A stretch of DNA of 48,199 nucleotides, taken from IMG/VR virus record IMGVR_UViG_3300030376_002412, positions 1 to 48,199 of that record; one strand, written 5' to 3'. This document shows, one piece after another, positions 1 through 48,199 of this stretch (its first letter is position 1; each line of letters opens with the position of its first letter). The notes below the pieces were generated by a model. The model had not been told where the DNA came from and did no database searches. It was given only the letters and a program-made list of their open reading frames with translations. Origin of the DNA: a virus (lineage: Duplodnaviria; Caudoviricetes). The translations under genes were made by a program, and so were the position numbers.

Positions 1-371
1 GTCCAATGCTTTGAAAAAAGCACAAGCGTTTAAAGAGTATGCTGTAGAGGTATTAGAAATGAACCCTAGTGCTGTTGATAAGTTTATTGTAGACGTAATA
101 GAAACTACATTTGAACAACGTAATAAAATTTATCAATCATTTGATAATAATAAACAGTGGTATAAAAAACAAAACGTTAGAAGCTACGGAGATCAAATAT
201 ACTTTACTAAAGAATCTATAAAAGAACAGTTAGAAACATTAACTACAGCTAGAAATGCAGTAGGAAAACCTTTGACTAAACAAGGTAAGATGTTAGTAGA
301 AGATTTATTTGATGTATTTTATATAGCTAATCCTGTTATAGATTTAAACTTTACAGGATTTAGAGGAAAGA
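1..371. repeat. Terminal direct repeat (copy 1), most likely the circular assembly overlap
   Basis: Matches 47829-48199. I found two differences (position 4 C/T, position 370 G/A), both synonymous third-codon positions in the giant ORF. Confidence 0.95.
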
Positions 372-3300
372 AACGATTTGATTTCTTGACAAATGTTAAT
401 AGAGATATAAAAGAACTTTTGAAATTAAAAGCTCAAGAAACAAAACTTACTAAAGGATTAGAAGAGTTTTCTAAACAATCTACTTTAGACAAATTATATG
501 AGCAAAGAGGCGCATTACAAAGAGAATTTGTAGGTTCTTTACCTGACTTGGAACAGACATGGTCCATAAAAGCCCGTAATAAGCAGTATATGGCTAGAGA
601 ACGTTATAAGGTACTAGAACTAGCAGTAGCAGAAAAAGACGCTAGAATAGAGCAATTTAAAAAAGATTTTGATTTTGACAATTTAATTGATTACGTGAGT
701 GAGGATATTACACCGCCATCTACATCAAGTCTATCTGAACCTGTAGTAGTAGACACTGCAAAACCAGCAGTGAATAGAACTAAACAAGTTGTTCCAGATT
801 TAATTGACATTGACGTTCTCACAGATCCTAAGAAATTAGATAAATTAATTGATACAAAGAAAAAATTAACTAGCAATCAAACAGAAGGTATTAAAAAAGA
901 CCTGGATGACTTGCGTGACGTTATTAAATATCAAATAGCAAATGGTAATCCTGGTATATTGTATAACATATCTTCTTTGTATTCTAATTTTTTTCAAGGA
1001 AAAAATAGAGAGATAGATTTAATTCAAGATGTAGATGGCTTGAGGTTAAAGTATTTTGTAAAACACATGAAAAATCAATACGGTCCTAATGATGCATTTG
1101 ATGCTATTCGTAGAAATAAAGAGTTAATTAATCAGGCACGTAAAGACTTGTACGTTGACATGACTGATATGGTTCCCTTAAAAACGTTTGCAGAATACGC
1201 TAAAGAACAAGATGTATTTGTTAAAATGATGTCTGATCTAGATTTGTTTAAAAAAATAAGAGTAGATTATAGAAAGTATGTAATGGAGTGGGCTAATGCT
1301 AACGAAGGTTCTATAACTAAACTATCAGATCAAACACAAGGAAAGATATTAAAAGATAAAGACAATATTGTATATGGTTATAATAAAAAAACTAAAATAA
1401 TTAAACCTTATAAAAATATAGGGCAGCTAGAGAAAGATATAAAAGCTAATCCTGTTATACAAAAAATACCTATGGATAGTTTATCTTCTGTTATTACAGA
1501 CAAAATTAATTTTATGTTTCCTATAGACGCACACTTAAGAAGTCCTAAAGGTATAGATCAAGTGTTAGGTATTTATCAAAGATTAGACCAGTTAATTTCA
1601 CCTTTTGAAAAAAGGTTTCAATTAGATAGAGGTGTTAAATTTAATCCTAAAACTAGACAAATGGATGAATATGGTATATTAGTTCCAACTTCTACGTTAA
1701 AAACTATAGCTGAAAATATATATGAAAATCATAGTATAGCAAGTCAGCTTAAAAAGTTTAATGTAGATTTTGTAGGATTTAATAAAAAAATATTAAACAC
1801 AAAACAAAAAGTGTATACAGCTAATCAAGATATATTGTGGGAAGTTGCAGTGTTAAGACACGTATTAGGTCCAGATAAATTAGGACCAAAAAAGAATAAT
1901 ACTTTAGCTGAAGAACGCATTGAACTTCAAGAACGTTTAGATGTAGCAGAAAAAAAACTTAGCAAAATATCAGAAAAATTATATTACACTAATAAACAAG
2001 GCGATCAGGTATTTGTAGATGCTAGTAAATACACAGATGTAATACGCAATCAAGTTATACAACCAATAATGGATTTTGCTTTAAAACAATTTATAGAAAG
2101 TAATTATAAAAATATTGAAAAAGCATTTGGAGAAACTATATATAAAAATGTATATAGTCCTGATAAAAAATATGCACCAAGTCATCCTTTGTTTTATCAA
2201 CAACGTTTAATGGAGATGTTTTTTAATGCCAATGGAATAATTAGTCCTTCAAGACTAATGGCTTTTGATAAGTCTGTTAGAATTAAACAAGATACTGTTT
2301 CTGGTTCTGAAATATTACGTAACCATTTTCATTTAGATGATATAAAGTTTTTAAACTATGCTTTCAACGTTCGTCAAAACATACACGATAAATACAGTCA
2401 ATACTTAAATAAAAGCGGAGAGCTTGACTGGAATTTGTTAGACAAAACATTAGTCAAAGGACAAACAAAGTTTACATTAGGAGATAAAATTAGAAAAGAA
2501 TTAAAATCTCAACAATTAAAATTAGATGCTAGACAATTAGAAGTAGGTAAATTTAAAGAACAAGATGAGTCTGCACGTTTCTGGTCTTACATGGGTTCTT
2601 TAGAGATTAAAGAAAACAAAAAGAAAATTGTTGAAGATTATTTACCTGCTGAGAAAAAACGTATTATGTCTAAAAAAGTTGATCAGTTGTTAGATCCTAA
2701 GATGAAAGAAGATGTATTAAATGGAGAAGTAACGTTAGAGGATGCTAGATTTGCTGAATATCAACAATTAGAAAATAAAATTTTAAAGACTAATAAATAT
2801 GAAAACCCTAATGTAGACCAAGATGCTGCAGATACTTTAAATCAAGTACCTACTAGAAGAGGTAAAACAGTATATCCTGGTTTAGGTATGTCTACACACG
2901 CACGTTCTAGAACAGAAAGAGCATTGCCTTTCTTTAGAACTGATGGTAATGTTCCTTTAGAATACATGGATAGTATGTCAAGAGGTTTAACTCAAAACAT
3001 TAGTGCCTTATATACTAGAATTTATTTAGATAAATTTTTAGAACAAGGTAGAAAAAATGAAACTATGTCTGATGTTATTGAACAATGGCATTCTGCTTTA
3101 TTAGATTTTTCTAAAGGTTACATGGGACAACCTTCTACAAGAAATATAGAAGTACATGGTTTTAATAAAAAAGATTATGTGTTATTAAAAGAATGGCAAG
3201 ATTCTGGATATGATCAATCGTGGAAATATGGAAAACTTAATAATGTTGAAAAGAAATTATTGTTAGATATGGAAGCAGCAGCATTGCCAACCTACACAGA

Positions 3301-4984
3301 ACAACGTGCTATGAAAAAGAAGTTGGTAGGTGAGTTAATAAAAAAACATGGTAAAGATTTAAAAGGTGTTACTAAAGAAAAACGTGATGAATTTTTCATG
3401 ACAACTATTGGTCCACAAGTTAAAACAGATTTTACAAAATGGATGCAAAAATCACAAAAAGAAAACCTAAATTTACTTATTGATAAAGATAACATAGATA
3501 AGTTAAAGATTAACTTTACACCTAGACAATGGTTTAGCGATGAATCTGTTGGTAATACTATGTTAAAAATTGAAGGCAACATTAATAAGGTTTATGGTAA
3601 AGCTACTAAATCATTATTAGGTAAAGAAAAACAAATGTTTCAATCATTGCCTGAAGATCCAATACTAAGACATAAAGCTATGGTAGATATGGCTCAGTAT
3701 ATGAGTGACTTAGAAGGTAAGTTTGAAGTATTTAGTTTACTGTTTCACCCTAAAGCTGCAATAACAAATGTATATGGTGGTTATCAAAACGTAATAACAG
3801 ATACTGGTTTTACACATTTTGTTAATTCATTTAGAGAAGATTATTTAATAAACGAAGTATTTGCTGGTAAAAAGTTTAGGATATACGATCCAAAAACTAA
3901 AACATATCAAGATAAAGAATTAAAATCCATGGAAGATGTACACATGATGATAGATAGTTTAGGATTGTTGGAAGGTAATTTGTTACAAGAATTAACTTAT
4001 CTACAAGCTAAAGAACCTGCTCAGGTTAAAAAGTTTTTATCAGAACTTGTAAAAAGAGTTACACAAAATACCAAGAAAAACAAATTGTGGGGTAACTCTA
4101 AAGAAGTTAACGAAAAAAATGATGCTTTTGTAAAAGAAACTATAGCAGAGTTAGCTACTAAATATAATGTAGATGCTGCAGCCATGGAAGTTGGTAGTGT
4201 ATTTATGTCTGCATCTGAAAAATTATTAAGACGTAAAGCATTTTTATCACATTATTTAAAAGCTAGAGAATTATACGCTGATACAAAAGGTAATATCAAA
4301 GTAACTGACGAGTTTTTAGTGAAGACTGCTAAAAAAGGTGTAGAAGGTTCACAGTTTATTTATCACGCTACATACAGACCTAACTTTAGTAATACTGCGT
4401 TTGGTCGTGTAATGACACGTTTCCAGCCTTATATGTGGAGTAGTATTAGACGTAGAAAAACTATGTTTGAAGATATGATGGCAGTAGAAGGGCACGCTAA
4501 CTTTGAAGCTACTAAAAGATTTGAAAGACAAATAGCTAATGATGCTATGACTATGGCATTAGCTAGTGTATTTGCTTACAGTATATTTGAGTATGCTTTA
4601 TCTCCGCCTATGAATATGTTTAAAGATACAGCTGAGTTTTTATTTGGTGATGAAAAAACAAGAGAAAGAGCATTCTTTAATCAATATCCTATCAAAGCTA
4701 TGGCACCGTTACAGATCGTAACACCTCCTGCTGCAAGATTTATTATGCCTCATGTTAATGCTTTAGTTAATGGTAACTACGAAGCATTCTGGAATTATAC
4801 TGCTTGGACATATTTACCTGGTGGTAGATTGATGCGTGATGTTTATAAGACAACACAGAAACCAAATTATTGGATGGAATATTCTACTGGTATACCTCGT
4901 AATAGCATGAAATGGTATGGTCAACGTGTTGAAAGAGAGCAACGCAATAGAGATATTATGTTAGAAAACTTAAGTGATGAATAG
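11..4984 (+). CDS. C-terminal half of the ~3277-aa giant virion/ejection protein with RNA polymerase domain (continues from 42979)
   Basis: In frame with 42979.. across the overlap (position 11 = 47839). C-terminal motifs LLFHPKAAITNVYGG and SQFIYHATYRP..FGRVMTRFQ resemble those of large podovirus ejection proteins. Confidence 0.85.
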   Translation: MKKAQAFKEYAVEVLEMNPSAVDKFIVDVIETTFEQRNKIYQSFDNNKQWYKKQNVRSYGDQIYFTKESIKEQLETLTTARNAVGKPLTKQGKMLVEDLFDVFYIANPVIDLNFTGFRGKKRFDFLTNVNRDIKELLKLKAQETKLTKGLEEFSKQSTLDKLYEQRGALQREFVGSLPDLEQTWSIKARNKQYMARERYKVLELAVAEKDARIEQFKKDFDFDNLIDYVSEDITPPSTSSLSEPVVVDTAKPAVNRTKQVVPDLIDIDVLTDPKKLDKLIDTKKKLTSNQTEGIKKDLDDLRDVIKYQIANGNPGILYNISSLYSNFFQGKNREIDLIQDVDGLRLKYFVKHMKNQYGPNDAFDAIRRNKELINQARKDLYVDMTDMVPLKTFAEYAKEQDVFVKMMSDLDLFKKIRVDYRKYVMEWANANEGSITKLSDQTQGKILKDKDNIVYGYNKKTKIIKPYKNIGQLEKDIKANPVIQKIPMDSLSSVITDKINFMFPIDAHLRSPKGIDQVLGIYQRLDQLISPFEKRFQLDRGVKFNPKTRQMDEYGILVPTSTLKTIAENIYENHSIASQLKKFNVDFVGFNKKILNTKQKVYTANQDILWEVAVLRHVLGPDKLGPKKNNTLAEERIELQERLDVAEKKLSKISEKLYYTNKQGDQVFVDASKYTDVIRNQVIQPIMDFALKQFIESNYKNIEKAFGETIYKNVYSPDKKYAPSHPLFYQQRLMEMFFNANGIISPSRLMAFDKSVRIKQDTVSGSEILRNHFHLDDIKFLNYAFNVRQNIHDKYSQYLNKSGELDWNLLDKTLVKGQTKFTLGDKIRKELKSQQLKLDARQLEVGKFKEQDESARFWSYMGSLEIKENKKKIVEDYLPAEKKRIMSKKVDQLLDPKMKEDVLNGEVTLEDARFAEYQQLENKILKTNKYENPNVDQDAADTLNQVPTRRGKTVYPGLGMSTHARSRTERALPFFRTDGNVPLEYMDSMSRGLTQNISALYTRIYLDKFLEQGRKNETMSDVIEQWHSALLDFSKGYMGQPSTRNIEVHGFNKKDYVLLKEWQDSGYDQSWKYGKLNNVEKKLLLDMEAAALPTYTEQRAMKKKLVGELIKKHGKDLKGVTKEKRDEFFMTTIGPQVKTDFTKWMQKSQKENLNLLIDKDNIDKLKINFTPRQWFSDESVGNTMLKIEGNINKVYGKATKSLLGKEKQMFQSLPEDPILRHKAMVDMAQYMSDLEGKFEVFSLLFHPKAAITNVYGGYQNVITDTGFTHFVNSFREDYLINEVFAGKKFRIYDPKTKTYQDKELKSMEDVHMMIDSLGLLEGNLLQELTYLQAKEPAQVKKFLSELVKRVTQNTKKNKLWGNSKEVNEKNDAFVKETIAELATKYNVDAAAMEVGSVFMSASEKLLRRKAFLSHYLKARELYADTKGNIKVTDEFLVKTAKKGVEGSQFIYHATYRPNFSNTAFGRVMTRFQPYMWSSIRRRKTMFEDMMAVEGHANFEATKRFERQIANDAMTMALASVFAYSIFEYALSPPMNMFKDTAEFLFGDEKTRERAFFNQYPIKAMAPLQIVTPPAARFIMPHVNALVNGNYEAFWNYTAWTYLPGGRLMRDVYKTTQKPNYWMEYSTGIPRNSMKWYGQRVEREQRNRDIMLENLSDE

Positions 4985-4993
4985 ATGTTTTAT

Positions 4994-5146
4994 TTAGCGT
5001 TGTTCTTTAGAAAGCTTTTCCAATAAAATTTTCGACTCTTCTTTTTTTGTAGTCAAAAATTTTATTGCTTTTTCAGTTAGTTTTTTTATTTCTGCTATTT
5101 CTTTTTTTAATAATTTAATTTCTTTTATTTTTTCTTGTTCAGTCAT
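4994..5146 (-). CDS. Small charged coiled-coil-like hypothetical protein (50 aa, MTEQEKIKEIKLL...)
   Basis: Manual translation; AAGGA upstream; stops convergently 10 nt from the giant gene stop. Confidence 0.6.
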   Translation of the reverse strand: MTEQEKIKEIKLLKKEIAEIKKLTEKAIKFLTTKKEESKILLEKLSKEQR

Positions 5147-5164
5147 AATTATTTTCCTTGTTAT

Positions 5165-5285
5165 TAAGATGCCTCACAATACTTAAGATACATATCTATC
5201 GACTAAGAAGATATGTTTTTAGTAGCCAACCAATCGTAGTATTTGCACAAGTAAACTAATGTAACTTGTGTGCAAGGCATCTCAA
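5165..5285 (-). other. Multi-stem structured intergenic element
   Basis: Outer stem AGATGCCT(5167-74)/AGGCATCT(5275-82) encloses ACATATCT(5190-97)/AGATATGT(5209-16) and GCACAAGT(5245-52)/ACTTGTGT(5264-71). Strand uncertain. Confidence 0.5.
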
Positions 5286-5292
5286 TTTTTAT

Positions 5293-5445
5293 TTAATCAT
5301 TACAATCAGGTCTACGAACGTCAGTTAAATCTAAGAAATCTTCTGATTCCCTAATAGCTTTATCTGATTTAATTTTCTCTTGTTCCTGTATGATCTTGGC
5401 AGCAAGAGATATGATCGCATTGATTTCTTCTTTACTCAAAGTCAT
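5293..5445 (-). CDS. Hypothetical protein (50 aa, MTLSKEEINAII...)
   Basis: Manual translation; AGGAG RBS; overlaps the end of the resolvase. Confidence 0.6.
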   Translation of the reverse strand: MTLSKEEINAIISLAAKIIQEQEKIKSDKAIRESEDFLDLTDVRRPDCND

Positions 5446-5764
5446 CACGATTCTCCTTTTCAATTTGTAATAATCTTAAGAATCTCTTTAGTGGTATTAT
5501 AGCTAAAGATTCTTTTCTATCCATACGTGTAACAACAACGTCTACATCGTCACCGTGATAATCTGGATACAGCCATTGTGCAACTTTCTTTCTTCGCTTT
5601 GCTTGTATGCATGTATCTTCGACTATCACGTCAACAACTTCTGATTTACCTAGTGATCTACCATCTGAAGCATAGGCCCTCTTTGCAGAAAGGCCCATGT
5701 CTTTAGCTGTATTCACGATCTCACGTTCGAGATTGTTACCACGTATTTTATTAGGATGCGTCAC
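5432..5764 (-). CDS. Holliday junction resolvase, Hjc-like PD-(D/E)xK nuclease
   Basis: NKIRGNNLERE...DVIVEDTCIQAKRRK pattern; probable GTG start at 5764; adjacent to the primase-helicase. Confidence 0.8.
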   Translation of the reverse strand: MTHPNKIRGNNLEREIVNTAKDMGLSAKRAYASDGRSLGKSEVVDVIVEDTCIQAKRRKKVAQWLYPDYHGDDVDVVVTRMDRKESLAIIPLKRFLRLLQIEKENRDDFE

Positions 5765-6023
5765 TTGTAGCAAGATTTTGATCCATCTCAAAGATGTTAA
5801 AATCTTCCTTGTATTTCTCTACAGCTTGTGGCGATTCATCCCACATTCTAAAACCTGTGGAAAATTCCATAGGTCCTACACGTACGTCAAACCACAAGTG
5901 ATTACCAAAATTACTATCCATTCTTGCGGAAAAGTTTAAGACTTTTAACAATCTTAAATGTGCTTTCTGGATATTATTTTTATCACTATAACTTGGTTTA
6001 ACTAATGTATCTAGTTTAATCAT
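5751..6023 (-). CDS. Hypothetical protein (90 aa)
   Basis: AAGGAG RBS; coupled between helicase and resolvase. Confidence 0.7.
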   Translation of the reverse strand: MIKLDTLVKPSYSDKNNIQKAHLRLLKVLNFSARMDSNFGNHLWFDVRVGPMEFSTGFRMWDESPQAVEKYKEDFNIFEMDQNLATSDAS

Positions 6024-7860
6024 AATTACTCCTTATTTGATTAAATTGCATTGTATCGGTATCAAATGCTGCAGTCATTTCAAACCTACCTTCGTCACGT
6101 GATTTAACAGAACTCACTATACGTACTGCATCGTCACGATTACCTTTGATAAGTATTACTTTATCTGCTTTTTGTACTACATTTGATGAACCTTTTAACG
6201 AATGCAAATTGATTACGTTATTACTAGCAGAAGATTTGTTTAAGTGATGTATTGCAATAATAATTATATTTGTTTTCTGTGCAATTTGTTTCAATGCACC
6301 AATAACTATATTTTGCTTTTCTATTTCACCTTTAACAAAGTCTACTTGTACTTCATCCGTAGTATCTACTACTAACACTTTAGGTTGGTACTCAGATACT
6401 ACTTTCTTAATTGAGTCTATTCGAGGTGCAATCGTCATAACTTGCACGTGATCTAACTTATCTTTTAAAGTAAATTCAGGATTATTTTTGTATTCATTAG
6501 TAATCCATTCTTTATCTTTACCGACAGCTATTTGACCAAACCTCCTGAATATTAACTGTTCATTCATCTCTAAAGATAAAAACAATGTATGTTGTTTTGC
6601 TTTTACAATTATATCTTGTATAAAAGCAGTTTTACCTAAACCTGTATCACCTGAAAATATTACTAATTCTCCTGGTGAAAAGTTGTAGGAATCGCATCCA
6701 TATATTTTATCTAATTGAATAGAGTTTTGCGACATGGTATTTATAAGGTAATCTCTTAATGAATCTTCTAATTCATTAACACCTTTAATATCTAATTTAT
6801 AGTCTTTACGTTTATAGTAAATACATTTAGTATCACAATACTCAGCCATGATGTGGTCATCGCAGCCATATTGATAATTACCATCGTACACATTTTTAAC
6901 AGTTCTATTTACTTCTTCTTCACTCATTTGACCATCACTCCAAGTATGCATACCATTCAAAGCAACAATGAAAGGTACACCTGCACGTTTGTACGTGCTT
7001 GTCATACGCATCATTTTGTTGTTTCTAGCTCCAATGTGTGGACCTTCGTTGAATATGTGCTGCATACACGACACTACGCTTGTAACGTCTGAACTCTTCT
7101 TACTAGAGTTAGGTTTTGTTACAATAGTAGGTGATGCAATAACCATTGATTGAAGATAAGGTTCTACTTGAGGTGTTTTATGCAGCGTTTCAAAGAAATT
7201 ATCTGAATCACTGTTAACCCAGTCTAAGTAGTTTTGTCTTGTAGAAGCATAACATTCAAGATCTTTGTAAGTTATGTCACCTATTTGTGATAAAGGTATC
7301 CATATTTTATGTAATTGTGTTTTTGGATTTAACGACCATTTAGTTCTGATGATCCTCGTTTTATCATAGATTGAGTCTGCAAAGTCAAAATGTTTATTCA
7401 TTGTAAGCCTTAGCTTATCATGAAGTGTTTTACTTTGTTGCAATCCAAATACATTTTTCATTTCTATATGAAAACCGTTACCACTAAACCATAGGTTAAT
7501 GTCTTCTTCCATTACGCCTTTATCGAACATTTCAGACAAACACGCTTGAATATATCCTATCATCTGATCTTTAGGTATTTCACCTTTGTCTACATCTAAT
7601 ATGATATAATCCAATGCACATGAACCGTCAAAACCTTTTACAGTTCCAGTTTCAGTTACGTGTTTATCGAAACTTTCATCAAACACAAAATAAGAACGAT
7701 ACATTTCTTTCGACCAAGAGTAATCTAACACAGCTTTCTTATATTGTTCTGTAGTTACTACTTGATTACGATTAGAAATACTATCTTTTACTATTTCGAC
7801 ATAGCAGTCTGAAGTGATTCTGGAATCCCTCCGTATTTCTTCATGTTGATTGCCATCCAT
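6016..7860 (-). CDS. AEP primase(-polymerase) fused to SF4/DnaB-like helicase
   Basis: AEP motifs IILDVD, WFSGNGFH and DSIYDKTRIIR; Cys-rich middle domain; Walker A GDTGLGKT, LSLEM, VLVVD, IIAIHHLNK, LKGSSNVVQKAD. Confidence 0.88.
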   Translation of the reverse strand: MDGNQHEEIRRDSRITSDCYVEIVKDSISNRNQVVTTEQYKKAVLDYSWSKEMYRSYFVFDESFDKHVTETGTVKGFDGSCALDYIILDVDKGEIPKDQMIGYIQACLSEMFDKGVMEEDINLWFSGNGFHIEMKNVFGLQQSKTLHDKLRLTMNKHFDFADSIYDKTRIIRTKWSLNPKTQLHKIWIPLSQIGDITYKDLECYASTRQNYLDWVNSDSDNFFETLHKTPQVEPYLQSMVIASPTIVTKPNSSKKSSDVTSVVSCMQHIFNEGPHIGARNNKMMRMTSTYKRAGVPFIVALNGMHTWSDGQMSEEEVNRTVKNVYDGNYQYGCDDHIMAEYCDTKCIYYKRKDYKLDIKGVNELEDSLRDYLINTMSQNSIQLDKIYGCDSYNFSPGELVIFSGDTGLGKTAFIQDIIVKAKQHTLFLSLEMNEQLIFRRFGQIAVGKDKEWITNEYKNNPEFTLKDKLDHVQVMTIAPRIDSIKKVVSEYQPKVLVVDTTDEVQVDFVKGEIEKQNIVIGALKQIAQKTNIIIIAIHHLNKSSASNNVINLHSLKGSSNVVQKADKVILIKGNRDDAVRIVSSVKSRDEGRFEMTAAFDTDTMQFNQIRSNYD

Positions 7861-8108
7861 CCTTTTACCTTTTTCTGTTTTGTGTGTGATACTTCTCTTA
7901 ACATTATATCTAAACTTTCAAACAATTGAGGACTTTCTCTCAATTCTCTCCATAGCCTAGAATATGTACTAGCAGTATGTATTTTACCATACTTTAATTT
8001 TCCATATAATGGAACATTAAGTTCAATGTCGTATGAATAAAATGTATTGTTGCTAGATTTATCTGCTTGTTCTGATACCCAGTTAAGCAGTATTGTTTTA
8101 GCAGTCAC
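7791..8108 (-). CDS. Hypothetical protein (105 aa), possibly DNA-binding
   Basis: Coupled to the SSB stop; STYSRLWRELRE helix; lies in the replication cassette. Confidence 0.65.
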   Translation of the reverse strand: MTAKTILLNWVSEQADKSSNNTFYSYDIELNVPLYGKLKYGKIHTASTYSRLWRELRESPQLFESLDIMLREVSHTKQKKVKGWMAINMKKYGGIPESLQTAMSK

Positions 8109-8629
8109 TAGAATGGAAGGTCATCTAAATCTACAGATTCTGTTGGTGCTTGAACTGCACTATCTTCTTTTCTGTAATTTTTAGGATAACCTTTCGCTAA
8201 TTGAGCTTCAAAATCCTTACCCAATTGAGTTTCATCTTTCCAAGAACTAACTGTAGACCATATAGCACGTTTATATTTTCCAGTTGACGGATAACTTAAA
8301 CAAGCTATTTGTGAATTTGTTAACTCTTCTAAATTGATGTCACCAGTATCAGATATATTTAGATCTTTACCTGCTGCTAAGAACAATGTGTTTACTAAAT
8401 CAGGATATTTCAAATCAGATACAACACCATTAGTGTCTTTTTCGTAATTCTGATTCATAAATAAACTATATTTGTAACCATTGCTTTCATCGGTTAACTC
8501 AAGTTTAACTGTTGTATCACTATATTGTGATTCGATCTGTTCTGCTGCGGTAACTGTACACTTGTTAATAAAGTATTTTTTGTTACCTCCGCTTGTATTG
8601 CTTTTTATTTTAGTACCTGTAATAGCCAT
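8108..8629 (-). CDS. Single-stranded DNA-binding protein (putative)
   Basis: Acidic C-terminus ending VDLDDLPF; lies between annealase and primase-helicase. Confidence 0.7.
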   Translation of the reverse strand: MAITGTKIKSNTSGGNKKYFINKCTVTAAEQIESQYSDTTVKLELTDESNGYKYSLFMNQNYEKDTNGVVSDLKYPDLVNTLFLAAGKDLNISDTGDINLEELTNSQIACLSYPSTGKYKRAIWSTVSSWKDETQLGKDFEAQLAKGYPKNYRKEDSAVQAPTESVDLDDLPF

Positions 8630-8883
8630 TAGTCCTCCTTTTGGTATTTGCTATTGCGTTCATCTACTGCATCATTTACAGCATCCAATTCAGTCATTAT
8701 AGCTTTGTCAACAGCTTCCATAACTAATTCATAGTCTGGAAACTCAAAGTTATAACGTTCTTCGTCTGCTGCAAAAGGTACGTGAACAAGTAAATATCTA
8801 CCGTGATTATTATTGATCCATTGTGTTTCACCTGGTAGCAATCCACTTATTCTGTGTTCTTGTGGCATTTTTTTATTTGACAT
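8629..8883 (-). CDS. Hypothetical protein (84 aa)
   Basis: Translationally coupled within the minus-strand operon. Confidence 0.7.
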   Translation of the reverse strand: MSNKKMPQEHRISGLLPGETQWINNNHGRYLLVHVPFAADEERYNFEFPDYELVMEAVDKAIMTELDAVNDAVDERNSKYQKED

Positions 8884-9448
8884 CTTTAGGTTCCTTTTTA
8901 GTTAAAAGTTCCTGAAAATGTAATACAGCTCTTGTTACTTTTACTTTCGTATCATAATAGCCTGTGCCACGTTTCTTCATATAAGCTATATGCTGTTCTT
9001 TAGACATAAGCTCCTTTTTAAGACATTCGCCTGCTAAATCATCCATTGCTTCCAATGATTTAATAGTTGGATTAACGACTTTTTGTTTAGCTTTTGCGTT
9101 CTCAATTTCTTCACGAGAAGCGATTGAATGATCAACGCCATAACCTGCAAATGCAAGGGCCCTACCCACCGCACTCGTTTCGCCATTTTCCAAAGCGCTC
9201 GTCTTATTAACAAACCCAGTATTATCTCTTTCAGCCGCATATCCTGTGTAGTATACTTCTGGTTCTGATAATGGTTCTGGCGTGAATATCGCTTTGATGA
9301 TGTACTCATTACATGTTTCTCCTGTTGCTGTGTCTTTAATAGGTTGTACGTTTACTAATTCAGTACGTATTTGACATTTAGGAAATTCGTCGTGAGCACT
9401 CACTAAACGATCTTTGACTAATGCATAGTCTTTTACATTAAATCCCAT
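8873..9448 (-). CDS. Rad52/Sak-like single-strand annealing recombinase
   Basis: YALVKDRL...TGYAAE...NKTSALENGETSAVGRALAFAGYG pattern; AAGGAG RBS. Confidence 0.75.
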   Translation of the reverse strand: MGFNVKDYALVKDRLVSAHDEFPKCQIRTELVNVQPIKDTATGETCNEYIIKAIFTPEPLSEPEVYYTGYAAERDNTGFVNKTSALENGETSAVGRALAFAGYGVDHSIASREEIENAKAKQKVVNPTIKSLEAMDDLAGECLKKELMSKEQHIAYMKKRGTGYYDTKVKVTRAVLHFQELLTKKEPKDVK

Positions 9449-9484
9449 AGATTTTCTCCTTATGGTTGGTTAGCTTGAATAAAG

Positions 9485-9513
9485 AATCTAATATTAATAG
9501 ACCCTTTATCCAA
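9485..9513 (-). promoter_or_regulatory. Sigma70-like promoter for the replication cassette
   Basis: TTGGAT-N17-TAGATT on the minus strand in the intergenic gap upstream of the annealase. Confidence 0.55.
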
Positions 9514-9525
9514 GTGTTATTGTTA

Positions 9526-9855
9526 TTAATCTAGTAATACCATGTACGCTTTTGCGTTATTATCTCTAAACCAGTCAAGTCCTTTGCGTACATCTTGCTG
9601 CAACTTAGGACTGGTCATATAATTAGGCATATATTGTGCGCCCATTATAACTGAGTAAACTGCTTCTTCTACTGGTGATAATCTGTAAGATTCACCACTA
9701 AAAGGATTTGTTACTTCTAAGAATTTATCCATTTGTCCATGTTCGTTAGATAATATAGAACAATCAGATAAATCGTATGGAAATTTCGTATACTTTCTTT
9801 TAGTAGTAACTTTTTTTCCATCGCTTGACATGTATGTTATATGGTCTTTTTCCAT
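9526..9855 (-). CDS. Hypothetical protein (109 aa)
   Basis: GGAGG RBS; ends GLDWFRDNNAKAYMVLLD. Confidence 0.75.
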   Translation of the reverse strand: MEKDHITYMSSDGKKVTTKRKYTKFPYDLSDCSILSNEHGQMDKFLEVTNPFSGESYRLSPVEEAVYSVIMGAQYMPNYMTSPKLQQDVRKGLDWFRDNNAKAYMVLLD

Positions 9856-9856
9856 A

Positions 9857-10111
9857 TTACACCTCCTTTACATCTACAGGTAATACTCCACCTGCTATTT
9901 TAGCTACTTCTGCTTCTTTGTATACATAATGCAACGAACCAGGGCCGTTACCCTCATCGTCTTGTCCTACAAAGAAAACATTATTCTCAGTTTCAAATAT
10001 TAAACCAGTTCCATAATCACTATCATCTGGATCCCATCGTTGCCATTTTACACTAAGAATTGTTTGCCCTTTTAATAGTTCTTCAGCTTTTTTGTGCCAC
10101 CACATACTCAT
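9857..10111 (-). CDS. Hypothetical protein (84 aa, QDDEGNGPG motif)
   Basis: Likely start ATG 10111 after GGAGG rather than 10198. Confidence 0.7.
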   Translation of the reverse strand: MSMWWHKKAEELLKGQTILSVKWQRWDPDDSDYGTGLIFETENNVFFVGQDDEGNGPGSLHYVYKEAEVAKIAGGVLPVDVKEV

Positions 10112-10245
10112 TTTAACCTCCAAACTAAATATTTTATTATTTCCCAAGCTACAATCAACAAAATTATTCCTAAAAATAATTGTGAAGACTGTAAACACGC
10201 TGCATACATTATATCTGCATCAGCGTCATACCAATAATGCCTCAT
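10108..10245 (-). CDS. Small membrane protein (45 aa)
   Basis: AAGGAG RBS; MRHYWYDADADIMYAACLQSSQLFLGIILLIVAWEIIKYLVWRLK; ATGA overlap with the next gene; absent from the track. Confidence 0.65.
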   Translation of the reverse strand: MRHYWYDADADIMYAACLQSSQLFLGIILLIVAWEIIKYLVWRLK

Positions 10246-10259
10246 TTTTATTCTCCTTC

Positions 10260-10517
10260 TTATGCATTTTCGTCATTTTCCTTGATATTGAACTGCATTA
10301 TCCAACTATCAAGGTACTTTTTTTGATTTACTGGTACTCCAACGTAAACCCACCATGCTCTACCATACTTTTTAGCAAATTCTTCTGATTCTTGCATACC
10401 TTTTTCACTCCAAGGATCTACAAAAGTCATTGATTTCATTCTATCATGTATAGTTTCACGTGGTTTATTGTTTTCGTGCCATGCTTTTTCTCTACTATTC
10501 ATTAATCTCTCCAACAA
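10260..10517 (-). CDS. Hypothetical protein
   Basis: Fits the minus-strand operon packing. Confidence 0.6.
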   Translation of the reverse strand: MLERLMNSREKAWHENNKPRETIHDRMKSMTFVDPWSEKGMQESEEFAKKYGRAWWVYVGVPVNQKKYLDSWIMQFNIKENDENA

Positions 10518-10768
10518 TCATCACATAGTTTTTCACCTGTTTTATGTTGCGACCAGAACATTTGATCTACTTTATTCATATATTCCCAATAAAGTAAATC
10601 ATCTTCTAATTCCCAGACACCACATTCATCGCAAGATTTCCATACACCTAATTGATTATTTACATAATGCATATCTTTTACTAATCTTACAATGTTGGTA
10701 TTTTTAAATATGATGTTGTTTTTGTTTAAATGACCTTCATGTTTGATTGAAAATGCTTTATCTATCAT
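10502..10768 (-). CDS. Double-CxxC (zinc-ribbon-like) protein
   Basis: CDECG and CDDCW motifs; GGAGG RBS. Confidence 0.7.
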   Translation of the reverse strand: MIDKAFSIKHEGHLNKNNIIFKNTNIVRLVKDMHYVNNQLGVWKSCDECGVWELEDDLLYWEYMNKVDQMFWSQHKTGEKLCDDCWRD

Positions 10769-10892
10769 TTCTCAACCTCCTAATGCTGCTAATTCTGTTA
10801 TGATACATAAATTCAAAACCTAATTTTTCCAATTTATCTATTTGTTTTTGAATTTTCTCTTGTATTTCTAACGCTTTATCAGACGCATTCAT
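10758..10892 (-). CDS. Hypothetical protein (44 aa, MNASDKALEIQEK...)
   Basis: Manual translation fills the gap and overlaps both neighbours. Confidence 0.55.
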   Translation of the reverse strand: MNASDKALEIQEKIQKQIDKLEKLGFEFMYHNRISSIRRLRNDR

Positions 10893-11118
10893 TTAGATCA
10901 CCCCATTTTTCATATAGATCATCAAAGTTACTTAACATTTGTTTCCAAGTTTCTTTGTCTATTCCAGCTGATTGTCTTGCCATAGGACTCATCATATTGT
11001 ATTGTCCGTCTTGCCTTACTTCTAACAATGCTATCCATTCACTTTTATGGATTTTATTTATTGGATCAGTATCAGTTCCAGTTCCAACTATTACTTCATT
11101 ATTATCTACTGCTTTCAT
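10879..11118 (-). CDS. Hypothetical protein, DUF5049-like
   Basis: LLEVRQDGQYNMM motif; AGGAG RBS. Confidence 0.6.
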   Translation of the reverse strand: MKAVDNNEVIVGTGTDTDPINKIHKSEWIALLEVRQDGQYNMMSPMARQSAGIDKETWKQMLSNFDDLYEKWGDLNECV

Positions 11119-11145
11119 TGTTTTCTCCTAACTAATTAATATTAT

Positions 11146-11310
11146 TCAGAACTGAGGTAAGTCCGCTAGTTGTGTTAGTAGGATAACCATACTCACCTCT
11201 ATTCTGATTTAAGTCACTCAGAATATTCCATTGCTGGACCATCTGTAATGTGACTATTATTACTCATCTCTTGCAACCGTAATAAGGACATAAAGAAGAA
11301 AACCTTATAT
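11146..11310 (-). other. Structured intergenic region with three hairpins, ncRNA/processing-site candidate
   Basis: Stems at 11146-11207, 11212-11255 (TCCA-GCAA-TGGA core on the minus strand) and 11282-11308. Confidence 0.5.
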
Positions 11311-11331
11311 GGCACTAAAAGATTATTGTAA

Positions 11332-11664
11332 TTATTCACGTACTTTGCCAACTTTGTACATCCATGTTTGTGGTTTCATACATACTAACCAGTCTTTCAT
11401 AGATGGTATTTGGCCGCAATCTTCTTTGACGTGTTGTTCTGCAACGTAACGAACTGGTATTCTTTTACCATTTGATAATTCTAAATATTTACCAAATGTG
11501 TCAATACACCAACCGATACCTTCTGAATGATGTCGCATAGCTCGATGTGTAATGTTCGCAAAACCTCTTTTGCTATCATCAAACCAATGATGAATAGGAA
11601 GGTAATCATCAACATTACCTCCCCATTTTTTAACACTACTATTGCTATGCATCAAAGGATCCAT
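11332..11664 (-). CDS. His-rich protein, DUF6915-like
   Basis: PLMHSNSSVKKWGG..DYLPIHHWFDDSK...HRAMRHH...AEQHVKEDCG pattern. Confidence 0.7.
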   Translation of the reverse strand: MDPLMHSNSSVKKWGGNVDDYLPIHHWFDDSKRGFANITHRAMRHHSEGIGWCIDTFGKYLELSNGKRIPVRYVAEQHVKEDCGQIPSMKDWLVCMKPQTWMYKVGKVRE

Positions 11665-12680
11665 TAAGATACCTTTAATTCATGAATGAACGCTGCAATA
11701 TCGTAGATTTTATTCCTATCTTTCTTGATAGCAAAATCTAGCGTTTGTTCTTCATAAGTATTCATTTTCAAAGTATCTTCTATATACTTTTTCAACTTAT
11801 CTTTATGATCTGAACGAACTACATATTCATCATTGTATGTTTCCACTTCCATGATGTTACGATTTTGTTCTACGCTAACCTCTACATGAAATTCAGCTTC
11901 AGGTTCAGTCGAAGGTATTATTTTGTATTGCACAGTATTTTGACTACCTTCGTTAATTTCCCAACCGCCTTCTAATTGAGCATAACCATGATCTTCTATA
12001 GCTTCCCAAGCACTATATGGTACTTTAGGAAACTGTAGCTTGATACCATGATTTTCACTGCCACGTTCACTTGGAAAATATCTTTGAGTTACATGTTTAT
12101 TAGTAAATCTAAACAACTCAAGTTTACGATCTTCAGTATGAATTGAACTTACAATCCATTTCATATTATCAGAGTTTTGTTCAAGATTGTTAACTTCTTT
12201 CAATTGAGCAACACAAACATTGTAAAAGCCTTCATTTGTATCACCTTTAACTGACGGTGTAAACGCTTGTTCAAAGTTTGTTTTAGAACTCCAATTATCA
12301 CAACTAACATCCCAACTATATATTCCATCGTTGTTCCATTCTTCACGATAACATAATACTGCTGTTTCATAGTTTATTTCTATTTCACTATCATTTGTAT
12401 CGTAAAAACGTACCTCTTCAATACAACCACTATCGCAACTACCATCAATACTTAATTCGACTGTACGAATATCTGTATTATTGTAAATGCTTTCAAAGTG
12501 TTGTGTTAGTTCGATCATTTTAGTATTTCTACTTAGTTTGTCACCAAACTGAGAAATATCCCACCATGACATATTATCTATCTTTTTACCTTTTCCATTT
12601 TTACCAAAAGCACTACTGCTTGCTTTATTGGTATTAACTTTCAAGTTATTCAAAACAGTTATTTCTCCATATCTTGACAT
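11664..12680 (-). CDS. DUF6878-like protein with a long internal segment
   Basis: VELSIDGSCDSGCIE (aa ~74-88) and GWEINEGSQ (aa ~239-247); coupled to the DUF6915-like gene. Confidence 0.55.
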   Translation of the reverse strand: MSRYGEITVLNNLKVNTNKASSSAFGKNGKGKKIDNMSWWDISQFGDKLSRNTKMIELTQHFESIYNNTDIRTVELSIDGSCDSGCIEEVRFYDTNDSEIEINYETAVLCYREEWNNDGIYSWDVSCDNWSSKTNFEQAFTPSVKGDTNEGFYNVCVAQLKEVNNLEQNSDNMKWIVSSIHTEDRKLELFRFTNKHVTQRYFPSERGSENHGIKLQFPKVPYSAWEAIEDHGYAQLEGGWEINEGSQNTVQYKIIPSTEPEAEFHVEVSVEQNRNIMEVETYNDEYVVRSDHKDKLKKYIEDTLKMNTYEEQTLDFAIKKDRNKIYDIAAFIHELKVS

Positions 12681-12901
12681 TTTGATTCCTCCATGATTTT
12701 CTTGTCACCACGTTCTTGTGCATACGAACATTCCCATGCAACTGCAACGTAATATGTTATTATATTCCTGATTTCATACGGTTCTTTATTGCTACCCAAT
12801 AAGAACTCAACGAACTCATCCAGTTTTTGCATTTCCTGTTCACGTTCTTTGGCCTTAGCCTTGAAACGGTCATAATGCAAGTACGTTTGATCCTTAGCCA
12901 T
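12659..12901 (-). CDS. Hypothetical protein (80 aa)
   Basis: GGGAG RBS; overlaps the 3' part of the upstream ORF in another frame. Confidence 0.55.
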   Translation of the reverse strand: MAKDQTYLHYDRFKAKAKEREQEMQKLDEFVEFLLGSNKEPYEIRNIITYYVAVAWECSYAQERGDKKIMEESKCQDMEK

Positions 12902-13086
12902 TTCGACTCCCTTCTTTGTATTTCGATTATCTTTGCTGTTAAATACACAGCCATGTCTAATGCTTCTTCTAAAGCATCTTGCAAATGATCACGAGTGTCA
13001 TCAAATGGTACTTCTGCACCGTAATCTTTTGCACCTCGTTCAAGTCGTTTTTCAATCAACTTGACGATTTTTTCATTATTACTCAT
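12760..13086 (-). CDS. All-alpha NTP-pyrophosphatase (MazG-like) fold protein, putative
   Basis: RLERGAKDYG...LQDALEEALDMAVYL; GGAGG RBS. Confidence 0.55.
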   Translation of the reverse strand: MSNNEKIVKLIEKRLERGAKDYGAEVPFDDTRDHLQDALEEALDMAVYLTAKIIEIQRRESKWLRIKRTCIMTVSRLRPKNVNRKCKNWMSSLSSYWVAIKNRMKSGI

Positions 13087-13113
13087 AGTTTTTCCTCCAA
13101 CTATTTGTTTAAG

Positions 13114-13150
13114 TGATAAGCGTGACTATAATTTCAAGCCACGCCTATCA
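13114..13150 (-). other. 14-bp RNA hairpin upstream of an RBS
   Basis: Minus strand TGATAGGCGTGGCT-9nt-AGTCACGCTTATCA, fully paired with two G-U pairs; no U-tract. Confidence 0.65.
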
Positions 13151-13214
13151 GATGCATAATTATCTCATTGTTTCCTCCTATATTATTCTTATTTCATTAA
13201 GAATAGAGGTACAA

Positions 13215-13475
13215 TTATCTATGCATCTCGTCTTCATAGAAGGAAGGTTCCACGAATTCTTGTTTATCGCTACTGCCAATAATGTTGCCAATATCGTCAA
13301 TTGTGTCTACCTTCCATTTTCCATGTTGATGTGCTTGTTTTGTAAAGTGCGCTTTTAAGTGACTGATTTCTCTTTTAGAGTCATCACAACAAGGTTCAAA
13401 GATATTTAACTCTCTTGTTGTTACGTCACTATTTGCAACTGGTACTCTACAATGTTGACATATCATTTTTAACAT
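13215..13475 (-). CDS. Hypothetical protein with CQHC/CC motifs
   Basis: Operon packing. Confidence 0.65.
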   Translation of the reverse strand: MLKMICQHCRVPVANSDVTTRELNIFEPCCDDSKREISHLKAHFTKQAHQHGKWKVDTIDDIGNIIGSSDKQEFVEPSFYEDEMHR

Positions 13476-13477
13476 AA

Positions 13478-13690
13478 CTATCCCTTCACGACATTATAAT
13501 ATATCGCCCACATATATTTTAACGTCATTCTACTTGTTACTGCTAACTTCGCTTCATCAAAAGCCTCGCTGGTATTCAAAGTGCTAAGATTTACCTTGTA
13601 TCTATCTTTGAACCATTTGCGAAACTTTTGTGAATGTGCTAACTTGGTAAAGTATAAATGTTCTTTTGGTGAATACAATTCACGCATCAA
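13478..13690 (-). CDS. Hypothetical protein
   Basis: GAGG RBS; coupled to the upstream gene. Confidence 0.65.
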   Translation of the reverse strand: MMRELYSPKEHLYFTKLAHSQKFRKWFKDRYKVNLSTLNTSEAFDEAKLAVTSRMTLKYMWAIYYNVVKG

Positions 13691-13878
13691 GATACCTCTA
13701 TCTTTACCTTTCTATTCTTAGCCTGGACATTGACTAAGGTTATTTGCATATCATAATACTCTGATATGTTTTCTGATATATGTCCTTCTTTGACATAATC
13801 ATCTACTGGTTTTAATTCTACATCATCATCTACTTTTGATTCTTCGATAATAATGTCGAATGCGGTGTCATTTGTCAT
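13687..13878 (-). CDS. Hypothetical acidic protein (63 aa)
   Basis: Operon packing. Confidence 0.6.
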   Translation of the reverse strand: MTNDTAFDIIIEESKVDDDVELKPVDDYVKEGHISENISEYYDMQITLVNVQAKNRKVKIEVS

Positions 13879-13957
13879 CGTCTTGCGCAGCTTTCATTTC
13901 ATTAAACCATACGCTTACGAAGACAATGATTGCACCAATAATTAACATCGTTTTCAT
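13868..13957 (-). CDS. Tiny membrane protein (29 aa, MKTMLIIGAIIVFVSVWFNE...)
   Basis: GGGAG RBS; single hydrophobic stretch; absent from the track. Confidence 0.55.
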   Translation of the reverse strand: MKTMLIIGAIIVFVSVWFNEMKAAQDDDK

Positions 13958-14129
13958 GTTAACGCTCCCTTCTTGTGTTAAAGTGTAGCCAACCATCGCA
14001 ACATTCATATGTGTATTGATATACTAACTGATATGAAGATATCGAGAGGTTGTTACGATGATTGGCATATTGTGATCTTAGTGAATAATGCATACACTTA
14101 CAAGTGCTTTTTTGTAAGGTATTATAGTA

Positions 14130-14173
14130 TAACGCTAACACGACACACGTATAGTGCATCAATGATAGCGTTA
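14130..14173 (-). other. Long interrupted RNA hairpin just after the first early gene
   Basis: TAACGCTA/TAGCGTTA outer stem with inner GATGCAC/GTGTGTC (G-U pairs on the minus strand). Confidence 0.55.
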
Positions 14174-14183
14174 GTTCAGACAA

Positions 14184-14546
14184 TTAGAGTTCATCTGGAT
14201 AGACGAATACTGCAACGGTCTTAGAGCCCTTGCGAGCACCTTTCGTCTGAACTAAGGGTTGCCACTCTGGTTCGAGAACATCCATATCACACAAGTTGGC
14301 GTACTCGGTGAATGTCGATAAGAACTCTATGTCCTTGAACGATTGCTCCTTGTCGATACTCATCACGAAGCGTAAGCCAACTGGTGGGTTCTTCGGGTCT
14401 GAATTAAAGGTGGCATCAAACGCGTCAAGGTTCTTCAAGAGTACACGGGTACCGCTTTGAGTTTTATCTTGCTTGCAATACGTGTATGCACCAACGATAG
14501 AACCTTTATGCTGTTTGAGTTTATTGATTAAAGTTACTTTGTTCAT
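14184..14546 (-). CDS. First gene of the early arm, hypothetical (120 aa), GC-rich relative to the genome
   Basis: AAGGAG RBS; 31/60 G+C in both 14221-14280 and 14341-14400. Confidence 0.8.
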   Translation of the reverse strand: MNKVTLINKLKQHKGSIVGAYTYCKQDKTQSGTRVLLKNLDAFDATFNSDPKNPPVGLRFVMSIDKEQSFKDIEFLSTFTEYANLCDMDVLEPEWQPLVQTKGARKGSKTVAVFVYPDEL

Positions 14547-14617
14547 AGTGAATTTCTCCTTCTACTGTGAATGTGATTAGATTACGAGACTGTGTTAAGC
14601 CTCCAAAAAGAGAGCAG

Positions 14618-14700
14618 CTACCGAAACGTTAATCGATTGGATTAATATCTCAGATTAAATTTCAACAAAACTATGAGATTAATTCAACGATTAACGGTAG
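14618..14700. repeat. Long imperfect inverted repeat at the divergence point
   Basis: Left arm CTACC(GAAAC)GTTAATCG(A)TTGGATTAAT(AT)CTCA at 14618-14652; right arm TGAGATTAATTCAACGATTAACGGTAG at 14674-14700. Confidence 0.7.
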
Positions 14701-14752
14701 GTAGGTGGTATATATACCTCGTACACGCAATCTAGAGCAATTTTTTAAAGTA

Positions 14753-14782
14753 TTGTAAGTAATTCATTTTTATTCATAAGTT
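14753..14782 (+). promoter_or_regulatory. Putative rightward (late-arm) promoter
   Basis: TTGTAA-N18-TAAGTT, same architecture as 17625-17654; ATG follows at 14788. Confidence 0.5.
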
Positions 14783-14787
14783 ATATA

Positions 14788-15006
14788 ATGAAACACTTAG
14801 ATAAGATACTACATTTTATAAAGGAAAATAAATTTTTGGAAAAATATAATAAACGTACAGGTAAATGGGAATCAGTAGAGATTGATCTAAGTGATCCTGA
14901 GATTTTAGAAACATTAGAGATAATGTCTAGCGAAATGGCAATAACGATAAAAAAAGAAAAAATGTCTATGGGTTTAGATAAAATCAAAGATGAAGAAAGC
15001 AATTGA
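14788..15006 (+). CDS. Hypothetical protein (72 aa), possibly leaderless
   Basis: First plus-strand ORF; no SD; ATG 5 nt after the putative -10. Confidence 0.65.
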   Translation: MKHLDKILHFIKENKFLEKYNKRTGKWESVEIDLSDPEILETLEIMSSEMAITIKKEKMSMGLDKIKDEESN

Positions 15007-15015
15007 TTGTAAGGT

Positions 15016-15089
15016 ATTAACGTTAATAGTAACGTTAAGAGATACATTAATTATTTAGATAATTAATTACGTTAAGGAGAAACGTTAAT
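15016..15089. repeat. Cluster of ACGTTAA repeats and palindromes
   Basis: ACGTTAA at 15020, 15032, 15069 and 15082; palindrome ATTAACGTTAAT at 15016-27; inverted repeat ATTAATTAT/ATAATTAAT at 15046-67. Confidence 0.7.
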
Positions 15090-15309
15090 GGCAATAAAGA
15101 AAAAAAGCAAACCTACGCTAAAAGAGATGATGGCTATTATGGGAAAGATGATGATTCATATAGAAACATTAAAAGCAGATATTACCAATAATGCTAGAGT
15201 CGTAGATGAATACATACAGTTCAATGAAGATAAGGATGATTTTGTTCAGTACTTAAAAGAAAAACTAGATATAGATGATAAAGATAAAAAAGAAACTGAA
15301 AAAAAATAG
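15088..15309 (+). CDS. Hypothetical protein (73 aa)
   Basis: AAGGAG RBS. Confidence 0.75.
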   Translation: MAIKKKSKPTLKEMMAIMGKMMIHIETLKADITNNARVVDEYIQFNEDKDDFVQYLKEKLDIDDKDKKETEKK

Positions 15310-16051
15310 TTTTAAACCTGTAGAGTATTCTGTATGGGAAGAAAAGGAAGCTACGGATCTTTCTTATAAACATTGGCAAAAATGCGAAGAAGGCGACCTA
15401 GGTATTAGTGATGACGGCTTTGTAAGTGAATGTTTATATAAAAAGAAGTATAAGAACGGAACAGAGATGACGTTTCCCTATGGTAGACAATGGTTGGGAC
15501 ATAATAGACGTTTAGAGTTTAAACCGCACTGGAGAACTAAGAACTTTAATACAGTGTCTACTAAACCTTATACGGAGATAGAAGCTAAAAGTAAACGTGC
15601 AGAACTAGCAGTGGATAGCTATTTGGCTTACAAAATGGCAGGAGAATCGCCAAACCTAGAAGTAATTGGTAAGTTGTATAGGCCTGACCAAGATAAACCC
15701 GAGATCGCTGCAAAAAGATTATTAAAGTCTAAAGAGGTAAAAAAGATGATTCAAAAGAAATTACAAGAAGTGTTAACTGAAAAAGAAATAGACGAAGGAT
15801 ATGTGTTAGATGTAATGAAAGATGCTATACTAGTAGCTAAGATGAAAGAAAATAGTGGCGATATGATTCGTGCTGCTAAAGAGTTATCAGTATTTTTAGA
15901 TATGGCACCACACAAACAACAAGTAACAGAATCGTTAGAGATGGATATAAGCCATCAAATTTCTAATCAGTTTGAAACACAGAAGAAGAAATTAAAAGCA
16001 ACACAAAAGAAAGAGCTTCCAAGTGGAGAAACGGATAGTACTGAAAGGTAA
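15275..16051 (+). CDS. terS: Terminase small subunit (putative, with N-terminal extension)
   Basis: AAKRLLKSKEVKKMIQ and DMIRAAKELS motifs; directly upstream of TerL. Confidence 0.65.
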   Translation: MIKIKKKLKKNSFKPVEYSVWEEKEATDLSYKHWQKCEEGDLGISDDGFVSECLYKKKYKNGTEMTFPYGRQWLGHNRRLEFKPHWRTKNFNTVSTKPYTEIEAKSKRAELAVDSYLAYKMAGESPNLEVIGKLYRPDQDKPEIAAKRLLKSKEVKKMIQKKLQEVLTEKEIDEGYVLDVMKDAILVAKMKENSGDMIRAAKELSVFLDMAPHKQQVTESLEMDISHQISNQFETQKKKLKATQKKELPSGETDSTER

Positions 16052-16128
16052 AGAAAAAAATTTGTTAGTATTTTTAGCTACGTTAATACAAGTAGCTGCA
16101 GATATGGACTTAGATGTAACTATTATAA

Positions 16129-17619
16129 TTGATGAATAAAGACGACTTACTATTAGAAATGCAACAGGATATGTTATTATTCGGCCGAATGGTTATGCCG
16201 AATATGTTTAGCAGTGAATCTCCTCCGTTTCATTACGATCTTACAGATCAATTACTAGACACAGAATCTAAACAGATAAATATTATAGCACCACGTGGAC
16301 ACGCTAAGAGTTCAGTGGCTGCTGGTATTTTTCCTTTGTTTCATTTGATGTTTACAGAAGGCGTAAAAGTAATTGTACTTGTGTCTAGAACTCAATCACA
16401 CGCTACCAAGTTATTAGGAACCATAAAAGATGTGCTTGACTATTCTCAAGAATTTCGATACTTCTTTGGGTATTGGGGAATGCAGTCTGCTAAGAAGTGG
16501 ACTAATACAGAAGTAGAGTTAAAAGATGGTAGTTTGATTATTTGTAAAGGTACAGGGCAACAGATACGTGGTATTAAGCATGGTAATCAACGACCAACAT
16601 TATTAATATTAGATGATCCAGAAGATGAAAATAATACTAAAACCGCAGAAGCTATGGAATATAATTTACGTTGGCTTTTGCAATCTGGTGTTCCATCCCT
16701 TGACCCGTTATCTGGTAGAATATGTGTTATTGGTACTCCGCAGCATGAACGTTGTATGGTGGAAACCTTGAAAGAAATGAAAGGTTGGAACACATTAGAG
16801 TTTAGACCTGACTTAGAAAAAGGTGTAGCACTATGGGATGAAGTGTGGCCAATAGATAAATTAAAACAAAAAAAAGCAGAACTAGAAAGTATTAATAGAC
16901 TATCTGTATTTTATAGAGAATATCTATGTCAAATAGTTGGAGATGAAGATGCACTGTTTAGACAAGAGTATATTCAGAACTATGACGGCTATATCGAAAA
17001 GAATGAACAAGGATTGTCAACTCTCATCCTGACGAACCTAAATGGTGAGGAAGTAGAAGAGAGGCGACCTGTAAACATTTTTACAGGAGTCGATCCTGCA
17101 TCTAGTACAAGAAAAACAGCAGACTATTCTGTGATATTTAATATTGCAGTAGATGAAGAAGGCAATAGATTTTGTTTGCCCTATTATAGAAAAAGAGCAA
17201 CGCCTTTAGATTTAGCAGATGCTATTATAAATAATTTTAAAACATACAGAAGTACCAAGACAAGAATTGAGTCTGTTGGTTATCAGGAAATGCTAAGACA
17301 ATACATTAAAGAAAAAGCAGAAGAAATGGGTATGTTTATACCTGGTCTTGAAATAAAAGAAAATCCTAGAACAAGCAAGTCTTATAGATTGGAGAGTTTG
17401 CAACCTTTGTTTGCTAGTAATAAAGTATACATACAACCTACTATGCAAAACTTTATAGATGAGTTGTTATTGTATCCTAGAGGTAAACACGATGACTTGT
17501 TAGATGGATTTTTTTATGCTAATAAAAATTGCTATAAACCTTTACACGAATCAAGCTTTACAGCTAAAAAAGACAAGTTATTTGGGTTATTGACGAGAAA
17601 AAGCTGGAAAACTCTATAA
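16129..17619 (+). CDS. terL: Terminase large subunit
   Basis: Walker A APRGHAKS, Walker B LILDDPE, coupling motif IGTP, RNase H-like GVDPA and HDDLLD. Confidence 0.95.
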   Translation: MMNKDDLLLEMQQDMLLFGRMVMPNMFSSESPPFHYDLTDQLLDTESKQINIIAPRGHAKSSVAAGIFPLFHLMFTEGVKVIVLVSRTQSHATKLLGTIKDVLDYSQEFRYFFGYWGMQSAKKWTNTEVELKDGSLIICKGTGQQIRGIKHGNQRPTLLILDDPEDENNTKTAEAMEYNLRWLLQSGVPSLDPLSGRICVIGTPQHERCMVETLKEMKGWNTLEFRPDLEKGVALWDEVWPIDKLKQKKAELESINRLSVFYREYLCQIVGDEDALFRQEYIQNYDGYIEKNEQGLSTLILTNLNGEEVEERRPVNIFTGVDPASSTRKTADYSVIFNIAVDEEGNRFCLPYYRKRATPLDLADAIINNFKTYRSTKTRIESVGYQEMLRQYIKEKAEEMGMFIPGLEIKENPRTSKSYRLESLQPLFASNKVYIQPTMQNFIDELLLYPRGKHDDLLDGFFYANKNCYKPLHESSFTAKKDKLFGLLTRKSWKTL

Positions 17620-17624
17620 TGTTC

Positions 17625-17654
17625 TTGACTTTTATTGAAATATTCTTATAAGTT
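17625..17654 (+). promoter_or_regulatory. Putative promoter for the head module
   Basis: TTGACT-N18-TAAGTT in the gap after terL. Confidence 0.55.
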
Positions 17655-17666
17655 AATAAAGAGGTT

Positions 17667-17813
17667 ATGCGTATAGATATAAATAAATATCGATTTGATT
17701 TAGATCAATTCGATAAAATCTTACATAAAACAACAAAGATTCAAATACCAAAAGGGTACAAGGTTATAAATGCCAGAACAAATAAAGAAAAGAACAAAAG
17801 CGTCAAGAAGTAA
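17667..17813 (+). CDS. Small basic hypothetical protein (48 aa, MRIDINKYRFDL...)
   Basis: GAGG RBS; overlaps the portal start; absent from the track. Confidence 0.55.
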   Translation: MRIDINKYRFDLDQFDKILHKTTKIQIPKGYKVINARTNKEKNKSVKK

Positions 17814-20121
17814 TTTAGACGATAAATTGTCTGATGTATTTGGTTTTGAAAAAGGCGAGGTACAGTATGAAGATGGAGAAATCCATGAAGAAGTACAAGA
17901 ATCTTTAGAGTTGTTAAATGAATACGATAACTCTCGTGAAGCTTGGGCTGTAAAATTCCAAGAGTCTTTAGAGTTTAGAGCGGGTGCTCAATGGACAAAT
18001 GATGAACGTGAAGTATTGGAATCACGTGGTCAAGCACCTATTGTTGTAAACAGAATCCATCCTATTGTTGAAACCGCAAAATCTTTACTTACGTATAACT
18101 CACCTCAATTTCGTTCAACAGCAAGAGAAGATTCCGATAGAGATACAGCCAAAGTTTTTTCTGATTTGTTTTCATGGGTTTGGGACCAATCATCAGGAGA
18201 TGAAGAATTAAAAAAAGTTATTGACGACTATTATGTTGGCGGTATGGGAGTAATGAATGTTTATCAAGATCCCGATGCTGATATGGGTAAAGGAGAAGTT
18301 TATATTAAAGGTGTTAATCCTTTAGATGTTTACATAGATCCTAACGCAAAAGATGTTTATGCTAGAGATGCTGCTAATATTTTAGTTGTAAAATACATTA
18401 CAGACGAACAAGCTATGCAAGTATATCCCGAGTATATGGATATTATTTTAGATGCAGAAAGTGCTGTAGATGGCGATGAAGATTATCCTGAAACAGATTT
18501 ATCTGCTACAGAAGGTCAAATATTTAGCACAGACGAAACAACCACTTATCACAGTAAAAGAAAGTATATTGAAAAATATACAAAAGAAATGCATCAATAC
18601 TATAATGTTTATGAAACTTTTTCTAGAAAAGAATTATTGTTTAATAAAGACGAATATGAAGAATATTTAAAAAGAAGATATATAAAACTATCTAAAATTA
18701 CAGGTGAAGAAATTATTATTTTTGATGAAGTTGCAATGGATGAACTTTATAACATACTACAAACAGTAGGACAAGTATTTCATTTTACTTTACCTGAACC
18801 AGAATTTGACGATCAAGGAAATATTATACCACAAGAACCTAAAAAAGTTCCAGGACCAGAAGATAAAGATGGAATACCAGGGAGTACTACCTCTATTATA
18901 CCTATTACCGCAGAAGAATTAATAGGTATGGAAAAAATAGAGTCTATAGTTATTGATAAATGTTGTGTTAAACAATGTGTAACAGTAGGAAATAATTTAT
19001 TATATACTAGAATATTACCAATTGAAGATTATCCTATTATACCAATAATGAATATACACCATAGAAATCCTTATCCTGAGTCTGATGTAAGATTATACAG
19101 ACCATTGCAAGAGTACATTAACAAAATTCGTTCTTTAATTATTGCTCATGCAAGTACAAGTACAAATGTTAAATTATTGATTCCTCGTGGTTCAGCAGAC
19201 CTCCGACAAATTGAGGAGGAGTGGAGTAAAGCGGGGACTAGCGTTATTGAGTTTGATGCTGAGCTTGGTGCACCTATCGTAGCTGGTCCCGTACCACTTC
19301 CAAATGAGTTATATAAAAATGAAGCTGATGCTAAATATGACTTAGAGTATGGATTTGGTATTTTTGAATTAATGCAAGGAAGCGGAATGAATGCTCCTTC
19401 TACCTATAGAGGAACATTAGTTGTAGACGAGTTTGGTCAAAGACGTATTAAATCCAGAAGAGATGACGTAGAAAACTTTTTAAATCAAGTAGGTAAAGTT
19501 GCTGTACCTTTAATGCAACAAATGTATACAGAAGAAAAAGTTGTGCGACTAGTACAACCTAATGGTACAGAAAAAGAAGAAAGATTTAACTTTTTTAAAG
19601 AAAGTGAAACAGGAGATGTTAAAATGTTTCACGATGTAGCTGTAGGCAGATACGATATTAAAGTAGTTGCTGGTTCTACATTACCTACAAACAGAATGGC
19701 ATTATTAAATACTTATATGCAAATGTTCCAAATGGGTTTAATAGACCAAGCAGAAGTATTGAAGAAGTCAGAAATTATAGATATAGATGGTGTACTAGAG
19801 CGTTCAGGACAAATGAAACAACTAGCACAACAACTACAAATGACACAAGAAGAATTGAAGAAGGTCAAAGGCGACCTACAAACTGCTATGCGTGAAGAGC
19901 TTCATGCTAAGAAACGTTTAGAAGTAGAAAAATTTAGTGGCGATTTAGATAAGATATCTAATCGTGCTGAAGCTGCTACCGAGATGTATAAATCAAGGAT
20001 AGCGGATAGTGAAAAAAATCTGATGAACTCAGTGAAGCAAGTATCTAAAGAACAAATGCAAGGAGAAGAACAAGATTCACCTTCTGCTGCAATTGAGGCA
20101 CTTGAAGAAATTGAGAGTTAG
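17770..20121 (+). CDS. Portal protein, P22-like with C-terminal coiled coil
   Basis: GAQW...RGQAPIVVNRIHPIVE and LQEYINKIRS motifs; position after terL. Confidence 0.9.
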   Translation: MPEQIKKRTKASRSNLDDKLSDVFGFEKGEVQYEDGEIHEEVQESLELLNEYDNSREAWAVKFQESLEFRAGAQWTNDEREVLESRGQAPIVVNRIHPIVETAKSLLTYNSPQFRSTAREDSDRDTAKVFSDLFSWVWDQSSGDEELKKVIDDYYVGGMGVMNVYQDPDADMGKGEVYIKGVNPLDVYIDPNAKDVYARDAANILVVKYITDEQAMQVYPEYMDIILDAESAVDGDEDYPETDLSATEGQIFSTDETTTYHSKRKYIEKYTKEMHQYYNVYETFSRKELLFNKDEYEEYLKRRYIKLSKITGEEIIIFDEVAMDELYNILQTVGQVFHFTLPEPEFDDQGNIIPQEPKKVPGPEDKDGIPGSTTSIIPITAEELIGMEKIESIVIDKCCVKQCVTVGNNLLYTRILPIEDYPIIPIMNIHHRNPYPESDVRLYRPLQEYINKIRSLIIAHASTSTNVKLLIPRGSADLRQIEEEWSKAGTSVIEFDAELGAPIVAGPVPLPNELYKNEADAKYDLEYGFGIFELMQGSGMNAPSTYRGTLVVDEFGQRRIKSRRDDVENFLNQVGKVAVPLMQQMYTEEKVVRLVQPNGTEKEERFNFFKESETGDVKMFHDVAVGRYDIKVVAGSTLPTNRMALLNTYMQMFQMGLIDQAEVLKKSEIIDIDGVLERSGQMKQLAQQLQMTQEELKKVKGDLQTAMREELHAKKRLEVEKFSGDLDKISNRAEAATEMYKSRIADSEKNLMNSVKQVSKEQMQGEEQDSPSAAIEALEEIES

Positions 20122-20139
20122 AGAAAGGTAAAACATACT

Positions 20140-21024
20140 ATGAATAATGAAGAGATAACGAATACAGATCCACTATTAGCAAATCAGGGAACTGCCCCTG
20201 CATCTGCTGAAGATGATAATATCTTTAACGAGATATTTGGTGAACAAGAAGTGAGTAAATACGTTGCACCTATTGAGCCAAAACAAGATGAAGGTAACCT
20301 ATCAGAAGGAACCGTAGGCGTGAATCCTAAGGAAGATCCTAATCAATTTCAGTACTGGCAAAGCCAAGCTGATAAAAAAGATGCAGAACTACAAGAGTTA
20401 AAAGCTAGAATGGATAAAGTGGAGCAATCAGCACCACCTGTACAATCTGCTGCTCCAGTAGAAACGCAACCAGAGCCTATTCAGGAAACAGTACAAAAAC
20501 CTGTTAAACCTGCTAGACCAACCGATTTTGATTCTTCCGAAGCACTAACTGATCCAAATAGTAAGTCTGCGAAGTATGTTGCAGCAAGGGACCAGTATTT
20601 AGAAGAAATAACTGAATACAATGAACTTCAGGTATCTAACCAACAACAGTTAGCAAAACAACAACAGCAACAAGCTGTACAAGCAGCAAATCAAGCTAAG
20701 TTGATTAATGAATTGCAAGCTAAATATAGTTACACACCAGAAGAAGCTAATGATTTTATTGTAAAAATGTCTTCACCAGAGTCATTGTCCTTAGACAATT
20801 TAGTAAAACTGCATAGAGGCGACCAACAGCAGGGACAACCTGTAACGAGTCCATCTACAGCAGATTTGCAATTAGAAGTGATGAGACAACGCAAAGAAAA
20901 ATTAGCAATCCCTAAACCTATTACGACACAGCCGAGTGCTAACGTGCAGTCATCTAGAAAAATAGAAGATCAAATGATGGATTCCATGATTGGAAGTTTC
21001 AAGAAAAAGAATCCATTTAGTTAA
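20140..21024 (+). CDS. Capsid scaffolding protein (putative)
   Basis: Acidic/Pro/Gln-rich with coiled coil; between portal and capsid. Confidence 0.7.
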   Translation: MNNEEITNTDPLLANQGTAPASAEDDNIFNEIFGEQEVSKYVAPIEPKQDEGNLSEGTVGVNPKEDPNQFQYWQSQADKKDAELQELKARMDKVEQSAPPVQSAAPVETQPEPIQETVQKPVKPARPTDFDSSEALTDPNSKSAKYVAARDQYLEEITEYNELQVSNQQQLAKQQQQQAVQAANQAKLINELQAKYSYTPEEANDFIVKMSSPESLSLDNLVKLHRGDQQQGQPVTSPSTADLQLEVMRQRKEKLAIPKPITTQPSANVQSSRKIEDQMMDSMIGSFKKKNPFS

Positions 21025-21047
21025 AAACCTAAAAGGAGAGAGGCAAG

Positions 21048-22499
21048 ATGGCTAATCAATATAGTATCACACCTGGTGTGACTTTAGATGGTGCAAACGG
21101 AAGCGCTAGCTCTATTAATGATTCAAGAAGAATCTTTAATTTTGGAGAAAGAGTTGCTGAATTAGCACCGCAAACATCACCTTTTCTAACATATCTGGCT
21201 AGAGTCGGTAAGAAAGCTACAGACGATCCTGTGTTTAAGTTCTTAGAACAAAGACATCAGTATCAAAGACGTAACTTCCAATGTGCTCAGGCTAAAGATA
21301 TAACTAATTATGGTTCAGGAAACTGGGCTGTAACTGGTTTAAGACTGGATGCACCTTATGACCAGTTTGGTAGAGAAGTTGATACAAGTGTAAGACCTGA
21401 ATTTTTAATTGTAGGTCAAATAATCGCTATAGAAGGCGAATGGGATGAAGACGGAGTTGATGGTTCTGATAAACCAGTTATTGCATATTTCAGGGTGACA
21501 GCTGTAGATAACGCAAGTGCTGATTATTCAGTAATTTCAGGTACATTCATCAAAGCAATATTAAAACCAACACATTCTGCTAATGGAGCAGACGCTGCAA
21601 CTAAGGGCTTAGTAGCTCCTGGAGCAGACGATCACTTACGTTTAGATGATAACGTTAAAGGTCAAGTAGTTGGTTCAGCATACGCTGAGGGTCACGATGG
21701 TGACACTTTAGAAGGATGGAAAGATGAGTTCTATTCAAGAGAGGGTTATACTCAAATCTTTAAGACTCTTGTTCCATTATTCTCAGGTACAGCGTTAGCT
21801 ACACGTTATCGTGGAGTAGCAAACGAATATATGAGAGTTTATCAAGAAAAACTTATGGAACATAAGATGGATCTTGAACACGCTTTCTTATTCGGTATGG
21901 GTACTGACGATAGCACAGCAAGTGGACCATTACGTAGAACATGGGGTATCTTACCATATACAGAAGCATACGGAAAAGTTAAAACTTTTTCATACGGTTC
22001 AGCAACTTACGATTCATTCGTAGATGCAATGGAAGATGTATTCTCACCAGAATCTGGAAACAGTGGAGAGAAACTTGTTCTGTGTTCAAGAAAAGTTATG
22101 TCCTTCTTTAATAAATTAGGAGGTAACTCATTCTTAGGTAATATGATGGCTCAACAAGTAGACAGTCAAAGAGTTTATGCTGGTGGTTCTGGATTTGATA
22201 TTCAGAATGTACAGAATGAATTTGGTATGAATGTAACTAGAATTTCTACTATTTATGGTGGAATTAACTTAGTTATGGAACCACTATTCAGAAATCAGCA
22301 TGAAAACACTGCTATTATGATTGATCTAAACAACGTTGCTTACAGACCGTTAGAAGGTAATGGCGTATCAAGAGATACTCAAATTATCACTAACATCCAA
22401 GGCGATGGTGTTGATGGAAGAAAAGACATGATTCTTACAGAAGCAGGTCTTGAAATTTCATTACCAGAAACACACACTGTGTTACAATTTGTAGCATAA
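21048..22499 (+). CDS. Major capsid protein, HK97 fold (SU10/DUF5309-like)
   Basis: SPFLTYL, YTQIFK, EHKMDLEHAFLFG, TIYGGINLV, ILTEAGLE; strong RBS; downstream hairpin. Confidence 0.88.
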   Translation: MANQYSITPGVTLDGANGSASSINDSRRIFNFGERVAELAPQTSPFLTYLARVGKKATDDPVFKFLEQRHQYQRRNFQCAQAKDITNYGSGNWAVTGLRLDAPYDQFGREVDTSVRPEFLIVGQIIAIEGEWDEDGVDGSDKPVIAYFRVTAVDNASADYSVISGTFIKAILKPTHSANGADAATKGLVAPGADDHLRLDDNVKGQVVGSAYAEGHDGDTLEGWKDEFYSREGYTQIFKTLVPLFSGTALATRYRGVANEYMRVYQEKLMEHKMDLEHAFLFGMGTDDSTASGPLRRTWGILPYTEAYGKVKTFSYGSATYDSFVDAMEDVFSPESGNSGEKLVLCSRKVMSFFNKLGGNSFLGNMMAQQVDSQRVYAGGSGFDIQNVQNEFGMNVTRISTIYGGINLVMEPLFRNQHENTAIMIDLNNVAYRPLEGNGVSRDTQIITNIQGDGVDGRKDMILTEAGLEISLPETHTVLQFVA

Positions 22500-22506
22500 T
22501 AATAAC

Positions 22507-22530
22507 GAGGGGGATGAAATATTCCCCCTC
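22507..22530 (+). terminator. GC-rich stem-loop after the capsid gene (leaky terminator or stabiliser)
   Basis: GAGGGGGA/TCCCCCTC 8-bp stem; weak U-tract. Confidence 0.6.
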
Positions 22531-22549
22531 ACTTAACAGAGAGGTAATT

Positions 22550-22840
22550 ATGAATTTTAAATTTGATGGTAAAAAAGTAAAAGCAGATATGACTAAACAG
22601 TTAGGATATGCACAAGCAGGAGCAACTAAATTTATTGAAAGAGCTGGAGCTTCTGCATCTACTGCAAGACAAATGGGTGCAAAAGCAACTGGACAAGCTG
22701 CTATTGGTAAAGCAATTAATGCTTTTGGTAAAGGAATGAAATTAGCTAAAGCTAATCCTGCTATACTAGGAGCTACTGCTGTTGGAATGGGTATTCAAAA
22801 TACTTATAATAGAATTAAGACAAGAAGGGCTAAAAAATAA
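22550..22840 (+). CDS. Small basic Ala/Gly/Lys-rich protein
   Basis: Likely start 22550 after GAGG (the track start 22514 lies inside the hairpin). Confidence 0.7.
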   Translation: MNFKFDGKKVKADMTKQLGYAQAGATKFIERAGASASTARQMGAKATGQAAIGKAINAFGKGMKLAKANPAILGATAVGMGIQNTYNRIKTRRAKK

Positions 22841-23031
22841 TGGGCGTAGCAACAAGAGCAGCTAAACAGCTTATGGCTTTAAGAAAGATGACTAAACCTA
22901 ATTTGAATGATCTACAAAACTATTCTACTATTTTAGATGCAAGTAAGAAAGCAGGTACAAGACAAAGGCTGTACAATGAAACTGGTATGCATAGCGCATG
23001 GGATGTTATTAAAAAGAGAAGAGGTAAATAA
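22840..23031 (+). CDS. Small basic hypothetical protein
   Basis: TAATG coupling. Confidence 0.65.
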   Translation: MGVATRAAKQLMALRKMTKPNLNDLQNYSTILDASKKAGTRQRLYNETGMHSAWDVIKKRRGK

Positions 23032-23033
23032 CA

Positions 23034-24956
23034 ATGAGTTTTCAAACTGACATAGAAGCTATAACTGGTAGTATTAGTAGTATTACTACTGAAGCTACTC
23101 AGTATTTAAGAGAAGGTGTAAAACAAGTTACTAAGTTTGTAATGAAAAATCCTGAAATGAAAATGAGATTAACACAGGATGCAAATTTAAACAATGTTTC
23201 TCCTCAGTTAGTTATGACCAATGTTTTGCATATAGCAAGTGTAACAAGGCTTGATGCAGATACAAATGGGCAAGCAAGATCTTGTATGGAAATACCAGAA
23301 GAGCTTGCAGGTCAGTATGAAGATGTAAATAGTATTTACTATACTACAAAGTTAGATCCTAAGTATTATGTAGCTAATAACACATTAAGCGTATTGCCTG
23401 AACCTACAGCAAATCAAACTGCTAAAGTAAAACATATTACTCCTGAAACTAATACAGCATTAAGTGAAAGCGATGTAGCTAATTTTCCACCTGAGTTAAA
23501 TAGAGGTGTAATCTTATATGCTGCAGGTGAAGTACTAAGAAAGTTTTTAAGTTTAAAAAATGCAACATTAGTTGGATTATCTATGCAAGATGTAGTTCCT
23601 CCAAGTTCTCCATCTTTAGATTCAATTATTTACAATGGACCTGGAAATGCAGATGTAGGCGGGGGAGCAACAGCAAGTACAGTTTCTAATGCTACAAACG
23701 TAACTGCTTCTAGCAAAATTAGTTTAGGAGCTGCGCCAAACTATGATAAGTTGCAAAGTTATGCATTATCAACAATTGGCAATATATCGGCTTTAGATTT
23801 GACAGGCATATCAATACCTAGCTCTAACATTGGTTTGTCCATAGTGACCTATTCTGGGCCTTCTAACAGCGATGTAGGTACTATATCAACTACAAGTGTT
23901 GGGTTTAGCACTGCAATTACCTCAGGTGACAAAGCGGATGTAGCACCAACTCCAGTTTATAATACGCCTACTAATAGCGTAGATTTTACAACAGCTAATA
24001 TAGGAGTAGACGCATATTTAGGAACTGAAGATATAGAATTAGCAAGTGCTGCTTTAAGAAAAGAACAACAAAAATTACAAGACTATCAAGCTGATATACA
24101 AAATAATTCAGTAGAGTTTAATAGTAGTGTTGAGAAATTTAGAGCTGATAATCAAATGTCTTTAGATAAAGTACAACGTGATTTACAAGCTAGTGTTCAA
24201 ACAGCACAATTAGATTTAGCTGAAGCACAAGCAGACGCACAAATAGCATCTACTAAAAAAGATAGAGAGTTTGCTGAGAAGTCACAACGTTTAATACAAA
24301 ATGCTATAAATGATATGTCTGCAGCAATTAAAGACAATGAATTTAAAATAGCAGAATTTAATGCGTTAATTAATAAATATCAGGCAGAAGTAAATACTAC
24401 AATATCAGAACATCAGTCTAATATTGCTAGAGAAATACAAAAAGCTCAGCTATTAAGAAGTACAGAACTTTCACAGTTTGGTGTACAAATGCAAGATGAA
24501 TTAAACAATTTTCAATCAGATGCTGTAAGTTATCAGTCTAACATACAAGCAGAACTAGATAAAACACAAAGAGATCTACAAGCATTAATAGTAGAAGCAC
24601 AAAATGATTTAAGTGCAGCACAAGCTACTGCTCAGTTAGCAACTAATGTGGCTTTACAAAATCAAGCAGAAAAATCACAACGATTAATACAAAACGCTAT
24701 TAAAGATATGGAAACAGCGATACAAAACAATGCTGCTAAAATATCTAAATATAATTCTGAAATACAATCTTATGCTACACAAGTAACAGAAGAAGTACAA
24801 AAATATCAAAGTGAATTGCAAGAAGTTGTACAAGATTATAATTGGATTGCTCAACAATATCAAATAACTAAAAATGATTTTATAGATTTTCTATCACCAT
24901 ATTTACTAACGAGAGGAGTGCCAAGTGAAGTTGCAGCAAATGATAGACCAAGTTAA
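23034..24956 (+). CDS. Head-tail adaptor-like virion protein with long internally duplicated extension
   Basis: Adaptor-like PKYYV..NTLSVLPEP and FPPELNRGVILYAA; duplicated EKSQRLIQNAI coiled-coil blocks. Confidence 0.6.
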   Translation: MSFQTDIEAITGSISSITTEATQYLREGVKQVTKFVMKNPEMKMRLTQDANLNNVSPQLVMTNVLHIASVTRLDADTNGQARSCMEIPEELAGQYEDVNSIYYTTKLDPKYYVANNTLSVLPEPTANQTAKVKHITPETNTALSESDVANFPPELNRGVILYAAGEVLRKFLSLKNATLVGLSMQDVVPPSSPSLDSIIYNGPGNADVGGGATASTVSNATNVTASSKISLGAAPNYDKLQSYALSTIGNISALDLTGISIPSSNIGLSIVTYSGPSNSDVGTISTTSVGFSTAITSGDKADVAPTPVYNTPTNSVDFTTANIGVDAYLGTEDIELASAALRKEQQKLQDYQADIQNNSVEFNSSVEKFRADNQMSLDKVQRDLQASVQTAQLDLAEAQADAQIASTKKDREFAEKSQRLIQNAINDMSAAIKDNEFKIAEFNALINKYQAEVNTTISEHQSNIAREIQKAQLLRSTELSQFGVQMQDELNNFQSDAVSYQSNIQAELDKTQRDLQALIVEAQNDLSAAQATAQLATNVALQNQAEKSQRLIQNAIKDMETAIQNNAAKISKYNSEIQSYATQVTEEVQKYQSELQEVVQDYNWIAQQYQITKNDFIDFLSPYLLTRGVPSEVAANDRPS

Positions 24957-25203
24957 AAAACATCATCCAGATTTAGGAGTTAATGAAATTATACATTTAT
25001 TAAACCAGGCATCAGATGAATTTTGTTCTAGAACATTAATATTAGATGAAGCTACACAATTTACAACTGAAGCTAACAAACGTTATTATGGATTAAAAGA
25101 TACTATACTAGAAATTAAATCTGTAGATCTAGAAGATGAAGACGGAAACCATGTAACGATAAAAAGATTAATGGGTAGACCTCAATATAGGGATTTAACA
25201 TAA
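24925..25203 (+). CDS. Adaptor/tail ring protein, N-terminal-like part
   Basis: MKLQQMID...LLNQASDEFCSRT...RYYGL pattern; GGAG RBS with GTG start. Confidence 0.6.
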   Translation: MKLQQMIDQVKKHHPDLGVNEIIHLLNQASDEFCSRTLILDEATQFTTEANKRYYGLKDTILEIKSVDLEDEDGNHVTIKRLMGRPQYRDLT

Positions 25204-25604
25204 TGGCGCATAATACAGAAAATACTATTACTAAGCACAAAGTATATTGGATAGAAAGAGATTCTATTGGTTTATCAGAATATGATTCTACAAGAACAGG
25301 AAAAAATGCATATACAAGTTTAACAAGTGCATTAACTGTTACTTTGTTTTATTATAAAAAAGCTACTCATTTTAATACGTTAGACAATAATACTGCTATG
25401 ACAGAACAAAGTGAAATACCATTGCAATTTCATCAGTATTTAGTAGATAGAGTAGTACAGTTGGGGTATGAACAAAAACCAGAAATGATACAGATGGCAC
25501 CATACTTTGAACAAAAATTTGAAAAAGGAATTAAAGAAGGAAAAATGTTTGCTAATCGTGGAAGAATTAGTGGAATCAGACACGTGAAGCAATCTAGCTT
25601 TTAG
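25203..25604 (+). CDS. Adaptor/tail ring protein, C-terminal-like part
   Basis: SEIPLQFHQYLVD motif; TAATG coupling. Confidence 0.6.
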   Translation: MAHNTENTITKHKVYWIERDSIGLSEYDSTRTGKNAYTSLTSALTVTLFYYKKATHFNTLDNNTAMTEQSEIPLQFHQYLVDRVVQLGYEQKPEMIQMAPYFEQKFEKGIKEGKMFANRGRISGIRHVKQSSF

Positions 25605-25612
25605 GAGGAAGC

Positions 25613-26092
25613 ATGGCAAATAAATTAATAATTAAAAACTCGTTAGAACCACAACAAGAAGTAATAGATTCAGCAGGTGGTAAAACGTATACTAATTTTC
25701 AAACAGAACAAAATACTGGAAATCAAGGCGGTACATATCAAAGTACATTTACCGATGCTAAAGCAATTAAGTATGTTGGCGTTGTAGATCAACAATCTGC
25801 AGCTGCTTTAACAGATGGAAATATAGCTTTTAAGGGAACTGCAACAACCACAGGTGTTGAACCTAGTGCGTCAGGGGTAAAAGCTTTTTATGTTAAATAT
25901 GATAGTACTTTAGGTACTGTAGCTAATGTAATTGTTACATTTGATTCGCAACAACACGCAGTATTAAGTGTGGGAGAGTCTGTATGTATACCGTTAGTGA
26001 GCGCAGATTTAGCAAAATGCAAAATACAGGCTTCTGCTTATCAGCTAGATACTCATGAAGCAACAGTAACAGTAGTATTAATAGGGGACTAA
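25613..26092 (+). CDS. Putative virion structural protein (159 aa)
   Basis: GGAGG RBS; beta-rich; within the tail module. Confidence 0.65.
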   Translation: MANKLIIKNSLEPQQEVIDSAGGKTYTNFQTEQNTGNQGGTYQSTFTDAKAIKYVGVVDQQSAAALTDGNIAFKGTATTTGVEPSASGVKAFYVKYDSTLGTVANVIVTFDSQQHAVLSVGESVCIPLVSADLAKCKIQASAYQLDTHEATVTVVLIGD

Positions 26093-26325
26093 TGGCTAAT
26101 ACGTGGAAAAAAGGAAACTTTGGATTAGAGTCCTTCGATACAATTGGTTCTGCTATGAATGAATTGGTTCAAACATTTACAGACAACTTAGATGCAAATT
26201 ATAATAATGTAGCTATAACTAGCGATGCAACGTTTAACGATGTATCAATACCTTTAGATGCATCATACAGCGATGTGTCTAAACCTAGTATGCCTACATA
26301 TACAGATCAGGGGGCAAATACATAA
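26092..26325 (+). CDS. Hypothetical protein with short F/Y-x-D-V-S repeats
   Basis: Coupled; YNNVAI/FNDVSI/YSDVSK periodicity. Confidence 0.65.
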   Translation: MANTWKKGNFGLESFDTIGSAMNELVQTFTDNLDANYNNVAITSDATFNDVSIPLDASYSDVSKPSMPTYTDQGANT

Positions 26326-26582
26326 TGGGTGGAACATTATCAAAACCAAATAGAATTAAAGATGTATATACTAAATTAGTATTTTTTGATGACAATAAAT
26401 TAAAATTTGACAATGGAACTACAGATGTGGTAATAACAGATGCTGACAATTTTGGAGAAGATACAGTAGCTGAATTGCAAGATACAAACATAACTTCGCC
26501 ACAAAATAGTGCATTATTGAAATATGACTCATCCAGTCAAAAATGGATAGATGATAACGAAATAGATTGCGGTGGATTTTAA
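26325..26582 (+). CDS. Small tail-fibre-associated protein ending IDCGGF
   Basis: ELQDTNITSPQNSALLKYD..KW repeat unit typical of phage fibres. Confidence 0.65.
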   Translation: MGGTLSKPNRIKDVYTKLVFFDDNKLKFDNGTTDVVITDADNFGEDTVAELQDTNITSPQNSALLKYDSSSQKWIDDNEIDCGGF

Positions 26583-26595
26583 AGGGAGATAAAAA

Positions 26596-27588
26596 ATGGC
26601 AAATACGTTAAAAATTAAAAGAAATACGTGGAACAATAGTAGCACTCCAAGTGGACTATCTTATGGTGAATTAGCTTGGGATAATGCAGGGGAAACTCTA
26701 TATATTGGGAAGCAAACAGATGGCGGTGGAACAGTTAGTTCGGTTAAAGTTTCTACTGAAGCAACAACAAGTGTAAAAGGATTAGCAAGTTTTAATAGTG
26801 CTAATTTTGCTGTAAGCAATGGAGATGTTACTATTAAAAACTTAGGTGTTGCTACAGCTGAATTGCAAGATCTTGCTGTTACTACAGCTAAAATAGGTAA
26901 CGATGCAGTTACTTTAGGAAGTAAAACAAGTGGAAACTATGTAGCTGCTATTACTGGAGGTACTGGTATAACAAATGTTTCTGCAGCAAGTGAAGGAGCT
27001 TCTCATACTTTGTCTGTAAATTTAGATGAATTGAGTACAGTTACATCTGTAGCAAACAATGATTATATTGTTACAGTTGATTTTGCAACTGGTAATACAG
27101 AAAAAATGCAGTTGGAAGTAATTGAAAATAAATTATTTGCAGCAGTAAGTGGAGATATAGCTATAAGCTCATCTGGAGTTGCGTCTATATCTGCAGGATC
27201 TATTGTTACAGCAGACATAGCTAACGACCAAGTAACTGGAGATAAGTTAGCAAATGACATTACTATTGCAAATGACTTAATTGTTAGTGGAGATTTAACA
27301 GTACAAGGAGATACTACTACTATTAACACTGCTACATTGGCAGTAGAAGACAAAGATATTGTAATAGCTAGCGGAGCTAGTGATTCTTCAGCAGCTAATA
27401 ACGCTGGTATTATTATTGGTAGCGATGTAGCTAGTATTAAATATGTTCATTCAGGAACTAAGTGGGCATTGAATAAAAACACAGCTATCACTGGTACTTT
27501 AGCAGTATCAAGTACGTCTGCATTTACTGGAGCTATTACAGCTTCTGGTGGTTTTGCTAATACCACATTTGATGGTGGAACATTTTAA
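26596..27588 (+). CDS. Tail fibre protein (Mtd-N-like start, ends DGGTF)
   Basis: LKIKR...PSGLSYGELAW...LYIG; VTTAKI repeats; TINTATLAVEDKDI. Confidence 0.8.
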   Translation: MANTLKIKRNTWNNSSTPSGLSYGELAWDNAGETLYIGKQTDGGGTVSSVKVSTEATTSVKGLASFNSANFAVSNGDVTIKNLGVATAELQDLAVTTAKIGNDAVTLGSKTSGNYVAAITGGTGITNVSAASEGASHTLSVNLDELSTVTSVANNDYIVTVDFATGNTEKMQLEVIENKLFAAVSGDIAISSSGVASISAGSIVTADIANDQVTGDKLANDITIANDLIVSGDLTVQGDTTTINTATLAVEDKDIVIASGASDSSAANNAGIIIGSDVASIKYVHSGTKWALNKNTAITGTLAVSSTSAFTGAITASGGFANTTFDGGTF

Positions 27589-27601
27589 TTAGGAGCAATC
27601 A

Positions 27602-30600
27602 ATGTCTAATAAGATATTAATAAAAAGAGGTAGTAGTGCACCTACTACAAGCGATTTAGACAATTATGAAATTGCCTACGATACTAGTGCTAATAAATTA
27701 TACATACGTGACGGTAGTGACATAATCCCTTTTGGAGCTATTGTAGATGAAGATAATTTTGCATCAGACGATGCTAATAGAGCACCATCGCAACAATCGG
27801 TAAAAGCATATATTGCTTCTGAATTAGCAGCTGCGGGTGCTGGAGATATAACATCAGTAGTAGCTGGTTCAGGATTAACTGGAGGATCTACTGCAGGCGA
27901 TGCAACTCTAAACATTGGAGCAGGTACTGGTATTGATGTAGCAGCAGATGCTATATCTGTAGACGTATCTGACTTTATGGCTAATGGTGCAAACAATTAC
28001 ATTGTAACTGCTACTGGCACAGATGCTATGAACGCAGAATCCAATCTTCAATTCGGTGGTAGTCATTTAAAACTATTAGTAGATAATGGTAAATTTTTAG
28101 CAGGAGCTGACGAAGATGCTTACTTTATGCATTCTGGTACTCACGCTTGGCTAAATAATAGTACTGGTAATTTATATATTAGAAATCAAACTGACGATGG
28201 TCAAATCATAATGCAAACTGATGATGGTAGTGGTGGTACTACCACCTATATGAGTTTAAAGGGTAACGAGCAACTAATTAGAATTTTAAAAAGCACTAGA
28301 TACAGCGACAATATAGCAGCTCAATTTGGTACTGGTAATGATTTTAGCATTAGGCACGATGGCTCACATAATATTATGAAACTAACAAATGGTAATCTTT
28401 ATTTTAGAGACCAGTCTAATAATAACATATTTCAAATTTATAGAGAAGGTGGTGGAATACAATTATCTGAAGGCGATTTAAAAATACCTGCAACTTCAAA
28501 ACTTTATTTAGATGGTGGTGGTGATACTTATATACATGAACCATCAGCTAACCAAATAGGATTTGTTACTGGGGGTAACACAAGATTATTAATTTTACCA
28601 CATAAAACCTACATCAACTCAACTGGTGCAAATGGATTAGTTATGAATAATGATGAGGGAACTACTAGTAATTCAGGAAGAATATTTTTTGAAGGAACTT
28701 CTACGAGTTCAATATTTCAAAGTGGTGGTGCATTAAGTTTTAGAACTGGTGCAACTACTGGAAGCAGTAGTGGTACACAAAGATTTTACATTGATACAAG
28801 TGGAGCTACTGTTGTAGGCAATTTAACTGTTAGTGGTAATTCATTTATGAATTATGGATTGGTAGTAAATGAAGGTGGTAATGATGCTGACTTTAGAGTA
28901 GAATCTGTAAATAATGCAAATATGTTAAAAGTAGATGCTAGTGCAGATGCGGTATTAACAGCAAAATTAATAGATAGTGCTACTCACATAGGTACTGTAG
29001 GCGGTCATGGATTAGAGGGCAACCAATTAAGCACTACAGATTGGGCAAACTTACCAGTAGGTTTTGGTGGTATGATGAGAAGTGGAAATCAATCATACGG
29101 TAATCCTGGTTCAAATTATTTTCTTTTTCATAAAATTGCCAATAGAGATAGTGGCGGTGGCTGGGGTGGTATAGCTCTTGGTTATAATAGTAATGCAGAA
29201 TTTTATGTAGGACATACTACAGTAAGTAGTTCTTATGCTACTTGGAGTAAAGTATGGAACGAAGCTAACGATGGTAGTGGTAGTGGTTTAGACGCAGATC
29301 TATTAGATGGATTGCAAGGTTCTGCGTATTACAGCTCTTCTAATCAACCAGATATATCAGATATTACGGGAGTAATAGAGGGAACAAGTTTTTCAGGAAC
29401 TTATCCTGTAGTATTTAATATTGGCGGAGCAAATCGTTTATTCTCAGAAGATAGCATTACTTTTAATGGAAGCACTAATGTATTAGCTATAAGTGGAAAT
29501 ACAGTATGGCACGCTGGTAATGACGGTAGCGGTAGTGGTTTAGACGCAGATTTATTAGATGGTGTAAATGCAAGTGGTTTTCCAAGAAGAGGAAACCTAG
29601 CAGAAAACACTGCAAGTAGTATTACCACATTCAATTCTAACGCTGCAATAGATACATCAAATGGTAATCAATCTGGATTACAAGTATATCAAGATACAGT
29701 TGGTGAAGATGCGTTTATGACATTTCACGTTGCTAATGACTATGCTCTTTATTTTGGACTAGACGGAGGTACAAATGATTTAGCAGTTGGTGGATGGAGT
29801 AAAGGAGCTAATTCTTATAAAGTATGGCACGCTGGTAATGACGGTGGTGGTAGTGGCTTAGATGCAGATAAACTAGATGGATTACAAGGTAGTTCATACT
29901 GGACTAAAGGTGGTAGTTGGTTAGGAGATTTAGGTAGTAATGGATATTCAAGAGTACAAGGTGTTTCTAATGGCGGTGGAGAATTTGTATTAGCATTAAA
30001 AAATAATCAATTACATTCTTTAATTGATGGTAGCTATTTTGCTTATGAAGGAAGCACTGCTGCTGGTGGAGGATTTTGGAGTAGTTATAATTCTGCTTAT
30101 GGTACTGCAACTGGATTTAAAGCTACTGGAATTAGCACAATAGCAGTAAAACAACAAGATGGTGGTAATGCGGACTTACATGTAACCAATCAAATTACAA
30201 CTGATTATGGTGTTAGATTTAACAATGGTAATACCGACTTTATGTTTTACAATAATACTGGAGATAATTCATTTTATCTAAGAGATTTAACTAATGCGCA
30301 ACAGTTGCAAACTTGGACTACAAGTTCAACTACTATTCACAAACCATTATACGTAACTGGAGATGTAAGAACGTCTGATGGTACCGCAGCAAATCCAGCG
30401 TTTCGTTTTACTAGCGACCCCAATACTGGTATGTATAGGTTAGGAGATGATGATTTAGGTTTTAGTGCTGGTGGCTCATTAAAGTACGGTATATTAAATG
30501 GGCTAAATAGATTTTATTCTAATGTAGTAGTTGGTCCTAATAACAACAACTCTAAACCATATATACAATACAAAGATGGATATGATACAGCATCTACTCC

Positions 30601-31399
30601 TAGTTATTCTTGGTACTATGATAATGGTTGTGGTATGGGTCATCCAGCAGGTAGCACTATAGCATTTAGCACTGGTAGTGCAGAAAGATTAAGAATTAAT
30701 AATTCTGGATTATCGGTTAGTGGAGATGTTACTATTAATGGAAATACAACTATGCAAGCTGGACATTATATTACAGCACATAATGAATCAAACTATGCTA
30801 AGTATAGAATGTATGGAGGTAGTAGTGCCTATAGTATAGGTATGTACTCGGGTAATGCTTTTGGTGGTTTAAATGATTGGGCTATGACATTTACTTTTAA
30901 CGATGAAGCTGATAGAGGTTTTTTATGGAGAGATACTTCTCATAGTCAAGGTCAAGGAGCTATGTCTTTAACAACTAATGGTAAATTAGCAGTAGCACAT
31001 AGTGTAAGACTAGGATATGGAGAATCAGATACTACAACACCAGGAGCAACTTATAGATTAGATGTTAGTGGAAGTATTGGTGCAACTGCAGATGTAGTAG
31101 CTTATGTATCGTCAGATAAAAGATTAAAAGACAATATTAAAAATATTGCAAATCCATTAGATAAATTAAACAAACTTAATGGTGTAGAATTTGATTGGAA
31201 TGACAAGCAAGACTTGTATAAAGGACACGATATTGGTGTTATAGCGCAAGAGGTAGAAGAAGTATTACCTGAGATTGTGGATACAAGAGAAGATGGTCAT
31301 AAGGCAGTTAAATATGATAGAATGGTTGCTTTATTAATTGAAGTAGCTAAAGAACAACAACAACAAATTAACGAACTCAAGGAGAAGTTAAATGGCTAA
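27602..31399 (+). CDS. Long tail fibre with C-terminal intramolecular chaperone (peptidase S74)
   Basis: SDKRLKDNI...GVIAQEVEEVLPE...VKYDRMVALLIE; three GSGLDADxLDG repeats. Confidence 0.9.
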   Translation: MSNKILIKRGSSAPTTSDLDNYEIAYDTSANKLYIRDGSDIIPFGAIVDEDNFASDDANRAPSQQSVKAYIASELAAAGAGDITSVVAGSGLTGGSTAGDATLNIGAGTGIDVAADAISVDVSDFMANGANNYIVTATGTDAMNAESNLQFGGSHLKLLVDNGKFLAGADEDAYFMHSGTHAWLNNSTGNLYIRNQTDDGQIIMQTDDGSGGTTTYMSLKGNEQLIRILKSTRYSDNIAAQFGTGNDFSIRHDGSHNIMKLTNGNLYFRDQSNNNIFQIYREGGGIQLSEGDLKIPATSKLYLDGGGDTYIHEPSANQIGFVTGGNTRLLILPHKTYINSTGANGLVMNNDEGTTSNSGRIFFEGTSTSSIFQSGGALSFRTGATTGSSSGTQRFYIDTSGATVVGNLTVSGNSFMNYGLVVNEGGNDADFRVESVNNANMLKVDASADAVLTAKLIDSATHIGTVGGHGLEGNQLSTTDWANLPVGFGGMMRSGNQSYGNPGSNYFLFHKIANRDSGGGWGGIALGYNSNAEFYVGHTTVSSSYATWSKVWNEANDGSGSGLDADLLDGLQGSAYYSSSNQPDISDITGVIEGTSFSGTYPVVFNIGGANRLFSEDSITFNGSTNVLAISGNTVWHAGNDGSGSGLDADLLDGVNASGFPRRGNLAENTASSITTFNSNAAIDTSNGNQSGLQVYQDTVGEDAFMTFHVANDYALYFGLDGGTNDLAVGGWSKGANSYKVWHAGNDGGGSGLDADKLDGLQGSSYWTKGGSWLGDLGSNGYSRVQGVSNGGGEFVLALKNNQLHSLIDGSYFAYEGSTAAGGGFWSSYNSAYGTATGFKATGISTIAVKQQDGGNADLHVTNQITTDYGVRFNNGNTDFMFYNNTGDNSFYLRDLTNAQQLQTWTTSSTTIHKPLYVTGDVRTSDGTAANPAFRFTSDPNTGMYRLGDDDLGFSAGGSLKYGILNGLNRFYSNVVVGPNNNNSKPYIQYKDGYDTASTPSYSWYYDNGCGMGHPAGSTIAFSTGSAERLRINNSGLSVSGDVTINGNTTMQAGHYITAHNESNYAKYRMYGGSSAYSIGMYSGNAFGGLNDWAMTFTFNDEADRGFLWRDTSHSQGQGAMSLTTNGKLAVAHSVRLGYGESDTTTPGATYRLDVSGSIGATADVVAYVSSDKRLKDNIKNIANPLDKLNKLNGVEFDWNDKQDLYKGHDIGVIAQEVEEVLPEIVDTREDGHKAVKYDRMVALLIEVAKEQQQQINELKEKLNG

Positions 31400-31637
31400 A
31401 GTAATAAGTGCAGCAGCGGCTGTAGAACAAGCAGAACCAACAACAATGGTTGTAATTAAACATACTAGTGTAATGAAAAATGCAAATGGTAACGATGTTA
31501 CTGTTTTAGATTTTGAAGAAACTAAAGATGTTGATACTGCTATAGCAGATGCAGAAGCTCAAAAAGCAAGTCTAGAAGCTCAATTAGTAGATGTAGAAGC
31601 TGAATTAGTTGAATACCAAACAATTAAAGACGCATAA
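31392..31637 (+). CDS. Small acidic coiled-coil protein (possible fibre chaperone)
   Basis: AGGAG RBS; follows the fibre gene. Confidence 0.65.
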   Translation: MAKVISAAAAVEQAEPTTMVVIKHTSVMKNANGNDVTVLDFEETKDVDTAIADAEAQKASLEAQLVDVEAELVEYQTIKDA

Positions 31638-32755
31638 TGACTTTAACTGCATCAGGGCAAATTAGCATTAGTGATATTAATGGAGAATTTGGTAGGAGTG
31701 GAACAACTGCTAACAGTTCATTAGAAGATCTATCTGATGGAACTGTAGCAACTATTAATACTGTAAACGCAAGTAGTGATAGACCAGATGGTTCTGCTCC
31801 TCATGCTATGACTGAATTTTATAGTTATAACCATAACGCAGCAGCGGCAAATGCTTCATTTGGTACTTGGAGTGATACTACAATTAGGTTTATAGGATTA
31901 AGTCCAGGTGGCAATATTGCTAATCACGCTGCTACTACTAATGCTTTAACTGATGCTAGTGGTGCTATGAGCGTTACAAACTCTGTAACATCTGGTGTTG
32001 CTAAAGGTAGTCCTAGGGTAGCATTAGGTACAAGCGATCCTGGTACAAATAGTAGCAATACTGTATTTGATAGTAAAATGAAAACACTTAACGGCAATCA
32101 ACACGGAAGTATAACTTTTAGTGGCAGTGTAACATGTCATGCCAGATTTTGTTTTTTACCGCATTCTAGTATTACAGAAAGTGTTATGAGGGATATAACA
32201 TTTACAAATAACAATACTTCTAACACTACAATGACCTTACAAACAAGTGTTACAAATTTTGGTGGGTTTTGTGTGCATGAAGCAGTACCAGTTAATTGCA
32301 AAGACTACTATAAGCACATTGATGAATTAGAAGTTGGTGATATGGTTATGTCTTATAATTTTGAAACTGATTCAATAGAAGAAGTTGAAATATTGAAAAT
32401 AGAAAAACCTACACACAGCGATTTGATTACATATTATTTTGAAGATATGGAAGATATAACATATACACATGGTAGCACATCTACCTTAAATAGGGGCCTG
32501 TCTATTACTAAAGACCACCCTATATACAAATCAGATGGAACTATGGTTTGTTTAGATCCTGTTAAAGCAAAAGAATTGTATGGATTAAATGCTCAAGAAA
32601 TAAAGAAAGGTGACGAAATAAGATTTATGGACAAAGTAAGAAAAGTAGATATATACTTATTAAGTCCAGATGAAACAGAAACTTATACAATATTGACAAA
32701 GAATAACAACTTTTACGCAGGTGGCGTATTAGTACACTCAGAAATAGGGGGATGA
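31637..32755 (+). CDS. Tail-associated protein with C-terminal Hint domain
   Basis: GFCVHE (Cys at 32270), IDELEVGDMVMSYN, ITKDHPIY, NFYAGGVLVHS. Confidence 0.8.
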   Translation: MTLTASGQISISDINGEFGRSGTTANSSLEDLSDGTVATINTVNASSDRPDGSAPHAMTEFYSYNHNAAAANASFGTWSDTTIRFIGLSPGGNIANHAATTNALTDASGAMSVTNSVTSGVAKGSPRVALGTSDPGTNSSNTVFDSKMKTLNGNQHGSITFSGSVTCHARFCFLPHSSITESVMRDITFTNNNTSNTTMTLQTSVTNFGGFCVHEAVPVNCKDYYKHIDELEVGDMVMSYNFETDSIEEVEILKIEKPTHSDLITYYFEDMEDITYTHGSTSTLNRGLSITKDHPIYKSDGTMVCLDPVKAKELYGLNAQEIKKGDEIRFMDKVRKVDIYLLSPDETETYTILTKNNNFYAGGVLVHSEIGG

Positions 32756-32756
32756 A

Positions 32757-33053
32757 GTGGAAGTAAGTAAAGATAGTAAATTTACATTATCTATAGAAAC
32801 AGCTGTAAGCATTTTAGTTACTGTAGCTATGATAATTGGTATGTGGTATTCTCTGCAAGCAGAAATAGAACTTGCAAAAGAACTACCAGAACCAGAAGTA
32901 TCACGTATGGAATACGATTTAAAAGACCAAATGATTCGTGATTCTATTATGAATACTGAAGAAAAAGTAGAAAAACTTGAAGAGAAAGTAGATTCTGTTA
33001 AAGAAGATACTAAAATGATTAATGAAACTCTTCTTAATATGAATAAAGATTAA
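32757..33053 (+). CDS. Single-TM plus coiled-coil membrane protein
   Basis: Hydrophobic AVSILVTVAMIIGMWY followed by a heptad region. Confidence 0.7.
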   Translation: MEVSKDSKFTLSIETAVSILVTVAMIIGMWYSLQAEIELAKELPEPEVSRMEYDLKDQMIRDSIMNTEEKVEKLEEKVDSVKEDTKMINETLLNMNKD

Positions 33054-33065
33054 TGAGGTATAGAG

Positions 33066-33449
33066 ATGAATTATTACTATGGTATGGCATGGTTGCTTGG
33101 GTTGTTGCTATGGCAGTCGCCCTTGCACTCACAGTCAGTTAATTTAAATAGCTTTGCAGAAGTACAAGCATTAAATATACATAAATGTGCAGTAGTACAA
33201 GTCAATGCAGGCTGGAATTACCAAAATAGAGTAAAGGTAGAAAAGTTAGCTGAACTTTGTTATGTTGGTGAAATAGACTTAAATAATAAAACAATAGGTG
33301 CTGTTATTCAAAAAGAATGGAATATTAAAATAGTACCTACAATTATTATATTTAAAGAAGGCGTAGAGGTTATGCGTTACGAACCTGGTATTAGCATGAG
33401 GTTTGACGAAAAAGAAGTGTTTGAAAAAATTAAAAAAGAAATTAAATGA
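33066..33449 (+). CDS. Secreted thioredoxin-fold-like protein lacking CxxC
   Basis: Signal-like N-terminus; VVQVNAGWN and WNIKIVPTIIIFKEGVEVMR. Confidence 0.65.
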   Translation: MNYYYGMAWLLGLLLWQSPLHSQSVNLNSFAEVQALNIHKCAVVQVNAGWNYQNRVKVEKLAELCYVGEIDLNNKTIGAVIQKEWNIKIVPTIIIFKEGVEVMRYEPGISMRFDEKEVFEKIKKEIK

Positions 33450-33586
33450 AAAGAAAATTATTCAATACAGATGCTAAAAGATCTAACGGAAAGAAAAAAA
33501 CAAGGCAAGGTATGAGTAATAATACTAAATTTGGTAATAAAAATAGTAAAAATTATTACAAAAAACGTAGTAGAGGACAAGGATAA
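33446..33586 (+). CDS. Small basic protein (46 aa, ...KKTRQG...KRSRGQG)
   Basis: ATGA and TAATG coupling on both sides; absent from the track. Confidence 0.7.
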   Translation: MKRKLFNTDAKRSNGKKKTRQGMSNNTKFGNKNSKNYYKKRSRGQG

Positions 33587-33867
33587 TGGCTGTAAAAAAA
33601 GATTCTAGACTAAAAAGAGCTGGTGTTTCTGGATATAATAAACCTAAAAGAACACCTGGTCATAAAACAAAGTCACATATTGTTGTTGCGAAAGAAGGCA
33701 GCAAGATCAAAACTATAAGATTTGGACAACAAGGCGTTAGCACAGCAGGTAAAAAGAAAGATGCTAAATCTAAAGCTAGACGCAAAAGTTTTAAAGCGAG
33801 ACACGCTAAGAATATAGCTAAAGGCAAAATGTCTGCAGCATATTGGGCTAATAAAGTAAAATGGTAA
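33586..33867 (+). CDS. Conserved-looking basic phage protein (IRFGQQG...RHA...SAAYWA)
   Basis: Pattern familiar from marine phage hypothetical proteins. Confidence 0.8.
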   Translation: MAVKKDSRLKRAGVSGYNKPKRTPGHKTKSHIVVAKEGSKIKTIRFGQQGVSTAGKKKDAKSKARRKSFKARHAKNIAKGKMSAAYWANKVKW

Positions 33868-33877
33868 AGGAGTAGAT

Positions 33878-33970
33878 ATGCCATACGGTAAAGGTACATA
33901 CGGAAGCAAAGTAGGCAGACCGCCTAAAAAGAAAAAGAAAAAGTCTAAGAAAAAAGGAAAGAAAAAATAA
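33878..33970 (+). CDS. 30-aa poly-Lys peptide with AT-hook-like GRP
   Basis: AAGGAG RBS; MPYGKGTYGSKVGRPPKKKKKKSKKKGKKK. Confidence 0.7.
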   Translation: MPYGKGTYGSKVGRPPKKKKKKSKKKGKKK

Positions 33971-34095
33971 TGGCTAAAACTGTTAGTTGGATGTGGGGAG
34001 GTAAGCGTTATAAGGGAACTTTAATAAGAGAAACTAAAACGCATAAATTTGCTAGAACTCATAATGGCAAAATTAAAAAGATCAAGAAAAAATAA
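33970..34095 (+). CDS. Small basic protein (41 aa, MAKTVSWMWGGKRYKG...)
   Basis: TAATG coupling. Confidence 0.65.
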   Translation: MAKTVSWMWGGKRYKGTLIRETKTHKFARTHNGKIKKIKKK

Positions 34096-34123
34096 TTACT
34101 ATAACCAATAAGGAGAGCACGTA

Positions 34124-34348
34124 ATGAGTAAAAAAGAACAAACAGTAGATTTAAAAGCTGAAGCTACAGTAGATTTAAAAACTGAAGCTACTATAAAAAT
34201 GGAAACATTAGTAGAGCAGCATAATCAACTTGTTCAGGAAATACAAGAGGCTAACGGTAGATTAGCAGAAGTAAAACAAATGATTGTAGAGCATCAAGGA
34301 TATATAAAAGGTCTTGAAGCTTGCGATGAAAACTGTAAGGAAAAATAA
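34124..34348 (+). CDS. Coiled-coil hypothetical protein with a 24-bp tandem duplication
   Basis: AAGGAG RBS; TVDLKAEA-TVDLKTEA. Confidence 0.7.
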   Translation: MSKKEQTVDLKAEATVDLKTEATIKMETLVEQHNQLVQEIQEANGRLAEVKQMIVEHQGYIKGLEACDENCKEK

Positions 34349-34506
34349 TGGGACCAATATTAGGTAAGGTACTTACTAGCTTAGGTACAGAAAAGCTCAT
34401 TAAAGCTGTTATAATGCATTTAGGAGATTGGCTAGTAGCTAAGTCTTCTAATAAATTAGATGACAAGCTTTGGAGTGAAGTAAAAAAAGCATTAGCTAAA
34501 AAATAG
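34348..34506 (+). CDS. Small amphipathic protein (52 aa, SSNKLDD motif), possible holin-like
   Basis: TAATG coupling; function is a guess. Confidence 0.6.
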   Translation: MGPILGKVLTSLGTEKLIKAVIMHLGDWLVAKSSNKLDDKLWSEVKKALAKK

Positions 34507-34515
34507 GAGGTTTCA

Positions 34516-35283
34516 TTGAAACTTAAAAAACGTGGTATCGTAATACCAGACCAGCATTATCCATTAGAGGATAGAGCTGCAGTTGAGTGTGTTAAAAAAG
34601 CAATACTAAAAATAAAACCTAAAGTGTTTGTTAATTTAGGGGATGTTGGAGAGTGGGAGTCTGTATCAGCTTGGAGATATAAAGACAAAAAGCTACCGCC
34701 TTTAGAGTTTCAACTACCTATTGTAGATGAAGATATAAGGTTAGTAAATCAAGGATTAGACGAGTGGGATGAAATACTTAAAAAAGTTGGATGTAAAGAA
34801 AAGTATTTATTACAAGGTAACCACGATCTCTGGTTGGATAATTTTGCTAACAAGTATCCTTATCTTGATGATTACAGCTTTTTTAAAGCTTGTAAAATCA
34901 AAGAAAGAGGATATAAGTACACAGAATACAACTTGCCGATCCAAGTAGGTAAGTTGGTATTCTTTCATGGTGCATTTGCAACAACGTATCATGCGAAAAA
35001 ACATTTAGAAACGTATGGAGAAAATGTAATGTATGGACACGTACACGACATACAACGACATACAATGACAAAGCTTAATAGCAATATTGGTGCTTGGTCT
35101 ATGGGATGTTTAAAAGATATGTCACACGAAAGTAACAAGTGGTTAAAGGGTAGGCTGCACAATTGGGGCCATGCTTTTGCTATTGTTGATTGGTTTGACA
35201 ATGGAGAATTTAAAGTTGAAACCGTAGAAATAATAGACGGTAAGACAAGTGTTTGGGGAGAGGTTATTGATGGAAACGAGTAA
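34516..35283 (+). CDS. Calcineurin-like metallophosphoesterase
   Basis: PDQH, LGDV, GNHD, FHG and GHVH motifs; GGAGG with TTG start. Confidence 0.9.
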   Translation: MKLKKRGIVIPDQHYPLEDRAAVECVKKAILKIKPKVFVNLGDVGEWESVSAWRYKDKKLPPLEFQLPIVDEDIRLVNQGLDEWDEILKKVGCKEKYLLQGNHDLWLDNFANKYPYLDDYSFFKACKIKERGYKYTEYNLPIQVGKLVFFHGAFATTYHAKKHLETYGENVMYGHVHDIQRHTMTKLNSNIGAWSMGCLKDMSHESNKWLKGRLHNWGHAFAIVDWFDNGEFKVETVEIIDGKTSVWGEVIDGNE

Positions 35284-35425
35284 TTCAACAGGCGGTCCTA
35301 TGCAAGGATCGTCTACCAACTCTTCTAGAAGAACATACAATATGAAGAGTAAAAAGAAAAAAGTTAAGATGAAAACTATGCAGGATGTATTACAACATGG
35401 CAAAAAAAATATTAAATTTAAATAA
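35270..35425 (+). CDS. Small basic hypothetical protein (51 aa, METSNSTGGP...)
   Basis: GGAGAGG upstream; fills the gap. Confidence 0.45.
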   Translation: METSNSTGGPMQGSSTNSSRRTYNMKSKKKKVKMKTMQDVLQHGKKNIKFK

Positions 35426-37844
35426 CTTTAGTGGAGGTCTAAACGATTCTGCTGCTCGTAGGGATTTATTACCTAACGAGTTTGCTGTATTAGACGGACT
35501 AGATAATGAATATTTTGGAAAACTAGTACCATTAGGCGAACTTGCTGATAGAACTGTTAATAGTTTACCTACAAGTAATACAATAAAAGATGGTTCTGGA
35601 TTGTTGCATTTTAATTCTGATGTAAAAATTCACGATACTTCTGAGGTAGCTACAGAATATTTAGCATACCACGATGTAAATAACAAAGGTGTTAAATTTA
35701 TAGAACTAGGTACTAACACTGCTAGAAACACTGTACACGGAGGTACGGTTACAATTGGTGATAGTAGTTTTGCTGGTGAAGTAGATATGTTTGCATTAGA
35801 TGGCGATATAAGAGTATATGGAACACATACTCCATCAACTACTGCTAATACTTTTAGTCTTCCTAAGATAATACAAAGAATTAAATACGATAGAAATCTT
35901 GCAAGTGCAACTACATTACAAGTAATTAAAGATCAAGTATCTGCAAATGATATATTTTTATCACCTATTACTATTGGTAGTGCTGGTATTTATGATAATA
36001 CAATGATAGAAAAAGGTAAAACAGGTTCACCGTCTGCTAGTAATAATTCAGAATTATTTATGTTAGACGATGCTACGTTAAGTTTAGGTTATTATAGTGG
36101 AGCGTATAGTAGAGTAAACTTTACATCTACCTTACTAGGAAACATATTAAATAGTCACAATAGCGTATCTAGTACAAATTTTGGGGGAATGTCTTGTTTA
36201 GCATACTTCAATGGATCGCCAACATCTGCATCGCAAGATGAAGAAAGTACTATTGTAGTTTATAAAAGTACTTCTGGTAAAAAGTATGGATTGTGGGGTA
36301 CATTAATTTATGATAACAAACAAGAATCTGGACCTACTTATCTAGGAGATATTTACCAACCTACATTAACAGAAAACAAAGTAAGACAATTACATTTAGG
36401 TTTTGTTGGCAGACCTTCGCCTAAAGATAGAGTAACTGGATTTAAAGTGTATTGGGCTTTAATAGATAGTTATGCAGTAACTAACAATGAAGTTACAGGT
36501 GATATAGGACAGCGTTATTTATTAGCTGAAGTAAATTATGAAAAAGGTGTAAGACTAAATGGTGAATCTGGATTTACTAAATTTGGAATTGCAGGAATTG
36601 GATCTAGTGCCAAGAATCATTATGTATTTCCATCTACTGGATATGCTAATGCTTCTTATTTCGTAGGACAAGCAATGAGCGATTTAAGCATAGAAGAGCC
36701 ATTACTGTCCGAAAAACACTCAGCCATAGGTAGACCTAACACAGGCGGTAAAACGTCTACAGTGGTCAATAGAAAGCTTTATATAGGCAATGTACAATAT
36801 TATGATGATAATAATATAAGACAAACTGCTAATGATAGACTTATGAAGTCTAATGTAAATGATTTTGATTTTTTTGATGCTGAAAGTTTTATAGATGTAG
36901 AAGTAAATGACGGAGAAGATATTACTGTATTAGAAAACTTAGGCGGTAGATTGCTGCAATATAAACAAAATACATTATACATTATTAACGTAAGTAGAGA
37001 TATAGAATTTTTAGAAGGAACTTATGAACAAAGAGGTTGTTTAAAGCATTCGCATTTAGTTAAGGGAGAAGGTTTTGTATCATGGTTAAATAAATTTGGA
37101 TTGTTTATGTACGATGGTAGGCAACTTATTAACTTAATACAATCTAAACAAACAGGACAAAATAAGGTTGTTTGGTCTAATATATATAATGCAGATTTAA
37201 AGCTTTCCTATATACCAAACAAAGAACAATTAATTATATTTAAAAAAGCAACAAACGCAGAAGGTAAAAGTCAAATTATTTTATTTGATTTAAAATCAAT
37301 GTCATTTGTAAAAGAAACACAATCTGGTATAAACGGACAAAGTTATGAACCTTTTACTACTGATAATAGTACCAATGTAGTTCAGGATAATAACGGGGAA
37401 TTGTTAGTAATAGCAAGTAATAATTACGCATTAAAGAAATGGTCTGAATCTAGTGCTGCTAAAAAATATAAAGCAAATACAGTGTTGATGGAAACAAAAG
37501 AATTTACATTTAAAAAACCTAACACTCCTAAAAATTTAACTGCAGTATATGTTGCTGCTAGAAATGGAGACAATATTAAGGTGCAAGTAAGAGCGCATAC
37601 ATCTGGTTCTAACAACAAAGATGTCGTAGATCCTCACAGTAATGCAAGTAGTAACCTATTGCCAACAAGCGATGATATGTCTTACAAGAAGATTGTAGTA
37701 AATAATGCAAAATTAAAAACAGCTGCTAGTGAAAAAGTATATGGATATTCTGTTTTATTAACAGTAGTAGCTGACGGAGATGTGCAATCTGATTTTGAAT
37801 TAAATGATATACAATTAGTTTATAGAGAGATGGTAACAACATGA
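35397..37844 (+). CDS. Tail tubular/nozzle (stabilisation) protein
   Basis: LNNFSGGLN N-terminus, beta-propeller-like repeats and ETKEFTFKKPNTPK; likely start MAKK at 35397. Confidence 0.75.
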   Translation: MAKKILNLNNFSGGLNDSAARRDLLPNEFAVLDGLDNEYFGKLVPLGELADRTVNSLPTSNTIKDGSGLLHFNSDVKIHDTSEVATEYLAYHDVNNKGVKFIELGTNTARNTVHGGTVTIGDSSFAGEVDMFALDGDIRVYGTHTPSTTANTFSLPKIIQRIKYDRNLASATTLQVIKDQVSANDIFLSPITIGSAGIYDNTMIEKGKTGSPSASNNSELFMLDDATLSLGYYSGAYSRVNFTSTLLGNILNSHNSVSSTNFGGMSCLAYFNGSPTSASQDEESTIVVYKSTSGKKYGLWGTLIYDNKQESGPTYLGDIYQPTLTENKVRQLHLGFVGRPSPKDRVTGFKVYWALIDSYAVTNNEVTGDIGQRYLLAEVNYEKGVRLNGESGFTKFGIAGIGSSAKNHYVFPSTGYANASYFVGQAMSDLSIEEPLLSEKHSAIGRPNTGGKTSTVVNRKLYIGNVQYYDDNNIRQTANDRLMKSNVNDFDFFDAESFIDVEVNDGEDITVLENLGGRLLQYKQNTLYIINVSRDIEFLEGTYEQRGCLKHSHLVKGEGFVSWLNKFGLFMYDGRQLINLIQSKQTGQNKVVWSNIYNADLKLSYIPNKEQLIIFKKATNAEGKSQIILFDLKSMSFVKETQSGINGQSYEPFTTDNSTNVVQDNNGELLVIASNNYALKKWSESSAAKKYKANTVLMETKEFTFKKPNTPKNLTAVYVAARNGDNIKVQVRAHTSGSNNKDVVDPHSNASSNLLPTSDDMSYKKIVVNNAKLKTAASEKVYGYSVLLTVVADGDVQSDFELNDIQLVYREMVTT

Positions 37845-39583
37845 GCAGAAGAACAACTAGCACAATTTTAAACAATGTAGGCTTTAGCACTTTTTCTACT
37901 TTTAACAAATTAAGTTCTATTCCACCTAAGAACAATCAGGGGAATGTAGGTGATACTAGATTTGTTAGACAAGGATTAAAAATTTATACTTATGTTAAAA
38001 CAGAAAAAGGTTGGCAACGTAATGTATTTGAAAAAAATCCAACAGAAACTACTGCAACTACTAGTGAAACTCCAACAGGTACAGACGTTCCAACTATTAC
38101 ATCGTTTACAGCAGATTATACACAAGAATCTAGTGGTCCAGAAATTAAATTAGATTGGACATGGTCTAATGCTACTGGTATTACAGATCAAAAACTTAGA
38201 AGAAGAAAAAAAGCAGGTGGAACTAGTTTTTATGGAGATACTGTTATTTGGAATGGATCTAACTGGGTTGCAGATAGTACAAGCGTAGTTAGTTTTTCTG
38301 CAAACACTCCATTGACACACACAGATACCTCTACACACGGAGTAACAAATTCAGGACAACAAACACCTGATACTTTTTTATATACATTAGAAGCTTCTTA
38401 TGGAAGCAATACAGTAGGACCAGAAGCAGTAGAAGAACAAACAGGTACAGTTTTTGTTAGTACTTCTTACAGTCAAACAATAACATACACAGAAGATGGC
38501 ACTGGTACTTACAGTGGAGTGTCAGATGGAGATACTATTACTGCATATTGGTCTGATGGTAAATTAGTAGAATGTGCTTCTGCTTCAGCTACAGGTTCTA
38601 GTTTAGATATTACCGCAGGGAATGTTCCGTATACAGAATCTATTAATCAATTTAATATATATGGAGATTTTGCACAAACTGCGTTTGGTTTAAATAAAGC
38701 AATATTTACGAACACTGCACTAAATAGTGCTGTAAGCACAGGAACAAAATACACTAGAGAAGGGTTAGGTTTGTTTGGTAGTGAGCCAAGTATATATAAA
38801 ACAAATACAGGTGGAACTACTACATTTTATAGAGGAGCGTTTCCTAACGCTGTAACATCTATTGGTTTAAATGGAAGCGTAGGTACAACTACTATACCTT
38901 TACGCATTACAGCAAACACACAAGTAACAAGTAATTTTGTATTATATCAAAGACTACACGGAGGATCGTGGGATTCAGGAACTCCTGTTACGCCTTTTGC
39001 TAAAGGTTATGCTGCAAACACTGCTGTAAATACAGATATTACAGTATCCAATTTGCAACAATCACAACGTTATGATTTTAAAGTAGTAGCACAAGGATTA
39101 ACAGATAGTGCAGAAGTAGAAGTAAGTAATGCAAATTTAACTACTTCTGGTACTCCAAGCCCTACTGTAAATGTTAGTCCTTCTAGCGTACAACATAGTT
39201 CTTCTAATACTATAGGATATTATTATTCTGACGTAGTTACAGTTACAGTAACAAATGGTGTTGGAAGTATATTTATACAAGGAGTACCTGCTAGCAATAG
39301 TTATCATGTTCCTCAATATAGAGTAGCAAGCAGTGCTAATGATAAAATTACAAGTGGAGGTACTTGGACTACTGCAAGTATATATGCTTCAGATCAATCT
39401 TCTACTATAACACCAAGTAGTGGGACTGTATATGTTCAATTTAGAAGTCAATTAAGCTATAAAGCAGCAACAGATCAATATAGAGATGGGGTTGCAACAT
39501 TTAATTTTAGAGAAACAACTAGCAGTGGAACAAGTGTAGATTCCACAATAGCTGGTATAAGATGGTCACAATTACAGCCATAA
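37841..39583 (+). CDS. Ser/Thr-rich virion protein with FN3/Ig-like segments
   Basis: IKLDWT...YTLEA and VSNLQQSQRYDFKVVA patterns. Confidence 0.65.
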   Translation: MSRRTTSTILNNVGFSTFSTFNKLSSIPPKNNQGNVGDTRFVRQGLKIYTYVKTEKGWQRNVFEKNPTETTATTSETPTGTDVPTITSFTADYTQESSGPEIKLDWTWSNATGITDQKLRRRKKAGGTSFYGDTVIWNGSNWVADSTSVVSFSANTPLTHTDTSTHGVTNSGQQTPDTFLYTLEASYGSNTVGPEAVEEQTGTVFVSTSYSQTITYTEDGTGTYSGVSDGDTITAYWSDGKLVECASASATGSSLDITAGNVPYTESINQFNIYGDFAQTAFGLNKAIFTNTALNSAVSTGTKYTREGLGLFGSEPSIYKTNTGGTTTFYRGAFPNAVTSIGLNGSVGTTTIPLRITANTQVTSNFVLYQRLHGGSWDSGTPVTPFAKGYAANTAVNTDITVSNLQQSQRYDFKVVAQGLTDSAEVEVSNANLTTSGTPSPTVNVSPSSVQHSSSNTIGYYYSDVVTVTVTNGVGSIFIQGVPASNSYHVPQYRVASSANDKITSGGTWTTASIYASDQSSTITPSSGTVYVQFRSQLSYKAATDQYRDGVATFNFRETTSSGTSVDSTIAGIRWSQLQP

Positions 39584-39592
39584 GGAGAAATT

Positions 39593-40279
39593 ATGAATAT
39601 TAATTCAAAGTTAAGCGTTTATCAGGCACAAGCAGGAGCTGAAGTATCTGTAGATAAAGCAGAAGCTGATTCAGAATACAGAGATAGTTTATTAGGTAAA
39701 ACAATGTATTATGGAACTGCAGCTATGTCTGGATATACTATGGGTAACGAATTAGCAAAAACTATGCAACCCATGATAGACAATATGAAAGTTAGAAGAC
39801 AAGCAAGAAAAGATTATACTAGTAACGTTAAAATGTTTGATGGCGTACAAGTACAAGAAAGATTTGATAGTTTTAGAGATTTTTATAAACAAACAGTTAA
39901 AGAACCAGCTAAACAAGCTATGGTAGGAACTGGTCCTGTAGGAAGAATTTCTGATACAGATGGAACTACAATTATGAAACCAGGAGAAAGGACTTCTAGT
40001 AGAGCAGCAGACAAAGCTACGGTTAAAGCTTTTTATTTAAATTCCGTAACTAACTACGAGCCTACTGGTGAAAAAGATGCAGATGGTAATATGTCTTATA
40101 TGCAAACAACTACACCTCAACACGCATCTAGGTTTTTTCCTAAACCTCAAATGACACCTTTTTTTGATTATCAAAATAATCCAAACTTATTAAGTGCTTT
40201 GACTAAACCTATAACTCAAGAAGAATATGATGAAGCTGAAGAAAATAGTAGATTTATTGGTGAATCAATTTCAATGTAA
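39593..40279 (+). CDS. Hypothetical, probable internal virion protein
   Basis: AAGGAG RBS; position between tail and ejection genes. Confidence 0.6.
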   Translation: MNINSKLSVYQAQAGAEVSVDKAEADSEYRDSLLGKTMYYGTAAMSGYTMGNELAKTMQPMIDNMKVRRQARKDYTSNVKMFDGVQVQERFDSFRDFYKQTVKEPAKQAMVGTGPVGRISDTDGTTIMKPGERTSSRAADKATVKAFYLNSVTNYEPTGEKDADGNMSYMQTTTPQHASRFFPKPQMTPFFDYQNNPNLLSALTKPITQEEYDEAEENSRFIGESISM

Positions 40280-40289
40280 GGAAAATAAT

Positions 40290-40775
40290 ATGAATGAATT
40301 TGAAAAAAAAGTATACGATCATATGAAACTTCGTGAAGGATATAAGAACGAAGTATATTTAGATACGTTAGATAAACCTACTTGCGGTATTGGTCATTTA
40401 TTAACTGCAGCAGAACGTGAAGATTATCCTGTAGGCACTGAAGTAGATGATTATAAAATTAAAGAATGGTATATGGAAGATATTACTACTGCTATGGAAG
40501 CAGCAGATAAGCAAGCAAGCATACTATCTACAGATAATGAATCTGTGAAAATAGCGTTAGTTTCAGTAAATTACCAATTAGGTACTAGCTGGACTAGAAA
40601 GTTTCCTACTGCTTGGAAATGTTTATGTCATCAGGAGTATGATCGTGCTATAGATGAAATAATGTATGCAGATAAAAAAGCAGATAGATATTCACGTTGG
40701 TATAAACAAACACCAGTTCGTGTAGAAGATTTTGTAAAAGCAATTAATAAATTAAAGGAGATACATAATGGCTAA
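40290..40775 (+). CDS. T4-type lysozyme (GH24)
   Basis: EG...YLDTLDKPTCGIGH (E-x8-D-x5-T) and SRWYKQTPVR; likely start 40290. Confidence 0.88.
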   Translation: MNEFEKKVYDHMKLREGYKNEVYLDTLDKPTCGIGHLLTAAEREDYPVGTEVDDYKIKEWYMEDITTAMEAADKQASILSTDNESVKIALVSVNYQLGTSWTRKFPTAWKCLCHQEYDRAIDEIMYADKKADRYSRWYKQTPVRVEDFVKAINKLKEIHNG

Positions 40776-40944
40776 AAAAAATATAGTCAGTCCAAATAGG
40801 CAGCAACCGCCTATGGCTAAGAATATAGACGATGAAGTAACGCAAGGAAAACGTGAAGCTAATTTAGAATATGCTCCACATTTCAATGAATACAATTGGT
40901 TGAAAGCTGTATCACCTAATTTAGTAGTAAAGATAAAGGAGTAA
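40768..40944 (+). CDS. Hypothetical protein (58 aa)
   Basis: AAGGAG RBS; fills the gap; absent from the track. Confidence 0.65.
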   Translation: MAKKNIVSPNRQQPPMAKNIDDEVTQGKREANLEYAPHFNEYNWLKAVSPNLVVKIKE

Positions 40945-40947
40945 CGT

Positions 40948-41436
40948 ATGTCGTTTGCAATAGTAGCAGGATTAATTGGAGCAGCAGCCACTACCTCAGC
41001 TGCGAGCAAAGCAAGAGAAGAGGGTAGAAGAAGACGTGGTGTTTTAAAAAGTGTGTTTGGAGATTTACAAAGCAATGCTATTGGTTTATTACCAGCAGTA
41101 CAAGAAAATGAAATACAACGACTTGAAACTCAAGGGGATAGATTTGATTTAGCTACAGATTCTAGAATAAATCAATACAATGCATTAGAAAATAAAATGG
41201 GACAAACAGGTTTTGCAGGATTAGGTACAAATGTTATGGACCCTACAAAAGCATTCACAGGATTAGACTTAGCATATCAAGCTTCTAATCGACAAATACA
41301 AGAACAAAAAGGTATGGAGTTAGACGCAATACAAAAAACTTACTACAACGCTGCATCGCAAGCTGCACAAGGTGGTGCTGTATTGTCTACAGATTTTAAT
41401 CAAGCAGTTAAAGACCAATATGGAGGGAACGTATAA
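40948..41436 (+). CDS. Small ejection (internal virion) protein, putative
   Basis: N-terminal MSFAIVAGLIGAAATT; first of a small/medium/giant triad. Confidence 0.6.
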   Translation: MSFAIVAGLIGAAATTSAASKAREEGRRRRGVLKSVFGDLQSNAIGLLPAVQENEIQRLETQGDRFDLATDSRINQYNALENKMGQTGFAGLGTNVMDPTKAFTGLDLAYQASNRQIQEQKGMELDAIQKTYYNAASQAAQGGAVLSTDFNQAVKDQYGGNV

Positions 41437-42977
41437 TGGCTAGTTATGAAACTGAATTTTTGCAAGCATTAAACATGGCATCACAAAGTGCTACTGGATT
41501 ACTTAAATCTATTAGGGAACCAGATTATGAAACAAAACTTGCATTAGAAACGCAAAAAAGAAAAGAACTAATGGCACTAGAACAAGACTATGCTATGGAA
41601 AGATTAGATACAACAGGAGAGCAGAAAATAGAGGAATTAGGAATTACTACTGGATCTGCAGAAGATATTGCTGGAATGAAGATTGCTTCTGATCAAACAA
41701 TTACCGATAAAAACATACAAGCTGATAAAGAAAATTTAGCTACAAGCATTGCAGGTAATTTAGATTTAGCTAATAAAAATAATCAAGCAATGTTCGAACG
41801 TTTAGAACTTACTACAGATACTCAAAAAGATATGCAATTGATACAAATTGGTGCTAATAAAGAGAGTCAAGAATCTTCTCAAGCTTTTGAGAAAATGATG
41901 CAAGACGATCGACAAGAGTTTAAGTTTGGTTTTCAAGAAAAAGAAAATAATTTTACATTAAGTAGAGATTTAACTTTGCATGGATATGCTTTAAAACAAA
42001 TGGAAAAAGGGCATTCTTATGATATTGATTTGTCTAATAATAATCACACTAATAAAATAGCACAAATGCGAGAACAAAAAGTAATATCACAAGATATGCA
42101 AATTTTTATGACTACAGAATTACCAAAATATCAAAGACAAAATGCAGAAGAACAACAAAAGTGGTTAGGCGAAAAAATAAAATGGTATAAAAATGGTAAT
42201 GGTACTGGCGCTTTTGAAATGAAAACAAGAGCTGAAGTATATATGTTAGCGCAAAATAAATTAGGACAAGCACAAGCAGAAGATAATTTTAATTGGCAAA
42301 AAGGAAAAGGTTTTGACAATTTTATAGCTAGTGGTACTAACGGATTTATTACTATGAGCGGTACTGGTATGCAAATGAAACAAGATATTCAAAATCAAAA
42401 ATATCAACAAAGAGCGTTTGATTTTAACTCAAATTTAGCAGATCAACAGTTTAATATAAATTTAGGTCAAAGACTTACAACAGATGCAATGTTTAACAAT
42501 GTAAGCGATGGAACTAAAAATTCTATAATGACTGCTGTAAATGGACAATCTGGTTTATACGGCAATTTAAATTTAGACAATCCAGCTAATCATAAAGCTG
42601 TACATGAATATCAAAGTTTTCAAGCAGAATCTGCTATAGGAGCTTTGAATTTACGTATGGATGATTTTAATATGCCAGATCAACCTAGTACTTTATTTAG
42701 AGGTAAAAAAGCACACAAACAATATCTTACGCAAGGTACTAATACTTACAATGACTTATCTGCAAATCTTTTAAAACGTTCTGAAATGTTAGCTGGAATT
42801 GGATTAGACAATGCTAGCAAGACTTATAAAAAAGAACTTAAACAAGATTTGTTAAAAGGAATTAAGCTTGGAGATCGTTTAATCAGTTCATCTACGAAAG
42901 TAGGGGGAGAAGAAGGTTTAATAACTGGATTAAAAGAAAGAAGAGAAATACTACAAGCATACTACGACCAGTTATAA
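41436..42977 (+). CDS. Medium ejection protein, helical and Gln-rich, putative
   Basis: Coupled between the small ejection gene and the giant gene. Confidence 0.6.
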   Translation: MASYETEFLQALNMASQSATGLLKSIREPDYETKLALETQKRKELMALEQDYAMERLDTTGEQKIEELGITTGSAEDIAGMKIASDQTITDKNIQADKENLATSIAGNLDLANKNNQAMFERLELTTDTQKDMQLIQIGANKESQESSQAFEKMMQDDRQEFKFGFQEKENNFTLSRDLTLHGYALKQMEKGHSYDIDLSNNNHTNKIAQMREQKVISQDMQIFMTTELPKYQRQNAEEQQKWLGEKIKWYKNGNGTGAFEMKTRAEVYMLAQNKLGQAQAEDNFNWQKGKGFDNFIASGTNGFITMSGTGMQMKQDIQNQKYQQRAFDFNSNLADQQFNINLGQRLTTDAMFNNVSDGTKNSIMTAVNGQSGLYGNLNLDNPANHKAVHEYQSFQAESAIGALNLRMDDFNMPDQPSTLFRGKKAHKQYLTQGTNTYNDLSANLLKRSEMLAGIGLDNASKTYKKELKQDLLKGIKLGDRLISSSTKVGGEEGLITGLKERREILQAYYDQL

Positions 42978-42978
42978 T

Positions 42979-45900
42979 ATGGGATTAGATAGAAGAATAC
43001 AGATACTTGAGTCTGCTTTCAATGCAGGTCAATTAGATGAAATGCAGTATGCATTAGGTCTAAAAAAGTTTTATGACCGTATACCTAAGCAATTTGACGC
43101 ACGTAGTTTGCGTTATATGGAATCAAAACTAGTTGATGCAGGCTTACCCCTTACTGATGGAAGACAAGGTCAAACTGACGGAGTTCTTGCACAGATTACA
43201 TCTGGACTATTAGAAGGTTTTACAACCTTTGGTTTTGCAGATGAACCTGATACGTCTACCGAAAAAATAGCAAACTCATTATCTCATCTTGTAGGACTAG
43301 CACCAGGTGTTGTAGTACAAGCATTATCTGGAGGTGGTGCTGCAACAGCATTAGTAGCTAGAGGAATGCGTAGACAAGCTAAAGCTAGAGGCGTTAAGCA
43401 ATTTGAAGCAGTAGCTGATCGTTTAGAAAGCGTAGGAGAATCTTTACAATACTCTAACAATAAAGTAGCAAGAGCTATGCACGATGTTACTACCAAACTA
43501 CCTGGAGGTAAAGCATTACGTAGTCCACAACCTATTGGCGTAGATATTAAAACAGGTGAAAAATTATACGGTATGCAGTCTGTACCTGGTATAGTTGCTA
43601 ACTTTGTACAAAAACAAAGTACAAGTTTTTTAAAAGACAATAATATTAAAGCAGCAGAATTTATACACAAAGGTGTATTTAAAAATAGATTCATGGATGC
43701 TGCTACTCGTGACAACATTGTTAATCAATCTGTACACTTAGGATTATTGTTAGGTGCTTCTGCTAGAGAACAAGGCTTAGCAGGTATGGGACAAGCAGCA
43801 GTACAAGGTGCTATTGCAGGGGGTATATTTGGAGGTATAGGTGAATATGCAAACATAGGTAGAATGTTAGCTAGTAAAAATGTTGGAATTAGAACTGCTG
43901 GAGAGAAAGTAGTTAGAGGATTTGCTAAAGCATTAAAAGAACAACCTAATCGTAGAGATCAATTTGAAACTATAAACTTTCTCATGAAAGGTACAGCAGG
44001 TGCAGCGTATGGTACTACTACTGCTAAACTGCACGATATGCCTTTAGAAGACCAAATATATGAAACATTAATGGCTGTGTTCTTTAGTGTAAATAGTAGA
44101 GCTGCATTTGAAAATAGAGCTACTAGAGATATATTTAGTTCTGACAAAGTGATACCTAGAGATTTTAAAATGAAGGAAGCACGTAAATGGATTACTGAAC
44201 AACCGTGGTATCAAGCAGAAACTCCTGAATATCAAGCATACTGGAGCAGGTATTTAAAAGACATACAACGTCAACAAATGGATTATGTTGTTAATAACTA
44301 CAATGATATTATTGTAGCATTAGCTCCTGAGTATAGAGATTTAAAAGAACAGGGTTTCATTACACCTGAAATGGAAACAAGAGCTAGAACAGATAATAAA
44401 ACCAGAGAAACTATATTAGAAAAATTATATGAAGCAGCTGAAAAAGCAGAAAGAAAACACGAAGATACTTTTAATATAGATGAAGTAGAACGTAGAGTAG
44501 AAGAAAAAGAATTTGAATTTAGTTCTATGGAAATGGACAAAGAAGTTAAACACATAGAACAAGATACATCTATTGCTAGTGAATATTTACCAAAACAACG
44601 TACACTAAAAAACATATTTGTAGATATTAAAAAAGTTGGTGACAAAACTTCTAAAGATTTAGATCCACAAGAGTTGCATCAAATGTTTAAGAAGTTAGCT
44701 ATTGATACAAACTTTACTCCTGATAATTTTATTAAAGAAGTAGAAGGTAAATTTAAAATTAAAGTTAGCGAAGAACAGAAAATGGATTTGGTTCAAGCTA
44801 TACATAAATATAAACATTTAGATAAGTTTAAAATATCTAGAATATATTTAGTACCAGAAGAGGGTAAGGGCAGATTAAAAAGACGTAAAACAGAAGAGCC
44901 CGTATTTGAGGAAGAAGCACCAGAAGTAGACATATACAACAAACCTATAGGCGGTAAAAAGTCGGGTACTAAATCAGACCAAGGTAGTCGTTTAAATAAA
45001 ATATATGCTAAAGATGATAAACAATTACATTTGGATATAGACTATTTAACTACTGTAGTATCACAACGATATTATGATGCAGTAGAAGGTAAATATAAAC
45101 CAGGTGCTAAAATTAAAAATGTGTCACCTTTGTCTATAGATATATTTGCATTTTCTAAAGATACTAAAGATCCTATCAGTGCTGTAAGAAATATGTCTAA
45201 AAAACAATTAGACCAATTAAGAAATAATTTAGAAGAGAAAGAAGGGCTGTATATACACGCAGCAGTTAGTGACACTGGTAGATTGCAAGTAAGACAATTC
45301 CCTTGGAGCAGTAGAAAGAATGAAACTAATTATATATCTGACAAAGAATTAAAAAAAATAGATAGAACTATTAGAAAAGAATTAGGCGGCACTGATGCTA
45401 AAAAATATAAATCTAATGTTGGATTTGTTATTTGGCGTATGAAAGAAATGAATTTAATAGATGCTAAATACACAGCACAAGACATTATAGATACATTGCC
45501 TACTTATTTTAAAACAGAACCTTATACTGATGTTACAAAAATGCAAAAGTATACTAAGCATATGTCTGGTATTGAAGTACCTATAGATAATCAATACATT
45601 AAAGATGAATATACACACGCTTTGATAAAAGATTTACCTGGTAGTATTAAAAATATGGGGCCTGAAATGGAAGCATTTAACTCAGGTACTGATGGTGCTA
45701 GTATGTTACGAGGTGAAAAATTTGACAGATTAGCAAAAGCGTATGGATTAGATCCTGAAACTGGTGTTATAAAAACTATACATATACACAGACCTGGTGA
45801 GTTTACTAACGGGAATAAACGTGGTACAACTATTATTAAAACTGCTACATTTAGAATGGACCCTAAGTGGGAAGCTTTGTTAGATAGAACAGAAGCAGGT

Positions 45901-48199
45901 AAAAAAATAGATTACTTACATTATGATACTGCAGTAAAAGAAATTAGTGGAGCAAAAAGACCAGACGTACCAGGTAAAACAGACGTTACATGGAAATCTA
46001 AACTAGAAGATAATTACATAAATTTAGATGTCTATGAGAATTTTAATAAATTAGAAAAATTAAAATTGTTAAGACAGGTTACCTCTAATTTGAATACTAT
46101 TGACATGGATCCTACTAGCACAGATGGAAAGATTTTTTGGAATAAATGGCAAGAAATTATAGATGCATCTGCAAGAGGAGATGCTGTTGTAAGCAAAGAA
46201 GTAAGTCAGCTGCTTAAGTCTAATCAACCTTTAGGCGATAAAGTATCTTTAGATAAAATAGATATTAGATTAATAGACCAGATATTAAATGAAAACCCTA
46301 CGTCTATTACAGCCAGAAGTATATTACGTAAGTTGTTTACTGATGGCAGAAGTTCTGAACGTGATAAAAGAATAGAACAAGACTTTGCAGAATATGGTAA
46401 TGAAACATATAACAAACAGTTAATAGAAGACTATTTAATTTCTACAGATTTTGAACCAGGAGCATTTTTAAGACCAGGTGTTATAGAGTTTATAAACGAA
46501 AAAATATCAGACTATGCTTTTAAAAGATTAACTAGACCTGTAGTAGAAGAATCTTTTAGTTCTAAGTTAGGTTTGTATGATGTAATTATACGAACTACAA
46601 ACTTTAAATACTCTTCTGCTAAAAAAGGTTTAGCTGATAATGAATTTTTATTACATGAAGGTGCACGTATTATTCCTGTTACCGATCCTACTACTCAAAA
46701 GAAAAGTACATTAGGTAAAGTATTTGATAAGTTTGAAAAAGAATATGACTTAGATAAAAACAGTGACACTACTAAACAATTAAAAGAAACATTAGACAAT
46801 GTTATGTATATACGTTCTCCAATGGTTAGTAACAGTGGTGTTCGTATTGGTAATTTTGTAGGATTTGTTAAAGGTAGAAAGGGTATATCTATTATAACTA
46901 ACGAAGTTAACGACTTTAATATGAACGGAGCAGACAAAGACATTGACTCGGCTCATGTATTTTGGGGTATGCCTAAAGAAATAACTAAGGTATATGCTAG
47001 ACCTGAAATACAAAATCAATTATTAAAAGAAGATGGAACTATGATTTCTTTAAGCGATGCTAAAATTGCTAAAGAGTTAGCTAATGCTAAGTTTCCACAA
47101 AAAGAAACAAGAAAGCAGCAGTTAGCTAATATGATTGACATAGATGCTAAGCTTGGTAATGGATTGTTTAGTGCAATTGGTAAAGACAGTGTAGGATATA
47201 TTACTAATCAATTTCAAATAGCTAAACAAGAATTTGATTTAAGAAAACAATTAATGATAGAAGACGGAAGCGGTAAGGTTACCGAGATGCAAACAAATGA
47301 ATTACCTAAAATTTGGAAACAATTAATTATAGATCAAAATGTTTTACAAAGTACATTTATAGATGCTAATAAATTAGTTGATGTTGACTTACCTTCTACT
47401 GCTACAGCTAAGCTAAGAGGAAAATATAAAGACAATTTATTAGAAGCAGAAGATCGTATTGTATTGCGTGATATGTATAAACTTGTATTTAGTAAAGTAC
47501 GTAAAGACGAAGCTCCATTAGAACCTAACGTAGTATCTCAAAAATATTTAGATATGACTGAAGGTACTACTGGTTATTTGAGAATGGTTGGTGAAAATAT
47601 TAATGGATTAAAATTAGAAATTAATCCTTACAATGCAATTGACAAAGATGCTATTATTCCTGTATTAAAAGATTTGTCTAAGGTTATGAAGGATCATCCT
47701 TTATTTAAAAAAGCAAACTTAAGAGAGTTTGACAAATGGTTTATGGAAGGTATTGATGGAAAAGAAATGAATACCATTAAAGATTATCCTCCTTTTTTAT
47801 GGAATAAAATTAATGGTATTGTAGACTTGTCTAATGCTTTGAAAAAAGCACAAGCGTTTAAAGAGTATGCTGTAGAGGTATTAGAAATGAACCCTAGTGC
47901 TGTTGATAAGTTTATTGTAGACGTAATAGAAACTACATTTGAACAACGTAATAAAATTTATCAATCATTTGATAATAATAAACAGTGGTATAAAAAACAA
48001 AACGTTAGAAGCTACGGAGATCAAATATACTTTACTAAAGAATCTATAAAAGAACAGTTAGAAACATTAACTACAGCTAGAAATGCAGTAGGAAAACCTT
48101 TGACTAAACAAGGTAAGATGTTAGTAGAAGATTTATTTGATGTATTTTATATAGCTAATCCTGTTATAGATTTAAACTTTACAGGATTTAGAGGAAAAA
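42979..48199 (+). CDS. Giant virion protein containing a two-barrel DNA-dependent RNA polymerase (N-terminal part; continues at 372..4984; ~3277 aa total)
   Basis: ATG 42979 (MGLDRRIQILE...), no stop seen to the window end. NSGTDGAS (TDG 45688-96), GVIKT, IIKT, IDYLHYDTAVK (~45907-39), YIRSP (RSP 46813-21), NGADKDIDS (DKDID 46933-47). Confidence 0.85.
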   Translation, partial: MGLDRRIQILESAFNAGQLDEMQYALGLKKFYDRIPKQFDARSLRYMESKLVDAGLPLTDGRQGQTDGVLAQITSGLLEGFTTFGFADEPDTSTEKIANSLSHLVGLAPGVVVQALSGGGAATALVARGMRRQAKARGVKQFEAVADRLESVGESLQYSNNKVARAMHDVTTKLPGGKALRSPQPIGVDIKTGEKLYGMQSVPGIVANFVQKQSTSFLKDNNIKAAEFIHKGVFKNRFMDAATRDNIVNQSVHLGLLLGASAREQGLAGMGQAAVQGAIAGGIFGGIGEYANIGRMLASKNVGIRTAGEKVVRGFAKALKEQPNRRDQFETINFLMKGTAGAAYGTTTAKLHDMPLEDQIYETLMAVFFSVNSRAAFENRATRDIFSSDKVIPRDFKMKEARKWITEQPWYQAETPEYQAYWSRYLKDIQRQQMDYVVNNYNDIIVALAPEYRDLKEQGFITPEMETRARTDNKTRETILEKLYEAAEKAERKHEDTFNIDEVERRVEEKEFEFSSMEMDKEVKHIEQDTSIASEYLPKQRTLKNIFVDIKKVGDKTSKDLDPQELHQMFKKLAIDTNFTPDNFIKEVEGKFKIKVSEEQKMDLVQAIHKYKHLDKFKISRIYLVPEEGKGRLKRRKTEEPVFEEEAPEVDIYNKPIGGKKSGTKSDQGSRLNKIYAKDDKQLHLDIDYLTTVVSQRYYDAVEGKYKPGAKIKNVSPLSIDIFAFSKDTKDPISAVRNMSKKQLDQLRNNLEEKEGLYIHAAVSDTGRLQVRQFPWSSRKNETNYISDKELKKIDRTIRKELGGTDAKKYKSNVGFVIWRMKEMNLIDAKYTAQDIIDTLPTYFKTEPYTDVTKMQKYTKHMSGIEVPIDNQYIKDEYTHALIKDLPGSIKNMGPEMEAFNSGTDGASMLRGEKFDRLAKAYGLDPETGVIKTIHIHRPGEFTNGNKRGTTIIKTATFRMDPKWEALLDRTEAGKKIDYLHYDTAVKEISGAKRPDVPGKTDVTWKSKLEDNYINLDVYENFNKLEKLKLLRQVTSNLNTIDMDPTSTDGKIFWNKWQEIIDASARGDAVVSKEVSQLLKSNQPLGDKVSLDKIDIRLIDQILNENPTSITARSILRKLFTDGRSSERDKRIEQDFAEYGNETYNKQLIEDYLISTDFEPGAFLRPGVIEFINEKISDYAFKRLTRPVVEESFSSKLGLYDVIIRTTNFKYSSAKKGLADNEFLLHEGARIIPVTDPTTQKKSTLGKVFDKFEKEYDLDKNSDTTKQLKETLDNVMYIRSPMVSNSGVRIGNFVGFVKGRKGISIITNEVNDFNMNGADKDIDSAHVFWGMPKEITKVYARPEIQNQLLKEDGTMISLSDAKIAKELANAKFPQKETRKQQLANMIDIDAKLGNGLFSAIGKDSVGYITNQFQIAKQEFDLRKQLMIEDGSGKVTEMQTNELPKIWKQLIIDQNVLQSTFIDANKLVDVDLPSTATAKLRGKYKDNLLEAEDRIVLRDMYKLVFSKVRKDEAPLEPNVVSQKYLDMTEGTTGYLRMVGENINGLKLEINPYNAIDKDAIIPVLKDLSKVMKDHPLFKKANLREFDKWFMEGIDGKEMNTIKDYPPFLWNKINGIVDLSNALKKAQAFKEYAVEVLEMNPSAVDKFIVDVIETTFEQRNKIYQSFDNNKQWYKKQNVRSYGDQIYFTKESIKEQLETLTTARNAVGKPLTKQGKMLVEDLFDVFYIANPVIDLNFTGFRGK
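47829..48199. repeat. Terminal direct repeat (copy 2)
   Basis: Copy of 1-371. Confidence 0.95.

Follow-up and report, generated by a model that had tools for sequence, protein, structure and literature searches.

A giant cysteine-free phage protein with a predicted crAss-type two-barrel RNA polymerase core

Single-chain two-barrel RNA polymerases (RNAPs) that are carried in the virion have been shown, in the literature searched, only for phi14:2 and for Thermus phage P23-45. In gp66 of phi14:2, which is a crAss-like phage, both barrels lie in one chain and all three Asp residues of the DxDxD motif are needed; gp66 is packaged and transcribes early genes, for which the available text of that work reports no common upstream motif (10.1101/2020.03.07.982082). 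The transcription block within crAss-like phages is treated in the available text of PMC7886860. P23-45 gp96 is a two-barrel virion RNAP fused to a tape measure, and its promoter motif is described as AT-rich in the accessible part of 10.1101/2022.12.01.518664. The same single-chain, two-barrel layout is found in YonO and the RdRP-like (PF05183) phage polymerases, with YonO being ~840 aa long, cysteine-rich and not part of the virion. The virion enzyme of phage N4 has a T7-type single-subunit core. N4 encodes gp52 (150 aa), gp51 (644 aa) and gp50 (~3500 aa) in a small, medium and giant arrangement, according to the accessible part of PMC13434306, which calls the enzyme a single-chain RNAP. Cysteine suppression spans the ejection operon of Schitoviridae, as described in the part of PMC11445570 that was available, and has been linked there and in the available part of PMC3715699 to passage through the periplasm.

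Here, we describe a giant gene that ends the structural arm of a phage genome represented by a window of 48,199 nucleotides, the whole stretch of DNA that was analysed (Table 1). From an ATG at 42979, an open frame runs through 1740 codons to the end of the window (42979-48198) and resumes in 2..4984 past the junction of the two ends, for a total of 9834 nt and 3277 aa. The first-pass annotation had proposed this joining with the reading frame listed at 11..4984, and the frame is indeed continuous through the 371-nt terminal overlap; the TTG at position 11 is an internal codon of the joined gene. The overlap mismatches, at positions 4 and 370, leave the translation the same either way, and removing the overlap gives a circular map of ~47,828 bp. 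An in-frame stop or a misassembly at the junction had been named as reasons to doubt the gene, and neither was found. The independent IMG/VR locus L001, 99.9% identical to the window, has one uninterrupted 3277-aa ORF across the junction, and six further IMG/VR loci have closed giant ORFs of 3276-3406 aa; we therefore reject misassembly. The giant ORF is cut by contig ends in 4 of the 11 IMG/VR loci compared.

Table 1. Features of the window, with coordinates on the strand presented.
Feature	Coordinates	Strand	Remark
Giant gene 5' part, aa 1-1740	42979..48199	+	passes through terminal overlap
Giant gene 3' part, aa 1618-3277, stop 4982-4984	1..4984	+	first 371 nt duplicate window end
Terminal overlap, 371 nt, paired with window 1-371	47829..48199	.	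2 mismatches
N-terminal region aa 1-400, conserved, Gly/Ala-rich, mildly hydrophobic helices	42979..44178	+	without family match; inferred role at membrane or in ejection
Predicted first (beta-like) double-psi barrel	45526..45948	+	D905, K932, K954, K987 invariant
Predicted catalytic (beta-prime-like) barrel	46546..46968	+	R1279, P1281, G1295, G1302, G1317, D1319, D1321, D1323 invariant
C-terminal domain aa ~2800-3277, most conserved part of protein	3548..4984	+	weak phrog_11358 match
513-aa cysteine-free Gln-rich ORF adjoining giant gene	41436..42977	+	candidate periplasmic-tunnel ejection protein, N4 gp51 / T7 gp15 position; by position only
162-aa cysteine-free Ala/Gly-rich ORF, hydrophobic N-terminus	40948..41436	+	candidate outer-membrane ejection protein, N4 gp52 / T7 gp14 position; inferred
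Phage lysozyme within cassette, 4 Cys	40227..40775	+	PF00959
228-aa cysteine-free ORF upstream of lysozyme	39593..40279	+	possible further cargo protein
Early/replication arm: small ORFs and primase-helicase 6016-7860	5432..14546	-	converges on giant-gene end
Single-copy conserved element heading early arm and pointing into it	14683..14758	-	candidate promoter for giant-gene RNAP
Head and packaging module: probable TerS, TerL 16129-17619, portal 17770-20121, probable scaffold, capsid 21048-22499	15275..22499	+	

The polymerase-like motifs lie where the first-pass annotation had placed them, namely TDG at 904-906, GVIKT at 929, IIKT at 952, TAVK at 984, RSP at 1279 and GADKDID at 1317. Its pairing of an Asp with TAVK stood in part, as the Lys (K987) is conserved but the Asp just before TAVK falls below 90% conservation. 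A phmmer search with aa 801-1500 against 1.84 billion representatives returned 44 matches, many of them in proteins of 2600-3900 aa. Conservation of DxDxD in homologues, on which the annotation had made its reading depend, was borne out by RxP-(30-46)-GxDxDxD in 41 of the 44 matches; the other three are fragments of 43-267 aa from the upstream part. Shuffling the 3277-aa protein produced this pattern in 6 of 2000 trials. The motif variants among the 41 include DKDAD (9), DKDSD (7), DKDID (6) and DKDGD (6) as well as others, with DFDID in a single sequence; the second residue is K in most, not F, and A, S, I or G occupies the fourth position. The DFD[IV]D signature of the gp66 family does not describe this family. 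The window itself has DKDID, a DxDID-type motif like the DFDID of gp66.

A second set of relatives was retrieved from IMG/VR with the pattern GADxDxD, which gave 286 matches, of which 217 were confirmed as members of what is a large family and 80 kept. An alignment was built from 44 non-redundant loci out of 83 in which the core is complete, with the window standing in for L001. The four residues of the first barrel and the eight of the catalytic barrel listed as invariant in Table 1 are identical in 44 of 44 sequences, as are G1067 and A1318; conservation of the Asp triad in this alignment was selected by the retrieval pattern, outside which D905, K932, K954 and K987 lie. The three Asp residues, RxP and the Asp and Lys residues of the first barrel are kept in relatives down to ~16-25% identity. 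The DxDxD follows RxP by ~40 aa, with an Asp and at least two Lys residues upstream in the same chain, as is typical of two-barrel RNAPs.

Profile comparison points to the crAss-type enzymes. Against a profile of 11 crAss-type cores (phi14:2 gp66 and 10 others), the catalytic segment aligned in hhalign with a probability of 73%, an E value of 3.1e-5 and a score of 53.4, compared to at most 18.1 in 40 column-shuffled profiles and 17.3 for the reversed profile. Two weaker segments, covering the first barrel and the connector, are colinear with it; the first-barrel segment has an E value of 0.15 by itself, making the catalytic segment the only one significant by profile. D905, K932, K954 and K987 align to gp66 D962, K1012, K1027 and K1065, which are near-invariant across the crAss-type set, and the catalytic barrel aligns to gp66 R1322, P1324, G1345, G1359 and D1361/1363/1365. 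The spacing from R to D is 40 aa, compared to 39 in crAss-type cores, and the second Gly lies 23 aa past R in both. In all, at least 11 invariant residues agree in order and spacing with crAss-type cores over ~420 aa. On the strength of this in-order match, the two-barrel RNAP reading of the first-pass annotation is supported, and we conclude with high confidence that the giant protein carries a two-barrel RNAP core, a fold predicted from profiles. By the same comparison, crAss-type cores appear as its closest known relatives.

Comparisons with other two-barrel enzymes were weaker. As single sequences, gp66, P23-45 gp96 and P23-45 gp64 each gave the RxP..DxDxD strand as the best alignment, none of them significant, while the best alignment of YonO lay away from this strand. 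A shallower YonO profile of 6 sequences reached an E value of 0.05 with three colinear weak segments, the third of which pairs with the YonO region after DxDGD. In the ESM Atlas, unnamed viral clusters scored 0.94-0.95 and the nearest named group, PF05183 RdRP, scored 0.83-0.84, which we take as a lead only. For the core, Pfam, PHROG and PDB sequence searches with it and with the whole protein brought up nothing meaningful.

The gene also shares the genomic position of the phi14:2 enzyme, in that the RNAP gene ends a structural arm converging on the replication arm. In phi14:2, however, the transcription genes form a three-protein block, compared to one 3277-aa chain here. Outside the core, the giant protein lacks similarity to gp65, gp66, gp67, gp68 and gp69; profiles revealed no zincin partners like gp65 and gp67 of the gp66 family, and HExxH is not present in the 3277 aa. 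In common with P23-45 gp96, it has a two-barrel core within a giant cysteine-free virion protein, as we predict. In P23-45 the polymerase is N-terminal, the phage is long-tailed and a second, non-virion RNAP is encoded, whereas here the core lies in the middle of the chain and the phage looks podovirus-like; gp96 has no significant similarity to the giant protein.

The N- and C-terminal domains gave nothing meaningful in Pfam, PHROG and PDB sequence searches; matches to SKN-1 and amphiphysin were rejected as a likeness of helical composition. Behind the weak C-terminal match is an unnamed PHROG of 3431 positions, phrog_11358 (26 of 37 members). Since it was not found in phi14:2, Fpv1, two crassviruses and P23-45 and matched 2 of 14 control genomes, we assign it no identity. 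The N-terminal region probably anchors the protein at the membrane or in the tunnel, and the C-terminal domain probably has a part in packaging or in self-inhibition.

The giant protein contains no Cys in 3277 aa, compared to ~20 expected from the 33 other proteins of the window (Poisson P 2e-9). In the family, 76 of 77 distinct ORFs are cysteine-free, amounting to one Cys in 217,609 aa. Among known two-barrel enzymes, the Cys counts are 14 in 839 aa for YonO, 2 in 2180 for gp66 and none in 5002 for P23-45 gp96. Because the non-virion thermophile RNAP gp64 also lacks Cys in its 616 aa, missing Cys does not prove injection. The suppression extends to the gene neighborhood: of 13 related genomes, 12 lack Cys in the one or two ORFs directly upstream, and the other has no Cys in the nearest upstream ORF and one in the next. 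The giant gene is the last of the structural arm in all 13. In relatives two ORFs precede it, one of medium size and one small and Ala/Gly-rich, the gaps usually being 0-16 nt; roughly half of these genomes have a hydrophobic N-terminus on the small ORF. The virion arm thus finishes with adjoining small, medium and giant genes under cysteine suppression, as in podophage ejection cassettes, and the sizes (162, 513 and 3277 aa) resemble the 150, 644 and ~3500 aa of N4. PHROG, PDB and profile comparisons found no sequence link between known ejection proteins and the two upstream ORFs or the N- and C-terminal domains. Based on the cysteine suppression and the N4-like cassette, we infer that the giant protein is very probably virion-borne and injected. 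The difference from N4 lies in the core, which is of the two-barrel type here and T7-type there. No N4 RNAP II-type genes were present among the ORFs scanned, and N4-like phages gave no sequence match.

Other parts of the genome set this lineage apart from the groups that share parts of its transcription machinery. As the first-pass annotation had noted, the portal is P22-like (PF16510, E 5e-56), the capsid is of the SU10 type (PF17236, E 1e-31), and the phage is about half the size of crAss-like genomes; genomes of the family measure 44-54 kb, compared to ~100 kb in crAss-like phages. Eleven records at least 90% complete measure 43.6-53.7 kb, compared to ~90 kb or more in Crassvirales, with a GC content of 31-34% and the same gene order. 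A further difference from Crassvirales is that a scan of 25-30 ORFs turned up no DNA polymerase. The nearest GenBank matches to TerL and capsid are ~25% identical, and none of six capsid matches is a crassvirus. Compared to phi14:2, the one reference phage used, TerL, portal and capsid gave hhalign E values of 0.05, 0.64 and 0.39, and tail profiles had no significant similarity. By this comparison of TerL, portal and capsid, the lineage is placed outside Crassvirales; with its predicted two-barrel core and no GenBank phage match, it is also placed outside Schitoviridae. A tblastn search with four family queries against 50,697 GenBank phages gave no match.

In seven related genomes with TerL 77-81% identical to that of the window, the RNAP core is only 24-29% identical. 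The core diverges much faster than TerL, which explains why databases miss it and points to host pressure on injected proteins. No description of the family was found in the literature searched, and it might be listed among the 23 RNAP family alignments of PMC10770324; ten supplement files of that paper contain no GADKD, and its phage-RNAP table contains the control motifs DFDGD and DFDID and none of DKDID, DKDAD, DKDGD or DKDSD. We found no cultured member. With possible source samples left out, 50% or more of the words in window 8000-17900 occur in 10 runs from 9 studies; eight of these studies are labelled as marine or seawater metagenomes. Searches of GTDB genomes for a prophage or host confirmed 0 of 96 candidates with the core and 0 of 93 with TerL. 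A Gram-negative host is indicated by the lysozyme together with the cysteine-free cassette. Shine-Dalgarno-like words precede 16 of 31 ORFs, counted without a control. Such words argue against a Bacteroidota host. Rfam searches gave nothing near gathering score, and no tRNAs were found.

The early (minus) and late arms diverge near 14.7-15.1 kb, where a conserved element of 65-75 nt has the consensus TTT-n-AAAAAT-n5-TAGAATG-n-gtGt...tAtAtAt...tacC. It was first spotted by eye and then aligned from 13 genomes. In leave-one-out nhmmer searches, each of 14 genomes had one strong match (E 1e-4 to 7e-16), including the genome outside the alignment; next-best matches had E values of 0.001 or weaker, and the best of these were the opposite strand of the same place. 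The element is always on the primase-helicase strand, opposite TerL and 1.4-2.5 kb from it. In four control phage loci there was nothing below E 1. The element is better conserved than the RNAP core and is kept as TerL identity falls from 90% to 36%. No sigma70-type site overlaps it, and a scan of 4900-16200 found 50 sigma70-type sites compared to 51.6 expected. A repeat search revealed no repeated early promoter. In window 1-20000, contigs from RNA libraries (three runs, two studies) cover 5337-14674, and in two runs of one study the depth falls in the next bin past 14674 from 18.9 to 1.1 and from 13.2 to 0. The interval 2002-5336 is empty in all three runs, and the 3' half of the giant gene is nearly bare. 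Such contigs cannot reveal start, strand or level, the libraries may contain DNA, and a hairpin at 14626-14700 may interrupt contig assembly; the coverage is consistent with transcription starting at the element and goes no further.

We consider it likely, taking these observations together, that the giant protein is an injected crAss-related two-barrel virion RNAP that transcribes the early arm. It would be made late and packed into the capsid, and would enter the cell by way of a channel that the cysteine-free products of the two adjacent upstream genes are predicted to build; inside, transcription of the early arm would follow, with the conserved element as its possible start and with D1319, D1321 and D1323 binding Mg. 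The late genes, including the giant gene, would depend on the RNA polymerase of the host, as no gene for a second RNA polymerase turned up in the ORFs scanned. A different explanation for the core, that DxDxD is the metal-binding loop of another fold and its RNAP likeness convergent, could draw on the non-significant single-sequence comparisons and on an Atlas score below 0.9, but a profile score far above its controls and at least 11 invariant residues in crAss-type order and spacing leave it very little room. It is also improbable that the enzyme is an unpackaged two-barrel RNAP made during infection for middle and late genes, like SPbeta YonO or P23-45 gp64. The colinear weak segments shared with the YonO profile and the viral PF05183 group as nearest named Atlas cluster would fit such an enzyme; the position at the end of the structural arm in 13 of 13 related genomes, the adjoining cysteine-free cassette genes, and a protein about four times the size of YonO with none of its Cys would not. 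We give similarly low probability to an ejection protein whose core acts mainly as a transcription motor pulling in the genome, or as a primer maker. Transcription-coupled DNA entry occurs in T7, the cassette position and cysteine suppression would be the same, and the scanned ORFs lack a DNA polymerase, but the phage encodes its own primase-helicase, one conserved element stands at the head of the early arm, and the RNA contigs match the bounds of that arm. A motor role is compatible with an injected RNAP that transcribes the early arm.

The least certain step in this injected-RNAP explanation is the identity of the early-arm element. We put its being the promoter of the giant-gene RNAP just short of an even chance. 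A similar chance goes to the other candidate roles together, namely a signal for terminase cutting or for the genome end, an origin of replication, and a promoter used by an alternative sigma factor of the host; the promoter has about the same likelihood as a terminase signal or an origin. These roles concern the promoter step only. The single copy 1.4-2.5 kb before TerL would suit them, as would stronger conservation than in the RNAP core that a promoter would have to match, and no motif was found upstream of phi14:2 early transcripts, as described in the available text of 10.1101/2020.03.07.982082, which is a difference from the conserved element here. However, the element is always directed into the early arm, has no overlapping sigma70-type site, and has RNA contigs beginning just downstream in two runs of one study; the AT-rich motif used by the P23-45 enzyme, as given in the accessible part of 10.1101/2022.12.01.518664, also argues for a promoter.

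We tentatively propose that the window represents a widespread family of 44-54 kb marine podophages in which a crAss-type RNAP resides in an N4-style cysteine-free cassette and the early arm is started from one non-sigma70 element. Such a family would bring two-barrel virion RNAPs into small marine podophages whose head module is a different one, and it suggests that either polymerase fold, the T7-type in N4 and the two-barrel type here, can occupy the slot offered by the ejection cassette. If this proposal is true, the element would give crAss-type virion polymerases their first defined promoter and, as a single-copy sequence, could provide a direct template for in vitro studies of how crAss-type enzymes choose their start sites.

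The C-terminal domain of the giant polymerase, the predicted two-barrel RNA polymerase and candidate injected virion protein, is conserved above the catalytic core. This domain (aa 2800-3277; its part of the gene lies in window positions 1-4984) has 30 invariant columns across 37 sequences, and its sole known match is the unnamed phrog_11358, with nothing further found. Some relatives have additional domains within or adjoining the polymerase core (loci L011, L074, L051 and L057). For example, the extra domain in L074 matches cpYpsA SLOG (E 5e-4), and those in L051 and L057 match the DprA-like phrog_768. Polyvalent injected proteins likewise carry extra domains. The 89.8-kb record G001 (L030, L069) contains two family members, with two TerL and two polymerase genes, and is probably two phage genomes joined in assembly.

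Positions of the features described (window coordinates unless a locus is named)
Feature	Position	Strand	Remark
Intergenic structured element	about 11120-11260	minus	GTCAC...GTGAC stem, then TCAGAATAGAGG...CCTCAGTTCTGA hairpin
Long hairpin	14626-14700		directly downstream of conserved early-arm element
Repeated palindromic TTAACGTTAA / TAATTAATTA words	14940-15110		preceding first late genes
Metallophosphoesterase gene	34516-35283		precedes tail genes
Extra domain in or beside polymerase core	L011:10086-10443 (about)		about 120 aa

The metallophosphoesterase is 80-94% identical across 10 relatives, a level of conservation equal to that of TerL, and g075 of phi14:2, a crAss-like phage, occupies a similar place before the tail genes.

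The intergenic structured element is common to the window and three related genomes (G006, G007 and G008), occurring as two tandem copies in G008, and G011 has the hairpin alone, without the stem. The hairpin loop is variable. Comparison of the element with Rfam gave no match. Stems downstream of the early-arm element, a candidate promoter, differ widely between genomes, with 130-nt MFE values, taken without a shuffle control, of -18 to -62. The palindromic words are common to 5-6 genomes and represent a possible late regulatory site. The scanned ORFs yielded no DNA polymerase gene (window 5432-15047), and replication seems to depend on a primase-helicase and a few small conserved genes.
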